A DNA stretch of 61,343 bases, counting the filler, from Bipalium vagum (lineage: Eukaryota): the NCBI GenBank assembly GCA_037834085.1. It is 3 parts of 3 records of this genome, joined end to end, with 100 filler letters (N's around TTAATTAATTAA, not from the genome) between each part and the next. Parts side by side here need not be neighbours in the genome. Positions count along the whole stretch, not along the records: positions 1 to 28,252 come from JBBMKC010060038.1; 2 more parts are not named here. One strand, written 5' to 3'. This document shows positions 1 through 61,343 of this stretch, piece after piece. The notes below the pieces were generated by a model. That model was given only the letters and a program-made list of their open reading frames with translations, searched no databases and was not told the origin of the DNA. Position 1 is the first letter of the stretch. Each line of letters starts with the position of its first letter. The position numbers were made by a program, and so were the translations under genes.

Positions 1-59
<59 letters not shown>

Positions 60-90
60 GCTGTTATTATTATTAATGTTGTTATTATTA
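1..90. repeat. (TTA)n/(AAT)n microsatellite, in frame as poly-Asn in the last visible ASX-like exon
   Basis: Minus strand from the acceptor at 203-205 reads NSISSMKQNMKRKSNLRTLSCTKDSINKVPVTLSLNRPNNNNINNNSNNNN..., open to the window edge; phase 1 matches the upstream exon. Confidence 0.75.
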
Positions 91-3000
91 GGCCTATTCA
101 AGCTCAAGGTTACTGGAACTTTATTTATCGAATCTTTGGTGCATGAAAGTGTCCTTAAATTACTTTTTCTCTTCATATTTTGCTTCATTGAACTAATTGA
201 ATCTAAAATTTTTATAATACAAAATAAACGTACATTCGGAAAATTTGTAGAAATTTATTAAGAAAAAATGTATTTTTCTGATAAAACAGACGACTACTAT
301 TCAATATCATATATGAATCAGTTTTTCATTACAAAAATATTTCCAAATGATTTCATTATGAAAAGAATCATATTTGTTTAATTAAAACATCAATGTTAAA
401 ATAATGAAAATTATTATCAATCCAAAGAAATAAAAAAATCATAGGGACGTAATCTATTATATTTCTAGCAAATCCATATAAAAATAATAAACTTGAAAAA
501 ATATTTTAAGAAATAAAGTTTATACTAAGAAATTAATTCGATTTTTTGTGTGCAATAATTGATTATTTATCATTATCCTCAATAGTATAAATCAATTAAA
601 TTCTTAACTTAAGAAATCTATATTAAATTAATTTATATATTAAATTCAGTCTATCAATCAGAAAGAAATGTAATAATTTAAATCCCAAGGGTTTCTCAAC
701 TTCATTTCACCTGGAAAAGAATTTGAGATTATATATTTCATATAAGAATACAGTCCATTTAATCAAAAATTTAACAGTAAAAATATGAAGTAAAAATGAC
801 CTACAATACATTGGTAACAAATTTCAAATATCCAAGAAAACAAGAAGTACCTCAACTCTGTTATTTTTTATATTATTAATATCAATATTAAATCCAGGAA
901 ATTGATTATACATTAAATTTCTATATTTCAAACTTTCTTATAATGCTGTCAATGTCTGAAAGCAGTCAAAAATCTATGATACATCTCCGAAATATGTGTG
1001 TTTTTCATGAAAGAATTCTGTTTATAAAATAAAAAGCCGATATCCTAGACATTTCTACGCTTCAGCTTCGTAAAAACTTCAACTTTGATTTTATTATAAT
1101 AAAATGACAAAAGCAATTAATTTTTAATTGATTGTGGCAAAAAGTTTCAGACATAACAAAATTAATATTGCCAAAAAATAAAAACGAAATAGAAGATCGA
1201 GAAATATATGGAAAGTCTATTATTATTTATGACATTATTGCTTTCAATTTTTATTGAACAATTCAAAGAATTAAAAATAAAACTTAAAAATTTCTAATTT
1301 TTTAATCGATTGGGAAAATTATTTTTAAAGCGTATTATATATTTATTATAGAAATTAAATACAAAATAGTTATGTTTTAACTCAACTGATAATAAGAAAA
1401 ACTTCATCAAATAACAAAAAGATATCGTACTGTCACATTGATCATGAAAATATGTAATTCAATAACATAACAATAATCATTCTTATGTAAATAAAAATAA
1501 TAATCATTATCAAAATGGTCCAATCATATTCAAATATTAAGAATTAAAGATTATTTGTAAATTTTTTTTGAGTAAAACATAAATAAAAATAATTTAATAA
1601 AAATACAAATAATAAGTATTATTATTATTATTATAATAAAATAAAATAATGACTCACTCGATAGACCACACTGTTCTGTGGTTGTATCAAACTCGTAATT
1701 GTTTCCCATAAAAAATTCTAATAACGATTCCGGAGAGTCTGTCAACAATTCCTCAGAATTATTGATCATTTTTTCCATCAATTTAAAATCGTCTTCCTCC
1801 TTTAACAGGTTGGTTATGCTTTGCTTTTTATGCCTCTGGCTATTGGAAAATGTTGACAACTTTCTATTATTGGAATTGAAAACTTTTCTATTGTCTTCCT
1901 TGGCCAACTTTTTGGCACGCATTTTTTCTCGCATAGCCGCCAAAGTTAACGTCTGTCGTGGCGGCGGCATCCTTTGGATTTGCCTTACTTCTGATTCCAT
2001 CAAAAGCTTAGAATCTTGAATTTCGGGTAAATTTATCGGCATAATAGAACTCTGTTTATTTGTCTGATTGTGACCGTAGTCTGATTTAGCGGAAGGTGTA
2101 GTCGATTCTGATGTACAGGACCAGGAAGGAGATAGAGTCTGAAAATTTAAAAAACAACTATTGTAGAGGACCAATCAATAAATTAAAAAAAATTAAAATA
2201 TTATCGATTTTGTTATCAATAATCATACGCACAACGTATTTGAGATCTGAAATTTTCATTATAGTTAATAAAGGTAAATATTTCAAAAAACGTTGAAAGA
2301 TCTTTACTAAACTCGATATAAAACAATTTTTAAATATAATAAAAACTGAAAAATAAAAAAACCATTAAAATTTAAATCTTTAGGTGATAAAGGTACAAAA
2401 TATGTAAATAAAAAAATCAGAAGTAAACCAGTAATCAATACTTTATTTCACATCTTATTAATTTGTAAATTATAATCAAGTTAATTTAATAATAATTTAG
2501 CAAATAAAATAAAGTACAAACATAATTAATAAAAAAATAATAATAATAATAATAACAATAAGAAAAAGAAAATAAGATCAAATAATAAAAGTAGTTTATT
2601 AACAATTTAATTTTGCATAAATGTTGAACGACAAAAATTCCTTTTCTATGATCAATGTTTTTTAAAAAAAATTAAAAGAAAAAGTTAGTAACAGATGTAA
2701 GGACAAGATTTTAAAAATAAAAAAATAATATAACAAATAAAATCTGATATATCTTTATAGAACGAGAAACAACAAAAGCCGATTAAGTTTTGAATCTGCA
2801 CGAAAGATCATGAGATTAAAATTACAAAACCTGAACATTAGGGAGAGTTTTGTTAATATTAAATAATTTGGTTGAACAGAAAGTTCGTTCGGTTTTTTAA
2901 TAGTAAAATTCAACTTAATATTTTGAAATGAATATTTATTATAATTTAATAATTTTTTTGCAACGAAATTTTGTTTTATTAAATAGTAAGTTTATGATAT

Positions 3001-6000
3001 TTTGAAATATGCAGATAATTTGCAATATTTAGGTAGCAATCCATAAAATGTCTCATGATGACAAGCATATTCGTGATTTCATTCTCTTTTTTTTTCATAA
3101 AGGAAAAACGCTATCCAGACACAGAAGGAAATATACTTAGTGTATGACTAAAATATGATAACCGCTCGTACTTGTCAAAAGTGGTTCCCAAAATTTAAAG
3201 TGATTTCTCTCTAAAATGTTCAGGTCGCTCAGGGCGGTCATCGATTGTCAATGATGACGATCTAATCACCTTAATTGAAAAAAGACAATGCAGAACAACA
3301 CGAGACATGTCAGAAATTTTAGATATAAGTCACGCGTGTGTGGTTAATCACTTGGGAAAACTCGGCTACATCTCCCGTTATTACAAGTATTGCCTACCAA
3401 CTAGACGAACTAAAAGACATAAAAAAGCGTCCAGAATTAGCTAATAGAAAAGGAGTGATATTTCACCATGATAACACCAGACCTCACGTAGCAAAGAGTG
3501 TGCTGCGAAAATTTTCATAGTTTGGATGGGAAGTGTTAAGTCACCCAGCTTATTCTCCTGATATCGCTCCTTCAGATTATCATATCTTCCGTTCCTCGCA
3601 AAATAGTTTAGATGAAAAAGAATATCGATCTTTAAAAGATATCAAAATTCACCTGGATAAGTACTTCATTCAACACCCAACAAAATTTTTTCTGACGGTC
3701 TCATGAAACTGCCCGAAAAATGGAGACAGATAATCGATCATAATTGAGTATATATTGTTTAATAAATTTATTTATCTAACTTACAAGACTTCTTTAAAAC
3801 ATCTATTAAAGACGAATGAATTTTGTGTTCATCCCAATATTTTATCACTTAAATAAAAAAGAATGCTTGAAAAAATCTTGTAGAAAACTAAAATACACAC
3901 TGGAAATTTTGAACAATGAATAGTAAAAAAAACAGTTTTTCATTGGGACTTAAGACTTGTAATTTGCCAAAATATAGGAATTATTTTTGACGTATTATGG
4001 GCACTTTATTGTATTTTTCTTAACAATATAAATGTTTCATATCATTTTCTGGAAAGTGATAACAATCAATGCACATTGAAATAGATATTGTAATAGAATT
4101 AAAGGATATTTCCAAAAAATATCACTAATAAAGTTTAAGAGTTTTCTCTATTGATTAAATTATTTTGGCACAATTTCGCTCCAAACATACGTAAAATTTG
4201 AGCATTTAATTACTAGAATACATTCTAGAATTTGATTTTTTAATTCTAAATAAATTTATTGGTCATAAATACTTCAGTGTCCAACAATTAAAAAAAGAAA
4301 AGTAATATTATTATTAGTAATGTTTCTGATTTAATTCAATTTTCTTTAAATTTGACAAATTTTCTTGGTAAAATTATAGATTATAATATAAGGTTATTTT
4401 AAAAATCAATTATGATATGACGGTAACAATAAGCAGACATGAGGAAATTTTATACAATGAAATGAAAAAAATTAACAGAACTTTGTCATAACTATTTTTC
4501 ATTTTCTTAGCTTTGATATTTCTAGTTTTTTGATCTTCTTTGAAGAAAATTTGAATTTTCTTGGAAATAATTACTTTTAAAATGTCTTTAATGAACCGGA
4601 TACTTGAATCTGAGGGTATTTTTCAAAACTATACTTACACTAATTATATCTGTCATTCGTAAAATAAAGGAAAAAGCAACATTTTCTCTTTATCAATTTC
4701 CTATATAAAATTCCCAATATCTATTTCAGAAAATATAAACATGAATTAAATTCTCTGATTATTTAAACTGTTATAGAATTGCTGTTGATGAATCTATTAG
4801 ATTTTCATAAAAATATCTTCAAAAAAGGCTTTTGAATGGTTTTCTCATTGTCCTTTTTTTAAAAATAAATTTTCTATTCAGAACTCTTACAAAAAATAAA
4901 AAAAGTTTTATATTAACAACTTCCCTTTTAAATTTTTGCCTAGTCTATATAAAAATTCAATATTAAAAATAAATTTTGCACTATTTCTAACAATAATAAT
5001 AATCCACTGCTTCTGTTATTTCAATGATTATTTCACTAAACGATATATCTGATTCGAGAAATGAACATTTTAATTATTTGACATAAAAGATATTTTCTTA
5101 CGATTCCTGATCTTTTAATTATTTTTATATTGAAAAAAGACTTATTCAATAATAAAAAAAACAAGATACTTTTATTAAACTGAAATTTAAAATTTTTATG
5201 ATTGATATTCCGTAAATTGAATATTAATAATAGTTCACACCTAATTTTTTAGTTAATTAATAATGGTAATAATAATAACCAATTATAACTGGTGTCTAAA
5301 TTTTGTGGATTTCCTTATACTGCACTACACAATCTCATTTGACAATTTCCGTCAATGATATATTTTTAGATGTAATCAGTTATTAAGAATCTGAAAATTA
5401 GTGAATAAGAAACCTACACAACCTCAATTAAGAGCATGGAGTAGTCATAGTAGTTAAAGAAATCAATTTATTATTGTCAAAAATTATTATTATTATATTA
5501 TTAGAAAAAATGTTTTCCAATTAAAAAATTCAATGAAGAATTCTATTCCGTTATTTTTAAATCGATTATTTTTTATTATATTAATTTAATAAAGAAATAC
5601 CTTTTATCAACGGAATATAAAAAATTGTTTAAAAATACAAAAAAGTCAATCAATAAGTAATCGACCTTAATTTTAATCGATTTTTAATATTTTACATATC
5701 TAATAATAAATAATAATGATATTATTTTAAACTTGGTACTAAAATAAAATTTTTTTTCTTAATTTATTACTTAGGTATTATCCAATGAAAATATGATGAA
5801 ATGAAATGAATTTGAAAATGCTGATAAATTGTAATCCGATCAACTTTTAATCAAAATAAAATTACAAAATATTTTATGGTCTATCAAAAATCAATATCTC
5901 ATTGGGAATCATTAAAAATAATTCTATATTACTTAAAGTGAAAAATCGATAAAATGTAAATTATAGTTGACACTCTTGAATAAAATATTAAAACTTTTCA

Positions 6001-9000
6001 ACCCCACATAATATTCTTAAAGATTTAATTTATGAAAATAAAATCAAAAGACATTTAATAACTTTAAGGTTGATAGTCCAATAATTAATCAATAAGTTTA
6101 GTAATTTTAGCTACATTATTCCTTTTATTTTAGAAAATTTTCTCAAAATAATTTATTTTCTTAGTTATACGTTCCAAATGCTCCATTGAAAAAAGTGACA
6201 AGAAATTAGAATATTACTGAAAACAACTCTTAATATTATTTGAAAGATAAAGAGAAGTCAGAATAAATACTTAGAAGGTATGAAATTTGATCTCTGAAAA
6301 TGCTTTATTCATTCACAAATGAAGACAAGACTCACATGTCATGATTATAATTGATAATCTTACTAAACCGCCTCGTCATACAAACAAAATTATCATGAGA
6401 AATACTCAATAAATCTCACCATTTCTGTTAAGAATCCATGTTACTAAAATTTAAGATTCAAAAAAATAAATGGAGCTCAAAATTGAATCAAAAAATTATA
6501 ATTTATTACTATCGAATAAATAACTTTTAATACTTTGTTTCAAAAATTTTTGGAAAATCAATATTTGTGTGAAATTGAAAAATTGTTATGATTATCTAAA
6601 AAATTATCTATTAATTCCATTTCTCTGGCTTATTTGAAAACAGAGAAAGTACTCCACAATTATAATTTTTAATTCTCGTAACAGAAATTTGTACTTTCAA
6701 CCAACTGATTGAATCAGTATACAGCTTTCTAGAATTTATGACTAGGATATGGAAAGAGAAAAGTACAAGTATAAAAATTAAGCAGATATTTAACTTTGTC
6801 GAAAAAAATTCATTTCATTTTAAAAAGTACATTTTATTTATTAATATATTATCTTAATTAAAATATTTATTAATTAATTGAAAATTATCAATAAAATACC
6901 TCAAACTATGTCATGGAACCTATTCTTAGGAAGAGAAATATCAGACCTCACATTACAGATTTTATTTCAAGATCGGTCATCAAACTTGTACAAAAAATAA
7001 TTATACAGATTTCCTTTCATCAACATGATATATCAATTAAAGCTTATTATCTTTATTTTTTAGAAAAACTAAGAATGAAGAACGTTACACGATTTTGTAT
7101 TGCGTGAAATTTCTGGGACATGATTTCTGTATAATTTCTACTCCCATTCATTTTCCACTATCATTTCTCTTAATTTAACTCAATTTTTATGTCAATTAGT
7201 GAATCACTTATATTTTATTATTCCATGAAACTGAGATTTGATTTAACATACACTCTATGAAAGCGACTGTAACTAATAATCGCCAAAAAACGATATCGAT
7301 CTTAACCTCAAGACACAAAACGGGAAAACTTCACATCGGTATCATCATAATATTAAAATCTTATTAACGATAAGTAATTCAACGGCTTAGGGAATAAATT
7401 TCATATTTAACAAAATTTACTATTAACAAAATCTTTATCATCCAATGACAAATATTTCAACCAATCACAGTCAACTTCAATGACATCTCAAAAAATAGTT
7501 CAGTAAAATTAAAATGACAAAACAAAACTATACAAAATGTATTTCAGTCCATTTCATAAATAACCAATGTTTACTTAAGCATTTAAGAATAGTGGTAGAA
7601 ATAAAATTTACATGAAAATGAAAAGAAATTGAAAAAAATATGTGATAAAAGATAGTGTTCATTGAGAGAGAAATTGAATTTTGGTATCCACAAGAAAAAT
7701 ATGCAATAATAATAGATTAATTCACTATTTCGAATGTTGACAATGTCTTAAATTGTATTATTAGTTTGAATTATCCATTCTACATTCAAAGAATATTTTA
7801 TTTGCGGATTAGAATCAGCAAGATAAAACGGAAACCACAGAATCCCTTTCACAAGACTATTATAAAAATTAATTCATTGAAGACAAATAAATCTTTCAGA
7901 GCAAAAACTTTAAGATAATTGACTCAAAAGAGTGAATGACATTCACCCAGTGATCGATTAAACAAACTGAATCAATTAGTTTACATATTCAAACAATTGA
8001 TTGAAAGAAATATCAAAATGGAAAAAGCTACACTTAATAAATTCTGAATATGATATTTTCTCGCTTAGAAATATACCCTCTTTATATAGTCTGTTAAGCT
8101 GTTGATTTACGAATGGACCACCAATCGCAGTAAGCCTCATAGTACTCAAAATATTCCATCGTGCAAGCTGTTACCAGTGTATTTACTCTCATGAAATTTT
8201 ATTTTAATTTTAGTTTAACTAATTTTTTCCATTAAAAGTAAAATAAAAATAAATAATGTAATTTAAAAATAGAATTTCAATCAAAATTTCAATAACAAAA
8301 GTGAAAATTCCCAATTTAATTTTAATCTACATAAAGAATTAAGATTCTCGTTTTAAAGAAAAACTAATCTAGCTTAGACACAAGATTAAAATCACCTCAC
8401 ATCATACTTTTAATATATTAATTAATTAATTTATTATTAATATTATATTATTATTATTATTACAATTGATTTTATGGATTTTTGATTTCGTTTTTTAATT
8501 AATCTTGAGGTAGAGTTACTTCTCATTTCAATCACTGACAGTTGTAAAAAAGGTTGAGGAAAAGTCAAATGAAATTAAAAATTCGATTAATTAAAAATTT
8601 ATTTTCTTAACAAAAATCGATTCAATAAATAAAGATGAAAATTTCAACACCAATCAGTATCGTCAAAAATTAAGCGGCCTTAATTTTCCATAGGAGTTCC
8701 ACTATAAACTTAAAGCTTCATTTGGAAACAAATAACAAAAAAATCTTAAATAAAATAAATTAGAAATTAGAAAAATTAATGAAGGGGAATACATTACAAA
8801 TAAATTACATTTATTCAATTTTAAAAAAATTATTATCAGTTATCACTGATTACTCATCCAGCTTTAGTACTCAGATTTCGGTGGTTTATGAAAATAAACG
8901 AAGCTGTTTCTCGGAAAGAAATAATGTAACCAAAGGTTGAAGAAAATTATGGCGATTCCGTATTCCTAAACACTTGCTACAGTAAGCTTTCTCATGCAAA

Positions 9001-12000
9001 TACAATACACCATAAAATTTTAAAGCAGAAACATAAAAAAATTAATAATAAGATGATTTCACATAAAATTAATAATCAAGAACATTTCAACTTAAACAAA
9101 TATAGTTGTCACAATAAAAAGTGGCGGTTAGTTTTTATCAATTTATAAAGCAAATAGAATTTAATTTCAAAAAAATAAAATTTGAAAAATATTTCTCATA
9201 AATTTATTTCAATAAAACAAAAAATAATAATATTTAATTTGTCCCCAATTTTTCTCAAGATAGCTTTCAATTCTTCTTGACATGCTTCGAATTAATAACT
9301 TGATAGTTTCAAAAGATATTTAATCCCAAATTTCTTGTATAACTATCTGTAAATGTTTACATCTTTTGGTTGTCTTTTTCGTACTTCATTTTTCATTAGT
9401 CCCCAATTAGATTTTCAATGGGATTGAGGTCAGCGTAAGATATACTATGATAGAAAAATGTTTCATCATTAAATCTCATCTTAAATCCACTTATAATACA
9501 AAAAGTTAGATTATTTAAAATGTATCAATAGATAGAGAGAACAAAAATTAATCAATTTTCCAAAGAGGTATTTTTAAGATATATTTATTTACAACAAGCA
9601 AATATTAAAAATCAACAGTGTGGTGACAGAAATAAAATATTTTTTAATTTTTAAAATAAAACTAAGTTTCAATAATAACTTGGAAAATATGATTTGATGT
9701 ACTAACCTGTACAGGATTGATGTGACTTGTCACTACATTGGCCCGAGTGAAATTACCGAATAAATTATTACTGTACGGCGATGACTTACAAGAGGGACTT
9801 AAATCATTTTCGATATGCGATGAAAACAAAGAATTCGGTGATGATGGACATTTTTTTGACTCGTGTTGTGAGAGCAAGTCTTTTTTCTTTGGTGACTTCA
9901 ACTCCAATTTCAATAAATTATTCACTTCGTTGGAGCAATTTTCATATTTCATTTTATTCTTTTTGTTCGACAGAATCTGTTCCTTGAATTTCTTACAACT
10001 TATCTTTAGCTTTTTATCATTTATGCTTAGAATGTTGAAATTCGCCGGAGGAGAATCAGAATCTAGCCGAGCTGGTCGTTTTCCAGCTGTGGATCTGTTA
10101 GACCTTTTGATGGGAACAATTTGTAAATCATTTGAAGTAAACAGTTTTCGTTTTCGACCTCGTTTTCTTATATGGTCATCAAGATTTTCTGGTTTTGAGA
10201 TGTTTTGTTGGTCTGGTGCCATCATATCAACAGAAAAAGTTGTCAATAATGTTGAAGCTAAAGAATAATTTTCGCCTTCCACAACCGTTACAGTGTCCAA
10301 ATCAGAAGACTTTGAATCAATATTGTTGTTTACGACTAGATTATCCGTTTGAATTGAAAGTTCCAACTGAGTATTAAAAAAAAACTAATTGTCAATAATT
10401 AATTATTATTTTTATTCATTCCCTCTCTTTGTGTCAAACTTCAATTAATATAATCAATATATGGAACCGTTTAAGACTCACATTATGAATTTGAAACTAT
10501 TTATAAAATATTCAAACCAAATATATTTCAAGCAATTTATTTTATTAATTTAGCATTAACATTAAGTAACGTTTATTTATTAACCAATTAAAATTTACAT
10601 TAATATAAAACTAGAAAATCAGGTGAATATTTACATTTTCAGATATGTCCCACAAAGTAACAATTATACTGTTATTGTAATTCATTTCATTGCAGTAGAA
10701 ATACCTGGAAAAATGAAAAATTCCAGTCTACTTATCAATCCATTTAACAAAAGGTGAGCGTTGACCTTTTTAACCTTTGTACTTTGACAATGGACTGAAA
10801 AATCGCTGTGATTATAAAATTGGGAGAAAATTCAAAAAACAAAGGTAAAAATTTTACAAATTTTACAAAGTGAAAACAGAAAGATTCGCTTTGATCTATT
10901 TACACAACAATGGTACCAATTATGATTTAATCTGCAAAGTAAAATCAATTAAACCCCGAGTGGAACCTGATAATTTTAGTTCAATGATAGAGCTTAAAAT
11001 AGTAAATATTTTTAAAAAATCTAAATAGACTAAAAACTATCAAAACCAAAAATAAAAATAATTAAGATGTCATTTTAGGATAATAAAATCAATTGGAAAG
11101 AAAAAAATAGAAAACTTCAGATGGAGATTCGTTTACAAGAGAAACCGATATGAGAATCGATATTAATGAAGAATATTTCCTTATAATAGGAAAAAAGAAT
11201 TTCAAATATATTATTTTGAACGGTATATAATAAATATTATTTTTAAGGTATATCTTGTTGTTAATGATAATGTTCGCTTTTACCATTAAAAAAAGAAAAT
11301 CGTATTAAATCAATATTGACTGAAACTAACTTACCTTTATCTCTTCATTTTGCACTGATTCGTTTTTAGTATCAGCATCTTCTTGTTTCTCGGCTTCATT
11401 TTTCAAAAATATTCTTGTGTTGTCACAGGAATCATTTTGTTGAAATTCTACATCACATTTCTCATCTCCATTTCCTACACAATTATTCATTTCAGCCGTT
11501 TCCGTTGTTGATACACTACAATTGCTTTTTACTTCTTCCAATTGCCTACTTTCTCCGTCAAATGTTACTGAATCTTGACTTTTGACTTCGAAATTCTCCA
11601 CATTCGATTTGACTAACACTTCGTCATTTAGAATGGTCGATGGTCGTGATCGAAGATTTTCTCTTTCAGAATTTAGAATATTAATCCAATCTGACTGACC
11701 CATTTTCAACGAGAATTTTGTAAGAGCTTTTCCAAGAAATTCATTATTCAATACACTAAATCCCAAATTCGGAGGAATATTACAATTATCATTAGAATGA
11801 TAATCTGTGCATTTACAACTATTTATTTCAGATGATATTTTCGGTTTATCACAGTTTGGTAAAAAATTTACGAGCTGCCATTGAATTTCTTGGGGAAACT
11901 TTATGAAATTTTCTTGATTGATTATTTCCTGAAATTACACATTTAAAATTTTTCCCCATAAATAAAGATCAGTCAATATAATTAACCTTGACGAAATATT

Positions 12001-15000
12001 ATCAATCCAAAAGATTAATTGTGGGTTTTTAAATACTTGTACTTTAAATTAAAATTTTAAAAGATTTACAGAATAATAAGTTAATTTTAGTATCATTAAA
12101 AAAAGATTTTATCAAGATTTGGTATTTAGTATTTTAAACAAATGTCGTCATTCTCTGTTGTTTATTTAGAATAAAGATGATATACCTAGATACAAATATC
12201 ACTAATTGTTATTGTATGACTTCAAACTTGGTGTTTATAGAGAAACAGAGAACAGCCCAATTTTAGTTTCAACGTTTCAAATTCGGAAACGAAAGCGTTG
12301 AAAATTAACAGCGTTCATGAGGGCCGAAGAAGTTAAATGATGATAAGCTGCTTCTCAAAATTCCACTCAACTGTAATCAAGAATCTGTAAGTATAGGTCT
12401 GAAATCTCTTGGATATACAAAAAAAGGATAAATAGATACATCTGTTGAGCTTTCAGAACATCAACGCAAGATTATCAATTTGCAGATCAATTGCTTAAAA
12501 GGCATAATGTTGATGCTTTTTCGGACAAGATAAAAAATTTGTTTATTATAACAATTCCAAATTGAATAAGTCGATGAAAACTTAAAGGATCAAAGTCTGG
12601 AATAAGCCCGAAACAAGAAATCTATCCTAAAAACTTTTGATGATCATTTGGTAGACATCGCGTAGAATTGCTTATGTTGAGTTTACTGTGATCAGATACG
12701 GTGTGCTTATTCAAAATTGTCAAAAATGAAATCCTGGTTAGTCAACAAAAAAGGTATCTTATTGTTAGAGGACAACGCAAGATCACACTTCAAAACTTGC
12801 TCAAGAAACACTAAAAGAATTAAAAAATTAAACTCTTCCTCATCCACCGTATAGCCTTAAATATATAATATAAAATATATAATCACATGTCACCTTGTGA
12901 TTATTTGTTTTTATGTTTATCTAATTTTCAAAGAAATAAAACCTATGATTCTGGTGATTCCCTAAAAAACGATATTGTAAACTTTTAATTCTAAGAATTC
13001 AGATTTTTATCGTACTGGCATATTCGATGGGCAGTCGAAAAGTTTCTGAAATAGAGATAGTGATAAGGTATAGTATAAAAAAATTATTCAATAAGATAAG
13101 TTATTTTAATACTGTATTACTTTTATCTTATAAAAAAATCCCATTTGTTTAAAAAAATATTTACATTTAGAATATGAATTTATCAATGAAAAACTTTCGA
13201 CAAATGATTTTATATGATTTCCGATGCGGATTGGCACAGCACCAATGTCTCGATCGCCTAAATTTGGTATTTCTTGATGATGCTCCATTGAAAACTAATG
13301 TATCGATTATTTCATGAATTTAAGTTAAAACGCGTCTTTTTGGGTGATGATTTCAGAGATCTTCCAAAAACAAGTGTATCCGTTGAAATATTGAAGTTGT
13401 TCGGAAATAATTAAAGAATATCGTCAGACAACACATGATCAAATTCATACATAATTGAGCATATCTCGGATTTCAATCCATTCTATTTTACATAATCACT
13501 TGGATGTCATAAACCAATGTTTAATACCGCATATCCTTATAATTGATCAAAAACGTGATCGCATTAATAGATCCAAAGCTATGGTCGATAAGCTTAAGCA
13601 GGAAACCTCAAAACCTGTTTATGACATCGTCAGTAGGGATCAATCATAGATATATTCATGAATCCGAAAAGAAGCAGCAGTCAACTGTTTAGGTGTTTCA
13701 AACATTACCAACAAAAGTTGTTTGATACCGGAACACCTCCAAGCAAATGGTTGCCTGGTTTGTATCCAAATCAGTTCACGTCACTACCATTCCTTTAGAT
13801 GACCATCGCAGTTACTTCGAATTGATATACCACATTTTGCTTGCCTGAAGTCCTCTAAAGAATGAAAAACAAATCGAAACGCTCCATTATGCCCTATCAT
13901 AATATACTTTCCATACAGTCCATAAAACAATAGATTTGTTGATGACTCAAACCTTTGAATTATTAAGCCATCCAAATAATTTCGTATGCAGCAGTTTTCA
14001 TGTCCCGAACAGGCTGCAGTATCATTCAAATCACATGCTTTGAACATACCGACTTCGGATTGGAATAAATTTTTCAATGCCTGGTTTGACAGAATGCAAA
14101 AGTGTATAGATTGTGACTGTGAATCCTTCGAAAAACAATTATCTTAATTATTATAATAAATATACGCAGTTTGTGTGTCATTTCCGAAACTTCTTTGCGA
14201 CTGACCTACGTATAAACTTGTATATATAGGGCAAAAGATTGTTGATTCAGATGGAAATTCTTTGGTTCAATAAAGTTGATTTATAAAAAGTTATGCAGTT
14301 TTTGAGTATATGGTTAAATACCACAATCACTCTTATGGATCCTTATATTATAATTATTTAAAATCTTTCTATTATTGAATTTTTTAGAATACTAAAACAA
14401 TTTTCAGTATACTTAATATATTAAATATCTTATTATATTTTTCTAAAAACAATTAATAAATTAAAATTTCTATATTATTTCTTTAAATTCGTTAATTTTA
14501 AACATGAAAAATCGTTTTAAATAAATAAGAGCGTGATTGTTTAAAATTTCAAAAAAAAAGCCTTTCGAGATCAATTTTCTAAAAAGAACTTCATCATACA
14601 AGAATCGAGTTTAAAAATAAAATAAAAACATTTTAAAAATTATCGATTTATAATTTTTTCTTTTATTCATGTCATATTCCTTCCAATCAATGAAAATTCT
14701 TTCAAAATTATATTTTTAAAAAAAAAGAATAGATTATATTACCAGGTACGCATAAACGTTATATCAATAAGTTTTTGTTTATTTGTTAACTTCGATTTTT
14801 AATATGACAAAAACAAATATTTTTCAAACCCTAAAATATCAATAAAGAATAAATATTAGAAATCAATAAATTTGAAATAAATTATTATTTCCTAAATAAA
14901 AATAAATAAAACAAAATATTCTGAAATATATTTAATTTATAATAAGAAAACACAAAAAAAGAGTTTATCCGATTTTTAGAAGCCAAAAAATATATTCTAT

Positions 15001-18000
15001 AACAGCAATTTCAACGCTAATGTAGAAAAACCAATAGCGATTCAAAGAATAAATCTCAGGTGAATTCAAATATTACGAATTTACGTAAACTTATTCCTTA
15101 AAACCTAATTTTATAACCAAATTGATTTATTTTATACTTTTTTTCTGAAACGGTTACTGACCACCAAAAGATAAAATAAACCTGCTCAAAATTCATTAAA
15201 TTAATCACAGATAATAATATTTCATTGAAACAGTGTGAAATAAACTACTAAATTACAAACTACGGCTCATTTTAATACTGGTTATTATCGATTGCATTAT
15301 ATGATAAATATTTTCGTATAAAATTCATTATTACTAAAATTGTTTTATTTAAAGTATCATAATATTCATAAAATCAATAAAATAGAGTTAAATGAATTTA
15401 TTATTTATAAAATTAAGATTTCTAGTGAAACATTATTGAAAGTTTTACACAACGAAAAAACTAAAATATAAAAAAATATCATTTGATTATCTGTCACCTT
15501 AAGATAACCGAGCATTGATAAATTAATATTGATGAAAATTCATCATATTAAAAATTATTTTTGCAGGAGCGAAGTTTGTACAAAATATTTCAAATGAAGC
15601 AGGAAAATTCACAAAGAAATTTTATAAAAGTTAACAAAGAAATTTTTTAAATAAAAGGGAAATAAAAATTTAATTTTCATTTTTTATAGATTTTTCATTT
15701 ATTATTATTAAAATTTATTTTCATTATGAAGATTATTGAAAAATATTATAATACTTAGAAGCCAAAATCAGAATCAATGCAGAAATTAAAAAGGTTTTAT
15801 TTAAAGAGTTTTTTGACGATTTTAATTTTCTATTATTAAAATGAACAAGAGAATTTAAACTAAAATAAATTAATCATAAAATATTTAAAAATCAATTTCA
15901 GAAATCACTTTATATATTTATATAATTACTATTGATGGGAATTTTTTCTGAAAACTGTTGAGACTTTGGTTATATAAAATTTTATTAAGATGTGTAAAAG
16001 ACACTCACAGAAATTGTGAAAACAATATTCTCTCTGGAATTAAAATACAACTGTTTATTTGTCAGAAAAACTATTTTATTATTGACCAAAAATATTTTAA
16101 AAACAAAATAATTGTGTAATGAAATTTTTTTATAAATTAAATACTTTAACAAACGTTATTTTCCTTAATTGAACTTAATTTTCCAATCCTTTTGATGATG
16201 GCATCCCATAATATTTTACCAAAAAAAGAAAACAATGGAAATTATATTTATTATGTTTGGAACACGTCCAGTTTGAAGAGAATTGTAACAGTAGTTAAAT
16301 TATTTGATTTTTTTTCATGAATTGTATTTTTGATAAAGGTTGAATTTTGATTAATGCACAATATTGATATTCAATAAATTATGTATACACCTCGCATTTT
16401 TCGACCATACGTAAGTATTATGTTTATGAAAATTAAATTGTCACATTATTATTGATTCAAAATAAAATATATACACACGAGGACATCAAGTTTTATTCTT
16501 TCAATTTAGATTGATTTTTTAAAAAATCATAATTTTTTTATGAAATTAACGTGCTCTATCATTGTGATCTTTCACTACAAGACATATGCCATTTAATCAA
16601 AGTCTTCCAATACAGTAAACATTAGCCACATATGCATCATATGATTATGAAACAGTGTTTTTTACTTGTTTAAAGTTGTTTATTGATTATTACACGCAAA
16701 AATGATTAAACGTCTGTTGCTTATATTTAAGATTTTATTAGAAATTTTGTCTTTATTTTTTACTTGTCATTATTTACATAAAGTTATTACTTTGTTTCAA
16801 ATGCGTGGTTTAGATTCAATATAAATTTTGAATTAATATATTAATTTCAATTATAAAATTCTATTTAAGCACATTTTTAAAAAATCGATTTATATAATTT
16901 ATTCTAACTCTATTTATTATTTATTAATTAAAATCTTTTTGTAAAACTTTAATCCATGCTTAAATTAAAAATAATTTCATATTGAAAAGAAAATATTCTC
17001 CTTAATCTTGAAATTCATTTTCAATTAATGTTAACTAAAATGGATTTGATTTATTATATTTGTTTATTTTTTTATTCTGCTTAATGGTATTTTCTAATAT
17101 TACTACTGAGTGATATTCAGTGATTAAATTCAACTCAAAAACATTGTAGTCCTGTGAGAACACACTATCTAAAAATAAAGTTTATTAAAAATATCGCTTA
17201 TTTCACCTTGATCAAGACCAATTGACGTTAAAAAAATGAATATAACATTTATCGTTTACAAGTTGTAATCATTTTCAAAGAGGAATAAGCAAAAATTTCA
17301 CTTCAGGAAAATTGACATCTCAAAAATTAAAATAATTCAAATTTTAAAATAATTCAAACAAGATAAATCATTATACAATCCTTATTGGAAAAATTCAGAG
17401 GCACAGATAGATATTTTTCATTTACAAATAAATTTTGAATGTTTTCTTTAAAGATTCTTAATATATTTTAAAATGAAAAAACTGAATGAAATATACCTCA
17501 AAATATTTTAATTAATTTTTTTCCGTTTATCAACCAATTAAAATCAAGTTTCTTTAAACAATGGTAAATATAAAACTACAATTATTCATGACTGGAATTG
17601 GCAAACGTAAATAATTATATAGTATTTTTTATTATTAACATTTTTATTAATCAATTTATTATTAATATTATTTTTAATATTATACATTATTAACGTAAAT
17701 GGTGAATGATTGAAAGTAAATTGCAAGTGATTCAAATTCTCTGAATTTCTTTAATTACCTCAGTTGTAAATACGAATACTGAAGTCAATTATGGAAACCA
17801 GTAAATATTTGTACTGCTTAAGTATTACCATACGAAATAATTCACCTACGTTGACAATATTATTCTAATTTACTTATAAATAAAAAAAGACATGTTAAAA
17901 TTGCTTCATTTTTAATTCATCAAAATTTAAGTCTACTTATTATCAGATGAATTTAGAAGAATATCAAATATTTATTTTGTTTTTAAAAAAATTTTCTTTC

Positions 18001-21000
18001 ATTTTATTATTGTATTATATATTTTAGTTGTAATTATTTTATTTACCATCTAAATTATGGAAATATTACGTTTATTTGAAACTGCTCTTTCTGTACTACA
18101 CAACCTCAAATTGTTTGTCAATATTTTATGCTAAAGCATTTATAAATGCAGGTTGTCTCTAAAACAAGTATCCGATTTTAAAATATAATACATTAAGATA
18201 TATTCAACAAAAGATTGAAACTTTTTGCAGTAACATTTATTTATTAAAATTTAGCAGTTTTCTAAAGAATGACCATTAACTTTATTACACTTATCTAAGA
18301 GACTATAAAAGTCATTCATAACATGTTGACACATTTCTGGTGATATTCTACCTGCCTCTATTTAAATAATAGCTTTCAAATTTTCTAAATCTTTTTTTTC
18401 TTCTATATACCTGTGTCTTCTGATGTCCTCAATGGAGAAATCAAATGGTGTTAGGTTTCGAAGAAAAACCGGATTATTGTTGATTTCATTAATTAGGTTT
18501 TCGCACATTGCAATTCTTTCACCAGTCTTAGTCATGTAACATATGAATAAAATTGAAATTCTTTTAGTAATATATTGCATACAGTTTTAAAACTGCATCC
18601 AACTTCCTTAACAACAGTTCTTAGCAATATCTCAGATGCTTATTTATAAATCTGACTTAATTCGCTTATTTTTCATCTTTAATTAATGGTCTTCAGACTT
18701 CCAACGATCATTCCAGTCTCTTTGAATTTTAAAAATATCTCCCTCATAGTCCTCGTTGTAGGTATCTTTTTCAATTTCAAATGTTCTAAATGCCGTTTGC
18801 TAATGTTACTGATTTCATTTTAGCTATAAATAAAAAACAATTTGAATTTTTTCTTCAATGGGGAAAATTATTAAAAATTGAATTTAATGAAATAAAATTC
18901 AAAATTATCGAATTATTAAAAAATTTAAATATTTACATTAAATTTCAGAAATTCTATTTCTTGGAAAAATGTAAATTGAATATTTAATTATTATGCTTTT
19001 TACTGAGTTCAAAAATCGGATACAAGCCCTATACATTATCTCTACCATTGTAGATAAAACAAAAAATTCAAAAATATGCTTTTATTTTTTTTAATTATAG
19101 AACCAGAATCGACTTCTGTGGATATTCGTACCTTGTATGAAGGAGCCCAATAATTTAACATACTGGAAAGGATTGATTCCCAAATTCCTAAAATGACACG
19201 ATTACCATAAAGACACCTTAACAATTCAGTCTGCAATGCACGTTCAATGAAGAACACTTGATTGTTCTATTTATAAAAGGTCGATGTGAAGAATACAGAG
19301 AATTTATCAAGATAACTATGAATTTATTGACAATCTATCGCCAATGGGATATATTTCACGATGTTAATGTGTTTTTTCCACCGAAATAACTAAAGATAAT
19401 CATTTACAAGTTATTGATCAGCATCTAGTCCGATATCAAGCCTAGACCTGTGTCGTAAAGAATAATGTTCCTAAGTGAAGCAAAAGGTGGTAATCAATAA
19501 CTAAGGAGGACTTTCACCAAGAAAAATGATCTGTTTGTTTGGATTGGTGGATGTAGTACACTGAAAAGTGTTTTCAGAAACTTCAGTAAACTTCTATATA
19601 TCCCAGTTGCACCTAGTAAACAAGAAGATTTAACGGATATATAACTCACAGCAACCAACACCTATGTTCCTCATGGTTTCCCATTTTTTATCTTATCCAT
19701 TAACTCTCGAACCAAATGACGAGTATTACTTTTAACAGTAAAAAAAGTTACAGAAACAACTTCTTTATTACCATACTCACTACATTATGGCCTGATGGAA
19801 ACGATAGTATGGTGAATACCTGAAACTAAATAAAAACAGTGATTTTACTATTGATTAAATTTCTATTACTATGAATAAATGTTTTTAATCAAATTTTTAT
19901 GATAAACATTAAAAATCAAGAAAAATATATCATAATAATTAAAAATTTTCAATTCTTTCCAATTCGATATCTGTCTACGTCCATCATTTTATAAGTAGCT
20001 AAGAATGACATCGGTTTTAAGACTTCAGAAACTAAGAAATAGAAATCAATATTTCCTACTAGATTCTGTCTATTTTTTTTTAATTTACTTTTATTAAAAT
20101 AATGTTTACTCTATTCTATAGAGTGAATATTATAACAAAAAATGTTCATCAAATATAATTTAGTAAAAACAGTATAGGTGTGTACTCAAAAAACAAATAA
20201 CAAAATTCCATTATTGAGATTCAATTTGCATCGATTCTTTTCAATTATAAACTATAATTCAAGTACATAGTTAAAGAAATCTCAGAATTTTTTGCAAAAG
20301 TTTAATGATTTTGTAAATGATTCAGCTGTGGATAAACGTAAACTGAGAGTATCCTATTTCAAATCTAAATAAAATGAAAAAAGTAATCACCACATTTTCA
20401 CTAAATTTGTAATTAATTTATAAGTATTTTTTGGAAACCTTGGGACATATCATTACATACATAATCAACAAAATCTAAGCTGAAAAAATTGATAAAAGCT
20501 AATTTTTAAAGGAAAAACTCAATGACGACTTGAACTAAAAATTAAATCTTAATTTAAGTGGATTAAATTAAAAACAGTTATTTTTATTTAAATTTTTAAG
20601 TTTGTTTAATTATTGCGCATCAATAAATTTTGTTTAAAAGAAGATAAAATTTGAATTATCTGAAGATAAAGGTAATATGTAATCTCAACCACAAAAAATA
20701 ATTATGCACATTGTTCAGTGACTTAACAATTATTTCTATGATTAACAAAATTATCTATTTAAAATCTCAATGCTGATTAAAGTTAAACAATAAATAATTG
20801 TCTCAAAGTAAAGCATAAATATATATATATAAATCTTTTTAATTTACGTGTCTTTGCATTTGCTTATTTAGAATTTCATCATTATTATACATACAAAATA
20901 ATTTTAAAAATGTAAACTAAAAACTACCTTCAAATTAATATTAGAAATGATGGTTTCATTACGATTTTTAAATATCTGCTTTCGGCTCAGCTTGTTATTT

Positions 21001-21585
21001 GTTTCATTAGTATCGACTTTGTCTATATCTGTTGCAGTTTTCCGTACCAGTGATTTATATAGACCTTTTTTACCGATTTGTTTTAGATTGGATGTTGTCA
21101 GACATTTCTCGTTCTTAGAAATCAGTAAATTGAATTGAACCTTGTCGTCATTGTTAATCTTGCTTTTATAAGTTTTATTGACCAGTTTTTGGGGTCTCGA
21201 TCGAAGGTTTATACCGTGAATCATTACATGATTTAAAATTTCAATTTGTTTCACCGCATTTTCTTCAGTTACTGATTCAAAATTATTACATTTATCAGAA
21301 TTACTGTTGTTTATTTCATTGCTTGAATGCACTAATGTAATGTTATCACAAATATTATCGCCGGCTGCTAAATTACAATTTAATTGTGAATCGATATTGG
21401 AAGCCTGGACTAATTGAGGACGTAGGCGAATACGAATTTTCGGAACAAATCCTGTTTGAGAATGCTCTACTAAGCTCGATAGTTCAGTATTGGAATTATT
21501 AATTTCACTTGCAGATAGTTCTGGAAAAGTTCAGGTTAAATACCTAATAATATTTCTATATACCTGTTAATTGATTATTTTCCAT
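1..21585 (-). CDS. Asx: Additional sex combs (ASX/ASXL)-like Polycomb protein with DEUBAD/ASXH domain; multi-exon, 3' end beyond window start
   Basis: Phase-consistent GT-AG exons 21585-21564, 21520-20928, 11928-11335, 10366-9707, 2138-1658, 202-<1. Joining exons 2 and 3 gives ETIISNINLK|EIINQENFIKFPQEIQWQLVNFLPNCDK...LGFSVLNNEFLGKALTKFSLKMGQSDW, matching the ASXH pattern SILVNTNLRALIN..TF..LP...QQ.LL.LLPEVD...ALNNEFF..A...W. Basic NLS-like RKRGRKRK in exon 4. The C-terminal PHD finger is not visible; extra small exons are possible. Confidence 0.8.
2868..3837 (+). mobile_element. Degenerate, internally deleted mariner element (in ASX intron)
   Basis: Imperfect TIRs ttggttgaacagaaagttcgttcggttttttaatag / ctattaaagacgaatgaattttgtgttcatcccaa+TA. 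Transposase motifs FHHDNTRPHVA and HPAYSPDIAPSDYHIFRS; stops and frameshifts. Confidence 0.9.
9230..9440 (-). mobile_element. Tc1-like transposase C-terminal fragment
   Basis: Minus strand reads DLNPIENL, the Tc1 SPDLNPIEN motif; otherwise decayed. Confidence 0.55.
11998..14347 (+). mobile_element. Degenerate mariner (outer element), interrupted by a nested mariner
   Basis: TIR-like ends atcaatccaaaagattaattgtgggtttttaa / ttaaataccacaatcactcttatggatccttata. Motifs EDNARSH and HPPYS. The C-terminus DFYRTGI|YKLVYIGQKIVDSDGNSLVQ* is split at 13022/14211. Confidence 0.8.
13025..14210 (+). mobile_element. Nested degenerate mariner (inner element, different TIR family)
   Basis: TIRs cgatgggcagtcgaaaagtttctgaaat / atttccgaaacttctttgcgactgacctacg, followed by TA on the right. 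Transposase remnants SISRISIHSILHNHL, LIPHILIIDQKRDRI, IVSRDQS, WFDRMQKCIDCD. Confidence 0.85.
18149..19032 (-). mobile_element. Deleted Tc1/mariner-superfamily element
   Basis: Ends share inverted gtatccgatttt/aaaatcggatac. Minus-strand remnants KIPTTRTMREIFLKFKETG (HTH region) and LTPFDF (from PDLTPLDF). Confidence 0.6.
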
Positions 21586-22434
21586 CTAATATTAATAAAT
21601 ATGTTATTAATGCTTTTCTTAAACAACTTTTTGGCTATGTTTTGTGTAATTAAATTCTAATTAACTATACCTAGAAAATAGACATTAATTAATATATTGA
21701 AAATTATTTATTTATTACATCATAATATATTTAATTTGAAAATGTATATATTATACAAGGAAAAATTCATATAAAATTAAAGACTGGAAATTTTTAACTA
21801 TTTACAAAATTAAAATATTACTGAAATAATTTTTTTAATTAATCAGTCAAACAAAAAAAATTTTAATTTGAAATAAAAAAAATAATTAAAATAATAAAAT
21901 AACATTATTTAAATTGTCTAGAATGTAGGTTAATTATAAATAATTAAACGAATATTTTAATATTTTTATTTAAATATAAAATTTCATAAAAATAATATAC
22001 TTTCCATTCAAATCAAAATAAACAGCAACGGAGTAATTTATATTGATATATTTTTTAAAAAAAATTCAACAATAAAAGCTAAAATTGAATTCTTAAACAT
22101 ATAAAATACAAATTTTTTCGAAAAAAAAGAATGGAAAAATTTTTTTAATATAGAAATAAAAATGAGGTTAACACATAAAAAAGGTGTCTGATATATTAGA
22201 TTTAGAGAACGAAATACGGTCCTCTTTAAGACCAGATACCTTTAAGTTTTATTAAAAAAGCTTCTCAGATTTCAATTTTTGTAAATTCTTTTCCAGATGA
22301 ATTCATTCTTCAATATTCATTTAATTATTATTGGGTTGTCACACAGTCACTTCGCAGTTTTTAGTAAAAAGTAAGACCAAATGTTTTATTGGTAATAACA
22401 GTATTTTTAATCTCATTTCAATTTTTTGTAAATC

Positions 22435-22500
22435 AATTTCAAAAATAAATAAATTTCAAAAATAAATAAATTTCAAAAATAAATAAATTTCAAAAAATAA
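22435..22500. repeat. About four tandem copies of a 17-bp unit (aaatttcaaaaataaat)
   Basis: Directly visible; lies just downstream of the minus-strand IS630/Tc1-like ORF. Confidence 0.8.
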
Positions 22501-22535
22501 AAAAAAATGTATTACATATATTTACATATAAACAT

Positions 22536-23066
22536 TTAATCATCATAGATGGGTTCCTTATTAATACATTTTGTTAGGAATTTAAACATGTGTCTGTAAT
22601 AAGAATTACAAACATCAGCGCCTATTAAATTTATTACGTTGTCGATCAATCCAAATAAATCTTTTTCATTTTCAGGAAGAGCTTGCCTGATGCTTTGTTT
22701 CCATTTTGAGAATACGTTCTCTATAGGGTTTAGAAAAGGAGAATAAAGAGGCAAAAACCATACCCTATGACCCCCTTCTTCTACCATTTCAAGTATGCCT
22801 GTCGATTTGTGGAATGGAACATTGTCCATTATGATTATCACAGATACATGTTCTCGAATTAAATCTTTTGCTATTAATTCGGTTATAAACGTCTGAAATG
22901 TGATCGTATTATATGCAGTCGTCTGTGCATGATAATGGACAATTCCATTTTTATTCATTGCGCAACAGACGGAGATGTTACGTGACCTCAATCTCTTTCC
23001 ACATAATGATCTTCCTTTTCTTGAGCGCATGGATATATTGAAGCCTACATCATCAACGAAGAACAA
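22536..23066 (-). mobile_element. IS630/Tc1-like DD34E transposase catalytic domain (N-terminally truncated)
   Basis: ORF motifs FVDDVGFN, IIMDNVPFHKS, LPLYSPFLNPIENVFSKWK; 34 residues between the second D and the E. Confidence 0.9.
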
Positions 23067-23554
23067 TTTGGATTTATCATATAATGATAAGGTATAAGAA
23101 AAGTATGTATTTGAAATGAGATTACAAAAATTTGAAATGAGGTTATAAACCCTGTAAATATTTTAATCAATGATGAATTGTCATTTTTGTTCCAAAATCT
23201 TTGTCATTTACAGTACAATAGTTGAGATCGTAGAGGTTTTTGAAAGCTAAAGATATGCCACCATTTTTAAATACTTAGTGCTGTGACCAGCGAAAATTGA
23301 ATTCATCATAATTGATATATAGATCTTGAAGTAATTATAATTTGTATATCTCCACAAAAGTTTTTTCATTTTCAGTTTTAAAGGTTTGGCATAAAATTGA
23401 CATATTTTTATGGATTTGTTTACATCTTTCGTTCATACAAAAATTTGATGCACTGACTTTCATCGAAAAAATTGTCCTTAATTCATATATGGATGGAAAG
23501 ATCTATATTGTCTTACTTTAACATTTTTAAAAATGTTAGTTATTTCATTTAAAT

Positions 23555-24411
23555 TGTTACTGTTATACCTTAACAAGTAACTTTCGCTCGAAAATTGTTA
23601 ACTCCTTATTTTCTAATGTTGTGTTCATTTTGCTTACATAAATTTACTCTATTGAATCAAAATCCCACAATAAAACCTTATCCGCATCCTAACTCAATCA
23701 AAACATACACGGTAAAACTTTATTAAACACTTCAAAACAATCTTTACACTCATAATCAAAATTCACAATCATAATCGTTCAAACATCTAAACAGACAAGA
23801 TTGTTCAAATGTCTGAAAAATCAAAATTACGATTGTTCAACTGACTGAAAATCAAAAATCAAACACAAATAAATAATTCTAATCACCAGTTCAAAATCAA
23901 ATGATTAAAATGAAATTTAGATTAATAAAAAAATAAAAATTGAAATTATCCTCACCAAGAGCGACAGGGGGTTCATGAGTCTTTCTCTAGGTTCTTTTTA
24001 AGTCATCTAGGGATTTCTAAACTCCCTGGGTCCTCTTGATAAATCCTTTTGCATCGTCTATGGCATAATAAAGAAATATTCTCAATGGAATGACCTGGAA
24101 TGTTTGCAGTCAGATATTAACAAGTTCTGCGAGGATAAATCTTCTTTGATAGCCACAAATTTCTGTCAAAGCAAATCTTCTTTTTAAGCAACAAATCCTT
24201 TCATAAACAAATCCTTTTATTTGCCTAGGCGATTTCTGGGAATATTCGTCTCTTTATATAATCGTAGAAATATGCCTACGATCATAAATCCCTACACTTT
24301 GAGACGGCTATGTCCTTCAATAGTCCATTAATTCTAAATTTATCTTTACGCCGAGATAAAGTTAGATTAATATTCCTAAAAAATAATTCATGTTCCCGAC
24401 AAATGGACACA
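23555..24411 (-). mobile_element. LTR-like dispersed repeat B, copy 1 (probable solo LTR)
   Basis: Minus strand runs TG...gtaaCA. Homologous blocks with 48886-49712 include tataaagagacg, gacccaggga and gataaggttttat.gtgggattttgattca...aaaatgaacac.acatta. Confidence 0.6.
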
Positions 24412-24522
24412 TTTTGCCATAAAATAATTTTAATATCTCAATATATTAAAACCTCGACGGCGAGATTTTGATATATTGCTTTTTAGTATTATTTTCATTT
24501 TTGATTTTAAATTTTTAATTAA

Positions 24523-24573
<51 letters not shown>

Positions 24574-24591
24574 TACATTATTATTATTATT
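24523..24591. repeat. (TTA)n microsatellite
   Basis: Directly visible. Confidence 0.95.
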
Positions 24592-25139
24592 CAACACCTT
24601 CATATTGTGCCTTTGAAAAATCCAACAAAATATTTAATTTAAACAAACGATTTTTCAGGCACCTAAACTATAATATATAAATCCTAAAAAGATACTAAAA
24701 AGTTAAAAATTTTTAAAATGAATAAATGAAAATAATAGAAAAATATTTTGAAGTAAATAATAAATTTAAATTTCAGATATTAATACAATGTAATTATGAA
24801 AGAGATATTTCTGGATAAAAACAAGAAATAATATTTTCATATTATTCTAAACCAGAAAAAATAAATATGAAAGAAAAAAGAAATACACTTATTAAATTTA
24901 GATCAATTAAATAAGTATATAAAAGAAAAAGAATGGAATTTTTATAATATAAAATCAATTAGACTAAATATATTTAAATATTAAAGTTTAGTTGGTTCTA
25001 CATATTTTACATTACCATTTAATTCATCATGATATATTGTTGACTTAAAAATAAAGATTTAAAATGTCTGTATGTCCTTGCTTTTGATTCAGAAATGGGA
25101 GGTTTACCAAAATATCGAAAAATCTTAATTATATCAGGA

Positions 25140-26494
25140 TTATTTAATTTGTAATTTATTGTAATTTGTCAATATCGAATTTGAAATGTTTTTCGGATAA
25201 TACTAATGCTAGTTCTCTAATAATGTCATTATGTCTTTTGATTCGGCCCTCTTTGCTGCAGTGGCAAAGTACATGTGCTTGGGTTTCTGTGAATTTGCAG
25301 CCCCTCCTACATAATACATTTCCTCCTTCTAGAGCCTTATAAGGCGAATAATTCAGCTGTATTATATTATTTTGGCATTTCACGGCAAATATCCAGTCGT
25401 GGGATGACAGATTTCCATTTGTTATGATTTTATTGGATAACGGATCCATTGCAATCATTTCTCCTATTTGGCCTTGTGATTTGAGGTTGGTCCAAAGCTT
25501 GTAGTAGGCAATGCCGATTAATTCGTGTAAATAGCCGCAAATTTTAATCTTCGACAAGTAATCAAAGTAGGCAACATTTGGATTTGTGATCTCAGACTGT
25601 TTTTCAACTTCTATTCCATTTTGGCTCACGCTGGATTTGACTTGAATTTTGAATTTGCGCTTTAAATCTGTAATACTTTTTCTAATCTTCGTCCACCAGG
25701 TGGCCACGTGTTTCTCTCCATTTAGCCAGTCAAGTGCAATATGGATGTCCGTATGGTTATTGTTATTACGCATTTGAGCTGTACTGATAATTTTGGAACA
25801 GATTAGATGGCAAAGTTGGGTATCTGAGGATGTGAGCATGCAAAAGGTATGCATAACATTCTGCACCATGTAATCATCTACTGCTGCGACGATTCCTAGG
25901 CCTCCAAGCTTAGCATGAGCATTAAAAAAAAGAATTATTGAGAAGGTTGCTCGGTATGTTCAGCATAATTTTTAGCAAGTGTCGGACCTTCTTATCGTAG
26001 CCAATATTATCCTCTATTCCTACCCCTTGTATTCCATTAGGTGAGGAGAGGGTTTGTATGTTGAAAATTTTGAGCGATTGAATTTTCTGAGCTGGAGTCA
26101 GAACGCTTTTGCATATTTTGTGAAGGTTCCTAACGTTTTCTTTGAGAATCTCATTAATATTTTGACGCATGTTTTTTCCAAAGGGCATCCCGAGATATTT
26201 GTATGTATCTGCTTTTGTAATTGATGGAATAGTCACAGCTTCAATCATCAACTGGTTCTGTGGGCTAAGATTGTGGTCGTAGTAACCAAATTTATTTGGC
26301 CGAAATTGCAGTCCAGCCCATTCTGTAAGCTTCTCAACTTTCAACAAGGTTTCCTGAATGTTTTCAAAAGTTTTTCCTAATAATACGATGTCATCAGCAT
26401 ATGCTAGTGATGATATATTCATTCCGTGTAAGTCATATCCCTCACCAATTTGTTCAATTTCTCGAAAGATAAAGTAGACTGCCAGACACACCAA
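25140..26494 (-). mobile_element. Non-LTR retrotransposon fragment, RLE-endonuclease group (R2/NeSL/Utopia-like): RT C-half, thumb and CCHC knuckle
   Basis: ISSLAYADDIVLL, YKYLGMPF, LTPAQK; frameshift near 25920; then AKLGGLGI, LCRRGCKFTETQAHVLCHC and RHNDIIRELA. Truncated at both ends. Confidence 0.9.
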
Positions 26495-26559
26495 ATTTTA
26501 ACTATGAATTAGCTTTAATATATTTTTCAACTTTTAATTCTATTTTTAATATTACTAAA

Positions 26560-27131
26560 AAATTAATAGAATAGATGTAACTGTTACAGATTCAAAATGA
26601 AAAAAGGAGTCTCGATAGATAAAGATAAATCCAGGAACATGTGAAATTTCTGATATATCTGAATATATTGAGAATGGATTTAAAGTATAAAATAATTAGA
26701 ACCCTTAAAACCAGAAGAGTATTGTGTAAATATTAATGATAATCCAATGTCTTCAAACTGTGTAATAAAAGTATCTAAAGTTTGTATTCTTTCTTTTCCA
26801 GAAAATTCAATAGGTGAGATGTTAGAATTTGAAAAAAAATCTTATAAAGAAGGTTATTATGAATGAAAACTAGTTAAAATTTCATAGATAAATAAAATCA
26901 TGATTGATTATAATATTATTGAAGGAGAATTTTATAATGGTAGAAAAAATATTTTTGACATTCCTTCGAAAATTGTTCCAAGAAGTTAAAGAATCATTGA
27001 TCCTCAATTTATTGTCCTTTAATTACAAAAATATTAATGAAATAAAATTTAAGATATTTGATATTAACAAAGAATTAGTAAATTTTAATGGAGAAGAAAC
27101 AAGTTTCACTATGTATTTGAAATAAGTTTGA
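26560..27131 (+). pseudogene. Polinton/adintovirus-like minor capsid (penton) remnant
   Basis: The C-terminal NINEIKFKIFDINKELVNFNGEETSFTMYLK resembles the I..I.I.I.D.....V.FNGE.....L.LK ending of Polinton penton proteins. It is convergent with pPolB and has frameshifts. Confidence 0.55.
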
Positions 27132-27139
27132 TTTAAAAA

Positions 27140-28050
27140 GACTAGAAATTTAATTACATGATTTGTTTTCTTAATTATTTCTCCGATTAAAGCATTTTCA
27201 TAATCATTTAAATCGGTTTTAACCTTTTTATTTATTAATTCCATTCTTTTATCAAATATTAATAATATTTCTTTAGTCTTATTATCTATTACTTCATAGG
27301 TATAAGATTTAGATTTCAAAAAATAGGCTATCTTTAAATGTCTCATTTGGTTTCTCATCTTTAAACTGAAATAATTCTTCTCCTAAGTAATTTGACAGTT
27401 TATTTTCTATATTATTAAAAGTTTCATTTTTATCTAATAGAAATTTAATAAATAAAGAATCTATATCACCAAAATAAATTTTATATTTTCCAGATAATTC
27501 TTTTTCTAAACAATTATAAACAAAATCATACATTATTAATTTAAATTATTCTAAGACAAAAAATCCTACATAATTAAATTTATCAAACATTATATTACAT
27601 TTTTTTCATGTGACATGCAACAATATTTTCAGAAAATATTTTGATCTTTCAAATGTTAATTTAGAAGCACATAATTCAAATTTTTTATAATCAATAACTA
27701 TTTCCATGTTTTGTCTTTTCCTAATATTTTCTAATGTTTTTCCATATTAATATTTAATAATTTGAAAAGGAGATCTCCAACGATCTCTTTTAATTTCTTT
27801 TGTTTTATTTATATTAAATTCAATAAATGGTTTTAACCAATAAGATGCTTTAAATTAATTTAATTAAGTTAATTTTTATGCACCATTTATAATATAATCC
27901 CTTGATCTACATAAAAAAAAACTACCTTCTACTAAATAATTATTTTATCAAATTGTGTAAGCATTAATTTCTCATTAAATGTATTTAAAGTTTTATTATT
28001 AATTTGAGCAGTGTTTTTTTCTGCAATCGGACAAAATCTCTGATAATTAG
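27140..28050 (-). pseudogene. Protein-primed family B DNA polymerase remnant (Polinton/Maverick/adintovirus type)
   Basis: Minus strand: WLKPFIEFNI, YGKTLENIRKRQN, YVGFFVLE..KLIMYDFVYN, YFGDIDSLFI (YxDTDS motif), FKDE, LKSKSY. Multiple stops and frameshifts. Confidence 0.85.
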
Positions 28051-28143
28051 ATAAAAAAAGAATTATTAACTTAAAATTTTTCTGGACATAAGGGAAATTA
28101 TATTTATTTTCTCTTTTATTTCAGATGGATATTCTTAATCAAT

Positions 28144-28241
28144 TGTTAAGATCCTAAGTTGATGGATAAAAAGGATTTTAAAGGTCGGAGCGTGTATGTG
28201 GCTTAGGTCTCAACGGTTGAAGGTTGCTTTGATCGTGTTCG
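28144..28241 (-). repeat. Dispersed repeat A, copy 1 (about 100 bp visible; possible LTR 3' end)
   Basis: Reverse complement of 45756-45853 (aaagcaaccttcaaccgttgagacctaa...tccatcaacttaggatcttaaca). Homology stops at the same ...ttAACA in both copies. Confidence 0.85.
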
Positions 28242-28252
28242 TCTTTAATTAA

Positions 28253-28352
28253 NNNNNNNNNNNNNNNNNNNNNNNNNNNNNNNNNNNNNNNNNNNNTTAA
28301 TTAATTAANNNNNNNNNNNNNNNNNNNNNNNNNNNNNNNNNNNNNNNNNNNN
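28253..28352. other. Artificial contig linker (44 N + TTAATTAATTAA + 44 N)
   Basis: Exactly 100 nt, with a core giving stops in all six frames; identical structure at 45548-45647. Confidence 0.95.
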
Positions 28353-29572
28353 CGATAAAGCTGAAAACGGGACTATATAAGCTCCTGTTTTCAGTCATAA
28401 AATCGCACAAAAATTTTCTAAAACAAGAGTTTTCAGTAAAAGTAAAATTAAGACGAATTATAAAAATCAAAATAAAGAAAAGACGAATTATAAAAATAAA
28501 AAGTTAATTAATTAATTATTATTGATAATTAAAGAAAATCTTTACATTATCAATATTTTATTTTAAATTTTATTTTTTTCTTTTTTGTTATCTGGCAAAC
28601 GCTACTCTACTAACCTCTAGGGTTTAGAGTAAGATTTTTCATAAGAAAGGACCTCTTCTATTTTTCTTAATCAAGAGGATATATATAATAAGTACAAAAA
28701 TAATAATAAATAAAATGAAATCTATTGTAAAAACATTCGTGTATATTAAATACATTTTTGAAAAAATATTTGTTATCTTAGTTATTTTAAGAGTTCTCCT
28801 ATTATATATACTTCCTTCAAACGGGATTTGGTGAGCCTTAATTTAGTTAATAGAATTTAAACATTGAATCTTTGTCGGTGTAAGAACCAAAAATTAGAAA
28901 AGTTAACCTCAAACTCTAACAAATATCATTTTTATTAACTTTCAATTGATTTAGTTGTTTCTTTTATTTTAAGTACTACAGAAATTAATTATCTTTTACT
29001 TTTGACTTTTTTTTAATCTATGGATTTCATAATAATTACATTATTATTTTCTTGAATATTAAATATAGAAGTAAATGATGAAAAATAAAATTAATATTTG
29101 GTTGAATTTTTTTTTTAGTACACATTCATTTGGATATTTATTTAAAACAATTAAGACCTTAAGCATATCTGCTTTATTAAATATATACTTCCTGTTATTT
29201 TTTGATGTAATTGATAATTTACAAATACATCTATAAAAAATGTGATCAGAACCAATATGATTGTGAACTAATTAAATAAAAAATATTGACCAGAAGTATT
29301 GTATAGATAACGGATTTACTTATTTTGGAATTTAAAATTGATAATAAGCTTCCACTGCTACAATTACTAATATTAGTAATAACTTTTTATAACTTTTCTC
29401 TTTCAATTAATAAAAATATTTTAAATTCATTTCATTTTATTAATTTAACAACCAATAACAAAAGACAATGTCGACAAATGAGTTTATTTTTCTCTTAGAT
29501 AAAACTTTGAAGTTTCTATAAAAAACCAAAAAATCGAATAATATTCCTTGATCACATTTGATTTTCTGAACC

Positions 29573-29677
29573 CTAATTAAAGAAGTCATCGCTTTCCAGT
29601 TCCATGTTCTGTGAAAAAATCAGTTAAATATTACATCAGTTTCTAAATTTTCAAAAATATCGTTTAAGTGAAAAATC

Positions 29678-29732
<55 letters not shown>

Positions 29733-31085
29733 TAATCCATTATTATTATTATTATTAAACAATAATTTTAATTGATAATATTCGATTCGATAATAATTTT
29801 AAAAAAATAATTATAATAATTAATAATAGCAATAAAATATTATTGACTCATTGAAAGTGAAATGGAAATCAATAATTATTTGATAATAAATCGATAAAAA
29901 ACTTAAAAACAAACACACATCGAGTTCTTCCAAAATCTGGTCCATAACATCGGTCGCGTTCTCTTTGTAACCAACCGCCAATTTGATCGAGTCTTTAAAT
30001 GCTTTGACCACATTGGTTCCATCAGAAGCCGAAAGAAAATAAAACGGCATTTTATTTTTCGTTGAGAATTTGAATGTTCGCCTTGTAGCACTCATATCGG
30101 CTGATAGATTATTGATTAAAAATATTTTTATTAATTAATAATCGATAAAAATAAATTATTAATTAATCATTTATTTTACTGATTTGTTATAGATTAATAA
30201 TTATTTATTGATTCTTTTGGTTTATAAATAATTTAAGTATATATTAATAACTTTCAGCGAATTGATTTTTTAATTAAAATATATTTATTATTATAATATT
30301 AATTATTATTATTTCATTAAGAATTATTTTTACTGATTAATCAACAATTGATTTTTTACTGATTGATTAATTAAAATTTATTAAATACTGATTTTAATCG
30401 ATTGTGTAATAAATTTAATATATTTCTTGTGATTGAATATTGATTATATTTTATTAAAATTTAATTATTGAATTATTACCATCAATTTTGTTAGCAACAC
30501 ATATACAGGGAATGTCTGGCCGGTGTTCTCTGAGTTCCTTGTACCAATTGTCCAAATTCTTGTAGGTTACTTTTCGAGTCACATCAAAAACGAGGATGCA
30601 AGCGTGGGCCTGGTAGTAGTACGACGTGTGCATGCTTTGGAAGCGTTCCTGGCCTGCGGTGTCCCAAAAATCTGAAAAATAATTGTGAAAGTTAAGTCAA
30701 GCATAATTAAATTTTGTGTGTAAGTGAATAATGGGTAAGCTCAATTAACTCACCAACAGTCAGCTTTTTCCCGTCAAGATTTGTTTGATATTTAAACAAT
30801 GTCAATGCGTATGTAGATAATTGCTGGGGCTGGCTGAAATGATAATGATTAAGAAACATTCCATTTGAAACAGTACGTCATTTAAATCAATGTAAAAAAT
30901 TAAAAGCTTTAGCCTACTATCCATCCATGAGAAATCTTTCAACTAATCTAAAATGATATTTTATTAAGGTAATGAGATTATCATATATACTTGGATTTAC
31001 CAACTGCACTGTCTCCTAAGCAAATGATCTTTACTCGGACATCGCAATTTGGGTCCTTGGCATCATAATCTGGGGGTTCAACCAT
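29573..31085 (-). CDS. RABL2: Rab-like protein 2 (ciliary/IFT-associated small GTPase), 6 exons, 204 aa
   Basis: Exons 31085-30991, 30947-30918, 30833-30754, 30671-30480, 30100-29919, 29608-29573 sum to 615 nt. Protein: VKIICLGDSAVGKSKLVERFLMDGYQPQQLSTYALTLF...DFWDTAGQERFQSMHTSYYYQAHACILVFDVTRKVTYKNL...ANKIDAD...FLSASDGTNVVKAF. Confidence 0.97.
29678..29736. repeat. (AAT)n microsatellite in RABL2 last intron
   Basis: Directly visible. Confidence 0.95.
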
Positions 31086-33780
31086 AAATTCAATTAATTT
31101 AATGTTAGAAAAAATTGTAACTATAAACAAAAATCAAGGTCAATAAATAGTAAAACAAATTTCATAAGTTTATAAAAATTATTCATATTTATTTAGGGAT
31201 TTCTTTAAATATTTTGTTAATTTGATATTTTTATTGTGATTACAAATAATGGTAAATATTTTAAATATCTTCTTTTAAAAATTAAGTAATTTAATTAGTG
31301 ATTAAAGTATAAATATAATTAAGAAGTGATACTTTTTCTGAAATCTTAAAAAATGATCTTGATTGTTCAAATATTTTTTAATTTCATATTTCTTGGATCA
31401 TGTTTTTTGACAGAAATGACGAAAAGAAGCATTTTTTTTACCCATAGATTACATCAAATATATTTTTGACCGATTTTATATAAATACTCAACTTGTTCAT
31501 ATTGATAATAAAGAAATGGATATTAAATTAATAAACACCCGTTCCAACCGATGCAATTCTGTTTTTAAGAAAACCAGTTTTATTACTATCAGGTAATTTT
31601 TAATACTTATGTTTTATAAATGTTATTAGATAAATGCGATGGTTGTGGCAAGATATTCAAAGAATGCAAATAAAAAAGAAACATTGCCTGTGTTCCATGG
31701 TGATGCTACACGAAATGAAGAGCCTATTTACAACTGTCTAAAGATGCTCACTCCAAAAGAATTGACTTGATTTGAGGGAAGCAGAAGACTAAGATCCTGT
31801 CAATGAAGGACATCCTAAGAATAGTAACTATATGAATGGATGTGGTGACAACATACTCAATCGAGGAATTGCTAATAATTTTTTTATTTATTGTGCTTGT
31901 TTTACAAGTACCTGTTTTGACACATGATCCCATTTCCTTACTAAATATTATTGTTAACTAAAATTGGTAACATAAATATTATAAAATATTAAAAGTAGTT
32001 AGTTCAAAAATTAATTAATTAAAATTTAATAATTATACAAAAATAGTACTTTTAGGATATTGAAAAGTTTTAAATTTAGCTTAAAAAGCTTATCATTTAG
32101 TTAAATTTTTATTTATAAGTTTAGCTATTCAAAGATTTTGTTAATATTTGGAAAATATTAAACAAATTTGTACTCAATTTGCCTCAATATTTATTGGTAG
32201 GGTACGCAAGGCGGCACAACAAATTTATTTAATAAATAATGACAGGAATAGTGTTTTCAATAACAAGATAAAGAAAAATCACCATAAAAGTATTCTTATT
32301 TGCTCTGGCGATAATATAAGATTAGTAATCTGAAATTCCGAAATTAAAATATCACAATAGTCCCGCAAACACCATTGTCTATAGATTGGCTATTCTCAAT
32401 TATCAAAATTTAGGAATGAACGAAAAGAGCAAAACAGCATGAAAAATCTAGTATTAATGAACCCTTTAGCTCAGTCTATTCTTCGAGATTGTCCGTAAGT
32501 CTCCGAAATATCTTTTCAACAAGCCTATTGATTGTGATGGAAATGTTAAATCAAAATGGACTACATAAGCGAGAGTTTATTAAATACATTAATTTAAAAT
32601 ATTTTTATATCACAGGAATACATTAAATGATAGTACCGGGATAAAATAAAATATAAAAAATGTATTTTATTATTTTCATAAACTTAAGAGAATATTAATC
32701 TTTTAACAGTAATAACATTTTTTTCAAATTTTATTCAATAAAGAAAAAAATAAAATTTTTAGTCCTATAAAATGCAACCGCAACAAAATATCACTGTGAA
32801 AAGCTCCAATAGGCTGGACTATCGCATATTTTGTTACTTAGAGAAATTAATGAATGAATGAATCACCATCTTGTAAAAACTTTTGTGAATTTTCTTGTTG
32901 CACTAAATACAAAAGCTATTTAATGAATCTATGGTATCGCTGTCAGAAATTTTTGGTATCAGATTATCAATATGTCCAATATCATTATCATCATAATTGA
33001 TTTCAACAAGATAATAATTTTGTTAGTCTTTAACATGATCAATGATATCAAAATCTTATAAAATTGACCATGTTGCAACTGGGTTATCAAAAAAATGTAA
33101 ACGTTAATGGACTAATATTGTACACATAAAGTCTATACATTTTAAACATGTCAAAAAAATGTACAAGTGCCTGATTAGAATCAATGAGTGTCATACTATA
33201 CTCAGATGAATTTTCAGTTTTTAAAAAACCAGCATGCTAAGAAGCAAAAGATTAAGCCCAAAAGATAAAATTCATTGATTTCAAGTCAGTAATATAAAAA
33301 TGGATTGGACAACAATGAATGTAAATTTCATATTTTCCAGAGTGAATTTTTTGTCTAGTTTTCGTAAATATCATCAGAAAATATCTGACGTTATCCAAGC
33401 ATTTTTTAAACTTTGTATTGGACTGGTAATTTATCCTTATTTTCAGGAAAGCAACTCGGATTTTGTGATTTCCCAATGAGCAAAAGAGGTTGCTTTTCAC
33501 CTCCATTCTTATCGGTTGCTAGCAAGAATTTAATTATAGCCCTGCTGAGTAATCCACCTTCGCATTTGTCATTTTGCAATTTTAGAATAAAGGTTTATTA
33601 GATAAAGCTTCCCAAAATTGAGTACCTTCACTAAGTACCTTCATCACTAACCTACAAAAAATCTTCAAAATATCCCAAATTTTTCGCAAATTGCTGAGCT
33701 TTTAATCTGATAATTGGCCCACCAAGAGGAACATTTTGAGAACACATATTTTTAATCCAGGGTAAATGACCAGATTAATA

Positions 33781-34700
33781 TTGTGATGCAAAAGTTCGTA
33801 CTCAAAAAATCTTATAAAGAAGTTTTATATTCTAAAAAAGGTTTTATCGTTATTTGCAAAATTTAAGTTACCTTTTATTTAAGTTTATTTGAGTAGAAAT
33901 TTATCATTTGTTTAACTATTAAAATATTGACTCTAAGTTTTTTGAGTTTCAATAAACAATTTTACAAATCTGTGATTAAAATGCTTTCTACAAAATTTGA
34001 GATAAGAGTGTTGTTGCGTCACTATTTAAAAAGAGATTTGAGCACAATGGATGCTTGCAAGGAGTTATGCGAGTTTGAGGGCGAAGGAAATGTTGCTCAG
34101 AGGATTGCAACAAAGTTTTTCAATAGCATCAATGATGAATTTGAACTTTAAAGACAAGCCACGTTTACATCAATCTTCACTGATGAGGGATGATGAATTG
34201 ATTGCCACCTTGAAAGTTCATGCGATTAACTGTGCGATTATACTGGTGTACATCAAACAAATGTCCTGAGACATTTACATCAACTATATTGTATTCACTA
34301 AAATACACGACAAATCCATACTTCATAAGTAAAGAGCAAGCGAAGAACAGAGTTGATATGTGCAAAAAACTGCTTGAGAACCCGCAAGATGAGGACTTTT
34401 GGAGGCGTATTGTGACATCAGATGAAAATTGGATATACTTAGTCAACCATAACCGATAAAAATGTGGGGTTCCAAGAGATCAATATCCATTTTCAGTCGC
34501 CTGTCAATGCAGGTCTTCCAGGAAGGTCTTGCTGTGTGTTTGGTAGAATTTTGAATGTACTCTTCATTATGAACTGGTTCCAAATGGTAAAGCCATAAAT
34601 ACAGAGCTTTATTGCCAGCAACGTGATTTTGTTTATGATGCACTTAAGCTGAAATATCTTGTTCTTCTTCGTCAAAAGCGAGCATTGTTTCACCAAAATT
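33781..34700 (+). mobile_element. Degenerate mariner, 3' truncated
   Basis: MLSTKFEIRVLLRHYLKR...ACKELCEFEGEGNV (mariner HTH), RVDMCKKLL, DFWRRIVTSDENWIY; TIR-like ttgtgatgcaaaagttcgtactc after TA. Confidence 0.9.
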
Positions 34701-37700
34701 GTTTCTACAAAATCTCCTTTACCTCAACACATTTATTTCAACATTTTCCAAGCAATTTGATAACTTTGTTTTAATGACTCTCACTAAAGCTTGCAAAATA
34801 AGTATGTAAAATATCATTTATTTTTTTGATTGTCACTAAAACGCTTTGCAGATAGGAATTTTTGAGACTTTGGAAAAGAAAGAAGCCTGATAGAGCTAAG
34901 TTTTTGAATTAGATAGAATTGCAAGGAAGTCATAATTCAATTCATTTAATTTTGATATGGTCAAAAGCTTTTGTTAAAATTATTCTTGAGAAGAACTTTG
35001 CCATGTTATTCGGAATATAAATTTTCTTAAATTTTTATTCTGAGCTTTAACATAATTTTCAAAAAAATGGCTCAGTAAGGATTGGCTATAATTAGTAAGA
35101 TTAGTTTTAAATAGTCAGAAGGCTCAATTCGAGAAATTGGGTGGTATACGTCTACTGCTCTGTATAAACTTTTATTTGTGCTTGCTTTAAGTTATTCAAA
35201 AAATAATGAAGAAAGAATCGATAAAAGATAAGGAATTATATTATTTTAGAAACATCTAATCGATTTCCTAAAATCAGTGTTAATTAATTAATTAATTAAT
35301 TGGTAATAAAAGGAAATACTTTTCATCATTTTCTTTAGAATGCCTTACTCATTTTTAAATGTCCTCTTGGACACTACACCTTGATTGTTTCTAAGCCACA
35401 AAATATAAATTTTAAGACCAGGACCTCTTCGGTTATCATAAAACCAATATAAACCTATCTGTGAGTATAACTCATAGGTAGTTAGGTCAGTAAAAGCAAC
35501 AACTTACAATATTACTTTTTATGTATAGCCATGAATGAAATATGGACCTATTATTATGATTCTGAATTGCCAGAGGAACGATTACAATAAATCAAGATGG
35601 TTACCCTCGAAAAAAAACTATTTAGTACATAAGATAGGCAGAAGTTACATTTAATTTTATACTTTAATTAGACTAATACTGCACCTATGATTACTAGATC
35701 AATATTAAAACAGGGCCAATTGAAACAAAACCGAAATTAATAGTTGAAACTCATTAATAATAATATTCTTATTTTTTTTAACATGATTCATTTAGAGTTA
35801 TTATTTTATATCATTTTAATTATACTGGATTAATATTATCATTATGATTATATATTATAAGGATTTTTATCAAAAAGTGAAACACGTCAATAGTTTTCAG
35901 AGCATGGGAATCGTCAAATAATTTTTCTGGATAAAAGTTCTGACCAATGAGAATTGGATGAAGACAATTCTTTGGAGACTGAACTGATCAATGTCAAACC
36001 TTTCCACTTTTCATCTGCAATGCCCTCCATGTCTAGCTGGAGAGTCTGTGGTTCCATGGATTTTTGAAAATATTAATTAATTGTGGCCTCCATGCATTTT
36101 TCGACTGGATTTGTTTATTTTTCCTTCATTTCCATATTTGCTGGTAAGATTTTGCTGACCGTAATTTATTCAATAATTCTTAAATATTATAAAAATATTA
36201 TTAATTATAATATATAATATTTTTTAAAAATCTAATTGATGTTTTTTTAAAAGTTAAGGATATTTTTTGAAAGGCTGTTTTATTTGCACATTTAAAATAA
36301 TAAAATAATAATAATAATAAAATTTTTCATGTAACAGGTTATTTTAAATCATTAATTGAAATTTTGTTTTAATTAATTTATCCATAATTCATTAAAATTT
36401 TTATATTAAGTATTTGTTTTAATAATTATTAAGTATTAAATTAATAATACTGATAATTTAAATAAAACACAATGTATCGAAAAATTAATGTAATTTCCAC
36501 ATTTCTATTGTTTAAAGTTATTGTTCAAAATGTTGTGGATCGCACAAAGTGAGAAAAAAAATTTTCCATATTGATTTGTTCGAGAATTTTAAATGTTAAT
36601 TTAACCAATTTTAAACCTTTTTTTAAACCTTTTTTTATAATTCATGAAGAAGCTTACATTTATAATACTTCCTCATTTGGTGAAATGTATGAAATTGATA
36701 AAGATCTTTTGAAACTTCTGCAATACTTTGACATGGCCTTCCTTCAACTCACACCACAACAATTCATGATCAAGTGAAACATATTGCTTGTCATGGTCTT
36801 AGTAAACCACCAGGATGGCTATCTCAAGTCTTCTATTGATATTTCCACCAGATTTGGAGACATTATGATCACTTTGGTATTTATAGGAATATGTATTAGG
36901 GTCATCTCTTTATCATACGTTAAGATTTGATATATTCACCTTTCAAGTAAAACAGTTAAATGGGTAAATAAATATTTCATATGATAAATAAAATCTGATA
37001 AACAAAATGACATGGTTTTCTTTAAAACATGTGCAATATTTTAATTAATAATATTTTTAATTAATAAATAATAAAACTAATAATAATTGACCAGGATAAA
37101 GCCAAAAGTTTATATTTTTCATAAATATTGCACCTGAATCCAGAATTCAATATTTTCATACAGCAAGTATTGAAAATTATTAATTAAAATGTGATCCAAA
37201 TGATTAATCAATTAATATAAAATAATAAAAAGAATTATAAATTTTTAATGAGATGGAATAGCTGTGGAAATATTTCATAAAAAATACTGAAATTCTTTTT
37301 CTGGCGAAAAAGTTTTTTAATTTTTAATTTTAAGTTATTAATTAAATGATTATAATATAAAATAATAACTGAATTAAAATAATAAAAATGTTTGAATTAA
37401 AAAAGATTAAGAATAAAATTCAAGAGAATATTAATTGAAAATGAAAAAATAAATAAAGGGTGAAAATTAATATTGGTGTGAAATAAAATTGAATATTTTG
37501 GAGAGCTCTAATTTAAAAAAAATTACTAAAATAAATAAATTAATAAAATAAAAATAATAATCATTTCAATAAATGAATAATACCAGAGAAGAGTTTATTA
37601 AATTATTTAAATAATATTAAATTTATTAAATACAAAAAACCAACCAGTTGAACTATTTCACATTTTATATTATCAATAAGAATGATTAAAAGGAAAACTT

Positions 37701-38999
37701 GTTGAGGAATAAATATATTCATATTATATATACAAATATTGTAATTATCGATTATACAACCCAGTGGAGGTCTTTCTTTGAGGATTTTATATACATAATC
37801 CATAAAGATTATGGGTCGAAAATCATTTCAACGATTGATAAGTGTGAAAGTCGTATTAAAGAATAAATTTAAAATTATTTAAGTATAGTTAATTATTTAT
37901 TAGTTATTTAAAACAAAAAAATTCGTAAAAATCTTTAATCGAGTTTTCTTTATTAAAAAACGATTTAGTCACAAAAGTTTTCTTACCATTAACTGAGCAT
38001 ATTTTTTTATTTATTAATTTTATATAATTAAAGTACAACTGGAAAAACGGTTAATGTAAAGTTTCACCATAATACCTTATGGAAAAACGCAAAAGATCAA
38101 AAGATATTTCTGAACCAAATTATACACAAAAATGATTTTGTCTAAATGGATATCTAATTTAAAAGATTCTTTAACTATTTGATAACTCATTAACAATTAT
38201 CTCGGAAAATATTAAATGAATAAATAATCAAATTATATCAGAATTATAATTTACTTTTATATTTACTATGTAACACTTAAATAAATATTTTTATTTTATG
38301 ATATAAAAATTTACTTCATTAAAATATCATTTGTTAATGATTATAATGAAAACTTTAAATATTAATATATCATAATATTATGTCAAATATATTATAATTA
38401 TATATATGTAAATTATAATATAAAATTTAAATATAAAATCGATATTTATGTAATGATTTAGTATTATACGATACAGAAAATTCTAAGCTTTAAGATGATA
38501 TATAAATATTGATATTTAGTTAATTATTACATGATTTACGTTTCCATGAAATATGCTATTAAAACAGACATTTCATACTACACAGCCTAATATAATATAA
38601 TCTAATATAGTTTTTTCACCAGAATTGTTTTATATAATGTTATTCAAAATTTTAGAGATATTTTTATTTGATTCTATTACTGAAATCAATTTGGGGAAAA
38701 ACAAATATTTATATGTACAATTAAATAATACTTCTGGTATTTTCTTTATTATACTCTTAGCTTGTTCAAAAAATAACGTGGGTTTTTAATAATGAACTTT
38801 GAATTAAATAGTTCCATCACGGCCGACATAATTTTCATTCTCGTTTTCATTTATCAATAATAGACAAACGAAAAACAATCTGTTCAAAATCAGCATCCCA
38901 AATACTAATACCGGATTCCATCTGGTTCAAAACTTTCCGGCATTCAAATATTTTTTAAAAATCTAAAAAATTTCAAATTTAAGTAAAAGTTACATTATT

Positions 39000-39763
39000 T
39001 ATAATAATTTGAGTAATTGGTGAATAAACCTTGTAAACCAATAAAAGGGTCAATTGAAATGCCAGTTGGACACCAACAGAATATCTTTATTAATGTTTAA
39101 AGGTTAATAAAAACAAAACAGAATTTATCGTAATCAGAACCATTGAATTCAACACACTTTAACCAAGAAGACAACAGTTTATTTATTTCAGTTGAGTAAA
39201 ATTGATGAACTCGTGAAAGCATCTTTTTGGCATTATGCTGATTTCTGAATTGTCTTCCCTTCAAGAAGTAATGTAAATTATTCGAAATTTATTCGATACA
39301 CCCAATTCTTCTGCAAGTTCTCGAACTGTTGTACTTTGATTGGACTCCATCAAATTCTTCAATTTTTCCTTTTCGACAATAGTCTTTCGTCCACAATCTT
39401 TGTCATCTTCAAGTGGCCTATCTCTATCGAGAGATGTTTTAAAATTCGTTTGTTTGTTTTGTCTCCAAATGTACTGTTGATGTTACGACCTTTCCTAAAT
39501 GACCCAATTTAAATTCGTATAAAGAAAGTTGTGTGTAATTATCTTTTTTAATATACTTTTTTCCATAGTAAGTTACATAAGTATTAAACAAATTTTTTAA
39601 ATTTAAATTAAAAGGTTAAATTTACACAAATGTAAAATGGAATGTACACTTTAAATTAATATGTTAATATAATAATCGCTTTAAAACAAAACATAAATCG
39701 TTAAAATAATGTCTAATGAGTGGTTATGACAAAAGACAACATTAGTTTTTTGAACAACTTAAT
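39000..39763 (-). mobile_element. Degenerate mariner fragment
   Basis: Minus strand: LEDDKDCGRKTIVEKEKLKNLMESNQSTTVRELAEELGVS, and WCPTG. Confidence 0.75.
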
Positions 39764-40129
39764 CTTATTGAAGATATTTTTTTCATCAAATAATTAATAC
39801 CATTTCTCAACGACTCAAGCCTATTACATTTTGTCCCTACTTTCATACGAAGACTTTCATGAAAAATGTTCTATCAATATTTACTTAGAAATCCAATAAT
39901 CAACGCTTTTTTGAAGTACTTGACCTTGTTAAGATAATTTCCATTAATTTGGTATTAAGTAACCTTTTCAGTAAGCATCTTCTTCTCTCATATTGACATT
40001 AAATCTCTTATATCGCCATATGTCAAGACTCTGGTAACATTTGTTCATGAACAATTTTTTCTAACGCAAATATATTTTATTATTGAATAAAAAACATGAA
40101 ATGATCCCCTGATCCGTTACACTAGAACA

Positions 40130-40550
40130 ATCTCGCATACACCTGGTTTTGACTTGAATTCAAAGCCTCGTTTTACATAGATTGACAGAGTCAATGAAAT
40201 TTTGAAAAAGATATACAAGTTTAATCAACAGAAAACGAATGATAATGAGCCAGCTCATCGAGCACGTTTGACACAAGATAAATTTACTACAATTATGGGA
40301 TTGAACTACTGTCTCATCCTCTTTTTAGTCCAGATCTGGAACCCTCAAATTTTGCAATTTTTAGAGGACAGTATTTTGGTAGTCTTAAAAAGTTGAGAAA
40401 TTCTGTATGACCTTCTTTGATTCAAATTCTGATGAATGGTACAGTGAAAAAATCAAAAAAATTAAAACCTAAGTCTTATTTTTAAAAATTATGTTTTGTT
40501 GTTATTTTTCATTGGATTGAACTTTTGATTTCGACAAACTTTTGATACAG
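40130..40550 (+). mobile_element. Mariner C-terminal relic directly upstream of the SUEL-CUB gene
   Basis: NDNEPAHRARLTQ (from DNAPAH) followed by a frameshifted HPPYSPDLAP-like segment (catcctctttttagtccagatctggaaccc). Confidence 0.65.
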
Positions 40551-40561
40551 CCTAATAATAT

Positions 40562-41530
40562 ATGCTTTTAATGCTCTCATCTTTAGTCAATGTCTTTCAT
40601 ATGTTATTAAATCATTCAGTCACCTGTCAAAACGATCTCAGAGTCAAAGCTATGTGTACCCATTCGAAATCCACTTACATAAACCTGGCTTGTTCAAATC
40701 ATTCTCTAATTCTTCTGAAGCATGCCTTTTATGGGAAAAGTCAAATAAAAAAATGTTACCATTCAGAAAATGATTGTTATCTCATGGATTTTCAACATTA
40801 TTCCAAATGCAACAGACAGCAACACTGCCAATTCACCATTGAGCCCATAGCTCTTCCGAAATGCTCTTTTCTTAAAATGTCAAATTCCTCGGATCTGATG
40901 AGTGACTATTATCAAATGGTTTATGAATGCATTAAGAAAAACACCATTCTTAACGTTTGCGAAGAGTCCGTTACGTCGTCTCAGAATGGACTTGTTGTGT
41001 CTCCACAAACAGAAGCATTTACAAATGGCAAAAATAATAATGAAACTATTGTTTGTAAATTAACAATTGACCTTTCTCATCATCCGTACACAAATAACAA
41101 GATATCACAGAATATTATGGTCATCATTCTTGATATGAAGCTGGACTGTGAAACATCATATCTTCAAATATCAGATTTTTCAGGAAAGGTCTGGAAGAGC
41201 TGCAAGCTAACCCGACAGAGCCATGTGTTTACTTCAATCAATAACAAGCTTTTGGTCAAATATCAATTTAATCCATATTTAATGAAGGAAAATAGAGGGT
41301 TTTGGTTGAGTTATAGAGCATCCCCATTTATCATATATCCCGATGAAGATTACATTTTGAACGCCTGCAAAAAGCTTTCCCTAACAACTTTCAAATCCCA
41401 AAAGGAAAATAAAGTTATTCAAAATCATATTTATTCTTTAGAAAAAGATAAAAATATGAAAAAACTCATCGAAGTATCTAACATTAACCATAGTAAGTGG
41501 TTTAATTATTGTTACATTAGTCTGATATAG
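40562..41530 (+). CDS. Putative secreted/surface SUEL-type (Gal/Rha-binding) lectin + CUB domain protein; large exon, likely spliced near 41492
   Basis: 322-aa ORF with a hydrophobic N-terminus. SUEL-like LACSNHSLILLKHAFYGK..C....C...CNRQQHC...C...DYYQMVYEC; CUB-like C..GLVVSP...CKLTI...DMKLDCETSYLQI...VFTSINNKLLVKY...RGFWLSY. Donor gtaagt near 41492. Confidence 0.75.
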   Translation: MLLMLSSLVNVFHMLLNHSVTCQNDLRVKAMCTHSKSTYINLACSNHSLILLKHAFYGKSQIKKCYHSENDCYLMDFQHYSKCNRQQHCQFTIEPIALPKCSFLKMSNSSDLMSDYYQMVYECIKKNTILNVCEESVTSSQNGLVVSPQTEAFTNGKNNNETIVCKLTIDLSHHPYTNNKISQNIMVIILDMKLDCETSYLQISDFSGKVWKSCKLTRQSHVFTSINNKLLVKYQFNPYLMKENRGFWLSYRASPFIIYPDEDYILNACKKLSLTTFKSQKENKVIQNHIYSLEKDKNMKKLIEVSNINHSKWFNYCYISLI

Positions 41531-41639
41531 TTTTTATTTTTTAGAATTTTCTAAGTAAATAAAAAAAATTAAAAGATTAATAAATGGAATATTAAATAGA
41601 ATAAAATACTAAGTAATTTTATATAACCATCCAAGGAGA

Positions 41640-42150
41640 TTTACAGTGTTATGCAGAAATATATAGAAACAAATATATTTCATAACAAAGACACGAGTGG
41701 ATATGTACTTATAAAAACAAAACATTACGGGTCGAAATTTTTGTCTCGCCAAGGCTTTATGTTGCGAAAATAGCCACTTAAATCGATATCGTCGTGCATG
41801 GGTACTTCTGTAATCAATTCTTTTAAATGGTCCCGATCTATAATGGTTCTTATAAAGGATGACATTTGCGACTAAAAAACTCTACTATCGGGTTTAATTG
41901 AGGCGAGTATGGTCACAAAAACTTCTGATTTGGTGTAAGTTGACTCCTGTTTTATTTAAGTGAACCGGCTTACAGTTTTTAATGTACTCAATGTCCCTCG
42001 CATAAAGTTGTTTAGCCTCAATGTTTTTACTGTTATTTCTTCCCTCGGGAACTCTGACTAATCGCTTTCTGGTATAATTCATGTCACGTAAAATTCTTGA
42101 ATCAGTACTTTGGCTGACTAAAATGCGATCAAATTCATCAGAAACTATTG
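41640..42150 (-). mobile_element. IS630/Tc1-like transposase relic
   Basis: YTRKRLVRVPEGRNNSKNIEAKQLYA...VHLNKTGVNLH (degenerate FLDETGFNLH). Confidence 0.65.
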
Positions 42151-43150
42151 AATATTTTTTCTTTATATTTCTGCATAAACGTGTAGATAAATTTTATTAA
42201 TATCAAATAAATTAAGCCAGTTGTTTTAATATCCGGTTTTGTATGAATTTTAAAATTAAGTTCTTAATTAAAGTTAAATTGTGATCTACTTTCTTTCGAA
42301 TATAAACTAATTTCACCTTCAAAATTATAATCCTATTATTAAAAAAATGAATATTTATTAATTTTTTTACAAAAAATAGACCCAAATTTTCATTACAAAT
42401 GACAGATGGTGTTCAATAAGTTGAAGGAAGGTAATATAGTTCAATATTCTGGAATTCTAATCCAACAGTTATTCTCTCAAGACTGAACCAAGTTCACATA
42501 CCTGTTTACTTGTAACTAAAACAAGGTTCTTTAATAGTATCTGCCACGAAAAGTTGATATCTTTGAATAATGAGACTTAGTGGATATTTTCTGATAACTA
42601 CTCCATCAAAATGATGTTATTTGATTTAGACCTTGATTATCCAAAGGGAAATTATCTTGAATCAGAATATCAAGATTTTGCATTAAGAGGGCTAGATGGA
42701 TCAAAAATAAAATATGATATGATCTTCATTACAAGGCTTTTCACATTTATGGAAAAGAGACCTTCGGTGTCATAGGTAAGTTAAAGGTTAGTCGTCTGCT
42801 TACCATGATATCTACAGTAAATCGTGTCTGAGAAGTATTTCATGCAACAAACATCTTTATAATAATTTTAAGTAGAACAATTTGACTCTGACTTTTATGC
42901 CTCAAAAATTCTCCGTTGCTTCTTTATCAAAAACGAAATAATATAAACTGGTTAATGAATCAACTAATAGCGACTCCACCTATTCCCATTGCGGTATCCA
43001 TTTTATCAAACGAAGTACATGGTTCGTCCAAAATTGACTCTTTATTTTGGACCAAATTCCGAATTGAATTCATTCCATGAATTTTTCAAATAGTTTTATC
43101 AAAATCATTTCAAGATTTTTCTAATTTATATATCATGTTCAGTTCCAAAA

Positions 43151-43151
<1 letters not shown>

Positions 43152-43213
<62 letters not shown>

Positions 43214-43235
43214 TAATAATGACAATAATAATGAC
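43152..43235. repeat. (AAT)n microsatellite
   Basis: Directly visible. Confidence 0.95.
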
Positions 43236-43899
43236 AAAAAATAAATGAATATTAATAATGAATAAAATCAATGTGAAAAAATATTTTTGAAATATTTCCC
43301 ATAAATCTCTTTCTCAAAAATAATCTTTTTTGATGAAAACAATAAGAGATATACTTCAGTTGAAAGAGTCAAAATACTCACTTTGACTTTTGTCACCTTT
43401 CGTTAATAGTTAAATTAATTAATTATTTCCCAAGCCAAAATCTATATTTATAATCACATAATAAAAAAACTTTTCCGCAAATTTATTTAAATTAAATAAT
43501 ATTAATTTTAAATTAATGAATAATTTTTAATACAATAAAATTATATATAATATAATACTTTTATGCTATTTTATCTTCATTGATTTCAAGCTAGATAAAT
43601 CTATAATATCAAAATAATAAATCTATAAATCTTTTTAAAAAAACTTAAGTCCGTAAATTTTAAGTTAATATTACGTTATATGAAATTCGCGCTTAAATAA
43701 TAAATAACACTTAACAAAACAAGATGTAATTTACTTTAAAATATTAATGTAAATTAGTAACTAATAATGCACATAGACTTACCGAAAAACCTAATTTTGT
43801 GTTATGTAATAGATAAATAAATCAAACTGTAAAATAATAACACTATTGTTTTAATTAATACATTAAAAACAGTATTTTAGGTTTTTATTTTCAGATTCC

Positions 43900-44520
43900 A
43901 AAAAAAGTTAATTATTCAGTTAAGTTTTCATATTCTACCTTAAAATGAGAATTTTGCAAATCGAAAATCGCTATTTTTGTATTTCTCGGTAAGTTCGTGC
44001 TGTGCCCATATTTCTGCTCTGCTTGCTTTTCCAATATCATGTAAATGTCGACGAATTGTTTCTCTATCATAACTGAGTTCATTGTTTGTATCCAGAGTTT
44101 GAGGTGGATTTTCTTCCATATCATCCTTGATAGCATTCATATCTACAGTTGATGGTCTGCCAGATCTAGAGGCATCTCAAAAATCAAAATTTCCGTCTTT
44201 GAACATTTTGAAACCACCTGTCATTTCATCATACCGGAATTGTATGGATAGATTTTGTTTATTGACTTAATTGCTTCTGATACCGTTTTCCCATACCGTT
44301 TCATACTGCAAGCAATTGCGTATGTGATACTCACTTGCTTTTTTGTCTGTCATTTCTACAAATTTAATGTTTTGTATTAAATTTCTAAAATAAAAAATTA
44401 TTAATTACGTATATTTCATAAAATCGCCAAATTACAAATGATTTTAATACAGTAAAACAAATCTATATTCAAATTAATATTAAATATAAAAAACGACATT
44501 AGATTTGAGACGAACTAATA
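43900..44520 (-). mobile_element. Mariner 5' fragment
   Basis: Minus strand: FKDGNFDF..ASRSGRPSTVDMNAIKDDMEENP..ELSYDRETIRRHLHDIGKASRAEIWAQHELTE (WVPHEL motif). Confidence 0.85.
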
Positions 44521-45469
44521 AATCAATAATAAATAACATTAAAAATTGTCGAACTTTATTTATAATAATTATTATTATTTTTCAATTAAAAGTTTTTTTT
44601 AATAAAAAAACAGTTTTTATTTCATTAAAAATAATATAATATTTTATTTTTAATCTCGAAAATGTTTAGTGACATTTTCTAAACTTAATTATTTTCCAAT
44701 TGATATTTTAATTATATTTTTACTGAAATTACCATAATTACCAAATAATACAAAATTGAAAAAAAGAATAAACAGAAACAATTTTTAGCAAATGTTCATT
44801 AATGATTTCTGCAGAAAAATAAATTAAAAACCTTTTAGTGATGTTATTTAAAAAAATAAAATTGGTAAAAATGATAATTTTCAAATGATAATTTTATCGA
44901 GGAACATTGGCAAAAATAGGAAATCATGGTCGACTATCAGGCATAATTATTGATAATTTTTAACTTTATCCATTAAAACAAATTTATTTGTTTGCCAAAG
45001 TAAACAATGGAAATATTTCCCCGTTTCTGTACATTTTTAATGATATGGAGTCAATATAAACGCTGCCAGTCTGAAATCTGACGAACTCTCTTTATTTTCT
45101 GCATTTCCATTCTTCTTAGAAATATCCATAGAAATATTTTCACTGAATACATTCAACTGTACAATATTATATTATATTATTTTTCATATTCCATTTATAC
45201 AAAATGTTCTATTAACACATATTGGTGGGCATTTTTTTTAGGGGAAATAATTTTGAGAAATGAACAAGTAAATTTCCCAATCAACCAACCAGTCTCACCG
45301 TTAATCCGTGTATGGCGCTCTTCATAATCAGACTTTGAGTCTATATAATTAATTTTGACCAGAATCCTTTTTCATAAAAAAATAATTTTTTTTCAGAAAT
45401 TTCATTCTTGGTTTTTAAACTTGAATTCCTGGAGAAAAGTATGGTGTTTTTCGGGAATCAATATATACA

Positions 45470-45472
<3 letters not shown>

Positions 45473-45547
<75 letters not shown>
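45473..45547. repeat. (TTA)n microsatellite at contig end
   Basis: Directly visible; the contig terminates within it. Confidence 0.95.
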
Positions 45548-45647
45548 NNNNNNNNNNNNNNNNNNNNNNNNNNNNNNNNNNNNNNNNNNNNTTAATTAAT
45601 TAANNNNNNNNNNNNNNNNNNNNNNNNNNNNNNNNNNNNNNNNNNNN
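45548..45647. other. Artificial contig linker (44 N + TTAATTAATTAA + 44 N)
   Basis: Identical to the linker at 28253-28352. Confidence 0.95.
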
Positions 45648-45755
45648 AAATCGGTCAGAATTGTCATCACTCATTGTAATTATAATAATAATTTTGATAT
45701 TAATTCAAATAAAAGTATTAAACTGAAAATCATTTTCTTAGTTTGTTTAATTAAT

Positions 45756-45853
45756 CGAACACAACCGAAAGCAACCTTCAACCGTTGAGACCTAAATCAC
45801 ATTTGCGCTCCAACCTTTAACATCTTTCTGTCCATCAACTTAGGATCTTAACA
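45756..45853 (+). repeat. Dispersed repeat A, copy 2
   Basis: Reverse-complement homolog of 28144-28241; upstream AATAAA near 45707 and terminal AACA suggest an LTR R/U5 end. Confidence 0.85.
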
Positions 45854-45993
45854 CATATGTGCCATAATAGACCAATTCAGCAGATACATTTTTTCCACCT
45901 TAAATTTTTTTCACAACATAAAAATGTTTCTAACAATTTTTTTCCTAATATAAAAATTTCTAACAATTTTTTTTCCAATTTTATTTTTAAAAA

Positions 45994-46485
45994 ATGACAG
46001 AAGCAATAGTGGAATTCTTTTGTAAATATGGTATAAATACAACTACAAAAAATGATTTAATTAATATTGCAAAAGATTTAGATAAGCTTTTAAAAGTTTT
46101 TATGAAAGATGAAAAAATTAAATTAAAACATTTTAATTTTGATATTCCTTTAATAATTGAATGTCAAAATTTGAAAGAAGAAGAAATCTATTGGCTTGGA
46201 TATTATAATTGTGTTTATTTTGACTCTTATGGTTTACCTCCTTCTTCAAGTATGTTACTTGAAAGTACAGAAGTATTATATGAACGAACTATAGTATTTA
46301 ATAAATTAAATTTTCAAAGTGAAATGGATTTGTTGTATAGTGAACAATTAACTTTATGTGTTTTATATCAAATTTATAAAGAAGTTTCATTTTCTAATTA
46401 TTGTTCGTGTAAGCAAGATGAGAAATTTATAGAAATTCTAGAAGAGTTACAAAATGTTATTTTAGAAAAATTAAAAGAATTTTAA
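45994..46485 (+). CDS. Adenain-like (Polinton/adintovirus maturation protease) homolog, intact ORF, catalytic His and Cys substituted
   Basis: 163-aa ORF with VFMKDE, EIYWLGYY (HW to YW), YFDSYGLPP, FQ, LYSEQL (CG to SE). Confidence 0.7.
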   Translation: MTEAIVEFFCKYGINTTTKNDLINIAKDLDKLLKVFMKDEKIKLKHFNFDIPLIIECQNLKEEEIYWLGYYNCVYFDSYGLPPSSSMLLESTEVLYERTIVFNKLNFQSEMDLLYSEQLTLCVLYQIYKEVSFSNYCSCKQDEKFIEILEELQNVILEKLKEF

Positions 46486-46515
46486 ATTTTAAAAATTAAA
46501 TTTTTTTAAAGAAAA

Positions 46516-46960
46516 ATGAGTAGATTTTCAAAAATTAAAAATATAAATATACTTTTAGAATTTCTGTAAATATGGAATTAACACAACTTCAAATTTTGAT
46601 TTAATTGATATTGCTGAAAATTTAGAAATGCCTTTAAAAGTTTTAATGAAAGATGAATTTAAAGAAAAAAGAATAAAATCTGAAGTTCCATTAATTATTA
46701 TATTATATATAATATTATAATTAATTATTATCAAAATACAAATCAAAAAGGAATTCATTGGGTTGGATATTACAAAAAATTTTACTTTGATTCCTATGGT
46801 TTACCACCACTTGAAGATTTAGAGTACTGTGGACAATTATCTTTATATGTTTTATATAAACTTTTTCAGGAAAAAGTTTATATGAGGAAATTTTAGAAGA
46901 GTTGGAATATGTTATTTTTAAGAAGTTGAAACTAAAAATTAAAAATTTTAAATTAAATTT
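46516..46960 (+). pseudogene. Second, tandem adenain-like protease copy: catalytic residues retained but frameshifted and internally deleted
   Basis: CKYGINTTSNFDLIDIAENL..VLMKDE; after an AT-rich insertion, YQNTNQKGIHWVGYYKKFYFDSYGLPPLEDLEYCGQLSLYVLY...EEILEELEYVI. Confidence 0.8.
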
Positions 46961-47228
46961 AAAAAAATTCAAAATGTTTCAGACGATAACATTTTTCTTC
47001 ATCATTTTAAGTAAAAAGGAAAACATCGGAAATATCTTTTAGATTTGAGAAAATTATTGAAATAAAATTTGAAAGTGGAAAGATGATTAATTTTGAAGTT
47101 AAAGCGAAAATAGATTAAATTTCTTAAAAATCTTTTTCAATTTTATATTTTTATAATTTGGTAAAATTATTAAATCATATAGTAATTATTAAATTTTTAT
47201 AAAATTTGTTTATTGCCATTTTTACGAT

Positions 47229-47487
47229 ATATTTTTTTCTTTTTTAGTAGAAGTATACAAACAATTATTTTTAAATTTATCAACTTGTTAGTTGGGTAGT
47301 TTTTAAATCAAATAAATAAATCAAATATTTTTTTAGTATAAGTATACTAAGAAATATTTTTTAAATTGTAGAATTGTTAGGTGGGGACATTAAATGTCGC
47401 CACCTTTCATATCGTTAAATCAAATATTTTTTCTTTAGTATGCGTATACTAATAATTATTTTTTAATTTGTTAAGTTGTTAGGAGGG
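47229..47487. repeat. Three ~65-bp direct repeats, each with a palindromic core TTAGTAT-N4-ATACTAA, plus a GC-rich hairpin
   Basis: Cores at 47244 (degenerate), 47333 and 47435; each unit ends ttgttag.(t/a)ggg. Hairpin aggtggggacat-taa-atgtcgccacct at 47379-47405 (11/12 pairs). Confidence 0.8.
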
Positions 47488-47569
47488 TTACATATTTTAT
47501 TTTTTATTAAAAAATGGTAGAAAATTATTTTTGTAAATATTGTAAAAAATACATTTCAAAAAATAATAA

Positions 47570-48780
47570 ATGGAATCATGAAAAAACTGAAATACATATT
47601 CAAAATATAAGTGTAAGTAAGGAAGTAATCTAAGTAAGGAATTAAGTAATCTAAGTGATGTGAAAATAGCAGATGATAAATTAAGTATTTCAATAAATGA
47701 TTCTTTAATAAATAAATTAAACAATGAAATAAAAGAAAAAACTAATGAAAAAAATCATTATAAAAATCTTAATAAGGATAAAGATAAAAAAATTTTTCAA
47801 TTAAATAATATAATTAAAAATTTAGATGAAACTTAAATTAATATTCATGAAGAAAATTATGAAAAAATAAAATATAAATTAGAAATACAAAATTTTAAAA
47901 ATAACTATTAAGTAACTATATAAAAGAAAATACTATAAAAAGAAAAAAGAAAAAAATAAAGATAAATTAGAAAATTATTTAAATAATTATAAAAGAGAAT
48001 ATAATGATTTACAAAAAAATATGAAAATTTATCTATTAAAACTGAAAGATTAGAAAATTTATAATCTAATAAATCTATTGAAACAGAAATTAAAATATAT
48101 AATAAAGAAATTTATTATCTTAAAGGAAAATTAGATAAGACTTAAGAACTTATGAAAGTAATGAATACACATTTTAATTTTCAAAATATGAAAAAACGAT
48201 TGGTAAATTTGAAGAAAGAAAGTTTCTTAGAAATTGAAAAAAATAAAAACGGAGTTGAAAGATTACAAAATAGAATATTAAATACTCATGGACAAATTGA
48301 TAGAATAAATCAAACAGAATTTAAAGGAAAATCTATTGCACTACAAACAGAAGTTATTGGAAAAAAATTTATAAAGATATCATGAAAATAAAAAATTATT
48401 CAAAGAAAAAAATAAACATATTTAAGGGATGAAAGCAAACAATGCTCTTATGAAACAAACTTTCATAGAAAAATATAAAGAAAAAAAATTATCAAGTGAA
48501 AGAATGGAAGAAATTAATGAATTTTCATTTTGGATGATTAGGTACTATGAATTACAATTTCAGTATTATTTTGTAAATAATAAACTAATTAGAGATGATT
48601 TTAAAATAAGAGGAATAATAAAAGTTGATAATAAAGAAAAAAATATTTTTTAAACTATGATAAAAAATTTATTAATAATGTAAAAGATTATTTATATAAT
48701 AAAATTCCAAGAGATGAAATAATGAAAAATATTTTTAAAAGTTTTGCATACTTGAAAATTAATTATTTTTAAAATATTTT
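47570..48780 (+). pseudogene. Decayed K/E/N/I-rich (coiled-coil-like) intronless ORFs, probably Polinton-like cargo
   Basis: Strong A-rich strand bias and broken frames (ORFs 48152-48385, 48429-48653); same composition and strand as the protease genes; no recognisable motif. Confidence 0.4.
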
Positions 48781-48885
48781 ATTATTGCCTTTTTTATTGC
48801 TTAAATATCGGTTTTATTTCTGAAAAATTGCTATTTTTAATATCCATATGGATAAGTTATTACAGTTCCATTTTCTAAATATATT

Positions 48886-49712
48886 TGTAAACACATTTTT
48901 GACGAACGAATTAGCGTTTGCGCCGAGAGGCGTATATGGGAATGAGGGAGGAAAAAATGGGGGTACAAATGGGGTCCCCTTTGTGTTTAGATATTACAAG
49001 CCATTCTGAGTAATAGCCGTCCGGAATCGTCATTCGAACGTGGAGATTGGTGATCGTATCCAATCTCCACATCTATAAAAAGAGACGGCTATTCCTGGAA
49101 AGGGTCGCAAAAAATATTTCCAGAACAAATTCTCAAACAACGTTTAAGGAAAAGAACTTCCAAATTTCAGAAGAACAAGTTGACAGGCAATTTCAGAGGA
49201 TTTTCCAGGGGACCCGACGACGACTTCAAGACGTTCGTACTGATTCTTTTTCAAATGGATATGCTTTCGCTATTGGATTTTACAACGGGTCCCGTCGAGT
49301 TTGGATTTTTCTAGTAGACCTGAAAAGGGTCTAGTGGACGACCCAGGGACCTGTTGTATTATAGCTTCGGATGAGACTTATCCGTTTATGTTATTTTGTT
49401 TTCGTTTCCTTTACTTAATTATTATTATTGATTATTGATTTGATTATATTTTTTCTTTATTATTAACGTTGCCATTGGTCTTGATTTTGATTTGTAGTTG
49501 TTGTGTGTAAGTGAATAAAGATTTGTTTTAAGTATTTTTATTCAGTTTTTAGGGTGAGTATAAAGTATTACTGTGGAAGTTTGTATTCAGTGAGAAAGCA
49601 GATAAGGTTTTATCATGGGAATTTTGATTCATTTTGGTTTAAATTCGAAAAAATGAACACTACATTAAAGTGAGGAGTTTTCGATAGACGAGTGAAGGTA
49701 ACAATAGTAACA
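48886..49712 (+). mobile_element. LTR-like dispersed repeat B, copy 2 (probable solo LTR)
   Basis: TGtaaac...gtaaCA; TATAAAA near 49074; AATAAA near 49514; flanks atatt/atata (possible 5-bp TSD with one mismatch); homologous to 23555-24411. Confidence 0.65.
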
Positions 49713-50820
49713 ATATAGTTAAGATAAATTGAAAAAATATGAAACAATGCGGTGGTTATAATAATATGACGCATACTATACGCTTAAAAGAGAAAAGTGT
49801 CAAGAAGGAAAATCATCCAAAGAATATGTTTAAATTCTATTAAAGGCTTTTGCTGGTGATAGCATCTGTAAAGCAATGGTTATTAGGGAAAGTAACAATT
49901 CTAGCTGGTTTCAAAATATAATCAAACAAAAAATTATTATAATAAATAAAATATAAATATAAATTATTATTATAAAAAAACATAGAACCATGGATAACAC
50001 CTCTCATATCTATAGATTATTTGCTGCAGTTAAATCAAGAAATGTTTCGAGAAAAGAGAAAGTTTCTATTATAATATATTTGTAATGCAAAGTGTCATCC
50101 ACCTGTATCCAACTGTATCTTGAGCTTGCAGTCTTTGGATAATGAAATCATACGTTATATGAAGACAATATATATATAATTAATGTTAATAAAAATGACC
50201 CTATCCTCGAATTTCATTGAAAATTCATCACAGTTCATTAGGAGTATTAATTTACTGGATACAATAACAATTTTAACAATTGTTTTAAAAGAAATACATA
50301 CGAGTAGTGTTGAAAATGCTTTTATAAAGCTTGAATTTCATATTTTAGAAGATAACATGAATCATCATATTTAGACGCAGAGGCCGAATATATGTTAGAA
50401 GCTGTTGATTTTGTAAACGTTTCCTTCCTCTAGAAGAAAATGCAAACGATTCTGATATCTTGATTAATTTTTCGTTTATTTAATAAAATAATTAGTATAA
50501 AGTATTGTAACTGAATATCCGGAAATTTGTGTAATCTGTAAAAATAAAATTCTTTGGTCACTTCCAATTCCGGCTTTGACACATTTCACTGTAGTGGGTA
50601 ACAATTTTTTTTATTTAATTTTAATAATCTTAGATTTAATTAATCCTAAAATATATATTGTGTTTATGTAAAATTTTTATTTTGCATATCAAAATTAATA
50701 TTTTAAATACTCTTGATTAATTAAAAAAAACCACATTTGTTTAAGCGTTTGATTCTTAATATAATTTATTTAAATTATTAAAATTGTTCTCATAATTTTT
50801 AATTTAGATAAATCTTAGTA

Positions 50821-53486
50821 ATGGATAATTTAATTCCAGTAATAAATAAATTACACGATGTATTCAGTACTATTGAAAAAGATATAATTAAATTACCTCA
50901 AATAGTAGTTATTGGTTCTCAAAGTGCAGGCAAAAGTTCTGTTTTAGAAAATATAGTAGGTCACGATTTTCTCCCTAGAGGCTCAGGAATTGTTACTCGA
51001 TGTCCAATAGTTCTGCAACTTATATTTACTCCAATCACTAATGAAAATTCACCAAATCCTTATGGGAAATTTTTACATACTAAGGATAAAGTTTTTGTTG
51101 ATTTCAATGAGATTAGAGAAGAGATAGAAAGAAAAACAGAAGAAATAGCTGGAAGTGGAAAAGTAAGAAAAGTATTGAAGTTTTTATGTGTAATATTTTA
51201 TTCAGTGTGTAGTTGATGAACCAATAAATCTTAAAATATACAGTTCTCAAGTACTAAATCTGACTTTGGTAGATTTACCGGGTATGACAAAAATTCCTAT
51301 ACAAGATCAGCCTGAAGATATTGAAGAACAAATTCGGAGTTTATGTATCAAATATGCTAAACAACCGAATTCAATTCTTTTATCTATTTCAAGTGCAAAT
51401 AATGATTTGGCGAACAGTGAATCACTAAAATTGGCAATGCATTTAGATCCAGAAGGTAATTTTATTTCCATTTTCTTATAGTATTCGAAATGCTGTCAAT
51501 GGCCAATTTTAACCTGCTAAGTTAATCTCTACATAACAATTTAACAAAAGGTGTAACTGATAGTCCGTTTAAGCAATATACCACCAATAATTCTTAATAA
51601 TCGCATTTTAATCTGAAAAGACAAAGATATTCTACTGTATGTTAATATGAAATAAGAGATCAATAATTTATTTGGTATACAATTTGATAAATAACTTTAT
51701 TTTCACTTAATTTAATTTTCTATTAATTGAGTTGGCTTTCTTTTATTAAATAATAAATAGGTTCATTAAAAAAATTATTCTATATTAATAATAAATATTG
51801 ATGTAAATTGATGTTTAGGCATGAGGACGTTTTGCATCCTGACAAAATTGGATTTAATGGATGATGGAACAGATGCGAAAGACATTCTTTCTGGATACAC
51901 GAATATAAAAAATTTCAAATTGGGAGTGATTGGTGTAGTCAATCGATCTCAGGCCGATCTTAACAATCGCAAATCAATTGCCGACGCATTAGAGAGTGAG
52001 GCTCAGTTCTTCAGAAAGCACTATCCCTCATTGGCCAATCAGAACGGCACACCATATTTGGCCAAGAGATTGAACGAGGTAATTTTCGATTTTACAAAAC
52101 CTTTCGTTTTGACTTTTCGTTCCAGCTGCTTATGAAACACATAAAAGCATCTCTACCAAATTTGAAAACGGAAATAAACATTCGGATTAAGCAATGCACA
52201 ACGGAGCTGCAAGCCTATGGAAACGAAGTAAAAAACAAGGTAAGCGAAAGTTGGTCGAGTTCCTCTCGTTATTTTTGTATTTATTTTCGCAGAAAGAGCT
52301 TCTAATGGAAATGATCAATCATTTCAATACCGCATATTGCAACGCCATTGACGGAAACTCTCGCAATATCAATACGGCAGAACTTTGTGGTGGTGCTCGG
52401 ATCGGTTACATATTTTATTCCATGTTTCACAAAACGATCGATGAAATCGATTCACTGGGAAATTTGAAACCAAAAGCTATTTTGACTGCCATCCAGAATG
52501 CCAGCGGTCCTCGTTCATCGCTTTTCGTTCCGGAATTGACATTTGAGCTATTGGTCAAAAATCAAATTTCTCGATTAGAAGAACCGAGTCTGATATGTAT
52601 TGATCTAGTGTTGGACGAAATGCAGAGAATCATTCAGAACTGCGGCACGCACGTATGAATTTGTTTTTGATGCATCACCATAAAAATGTTATTATCGATT
52701 ATGATTGATTTTTATTTAGAGGGAAATGGAAAGGTTTCCAAGGCTTAGTGAAAGAATTATCAACGTCGTCACGAATCTGTTGCGACAACGTCACGAGCCT
52801 ACCAACGAAATGGTGTCCAGTCTCATTCAAATCGAGTTGGCATTTATCAACAATCGTCATCCAGATTTCGATACGTCTGGTGCTTACGGAAAATCAATGG
52901 ACCATCAAATATCGAAGCATAATCACAACAAAAAAATGACCGTCAGTGAAATGTCTATAATAGACGTAAGAGATTGGGCTCTGTTAAAAATTATTGATTT
53001 TTTGTTGTTTTTCCAATTCAGGATGACTCCTCTATCAGACGCTATGAGAACATGAACGAAAAAGATATTCGAGACTGTAAATTGATAGGTTTGTTTTTTT
53101 TGTGTGAAGTTGTATTGATTTCAATTCACTCTATTTATCAATCACATCAATAGAGAATCTAATCAAGAGTTATTTCGATTTGGTACGAAAAACCATCAAG
53201 GACTTGGTTCCGAAGACAATCATGTGCTTTCTGGTGAACTATATCAAGGAAAATTTGCAAGGAAAATTAGTTCTGGAGATTCTCCGCGATGATAATGTCG
53301 ATTATCTATTGGAAGAGAACGCTGATTTTGCGCAGCGTCGCAAGGAGCTTAAGCAATTATTAGAGGTTTGTTTTTTTGAAATCCTATTCCACCGGGAAAT
53401 TATTCTTTTATTTGTATTTTGTCGTTTAGAGTCTACGTAAGGCCAATTGTATTATTAGTGAAATCCGAGAGACACAGGTGCGCTGA
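50821..53486 (+). CDS. DNM1L: Dynamin-related protein 1 (mitochondrial/peroxisomal fission GTPase), 9 exons, 635 aa
   Basis: Exons 50821-51162, 51206-51455, 51819-52078, 52126-52239, 52293-52652, 52720-52965, 53022-53088, 53154-53365, 53430-53486 sum to 1908 nt. Motifs [44 protein letters not shown] ending [11 protein letters not shown]. No PH or proline-rich domain. Confidence 0.95.
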
Positions 53487-56352
53487 CCAGAGCACTTTCT
53501 AGGTGCTCGTTATAAATTATTATTATTATTTAGCGGTAAATAAACATATTCGACTAATCAACGTTACTTTTAATGATTCATAAGAATAAAAGATGACAAT
53601 AGACAGTGCTGTTTGAGTTTGATCTCTCTCTTTCACTGTTTCTCTGAATTCTTCAATCATGAATATGAGATTGAAACGATTGATATTATTAATAGTGTTA
53701 TAATCAATACTTCCTTGTGATGTATGATTTCTCTTTACTAAAAAATATAGGCAAATTTTTCTTAAAATATTTCACATATATTATCGATGATATATATCAT
53801 ATATTTTAATTAAAACGATTATTTGTGTTTTGATCGATTTGAAAGTTTGTTTTCAGAGTTTTTTATTAGGATTGTTGATAGTTTTATTATTTCATCATCA
53901 GGAATCGACTAATATTATCATTATCATAGTTCACAACTTACTCGTCTCTGTACATCAATAGTTTATGGCATTCTCAACGAGTTTCCTTGAAGTGTTGAAA
54001 ACAAGCTTCCAATAACAGATTAAACATTGTGATTTTGGAATGACTTTATTTTAAAAACCTTGACAGTGACATAAACCGATGGTGATCCGTTGATGGTGAA
54101 TCAGGACAGTGTGTGAAATTACTGAGGACTTGGAATTTTTAATATATAATAATTTTGGTGAGCTTAGCGGTAGAGTTACATGATTTTTATAAGGAAACGA
54201 CGTTTTGGGATTACGATTCAACGGTTATGCCACACGCAGTGTACAGCATTATCTTCATTAGAAGGATAAATTATGTTTTGAGTAGAAATAGACCTGGAAG
54301 GTCGTCAAGGTTTAGTCTTACTGACCTTGAGATAGGAAATCTAGTTCTCATCCCTATGTTATCACATTAGAAAAGGTGCTGCTTGAAACCTTGTCAGGAC
54401 TCTTTCATCTGAAGGAAACCATTTTCTTTGTTGGAGTCCCTTTCACATTTATCTCAAATGTGTACAGGCAGGTATCATGAACTTGCTCTTCACATTGTGG
54501 GAAGAAGGAGATCTGATTTAATCAGTCTTTAAGGCATTTAAATTGAGCTCCTTTTTTCTACCAAGCGTAATTTTAATGTAGACATCTTCATTTTTCAACT
54601 TTTTGAACCTTCTTTAATGTCTCATTACAACTTTGAAATGCTTTTTTGTTGAAATAATTTTTTCGAAATTCACATCGATAATAATGTTCTTTAGTCCGAT
54701 TGGTATTTTTAAAATCATACAGACAATAATGTAAAATACTTTCTGACTTGGATTAGCTGGAAAAAAAATTTTGTTTAAAAATGACATTATTTGCTTGATA
54801 ACTGAATTTATTTTGTCTATTGATTTCATCTTATTGATAACTATGAGTTTGAAACACGATTATATTTAATTGTCTATGGAAAAGAATACCGACTTCAAAT
54901 AGAAGAAAACTAGAAGTTTTTTATTTGACTTGACTGTGTGGACTATCTAATTCAGTTACTATCATTGGTTGAATCGATCTAACTTTTGTTCTGACAGTTT
55001 ATATTAAACTTTAGTTTTGAGTAATCGATCTAGTTTCGCATTTTAGTTAATTTGTATAGTTAAGTTTTTAAAGACACGAGTCAATAAATCTATCTAATGA
55101 TATTCTAGTGCATTATGAAATAATCGATTTAATCTGTGTTTCATTTATAATTTTATCATATTGAGATTTTTTATTTGAAGATGATCAACAAAGTTTTACG
55201 AAACAAAAAATTATGAATTCTTAAAAATATTTCCACCTTTAAATTAAAAATGCACAAATTAAAAGTTTAATTGTTTAAAGAAATGATAAAAATTAGGTTG
55301 AATACTTTTTTTAGCTGTCATTAGAAAATTTTCACAAAATTACCGAGATATATTGCAAAAAGTTTTAAATCATTAAAGTTTTTTACAATCATTTCATTTG
55401 TATCATTTGTCACTGATTTCAGAACAACAATTTTGTAATACATAAAGTATATTTTGGAAAGTTTTCTTAATTTTTTCAATATTTAATGTATCAACTTTAA
55501 CCTGACTCAAACTCTTAAGTGGTGCAAAATAACAAGAATCAATAAAACAATAATTTGTATTTATATCACTATAGCACGCAAAAATCACAATATTTATAAC
55601 AAAAACGTCAAACTCAAAAGGGAATCACAAGGAATAATAACTTAAATTTTCAAAGTAAATGGTCAATCAAATGAAATAATATGTAAAGCTTAAAAATAAA
55701 CAAAAACAATCTTACAAATTGTCTTCGTTTAAAATTCCTGGGCCATCAGTCGATCCTTTCAAGTTATTCAGACATAGTTCTCTTATGGGGAACTTAAACA
55801 AAATCCCAGTACTGAACATATTATGAATATACAGTTTAGTCCGGATATTACGAATCACCTATTCCCACAAAAAAATTCGTAATATCCGATTTTTCTGATT
55901 AACCGATTTACTGGTTCTTTTCCTATTACGTAAATGAAAACAACTTTTTCTTTGTATAATAAAAAAAAGCTACAGAATTAAGACATTTTAGTTATTATCA
56001 ACATTAAAATAGTGGTCCAAGGTTGTTTGTTTAAGGGATAAAATGGCAATTTTTGTTAGAGCACAATAAATTTTATCTATATTCTGAAAATCTATCTATA
56101 ATTTTAATTTATTAATTTTTCTAAAACAAGACTATTAATAATCAGTACATAAAAGATTAGTTGCACCGTTAAAAAATTGAAAATTATTATTATTATTTGT
56201 TAACGTGAAACTAAATATAATATTATAGAAATCATTATTATAAAGCTAACTAAACAGATAACCATATTTAGTTTTTAAGCTATAATTTTATATACCAAGT
56301 ATGAACATTGATTTTTATCTTCATATCGAAAATTTTGGATATCCCTTTAATA

Positions 56353-59164
56353 ATGTTACTGAACAGGAATATTTTTAAATACAAACCAAACAATCAGTCC
56401 TCAAAAATGTCTATCACCGTGAAATCTGATGAAGGAGAATTAAATACATGTATCAAACATCATGTTAATGAATCAGTTGAAATTGTAGAAAATGGTTTGA
56501 GCGACATTCCTGAAGAGGATCAGTCCCATACGACTACTTTATCTCAACAAGGTTTCTACTCACCCAATACAAATTATCACAGCTATGTATCTCAACATTC
56601 ACCTCCAGCGCCTCCTTTGAGATCTATATTTACAAAACTATCTACGCCATTGTATGATGATTCGATAAACCCTGTTCATTTCAATCAAAAATTGAACACA
56701 TTGCATAAAAATTGCATTGAAATTATTCAATCTAAATTCGAGAATAGCTCAAAGTCAGAACATTCGATTCCAAGCTTATTTAATTCAGTGGACAACATTT
56801 CAGATGAAATAGAAATCGAATGTTGTTCACAAAATGCAAAACGTGGAGATCAAGGTATAACAACAACCTCTGATTCGATTGTCAATACAACGTCGAATAC
56901 AATCAATTCGAGTGATGATATTAAAGATAAATACATCCTCGTGACAGTCACCTTGAAAAAATGTTAGTCTTCTACTATTATTCTTAAAGGATAACATGAT
57001 ATATGATATGTAAGAATTGAAATCTACATGAAACTAATTTGACATTATCAAAAAAATATTGATAAATCATTTTTTATAGTAACTTTTCTATCTCAGCTGG
57101 ATTTTTATTTAATCTTTTAATAATTACATTTTAGAAAGATCGAAAACTAAGATGGATTATAACTTATCTTTAAGTTGTTAAAATCTTATTTCCTTGAGAG
57201 AACAATGTGAATATAATAATAATAATATTATTATTATATTAGGTGTAGGCATAGGTTTTAGTTCATTTTTTTTAAAAAAAATTAATGTTATTAAAAGGTA
57301 ATTTATTTATTTTCAACGTGCAGAGGTGCATTATCATGAAGGAGTATTAGTTTATCTTTATTGTCTAAGATAATGTTTTTCAGCTGTTTTTGAAATTAAA
57401 TGCCTTATACTTTTGCTGTGTTCGATTGACCTTATTTCATGATAAAAATTATAATAATAATTAATAATTAGTGATTCAAATCCACCAGTTCTTCACCAAA
57501 TAGTAACCATCAGAATCTTTTGAAGGATTTTTAATTTTGGGTAGTGTTTGGGAGTTTTATCTGTAACTTCTGCAGATTGCTAACGATTTTCGTATAGGAT
57601 CCACTTTTTTTCATAGGTATACCATTAAAAAAAATTCTTATTCCTCAAGAACAGAGAAATGAAACGCTTTTGCATATGGATTTTATTCATTTTTCATTTA
57701 ATTCATTATGAGTTTATCGTTTCAGCTTTTATGACTATTTATTTCTGTGGTAGATTGGGAAGAATTGCTTTCCACAATTCGCAAAGAACATTAAAATGGT
57801 TAAAGATTATTGAAAGATATCGAAAATTATTTCTTTTGGTTTTGATAACAAATCAATTTTAAAAAATCCTTTAATTTTTGTTAGTGATTTCAAATTATTA
57901 ATTATTCAAATATTTTTCATATTTTTTTCATGAAATATAAATTTTAGCAAAGTATTGATATTGAATCATTATCTTATGAAAAAAAAATATATTTGGACTC
58001 TTACAGCCTCCAATGGATTTGGATTTAGTTTAACCTCAAGACAAAATCCAGTAGATCTATCAAATCCTGTTTATGTATCAAAGGTTTTGGCAAATGGCCC
58101 TGCAATACTCGATGGTCGGATGAAACCCGGTGACCAAATAATTAAGGTACCTTGTTTTTTAATATCAATGATTATATTTTTATTTCATTTGATTTTTTAA
58201 CCTGTTATTATTTATTTTATTATTTTTTTTAATAAATATTGTTATTAATTTATTATATTTCTATTACTAATTCACAATTATTAATAATTTGATTTATCTT
58301 TGTTTAAGATTGATGATAAAGATGTCAGTAATTCATCTCAGAAAGAAATTAAAGATATCCTAATGAACATCCAAAAAGAATCTACAGTTAGAATTGGATT
58401 ATATAGATCAAGTTCGGATACCATATCTTATTTACTTGATCCAATAAAATCTGGTTCCGTTAACCGAAAAATTATTCCTAAATCCCAAATTCTGAATGAT
58501 AAAAACCAAGAAGAGTTCAATGAAGATTGTAATCAAATAAGTGTAGAAGAACAGGTAATCAAAATAAAATGCTTTTCTATAATTTTTCTAAAGTGCTTTA
58601 TTTTACCATTTTCTATGAATTTAGAAACCGGTCAGTTTCCCATTGTGTTGTTGTGTACATAAAAATTCCTTTACATGTTCGAAACTAAATCTATACCACT
58701 TCGTAATACCTCTAAAGCCAGTAGAATCTGAAAATTTGTCTTCGGAACTTTTAGATCCAATATCTCCAGATAAATGTTTTAAATCTATGACTTTAAAATC
58801 ACAAAATTCAGAAAACAAAATTGATCCCATCTCAATTCCTTTAAACCACAAAAATAAATTATCATCAAGCTCATTTTCCAAGAAGTCTTCAGCGCCAAAT
58901 AAAACTTCCAATGCCACTTTGGGTATCAGTGTTTCAAGAGGTTTTAGCCAAATGTCATTCAATAATTCTCATTTTGAGTGTCAAAATTCCTGTCAACATG
59001 GATCAAAACTCCAAAATCCTGAAGTACAAGATAATTTTTCCTCAAATGAGTATTCCAGAAATGATGACACTATGCACAAATTTTGTCCAAAATGTCATGG
59101 ATTAATATCTCAAAGGAATGGAGTTTTTGTTAAATCCATAATTCCAGATGGTTCTGCATATTCG
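56353..59164 (+). CDS. Par-3/Bazooka-like multi-PDZ polarity protein (PDZ2- and PDZ3-like regions), 3' incomplete
   Basis: Phase-consistent exons ~56353/56407-56962, 58007-58146, 58309-58554, 58625-59164. VTLKKSSNGFGFSLTSRQNPVDLSNPVYVSKVLANGPAILDGRMKPGDQIIKIDDKDVSNSSQKEI resembles Par-3 PDZ2. FVIPL...LGISVSRG...GVFVKSIIPDGSA resembles Par-3 PDZ3. Confidence 0.75.
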
Positions 59165-59560
59165 GTAAGAGATAACATTTGATTAGAAATGTTCGATTAA
59201 TAATTTTATCTTAAATTGTATCTATTAACAAACCAATAAACTAAATGAATCTATTTTAACAGATACACTTTTATGAAATTTATATAACGTAGATGTATTT
59301 TATCTGTATTCATATTTTAAATAAAATATATATTATAAGGATTATTTAATTTATATATAATTATACATTTAAACAATTCTGGTTTTTAATAAAATAAAAA
59401 TCATAATCATAAAATATATCATTTTTCTCATCTTTTATTTAATATTTATCATTAATTTATTTATATATCTTACAATTTTAATTATTTTTATATTTAAATG
59501 AGAATTATTAATGAAATTTTTTCTAACGAAATTTCATTTTTAAATTGAAATTTTACAGTA

Positions 59561-59562
<2 letters not shown>

Positions 59563-59591
<29 letters not shown>
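59563..59591. repeat. (TA)n microsatellite
   Basis: Directly visible. Confidence 0.9.
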
Positions 59592-59594
<3 letters not shown>

Positions 59595-59599
59595 TTTAA

Positions 59600-60300
59600 A
59601 AAGTTCTGCCGCCTCTAATTTCTGTACCTCTTCCTTGGTCTTCGTTGTGACACTTTATATCTCTGACAAGCATTACACGTTTTAATTATCTCCTGAACTT
59701 TTTCCTGCAAATTTGGAATATCTACCGTTCCTCGCTACGTCCCCGTAGGTCCTGATGGTATTGACATGATCAGACTGTTTCTGTCAAATTCCATCCATTA
59801 ATTTAATTAGATTTTCAATTTCTTCAATACTTTCTAACTTTCTCAGTTCGATCTTCTCAATTTCTGGATCGTTTATATATCTCATTAGCGCTTTTTCAAA
59901 AGGCTTTCCTTTGTCATTTCATGTGACAAGACATCTTCCACCATCTTATGGACGTTCTCCAGAAAATTTTCCACACTGTCGGTTCCTCTACGATATCATA
60001 TTTTTTTGTTTGGAAAAAGCAAATCGTAATCTTCCTTCGAATCCACTAACTTTTCCGGCTGTGCTTTCAAACATCTCTACTAAAACTAAGTCTAATAGAC
60101 AATAGATCAAGGTTTCCCTTCTTTTCACTAGTGTCTCTTTCACCGTGAAGTACCTTATGTACTGCGCAATGAACTTTTCAACATCGTCACCCTTACAGAA
60201 CGTTTTTGGTTGGAGACATTCAGTGATCGGATCCGAGTCGGTGATGGCTGCCATGTTAATATCAATTGATTTGTAGTCAGAATTAGAAGACATTTATGTA
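59600..60300 (-). mobile_element. Ty3/gypsy-like LTR retrotransposon relic (gag N-terminus + integrase Zn-binding fragment) in intron
   Basis: gag-like PKTFCKGDDVEKFIAQYIRYF...; downstream IPNLQEKVQEIIKTCNACQRYK (CxxC half of the integrase H2C2 domain). Confidence 0.7.
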
Positions 60301-61343
60301 GATAATGTAGGCCTTTAAGAGAAACTACCGGAAGAAAAAATATATATCCTTGGTATTATAGATAAATATAGCAAATATATTTCATTGACCGCTATGGTAA
60401 GACAAGATGAAAACTCTGTGCAAAAGATAATTATGAATTTGTGACAAAAAATTGACAAAGTGGTTCCTATTATTTTATTATTGGAAAAGATAAAAAGAAT
60501 TTAACTGGAGAAATTTAGAAAACAAGGATTTTGTGAAAAATATTATAACCCAGTGGGGGTTTAACCAAGGCTTCAAGTAAATCGACACCATACTTGAAGA
60601 TCATTTAAGTTCAGATGTTAATGAATTACGTGCAATATAGAATAGAAATAGATAAAATAGGTCATTGACAAATCTCATTACATATCATTTGCACATTCTT
60701 GGTTTTTTGTACATAAATCTGGTACAAGCTCCCCTTAACTTAACGAAAAATCAAGTTATATATATATATATATACTGGTAATCATTTGTTTAAACAGACT
60801 TAATTAATTGAGTATATTTTGTTGCGATTTAATAATAATTTAATTTTTATACATGATTTGGAGTCACAAACATTATCAGAAAGATAAAATTGTGTTTGGA
60901 AATCTTGTTTTCCAATAAGTTAATGAATATTATGTTAAGGAAAGCACTATATTTATAGAAAACAGCATAAAAGAAGAAAAAATCGTTTAAGCGTACTAAT
61001 CTTTTATTAATAAAAAATATACACAGATAACATAAATAATATTTTTTTAATAATGCGTATGTTTTCCCTGGGATTTTACTAAATTAAAAATTCTGTGTCA
61101 TTGAACTGGCTAAACTTTTAAGCAGGGAATCGTCAATTTTATACGTATATGATATTATATTTTTTTATATTTTAATTATCCATAGTTTTGTGGAGTTTAA
61201 TATGTAATAAGTATAATTTTGATATAGAAATTTTATATACCTAGAAAAATGTTGTTAATATATTATAGGGTGCGCCACTTAAATCGGGAAGATAATAATT
61301 GTTACAAATCTTACATTTTAAATTAGAAAAGTAATTTTCTGCA

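What the first reader, a model, noticed from the sequence alone, without database searches (positions are those of the whole stretch)
23555..28241. Two separate Polinton-like remnants share the same bracket: repeat A, then 3-3.7 kb viral cargo, then LTR-like repeat B
Seen: contig 1 read on minus is A (28241-28144), pPolB, penton-like gene, RLE fragment, AT-rich DNA, B (24411-23555). Contig 3 read on plus is A (45756-45853), two proteases, palindromic array, coiled-coil ORFs, B (48886-49712). Order and relative orientation are the same, while the cargos are non-overlapping parts of a Polinton gene set. Inference: either a composite element that mobilises Polinton segments (a segmented endogenous virus or LTR-mediated capture), or LTR families that target Polinton DNA, or chance in TE-dense regions. 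The two B copies are visibly diverged, which argues against a simple recent duplication.
Basis: partly seen in the sequence, partly recalled or inferred. Interest (0 to 1): 0.7.

Follow-up and report, generated by a model that had tools for sequence, protein, structure and literature searches.

The report
Repeats piled into dead Polinton fossils
Two broken virus-like transposons (Polintons) in a likely flatworm genome each lie between the same two kinds of repeat, but the repeats likely arrived separately rather than forming one mobile unit, so this is mostly an ordinary pile-up, with a weak hint that one repeat may prefer to land in Polintons.

Summary
The arrangement is real. The A copies are 85% alike over 110 nt and share a sharp end. 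The B copies are homologous (score 251, shuffles 81±11) but only 68% alike. Both cargos are decayed Polinton DNA. One correction: the 'AT-rich DNA' in contig 1 is a polymerase N-terminal remnant on the strand opposite the C-terminal piece.

A..B is not a unit. A1 cuts the polymerase mid-gene. In a public run of this or a close genome, A depth is 39,000-174,000 against 370-620 beside it; A ends join protease copies at other sites, once in reverse; and two contigs carry A3's flank without A. B has LTR-like signals but no exact target duplication.

Best reading: independent LTR-like insertions into decaying Polintons, with contigs breaking at A. Still open: A-to-protease joints (1 firm, 4 listed) exceed a rough random expectation of about 0.3, so A may prefer Polintons; and B may be a decayed Polinton end. 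No genome was held for the decisive count. The scan has noted Polinton pile-ups in other genomes, not this pair.

The parts
28144..28252 (-). Repeat A, copy 1: 3' end of a high-copy LTR-like repeat, cut by the contig end
   Evidence: the polymerase match begins right after its end
27312..28143 (-). Polinton protein-primed DNA polymerase, C-terminal part, with stops and frameshifts
26540..27140 (+). Decayed reading frame, penton-like by recalled motif only
   Evidence: sequence; no useful database hit
25040..26500 (-). 5'-truncated non-LTR retrotransposon (RT, then zinc-knuckle and RLE-type tail; tail labels recalled)
   Evidence: RVT_1 E 3.6e-7; GC 0.37
24688..25040 (+).
   Evidence: profile of 37 natural polymerases: E 5e-4; 15.3 bits, 0 of 300 shuffles
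24520..24591 (.). (AAT)n microsatellite between the polymerase remnant and B1
   Evidence: sequence
23555..24411 (-). Repeat B, copy 1: LTR-like (TATA-like box, AATAAA 170 nt from the end, CA end); 5' boundary uncertain
22539..23162 (-). Tc1/IS630-type transposase fragment outside B1
   Evidence: DDE_3 E 3e-25
45648..45853 (+). Repeat A, copy 3: 206 nt from the contig start, AATAAA 146 nt before the end
   Evidence: depth 39,000-174,000 in run X1
45994..46485 (+). Protease-like ORF 1, open but with catalytic motifs not intact
   Evidence: 51-52% to P0123/P0124
46562..46881 (+). Protease-like remnant 2, frameshifted, with an internal deletion
   Evidence: 57-86% to P0123/P0124; depth up to 44,000 in X1
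47236..47488 (.). Three related units (62-nt core, spaced 89 and 102 nt) that fold into a long hairpin
47514..48770 (+). Zinc-finger start plus decayed lysine-rich coiled-coil frames; assigned to the Polinton by context only
   Evidence: zf-U1 E 2e-4; GC 0.16
48886..49712 (+). Repeat B, copy 3: TG..CA, TATA-like box, AATAAA; 5-nt flanks match at 4 of 5 bases, no exact duplication
50812..53440 (+). Host dynamin-1-like gene (context; shows an animal host, best named hits flatworms)

Best explanation
Two decayed Polinton remnants each lie between repeat A and repeat B, and these repeats are likely LTR-type retrotransposon ends that inserted independently, so the A..B bracket is likely not a mobile unit. 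Shown: A is a very deep repeat whose end abuts Polinton DNA at different sites, including mid-polymerase, and both contigs stop inside it. Inferred: A is the 3' end of a younger LTR family; assemblies break in it, which leaves 'A, then Polinton' at contig ends. Inferred: B1 and B3 are older LTR relics of two related subfamilies at the edge of each remnant; recombination between LTRs could have removed the rest of the Polinton and the target duplication. Inferred: contig 1 was rearranged at the LINE insertion (an inversion, or two Polinton copies). The shared orientation has a prior of about 1 in 2 for independent insertions. Any excess of A in Polinton DNA would come from passive causes: abundant Polinton DNA, survival in junk, and copying along with the Polinton.
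For: The polymerase match starts at A1's last base, around residue 406 of 777 in P0275. Run X1: A bins 38,827-173,878 against 618 and 374 in the next two bins, while most listed single contigs sit at 22-27; protease 2 reaches 43,804. Of 15 joints shown (21 kept), 4 start at A's end and go to four different protease positions; the one with 39 letters on its short side is in the opposite orientation. Two contigs carry A3's flank with non-A DNA before it (1 of 6 loose-end rows shown, of 313). A and B differ in divergence (85% against 68%). A and B show no convincing similarity (best of 8 tests: 6 of 200 shuffles). Flanks of A and of B are unrelated. The cargo is non-colinear and interrupted by a LINE. 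Retrotransposons nested in Polinton-like elements are described (PMC12220804, PMC8547959; passages).
Against: The same model expects 0.27 (0.07-1.1) A-to-protease joints: P is 0.28 for 1 or more, 0.07 for 2 or more, 0.006 for 4 or more. Both B copies sit at the Polinton edge and face outward, which random solo LTRs need not do. Neither B has an exact target duplication, primer site or polypurine tract. No internal gag or pol is linked to A or B, so the LTR label is inferred. B's copy number was not measured. Summed contig depth is not a copy number, X1 may be the window's own source, and 3 of the 4 joints have under 30 letters on the short side, which the tool flags as often false.
Confidence: 0.52

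Rival explanations
1. A is the end of a retrotransposon that truly prefers Polinton DNA as its target, a hyperparasite like the Ngaro elements in Cafeteria virophages; B is incidental. (Compatible with the next rival.)
For: 2 of 2 A ends in the window are in Polinton DNA. 4 of 15 joints shown link A's end to protease copies; one lands at the first codon of the conserved FDSYG motif (46219), and one has depth 173, about 8 times a single contig, as if copied along with its host. The rough model expects 2.5 joints if 10% of A insertions were in Polintons, against 0.27 at random. Precedent: 91% of type 1 Ngaros lie in virophage elements (PMC8547959, passage).
Against: Strong targeting predicts more joints (12.6 at 50%, 22.7 at 90%), while at most 10 of the 21 kept rows could be A joints. 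Only 1 joint has 30 or more letters on both sides. The model's genome size and copy numbers are guesses. Passive survival in junk DNA gives the same pattern.
Confidence: 0.22
2. B is a decayed terminal inverted repeat of the Polintons themselves. The B half of the bracket would then be the natural end of each element, the two cargos would be opposite ends of related Polintons, and only A is an insertion.
For: Both B copies lie where very AT-rich Polinton DNA (GC 0.11-0.23) gives way to unrecognised DNA (GC about 0.23-0.28), with the best-conserved end outward. B1 lies where the polymerase start would extrapolate to (profile position 87 at 24688). Vertebrate Maverick terminal repeats span 46-1447 bp and the polymerase module reads inward (PMC8097293, section 7). 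There is no exact target duplication around either B.
Against: None of the three published Maverick end motifs occurs at either outer end (6 motifs searched within 300 nt of each copy; 1 hit, internal to B3). B has TG..CA ends, a homologous TATA-like box and AATAAA 170-200 nt from the end, as LTRs do.
Confidence: 0.2
3. A and B are the two ends of a composite element or virus segment that moves blocks of Polinton genes as a unit.
For: Same order, same orientation, similar spacing (3732 and 3032 nt) and non-overlapping cargo. An unchecked scan note (e1-8580994) describes a split Polinton in another flatworm genome.
Against: A cuts a gene mid-frame; A joins Polinton DNA in both orientations and is missing from same-flank contigs; A and B ages differ; A and B are not convincingly related; all recognised cargo genes are damaged, one cargo is internally rearranged and holds a LINE.
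Confidence: 0.04

Closest known systems
Retrotransposons nested in Polinton-like viruses of cryptophytes (PMC12220804, passages)
   Same: GC-richer repeats or retroelements interrupt AT-rich Polinton-type DNA, in genes and between them.
   Different: Here the host is an animal, the Polintons are decayed, and only terminal repeats are seen, with no linked reverse transcriptase.
Ngaro retrotransposons and solo AB repeats in Cafeteria endogenous virophages (PMC8547959, passages)
   Same: A retroelement repeat found more than once inside a polymerase-bearing virus-like element, including in the polymerase gene.
   Different: Ngaro is a tyrosine-recombinase element with a measured preference (91% for type 1). 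A looks like an integrase-type LTR end, and its preference is not established.
Polintons/Mavericks (PMC8097293 section 7 and passages; present in planarians, PMC8532177 passages)
   Same: Protein-primed polymerase and adenovirus-type protease; most genomic copies are degraded fossils.
   Different: No integrase, ATPase, major capsid gene, terminal repeat or 6-bp duplication was recognised in these fragments; the gene order differs from vertebrate Mavericks.
Solo LTRs (PMC8969392, passage)
   Same: TG..CA ends, about 830-860 nt, no coding sequence.
   Different: The intact 4-6 bp target duplication expected of a simple solo LTR is absent.

Membership tests
Polinton/Maverick (cargo) | Protein-primed family B polymerase | tested here: met
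   P0125 carries PF03175, 58-60% identity; N-terminal remnant
Polinton/Maverick (cargo) | Adenovirus-type cysteine protease | tested here: met
   Window copies 51-86% to P0123/P0124; P0124 scores 0.94-0.97 to Peptidase_C5-type clusters (family on 11-62% of members). The window's own ORF got no atlas hit.
Polinton/Maverick (cargo) | Minor capsid (penton) | tested here: inconclusive
   Motif resemblance recalled; no useful hit in Pfam, PHROGs or PDB
Polinton/Maverick (cargo) | Integrase, ATPase, major capsid protein | tested here: inconclusive
   None among the frames scanned; both contigs are cut at A
Polinton terminal repeat (B) | (AGT)2, (AG)3 or (AC)3A end motif | tested here: not met
   motifs from PMC8097293 section 7, vertebrate elements only
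Polinton terminal repeat (B) | Inverted partner at the other end with 6-bp duplication | not testable with these tools
   No genome; contigs end in A
Solo LTR (B) | TG..CA termini | tested here: met
   B3 clear; B1 3' end clear, 5' end uncertain
Solo LTR (B) | Exact 4-6 bp target duplication | tested here: not met
   None for B3 (best 4 of 5); for B1 one 4-nt AT match at other boundaries, likely chance
Solo LTR (B) | Dispersed copies, some paired around gag-pol | not testable with these tools
LTR end (A) | Sharp CA end, many copies, different flanks, empty sites | tested here: met
LTR end (A) | 5' TG end, target duplication, internal region | not testable with these tools
   Both copies are cut by contig ends
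Polinton-targeting retroelement (Ngaro-like behaviour) | Significant enrichment of insertions in the virus-like element | tested here: inconclusive
   1 firm to 4 listed joints against 0.27 expected
Composite or segmented element | Fixed junctions and orientation of the bracket to the cargo | tested here: not met
   Different sites, both orientations, A-less copies
Helenus-type tRNA-bearing LTR | tRNA-like sequence in the repeat | tested here: not met
   0 tRNAs; 0 Rfam hits at gathering score; only 2 sub-threshold snoRNA hits over B3

The most novel reading that the evidence does not exclude
Repeat A belongs to an LTR retrotransposon of a flatworm-like animal that preferentially inserts into Polintons and is sometimes copied along with them: a retrotransposon parasitising a virus-like transposon in an animal. 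Such a preference is measured in the protist Cafeteria; no animal case appeared in my eight search listings.
Probability: 0.2. Interest if true: 0.6.

Novelty: new member of a known kind. Interest (0 to 1): 0.2.

Why it matters
As an ordinary pile-up it matters little, beyond showing that Polinton DNA is abundant in this animal and that contig breaks at a high-copy repeat can mimic a bracketed element. If A does target Polintons, it would be an animal counterpart of the Ngaro-virophage hyperparasitism. It would then offer a test of whether retrotransposons disable or hitchhike on endogenous DNA viruses.

Tried and rejected
Genome-wide count: impossible, no genome is held.

Collections: the A end pattern gave 1 match in metagenome contigs, L001, which shares only the 20-mer and sits in an unrelated tandem array; rejected as chance. 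A and B patterns gave 0 matches in viral contigs. Related loci for P0125, P0124 and P0126 in viral contigs: 0 confirmed. No RNA holder was listed.

One bin there has no cover, where the tool skipped repeats; that is no finding.

Ideas dropped: A related to B. B extending into shared outer flanks. B3's outer flank being a Tc1 transposase like the one beyond B1 (best of 6 frames: 29 of 300 shuffles as high). A conserved RNA structure in B (weak folding term, 2 sequences). tRNA or ribozyme in A or B. A encoding part of the polymerase (the match inside A is weak and gapped). The gag-like remnant at 59991-60293 is not linked to A or B by DNA similarity.

Earlier-findings look-ups by sequence found nothing relevant, nor did one by words. 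No supplements were read; the per-element table of PMC8547959 could bear on the comparison.
Full report
Setting. The window is three contigs joined by N-linkers, mostly 20-30% GC. A dynamin-1-like gene has its best named hits in flatworms at 63-64% identity; earlier scan notes call the genome planarian (unchecked).

A1 and A3 are 85.5% identical over 110 nt and end at the same base, with unrelated DNA beyond. B1 and B3 are homologous: local score 251 against 81±11 in 100 shuffles, and each third beats all 200 shuffles. They are distant, though: 517 of 758 aligned columns match. The cargos are Polinton-type. The polymerase C-part is 58-60% identical to P0125, which carries PF03175. Both protease remnants match P0123 and P0124, and P0124 falls among Peptidase_C5-type clusters. 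The hairpin array is real (z -5.4). The penton label is my recall of a motif and got no database support.

One correction. The 'AT-rich DNA' of contig 1 is a polymerase N-terminal remnant on the plus strand. A profile of 37 natural polymerases scores it at 15.3 bits, against a maximum of 4.6 in 300 shuffles. Contig 1 therefore reads: B1, microsatellite, polymerase N-part (+), LINE fragment (-), penton-like frame (+), polymerase C-part (-), A1. It also shows the cargo is not a colinear segment. An inversion breaking at the LINE, or two Polinton copies, would explain it (inference). A scan note on fold-back polymerase-only elements (e1-8073239) is another lead, untested.

What A is. The polymerase match begins at A1's last base, near residue 406 of 777 in P0275, so A1 cuts the gene. 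One public run, X1, holds 74% of the sampled words; it may be the source itself. Laid on 45648-46900, A bins have depth 38,827-173,878, the next two bins 618 and 374, and most listed single contigs 22-27. Protease 2 reaches 43,804, so Polinton DNA is also abundant. The tool warns that summed depth is no copy number. Of 15 joints shown (21 kept), 4 run from A's end to four different protease positions. One has 39 letters on its short side, is in the opposite orientation and has depth 173; the other three have 22-24 letters and are less reliable. Two contigs carry A3's flank with other DNA before it, as an empty site would (1 of 6 rows shown, of 313). With its CA end and an AATAAA 146 nt upstream, A is best read as the 3' end of an LTR family (inference). 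It accounts for 2 of the 5 true contig ends in the window.

What B is. B has TG..CA ends, a homologous TATA-like box, AATAAA 170-200 nt from the end and a best-conserved 3' end. It has no exact target duplication, primer site or polypurine tract, whereas a simple solo LTR keeps its duplication (PMC8969392, passage). Both copies sit at the edge of the very AT-rich Polinton DNA and face outward. Their outer flanks are unrelated to each other, and next to B nothing was recognised. That position fits LTR relics left by recombination. It also fits a decayed Polinton terminal repeat, whose size range covers B (PMC8097293, section 7), but none of the published end motifs is present. B's copy number was not measured.

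Is the bracket a unit? No sign of it. A joins Polinton DNA at several sites and in both orientations, and is missing from same-flank copies. A and B differ in age and are not convincingly related. The recognised cargo genes are damaged and one cargo holds a LINE. The shared orientation has a prior near one half.

Does A prefer Polintons? This is the evidence against the plain reading. A rough simulation assumed a genome of 0.4-2 Gb, 22-54 depth per copy and 250-600 visible bases per protease copy. It expects 0.27 (0.07-1.1) A-to-protease joints at random, 2.5 if 10% of A insertions were in Polintons, and 12.6 if 50% were. Seen: 1 firm, 2 credible, 4 listed, at most 10. The chance that both window A ends fall in Polinton DNA is about 5e-5 in the same model. 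That ignores hindsight selection, Polinton families under 80% identity and the survival of insertions in junk DNA. A mild excess is therefore likely, true targeting possible, and strong targeting disfavoured.

Comparison with what is known. Retrotransposons nested in Polinton-like viruses are described in cryptophytes (PMC12220804, passages). A measured preference is described for Ngaro elements in Cafeteria (PMC8547959, passages). Polintons and LTR elements are both piRNA targets in planarians (PMC8532177, passages), and Orthopolintovirales-related insertions are reported in flatworms (10.1101/2025.04.19.649669, passages). PMC10886601 was seen as abstract and outline only; A and B carry no tRNA. 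Eight searches, read as listings, showed no animal LTR element that targets Polintons; the library lacks most subscription papers and Repbase.

Verdict. A real arrangement, most likely an ordinary nested pile-up (0.52). A targeting Polintons 0.22; B as a Polinton end 0.2 (these two can both be true); composite or segmented element 0.04. Interest 0.2.

Noticed in passing
window 46562-46870: Protease remnant 2 has depth up to about 44,000 in run X1 against 22-27 for single contigs, so this Polinton family may be present in hundreds of copies or more.
   Followed up: partly
window 45994-46881: Tandem duplicated protease genes 544 nt apart; the first is an open frame whose catalytic motifs are not intact.
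   Followed up: partly
window 47236-47488: Three related units forming a long perfect-looking hairpin (z -5.4) between the proteases and the zinc-finger frame; possibly an origin, promoter array or small inserted element.
   Followed up: partly
window 47193-47224 and 48765-48796: A 32-nt motif (84% alike) follows two Polinton-like frames; possibly a viral gene-end signal.
   Followed up: no
window 24688-25040 and 27312-28143: Polymerase N- and C-parts on opposite strands around a LINE insertion: inversion, two copies or a fold-back element.
   Followed up: partly
window 59700-60293 (minus): Gag-like Gypsy remnant by recalled motif; no Pfam hit, no link to A or B.
   Followed up: partly
window 3199-3441, 33897-34771, 39264-39482, 41612-42193, 43943-44176: Several mariner/Tc1-like fragments by recalled motifs; (ATT)n microsatellites sit at 2 of the 5 contig ends.
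   Followed up: no
window 40559-41527 (plus): 323-codon frame with a weak SUEL lectin hit (E 3e-4, below cut-off), probably a host secreted protein.
   Followed up: no
run X1 against window 45648-55000: Only 74% of sampled words are held and the longest listed pieces differ from the window's cargo, so this Polinton insertion may be absent or divergent in X1. Untested.
   Followed up: no

Follow-up and report, generated by a model that had tools for sequence, protein, structure and literature searches.

How does a protease gene come to lose both its catalytic His and its catalytic Cys and keep an uninterrupted reading frame, beside a tandem copy that has these residues in a broken one? This question is raised by a pair of adenain-like genes in the genome of Bipalium vagum (GenBank assembly GCA_037834085.1), within a window of 61,343 nt, by which we mean the whole stretch of DNA that was analysed. 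The original prediction offered two answers, either a viral module of one active and one inactive protease or a decoy retained by the host, acting as a substrate trap or a dominant-negative restriction factor.

The protease pair

The pair and the sites of catalytic loss are as follows:

45994..46485, + strand: copy 1 (P0001), an adenain/vUlp1-like gene forming an open 163-codon ORF, without the catalytic His and Cys but with Asp77 and Gln108 (ORF and alignment)
46189..46191, + strand: Tyr66 (TAT) in the catalytic His column, within the stretch ECQNLKEEEIYW where relatives have NYQNxNQKGIHW (alignment)
46339..46344, + strand: Ser116-Glu117 in the catalytic Cys-Gly columns, Ser116 being AGT at 46339 (alignment)
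46486..46515, no strand: AT-rich spacer of 30 nt (sequence)
46516..46930, + strand: copy 2, a broken protease gene with its ATG at 46516 and His, Asp and Cys kept (alignment)

Re-reading of 45994-46485 agrees with the original description of copy 1 as an uninterrupted ORF of 163 codons in which GIHW has become EIYW (Tyr66) and YCGQL has become YSEQL (Ser116), with YFDSYGLPP intact (Asp77). Measured against an active protease, copy 1 lacks the catalytic His and Cys and has the acidic third residue and the oxyanion Gln (Gln108); Trp67 is also retained. The glycines beside the His and the Cys have both become Glu, and the near-invariant Asn56 and Asn19 are altered. Copy 1 itself gave no match to Pfam Peptidase_C5, an atlas search with it returned no usable match and PDB sequence searches returned nothing relevant. 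Its structure, predicted by AlphaFold from an alignment of 3 rows, has a pLDDT of 41.

The two copies are 77% identical by column, with a 544-nt spacing at the 5′ end. An assembly duplication as the source of the pair was ruled out by this level of identity together with the distinct indels of each copy. A T-run/AAAAATG start context is common to copy 1, copy 2 and the ORF downstream of them. Copy 2 has the motifs GIHW, FDSYG and YCGQL, with the catalytic codons at 46756, 46789 and 46828, and the claim that it retains His, Asp and Cys amid frameshifts and a deletion is borne out by three frame breaks and the loss of 54 nt. The breaks comprise a frameshift near 46564 with a stop at 46567, an insertion at 46690-46725, an AT-rich inverted duplication that also shifts the frame, and a frameshift near 46875-46886. 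The middle break looks like a real mutation because of its inverted-duplication insertion; the outer two, located within or next to homopolymer runs, may reflect slippage or errors of sequencing. The 54-nt deletion, in frame at 46816, takes out the conserved oxyanion Gln segment, so that copy 2 lacks one catalytic element, frame breaks aside. In its present state copy 2 has no open frame with His, Asp, Gln and Cys.

Genomic setting and decay of the neighbouring genes

The immediate surroundings of the pair contain three further features:

45548..45647, no strand: assembly gap, a run of N with the TTAATTAATTAA linker some 350 nt 5′ of copy 1, leaving the left context of the element beyond view
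47236..47488, no strand: three imperfect 62-nt direct repeats, 76-79% identical, with spacings of 89 and 102 nt, non-coding (repeat search)
47514..48772, + strand: decayed ORF with an N-terminal C2H2/U1-type zinc finger followed by a Lys/Glu/Asn-rich, probably coiled-coil region (Pfam, composition)

The window is AT-rich and eukaryotic in character (GC 0.26), and the pair sits in a stretch of about 2.9 kb with a GC content of 16-21% and a strong positive GC skew. The N runs with the internal linker, at 45548-45647 and at about 28253-28352, are an artefact and no biological repeat. None of the Polinton hallmark genes (pPolB, rve integrase, A32 ATPase, double-jelly-roll capsid) was found in the window in a Pfam scan of about 111 of the 138 ORFs of at least 60 aa, a scan which decayed genes could escape and which meets the N run 350 nt upstream of copy 1; one sub-threshold DNA_pol_B match lies 18 kb from the protease pair. 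There were no terminal inverted repeats and no target-site duplication among the longest repeat pairs listed, for a fragment whose ends are undefined. Since no hallmark gene was found in the window, the label of Polinton for this fragment is one that we infer.

The 62-nt repeats, with a core of TTTTTAGTA..GTATAC, lie just upstream of the zinc-finger ORF, and the repeat region is possibly a regulatory or origin-like part of the element. The zinc finger itself is above its Pfam cut-off (zf-U1, E 2.8e-6, 27.4 bits against a cut-off of 22). No homologue of this ORF was found among 101 longer candidates for one piece of it, nor in the 80 metagenome loci described below; another piece gave a weak SET-domain look-alike, below recognition level. 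About 5 frame switches and 5 stops are read in the ORF from codon-position composition, without a homologue. Taken together, copy 2 and the downstream ORF carry about 13 breaks in 1679 nt (frameshifts against stops, 8 vs 5), 10 of the 13 being placed without a homologue. The chance that copy 1 would show none is 0.02-0.04, or 0.10-0.13 if just 8 of the breaks are real, a calculation made post hoc. We regard the unbroken state of copy 1 after the death of the element as a weak hint of retention by the host.

Family and relatives

A search of 5.8 billion proteins returned closest relatives matching copy 1 at E 8e-31 and 1e-28, a similarity far beyond chance. Ten intact relatives (P0002-P0011) were found, with 49-53% identity to copy 1; GIHW is present in all ten and YCGQ in the nine that are full-length. 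A profile search yielded 4081 representatives; its listing covers the best 150 of them. Among the 11 members of the alignment, two gave a weak Pfam match to Peptidase_C5 (best E 0.0067), and the cut-off for this family was passed by a more distant relative in locus L017. The relative in that locus, at 9962-11098, is a fusion in which the adenain domain is followed by a C-terminal region that gives a weak LRAT-like match.

The AlphaFold model of the intact relative P0003 (pLDDT 90) resembles the protease of a MELD virus (E 2.4e-4) and the adenain of an adintovirus (E 8.4e-4). Against clan CE structures it matches adenain 1nln at E 4.5e-3 with a probability of 1.0, and no PDB match reached E 0.001. 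Moreover, a Pfam scan of ten of the relatives' loci (drawn from the 11 loci L001-L005, L008, L017, L026, L031, L038 and L040) found genes for a double-jelly-roll capsid, an A32 ATPase, an rve integrase or pPolB in the majority, and none of these in L002, L004 and L031. These fold matches and Polinton-type gene sets uphold the original assignment to an adenain-like family, of clan CE and adenain/vUlp1 type. Judged from its nesting among intact relatives in the tree, copy 1 is a member of the adenain/vUlp1 family by descent. The fold of P0003 and the gene neighbourhoods of the relatives together argue that the pair descends from a Polinton-type maturation protease.

Timing of the divergence of copy 1

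In 103 aligned codons the two copies differ with a dN of 0.23-0.25, a dS of 0.36-0.47 and an omega of 0.5-0.7 (bootstrap 0.26-0.99). When the differences were polarised by 8 close relatives, 28 were specific to copy 1 and 3 to copy 2 (p=5e-6); of the rest, 8 had both states among the relatives and 2 had neither. A derivation of copy 1 from an active protease by two point changes was ruled out by these 28 differences. The tree has branch lengths of 1.22 for copy 1 and 0.10 for copy 2, and places the two as weakly supported sisters (95/47) within an 8-member clade (100/95) in which all the others have GIHW and also YCGQ wherever that region is covered. In a smaller tree, with branches of 1.0 and 0.13, the sister relation of the copies is unsettled. 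The first 45 residues of copy 2 have 89% identity with P0003, an intact relative.

Since a dead host gene would drift at the neutral rate, copy 2 appears to have been conserved through most of the change in copy 1, and most of the divergence of copy 1 would fall in a time when selection still acted on copy 2. The one-sided divergence would place both the duplication and the loss of catalysis in a live element, before the fossil stage in the host.

Selection on copy 1

Purifying selection on the protein of copy 1 as a whole was not detectable by invariant-column, BLOSUM62 or top-column tests. Copy 1 differs at 17 of 53 columns that are invariant in 7 close relatives and, at 21 of 58 variable ones, carries a residue that the relatives do not show (p=0.69); the active relatives each differ at 1-6 invariant columns. 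Its 23 single-base changes have a mean BLOSUM62 score at the level expected under neutrality (P 0.39-0.45). All of the five most conserved columns of the family (Cys116, Gly64, Asn56, Gly117 and His66) are changed in copy 1, and 14 of the next 15 are kept. With the reader-selected His and Cys set aside and classes pooled, this pseudo-enzyme pattern amounts to changes at 4 of 18 top columns (p=0.35); only with the classes split does the test reach p=0.025 and 0.039.

On the branch of copy 1, omega is 0.65-1.05 with dS split evenly between the copies and 0.32-0.52 with all dS assigned to copy 1; the cases tried span 0.32-1.05 and, with no DNA outgroup to fix it, depend on how dS is assumed to divide. 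With the even split, the branch is thus largely in line with the dN/dS of about 1 that the original prediction had named as counting against it.

The reading frame behaves otherwise than the protein. Copy 1 contains no stop, against 4.0-7.3 expected under neutral drift (P of none 0.0007-0.018), an expectation which holds even with the KEEE run counted as a single event; this run may be one slippage event. By a second count, 4.5-8.2 stops would be expected. Relative to its relatives or to copy 2, copy 1 has three net length changes, all of whole codons (+1, +8 and +4). Compensated frameshifts inside copy 1 were ruled out, as the other frames score at background against the relatives. Because no stops were found where 4-8 are expected, and because the length changes are of whole codons, selection likely maintained the frame. 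The locus was picked for its open frame, which builds a selection effect into the stop test; despite this the combined odds favour a kept frame, and the claim that the open frame exceeds plain decay is sustained.

Search for further copies of the dead form

Among listed proteins, the catalytic Cys is present in all 137 that cover its column and the His in 152 of 159, and none of the 159 has lost both. The best 80 of at least 217 confirmed metagenome loci, found with scan patterns that did not demand His or Cys, have the His in 80/80 and the Cys in 73/73 of those covered. All three catalytic residues are present in each of 19 viral loci. Pooling the best 80 metagenome and the 19 viral loci gives 99, two sets that overlap in part, with a few contigs probably in both: the His is present in 99/99 and the Cys in 92/92 covering its column, none has lost both and none has a tandem second protease copy. 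Of the 80 metagenome loci, 29 have flanks of at least 600 nt on both sides and 74 have them on one side. The 99 are distant relatives, the 80 metagenome ones having 26-54% best-segment identity.

No second copy-1-like sequence was found in database protein searches (including the best 150 of 4081) or in viral contigs, and no orthologue of copy 1 stood among the database proteins listed. Viral contigs were scanned with three queries, namely the family alignment, copy 1 and the altered-triad clade described below, and no locus was confirmed; no genomic context for that clade was found. Among public sequencing runs, one contained a fraction of 0.38 of the region's words and no RNA run was listed, a result that counts neither for nor against expression. 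The original prediction had looked for a clade in which YW/SE is fixed and always paired with an active gene. No such clade emerged from the 159 listed proteins or the 99 distant loci, and the listed relatives largely keep HW and CG.

A different alteration does recur within the family. Five of the 159 listed proteins combine His to Asp with Asp to Ser and keep the Cys and Gln (G[ST]DW...YFSSY). These altered-triad proteins are P0024, P0032, P0035, P0036 and P0100 (and P0074), from ENA and JGI contigs; their frames are open and 49-54% identical to P0024, and the tree includes four of them, which group together as a clade at 100/97. Judged by sequence, they appear to be stronger candidates than copy 1, whether for a pseudo-protease that has been conserved or for a catalytic site of variant type. 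Two further members, P0081 and P0096, have single His to Tyr and His to Arg changes respectively and retain the Asp and Cys.

Origin of the pair

We lean, with slightly better than even confidence, towards copy 1 being a duplicate without catalysis and under relaxed constraint, which went on being translated next to its working twin in a Polinton-type virus and survives today as a fossil. The protease gene would likely have been duplicated in tandem within a still-active Polinton-type virus, where copy 2 likely stayed the working maturation protease and copy 1, having lost its His and Cys, likely remained translated as a loosely constrained, non-cutting protein. The target of selection would most likely have been a weakly constrained accessory protein, and less likely translation itself, for example through ribosomes carried on to the start of copy 2, 30 nt downstream. 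Once the element had fossilised in the host, copy 2 and the downstream ORF would have decayed, copy 1 most likely being spared breaks by chance so far. The case concerns one locus, for which we infer the timing, the selection on the frame and the viral setting. A plain pseudogene, drifting neutrally after the duplication with its frame open by luck, is unlikely. It would fit the equal hitting of invariant and variable columns, the neutral BLOSUM scores, a branch omega compatible with 1, the failure to find any copy-1-like relative and the choice of the locus for its open frame from a very large scan. However, it would leave the missing 4-8 stops and the three of three in-frame length changes to chance, next to neighbouring genes in which frameshifts are no rarer than stops (8 vs 5), and a useless 0.5-kb duplicate would need to have lasted in a compact virus over a dS of about 0.2.

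The viral answer in its stronger form, a conserved two-gene module fixed across a virus lineage in which an active protease is accompanied by a dedicated dead partner (a regulator or virion protein), we consider quite unlikely. Its timing fits, the divergence (28 vs 3) falling inside a live element with the frame kept. Moreover, the five most conserved columns changed while YFDSYGLPP, Trp67 and Gln108 stayed, and a separate altered-triad clade persists in the family. The fixed paired clade was not seen, however, the double loss occurring in 0/159 listed proteins and 0/99 loci and a tandem copy in none of the best 80 of at least 217 metagenome or the 19 viral loci, although these loci are distant, and the amino-acid pattern is near neutral. 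The other answer, that the host kept the integrated copy 1 as a dominant-negative or restriction factor against Polinton-type viruses, seems likewise quite unlikely from the comparisons made here. Exaptation of Mavericks for defence has been put forward as a hypothesis in the accessible portion of one study (PMC9683012), and copy 1 is unbroken next to the 13 or so breaks of copy 2 and the downstream ORF. Yet the p-value for those breaks is post hoc and most of them were placed without a homologue, and loss of catalysis is unlikely to be an invention of the host because most of the divergence of copy 1 predates the decay of copy 2. A substrate trap, moreover, should keep its cleft, and this option is unlikely because the glycines beside both catalytic residues became Glu; other near-invariant residues are also changed and the protein has evolved at a roughly neutral rate. 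A combination of the two, in which a Polinton-type lineage had a tandem active and dead protease, the latter a regulator or particle protein, and the host has since kept the dead partner alone as an interfering factor, is doubtful but deserves to be named. The relaxed, dead viral duplicate remains our preferred explanation.

Relation to known systems

Polinton-type viruses have been described with one vUlp1/adenain protease. The protease of Polintons (Mavericks, adintoviruses and MELD viruses) has the same His...Asp...Gln...Cys layout as the relatives described here, and likewise copy 2 except for the Gln. The present locus differs in its two tandem copies, the first of them without the His, the Cys and both adjacent glycines, and in its setting, a window in which no gene for a polymerase, integrase, ATPase or capsid was detected. 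In the adenovirus protease the triad consists of His54, Glu71 and Cys122 with Gln115 in the oxyanion hole, and vUlp1 is given as a Polinton gene, according to the available sections of PMC4246237 and PMC11161782, respectively.

The nearest precedent, in the same sections of PMC11161782, is the inactivated vOTU protease domain in the pPolB of adenovirids and bidnavirids, where a cysteine-protease fold is kept without catalysis. Like copy 1, this domain is a non-catalytic relative of cysteine proteases in the same virus group. It belongs, however, to another protease family, lies inside a polymerase and is kept across whole families, whereas copy 1 is a separate gene, a duplicate known from one instance, whose amino-acid changes are near neutral. 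The accessible text of PMC8502044 and PMC9683012 portrays degraded endogenous Mavericks and adintoviruses in animal genomes as fossil pieces interrupted by stops and frameshifts. Copy 2 and the downstream ORF resemble these, but here the most diverged gene is the one that stays open. A dead, frame-kept duplicate of vUlp1/adenain was not described in the accessible text of the literature searched (including PMC11161782, PMC8502044, PMC9683012, PMC4246237 and 10.64898/2026.10.13.758929), the supplements of which could list such cases.

If copy 1 was a selected pseudo-protease, it would show small viruses making accessory genes out of core genes; if instead it was retained by the host, copy 1 would be a candidate for a defence against Mavericks derived from a protease. 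At present it is one fossil, and the argument that its frame was kept is statistical.

Other features of the window

Beyond the protease fragment, the window contains an intron-split dynamin-like gene, pieces of Ras-family, PDZ, ASXH and SUEL-lectin genes, and relics of Tc1/mariner and reverse-transcriptase elements, contents that suggest an animal host. The transposon relics lie at 22536-23162 (-), 25156-26497 (-), 33900-34770 and 43915-44176 (-), and consist of Tc1/mariner-type transposase pieces and one reverse-transcriptase relic (DDE_3, E 3e-25; RVT_1, E 4e-7; HTH_48 and Transposase_1 weak), that at 43915-44176 being judged by eye alone. The dynamin-like gene, at 50812-53490 (+), has Dynamin_N, Dynamin_M and GED domains, and its 3′ half has a GC content of 0.39 (52001-53000), against 0.25-0.29 in its 5′ half.
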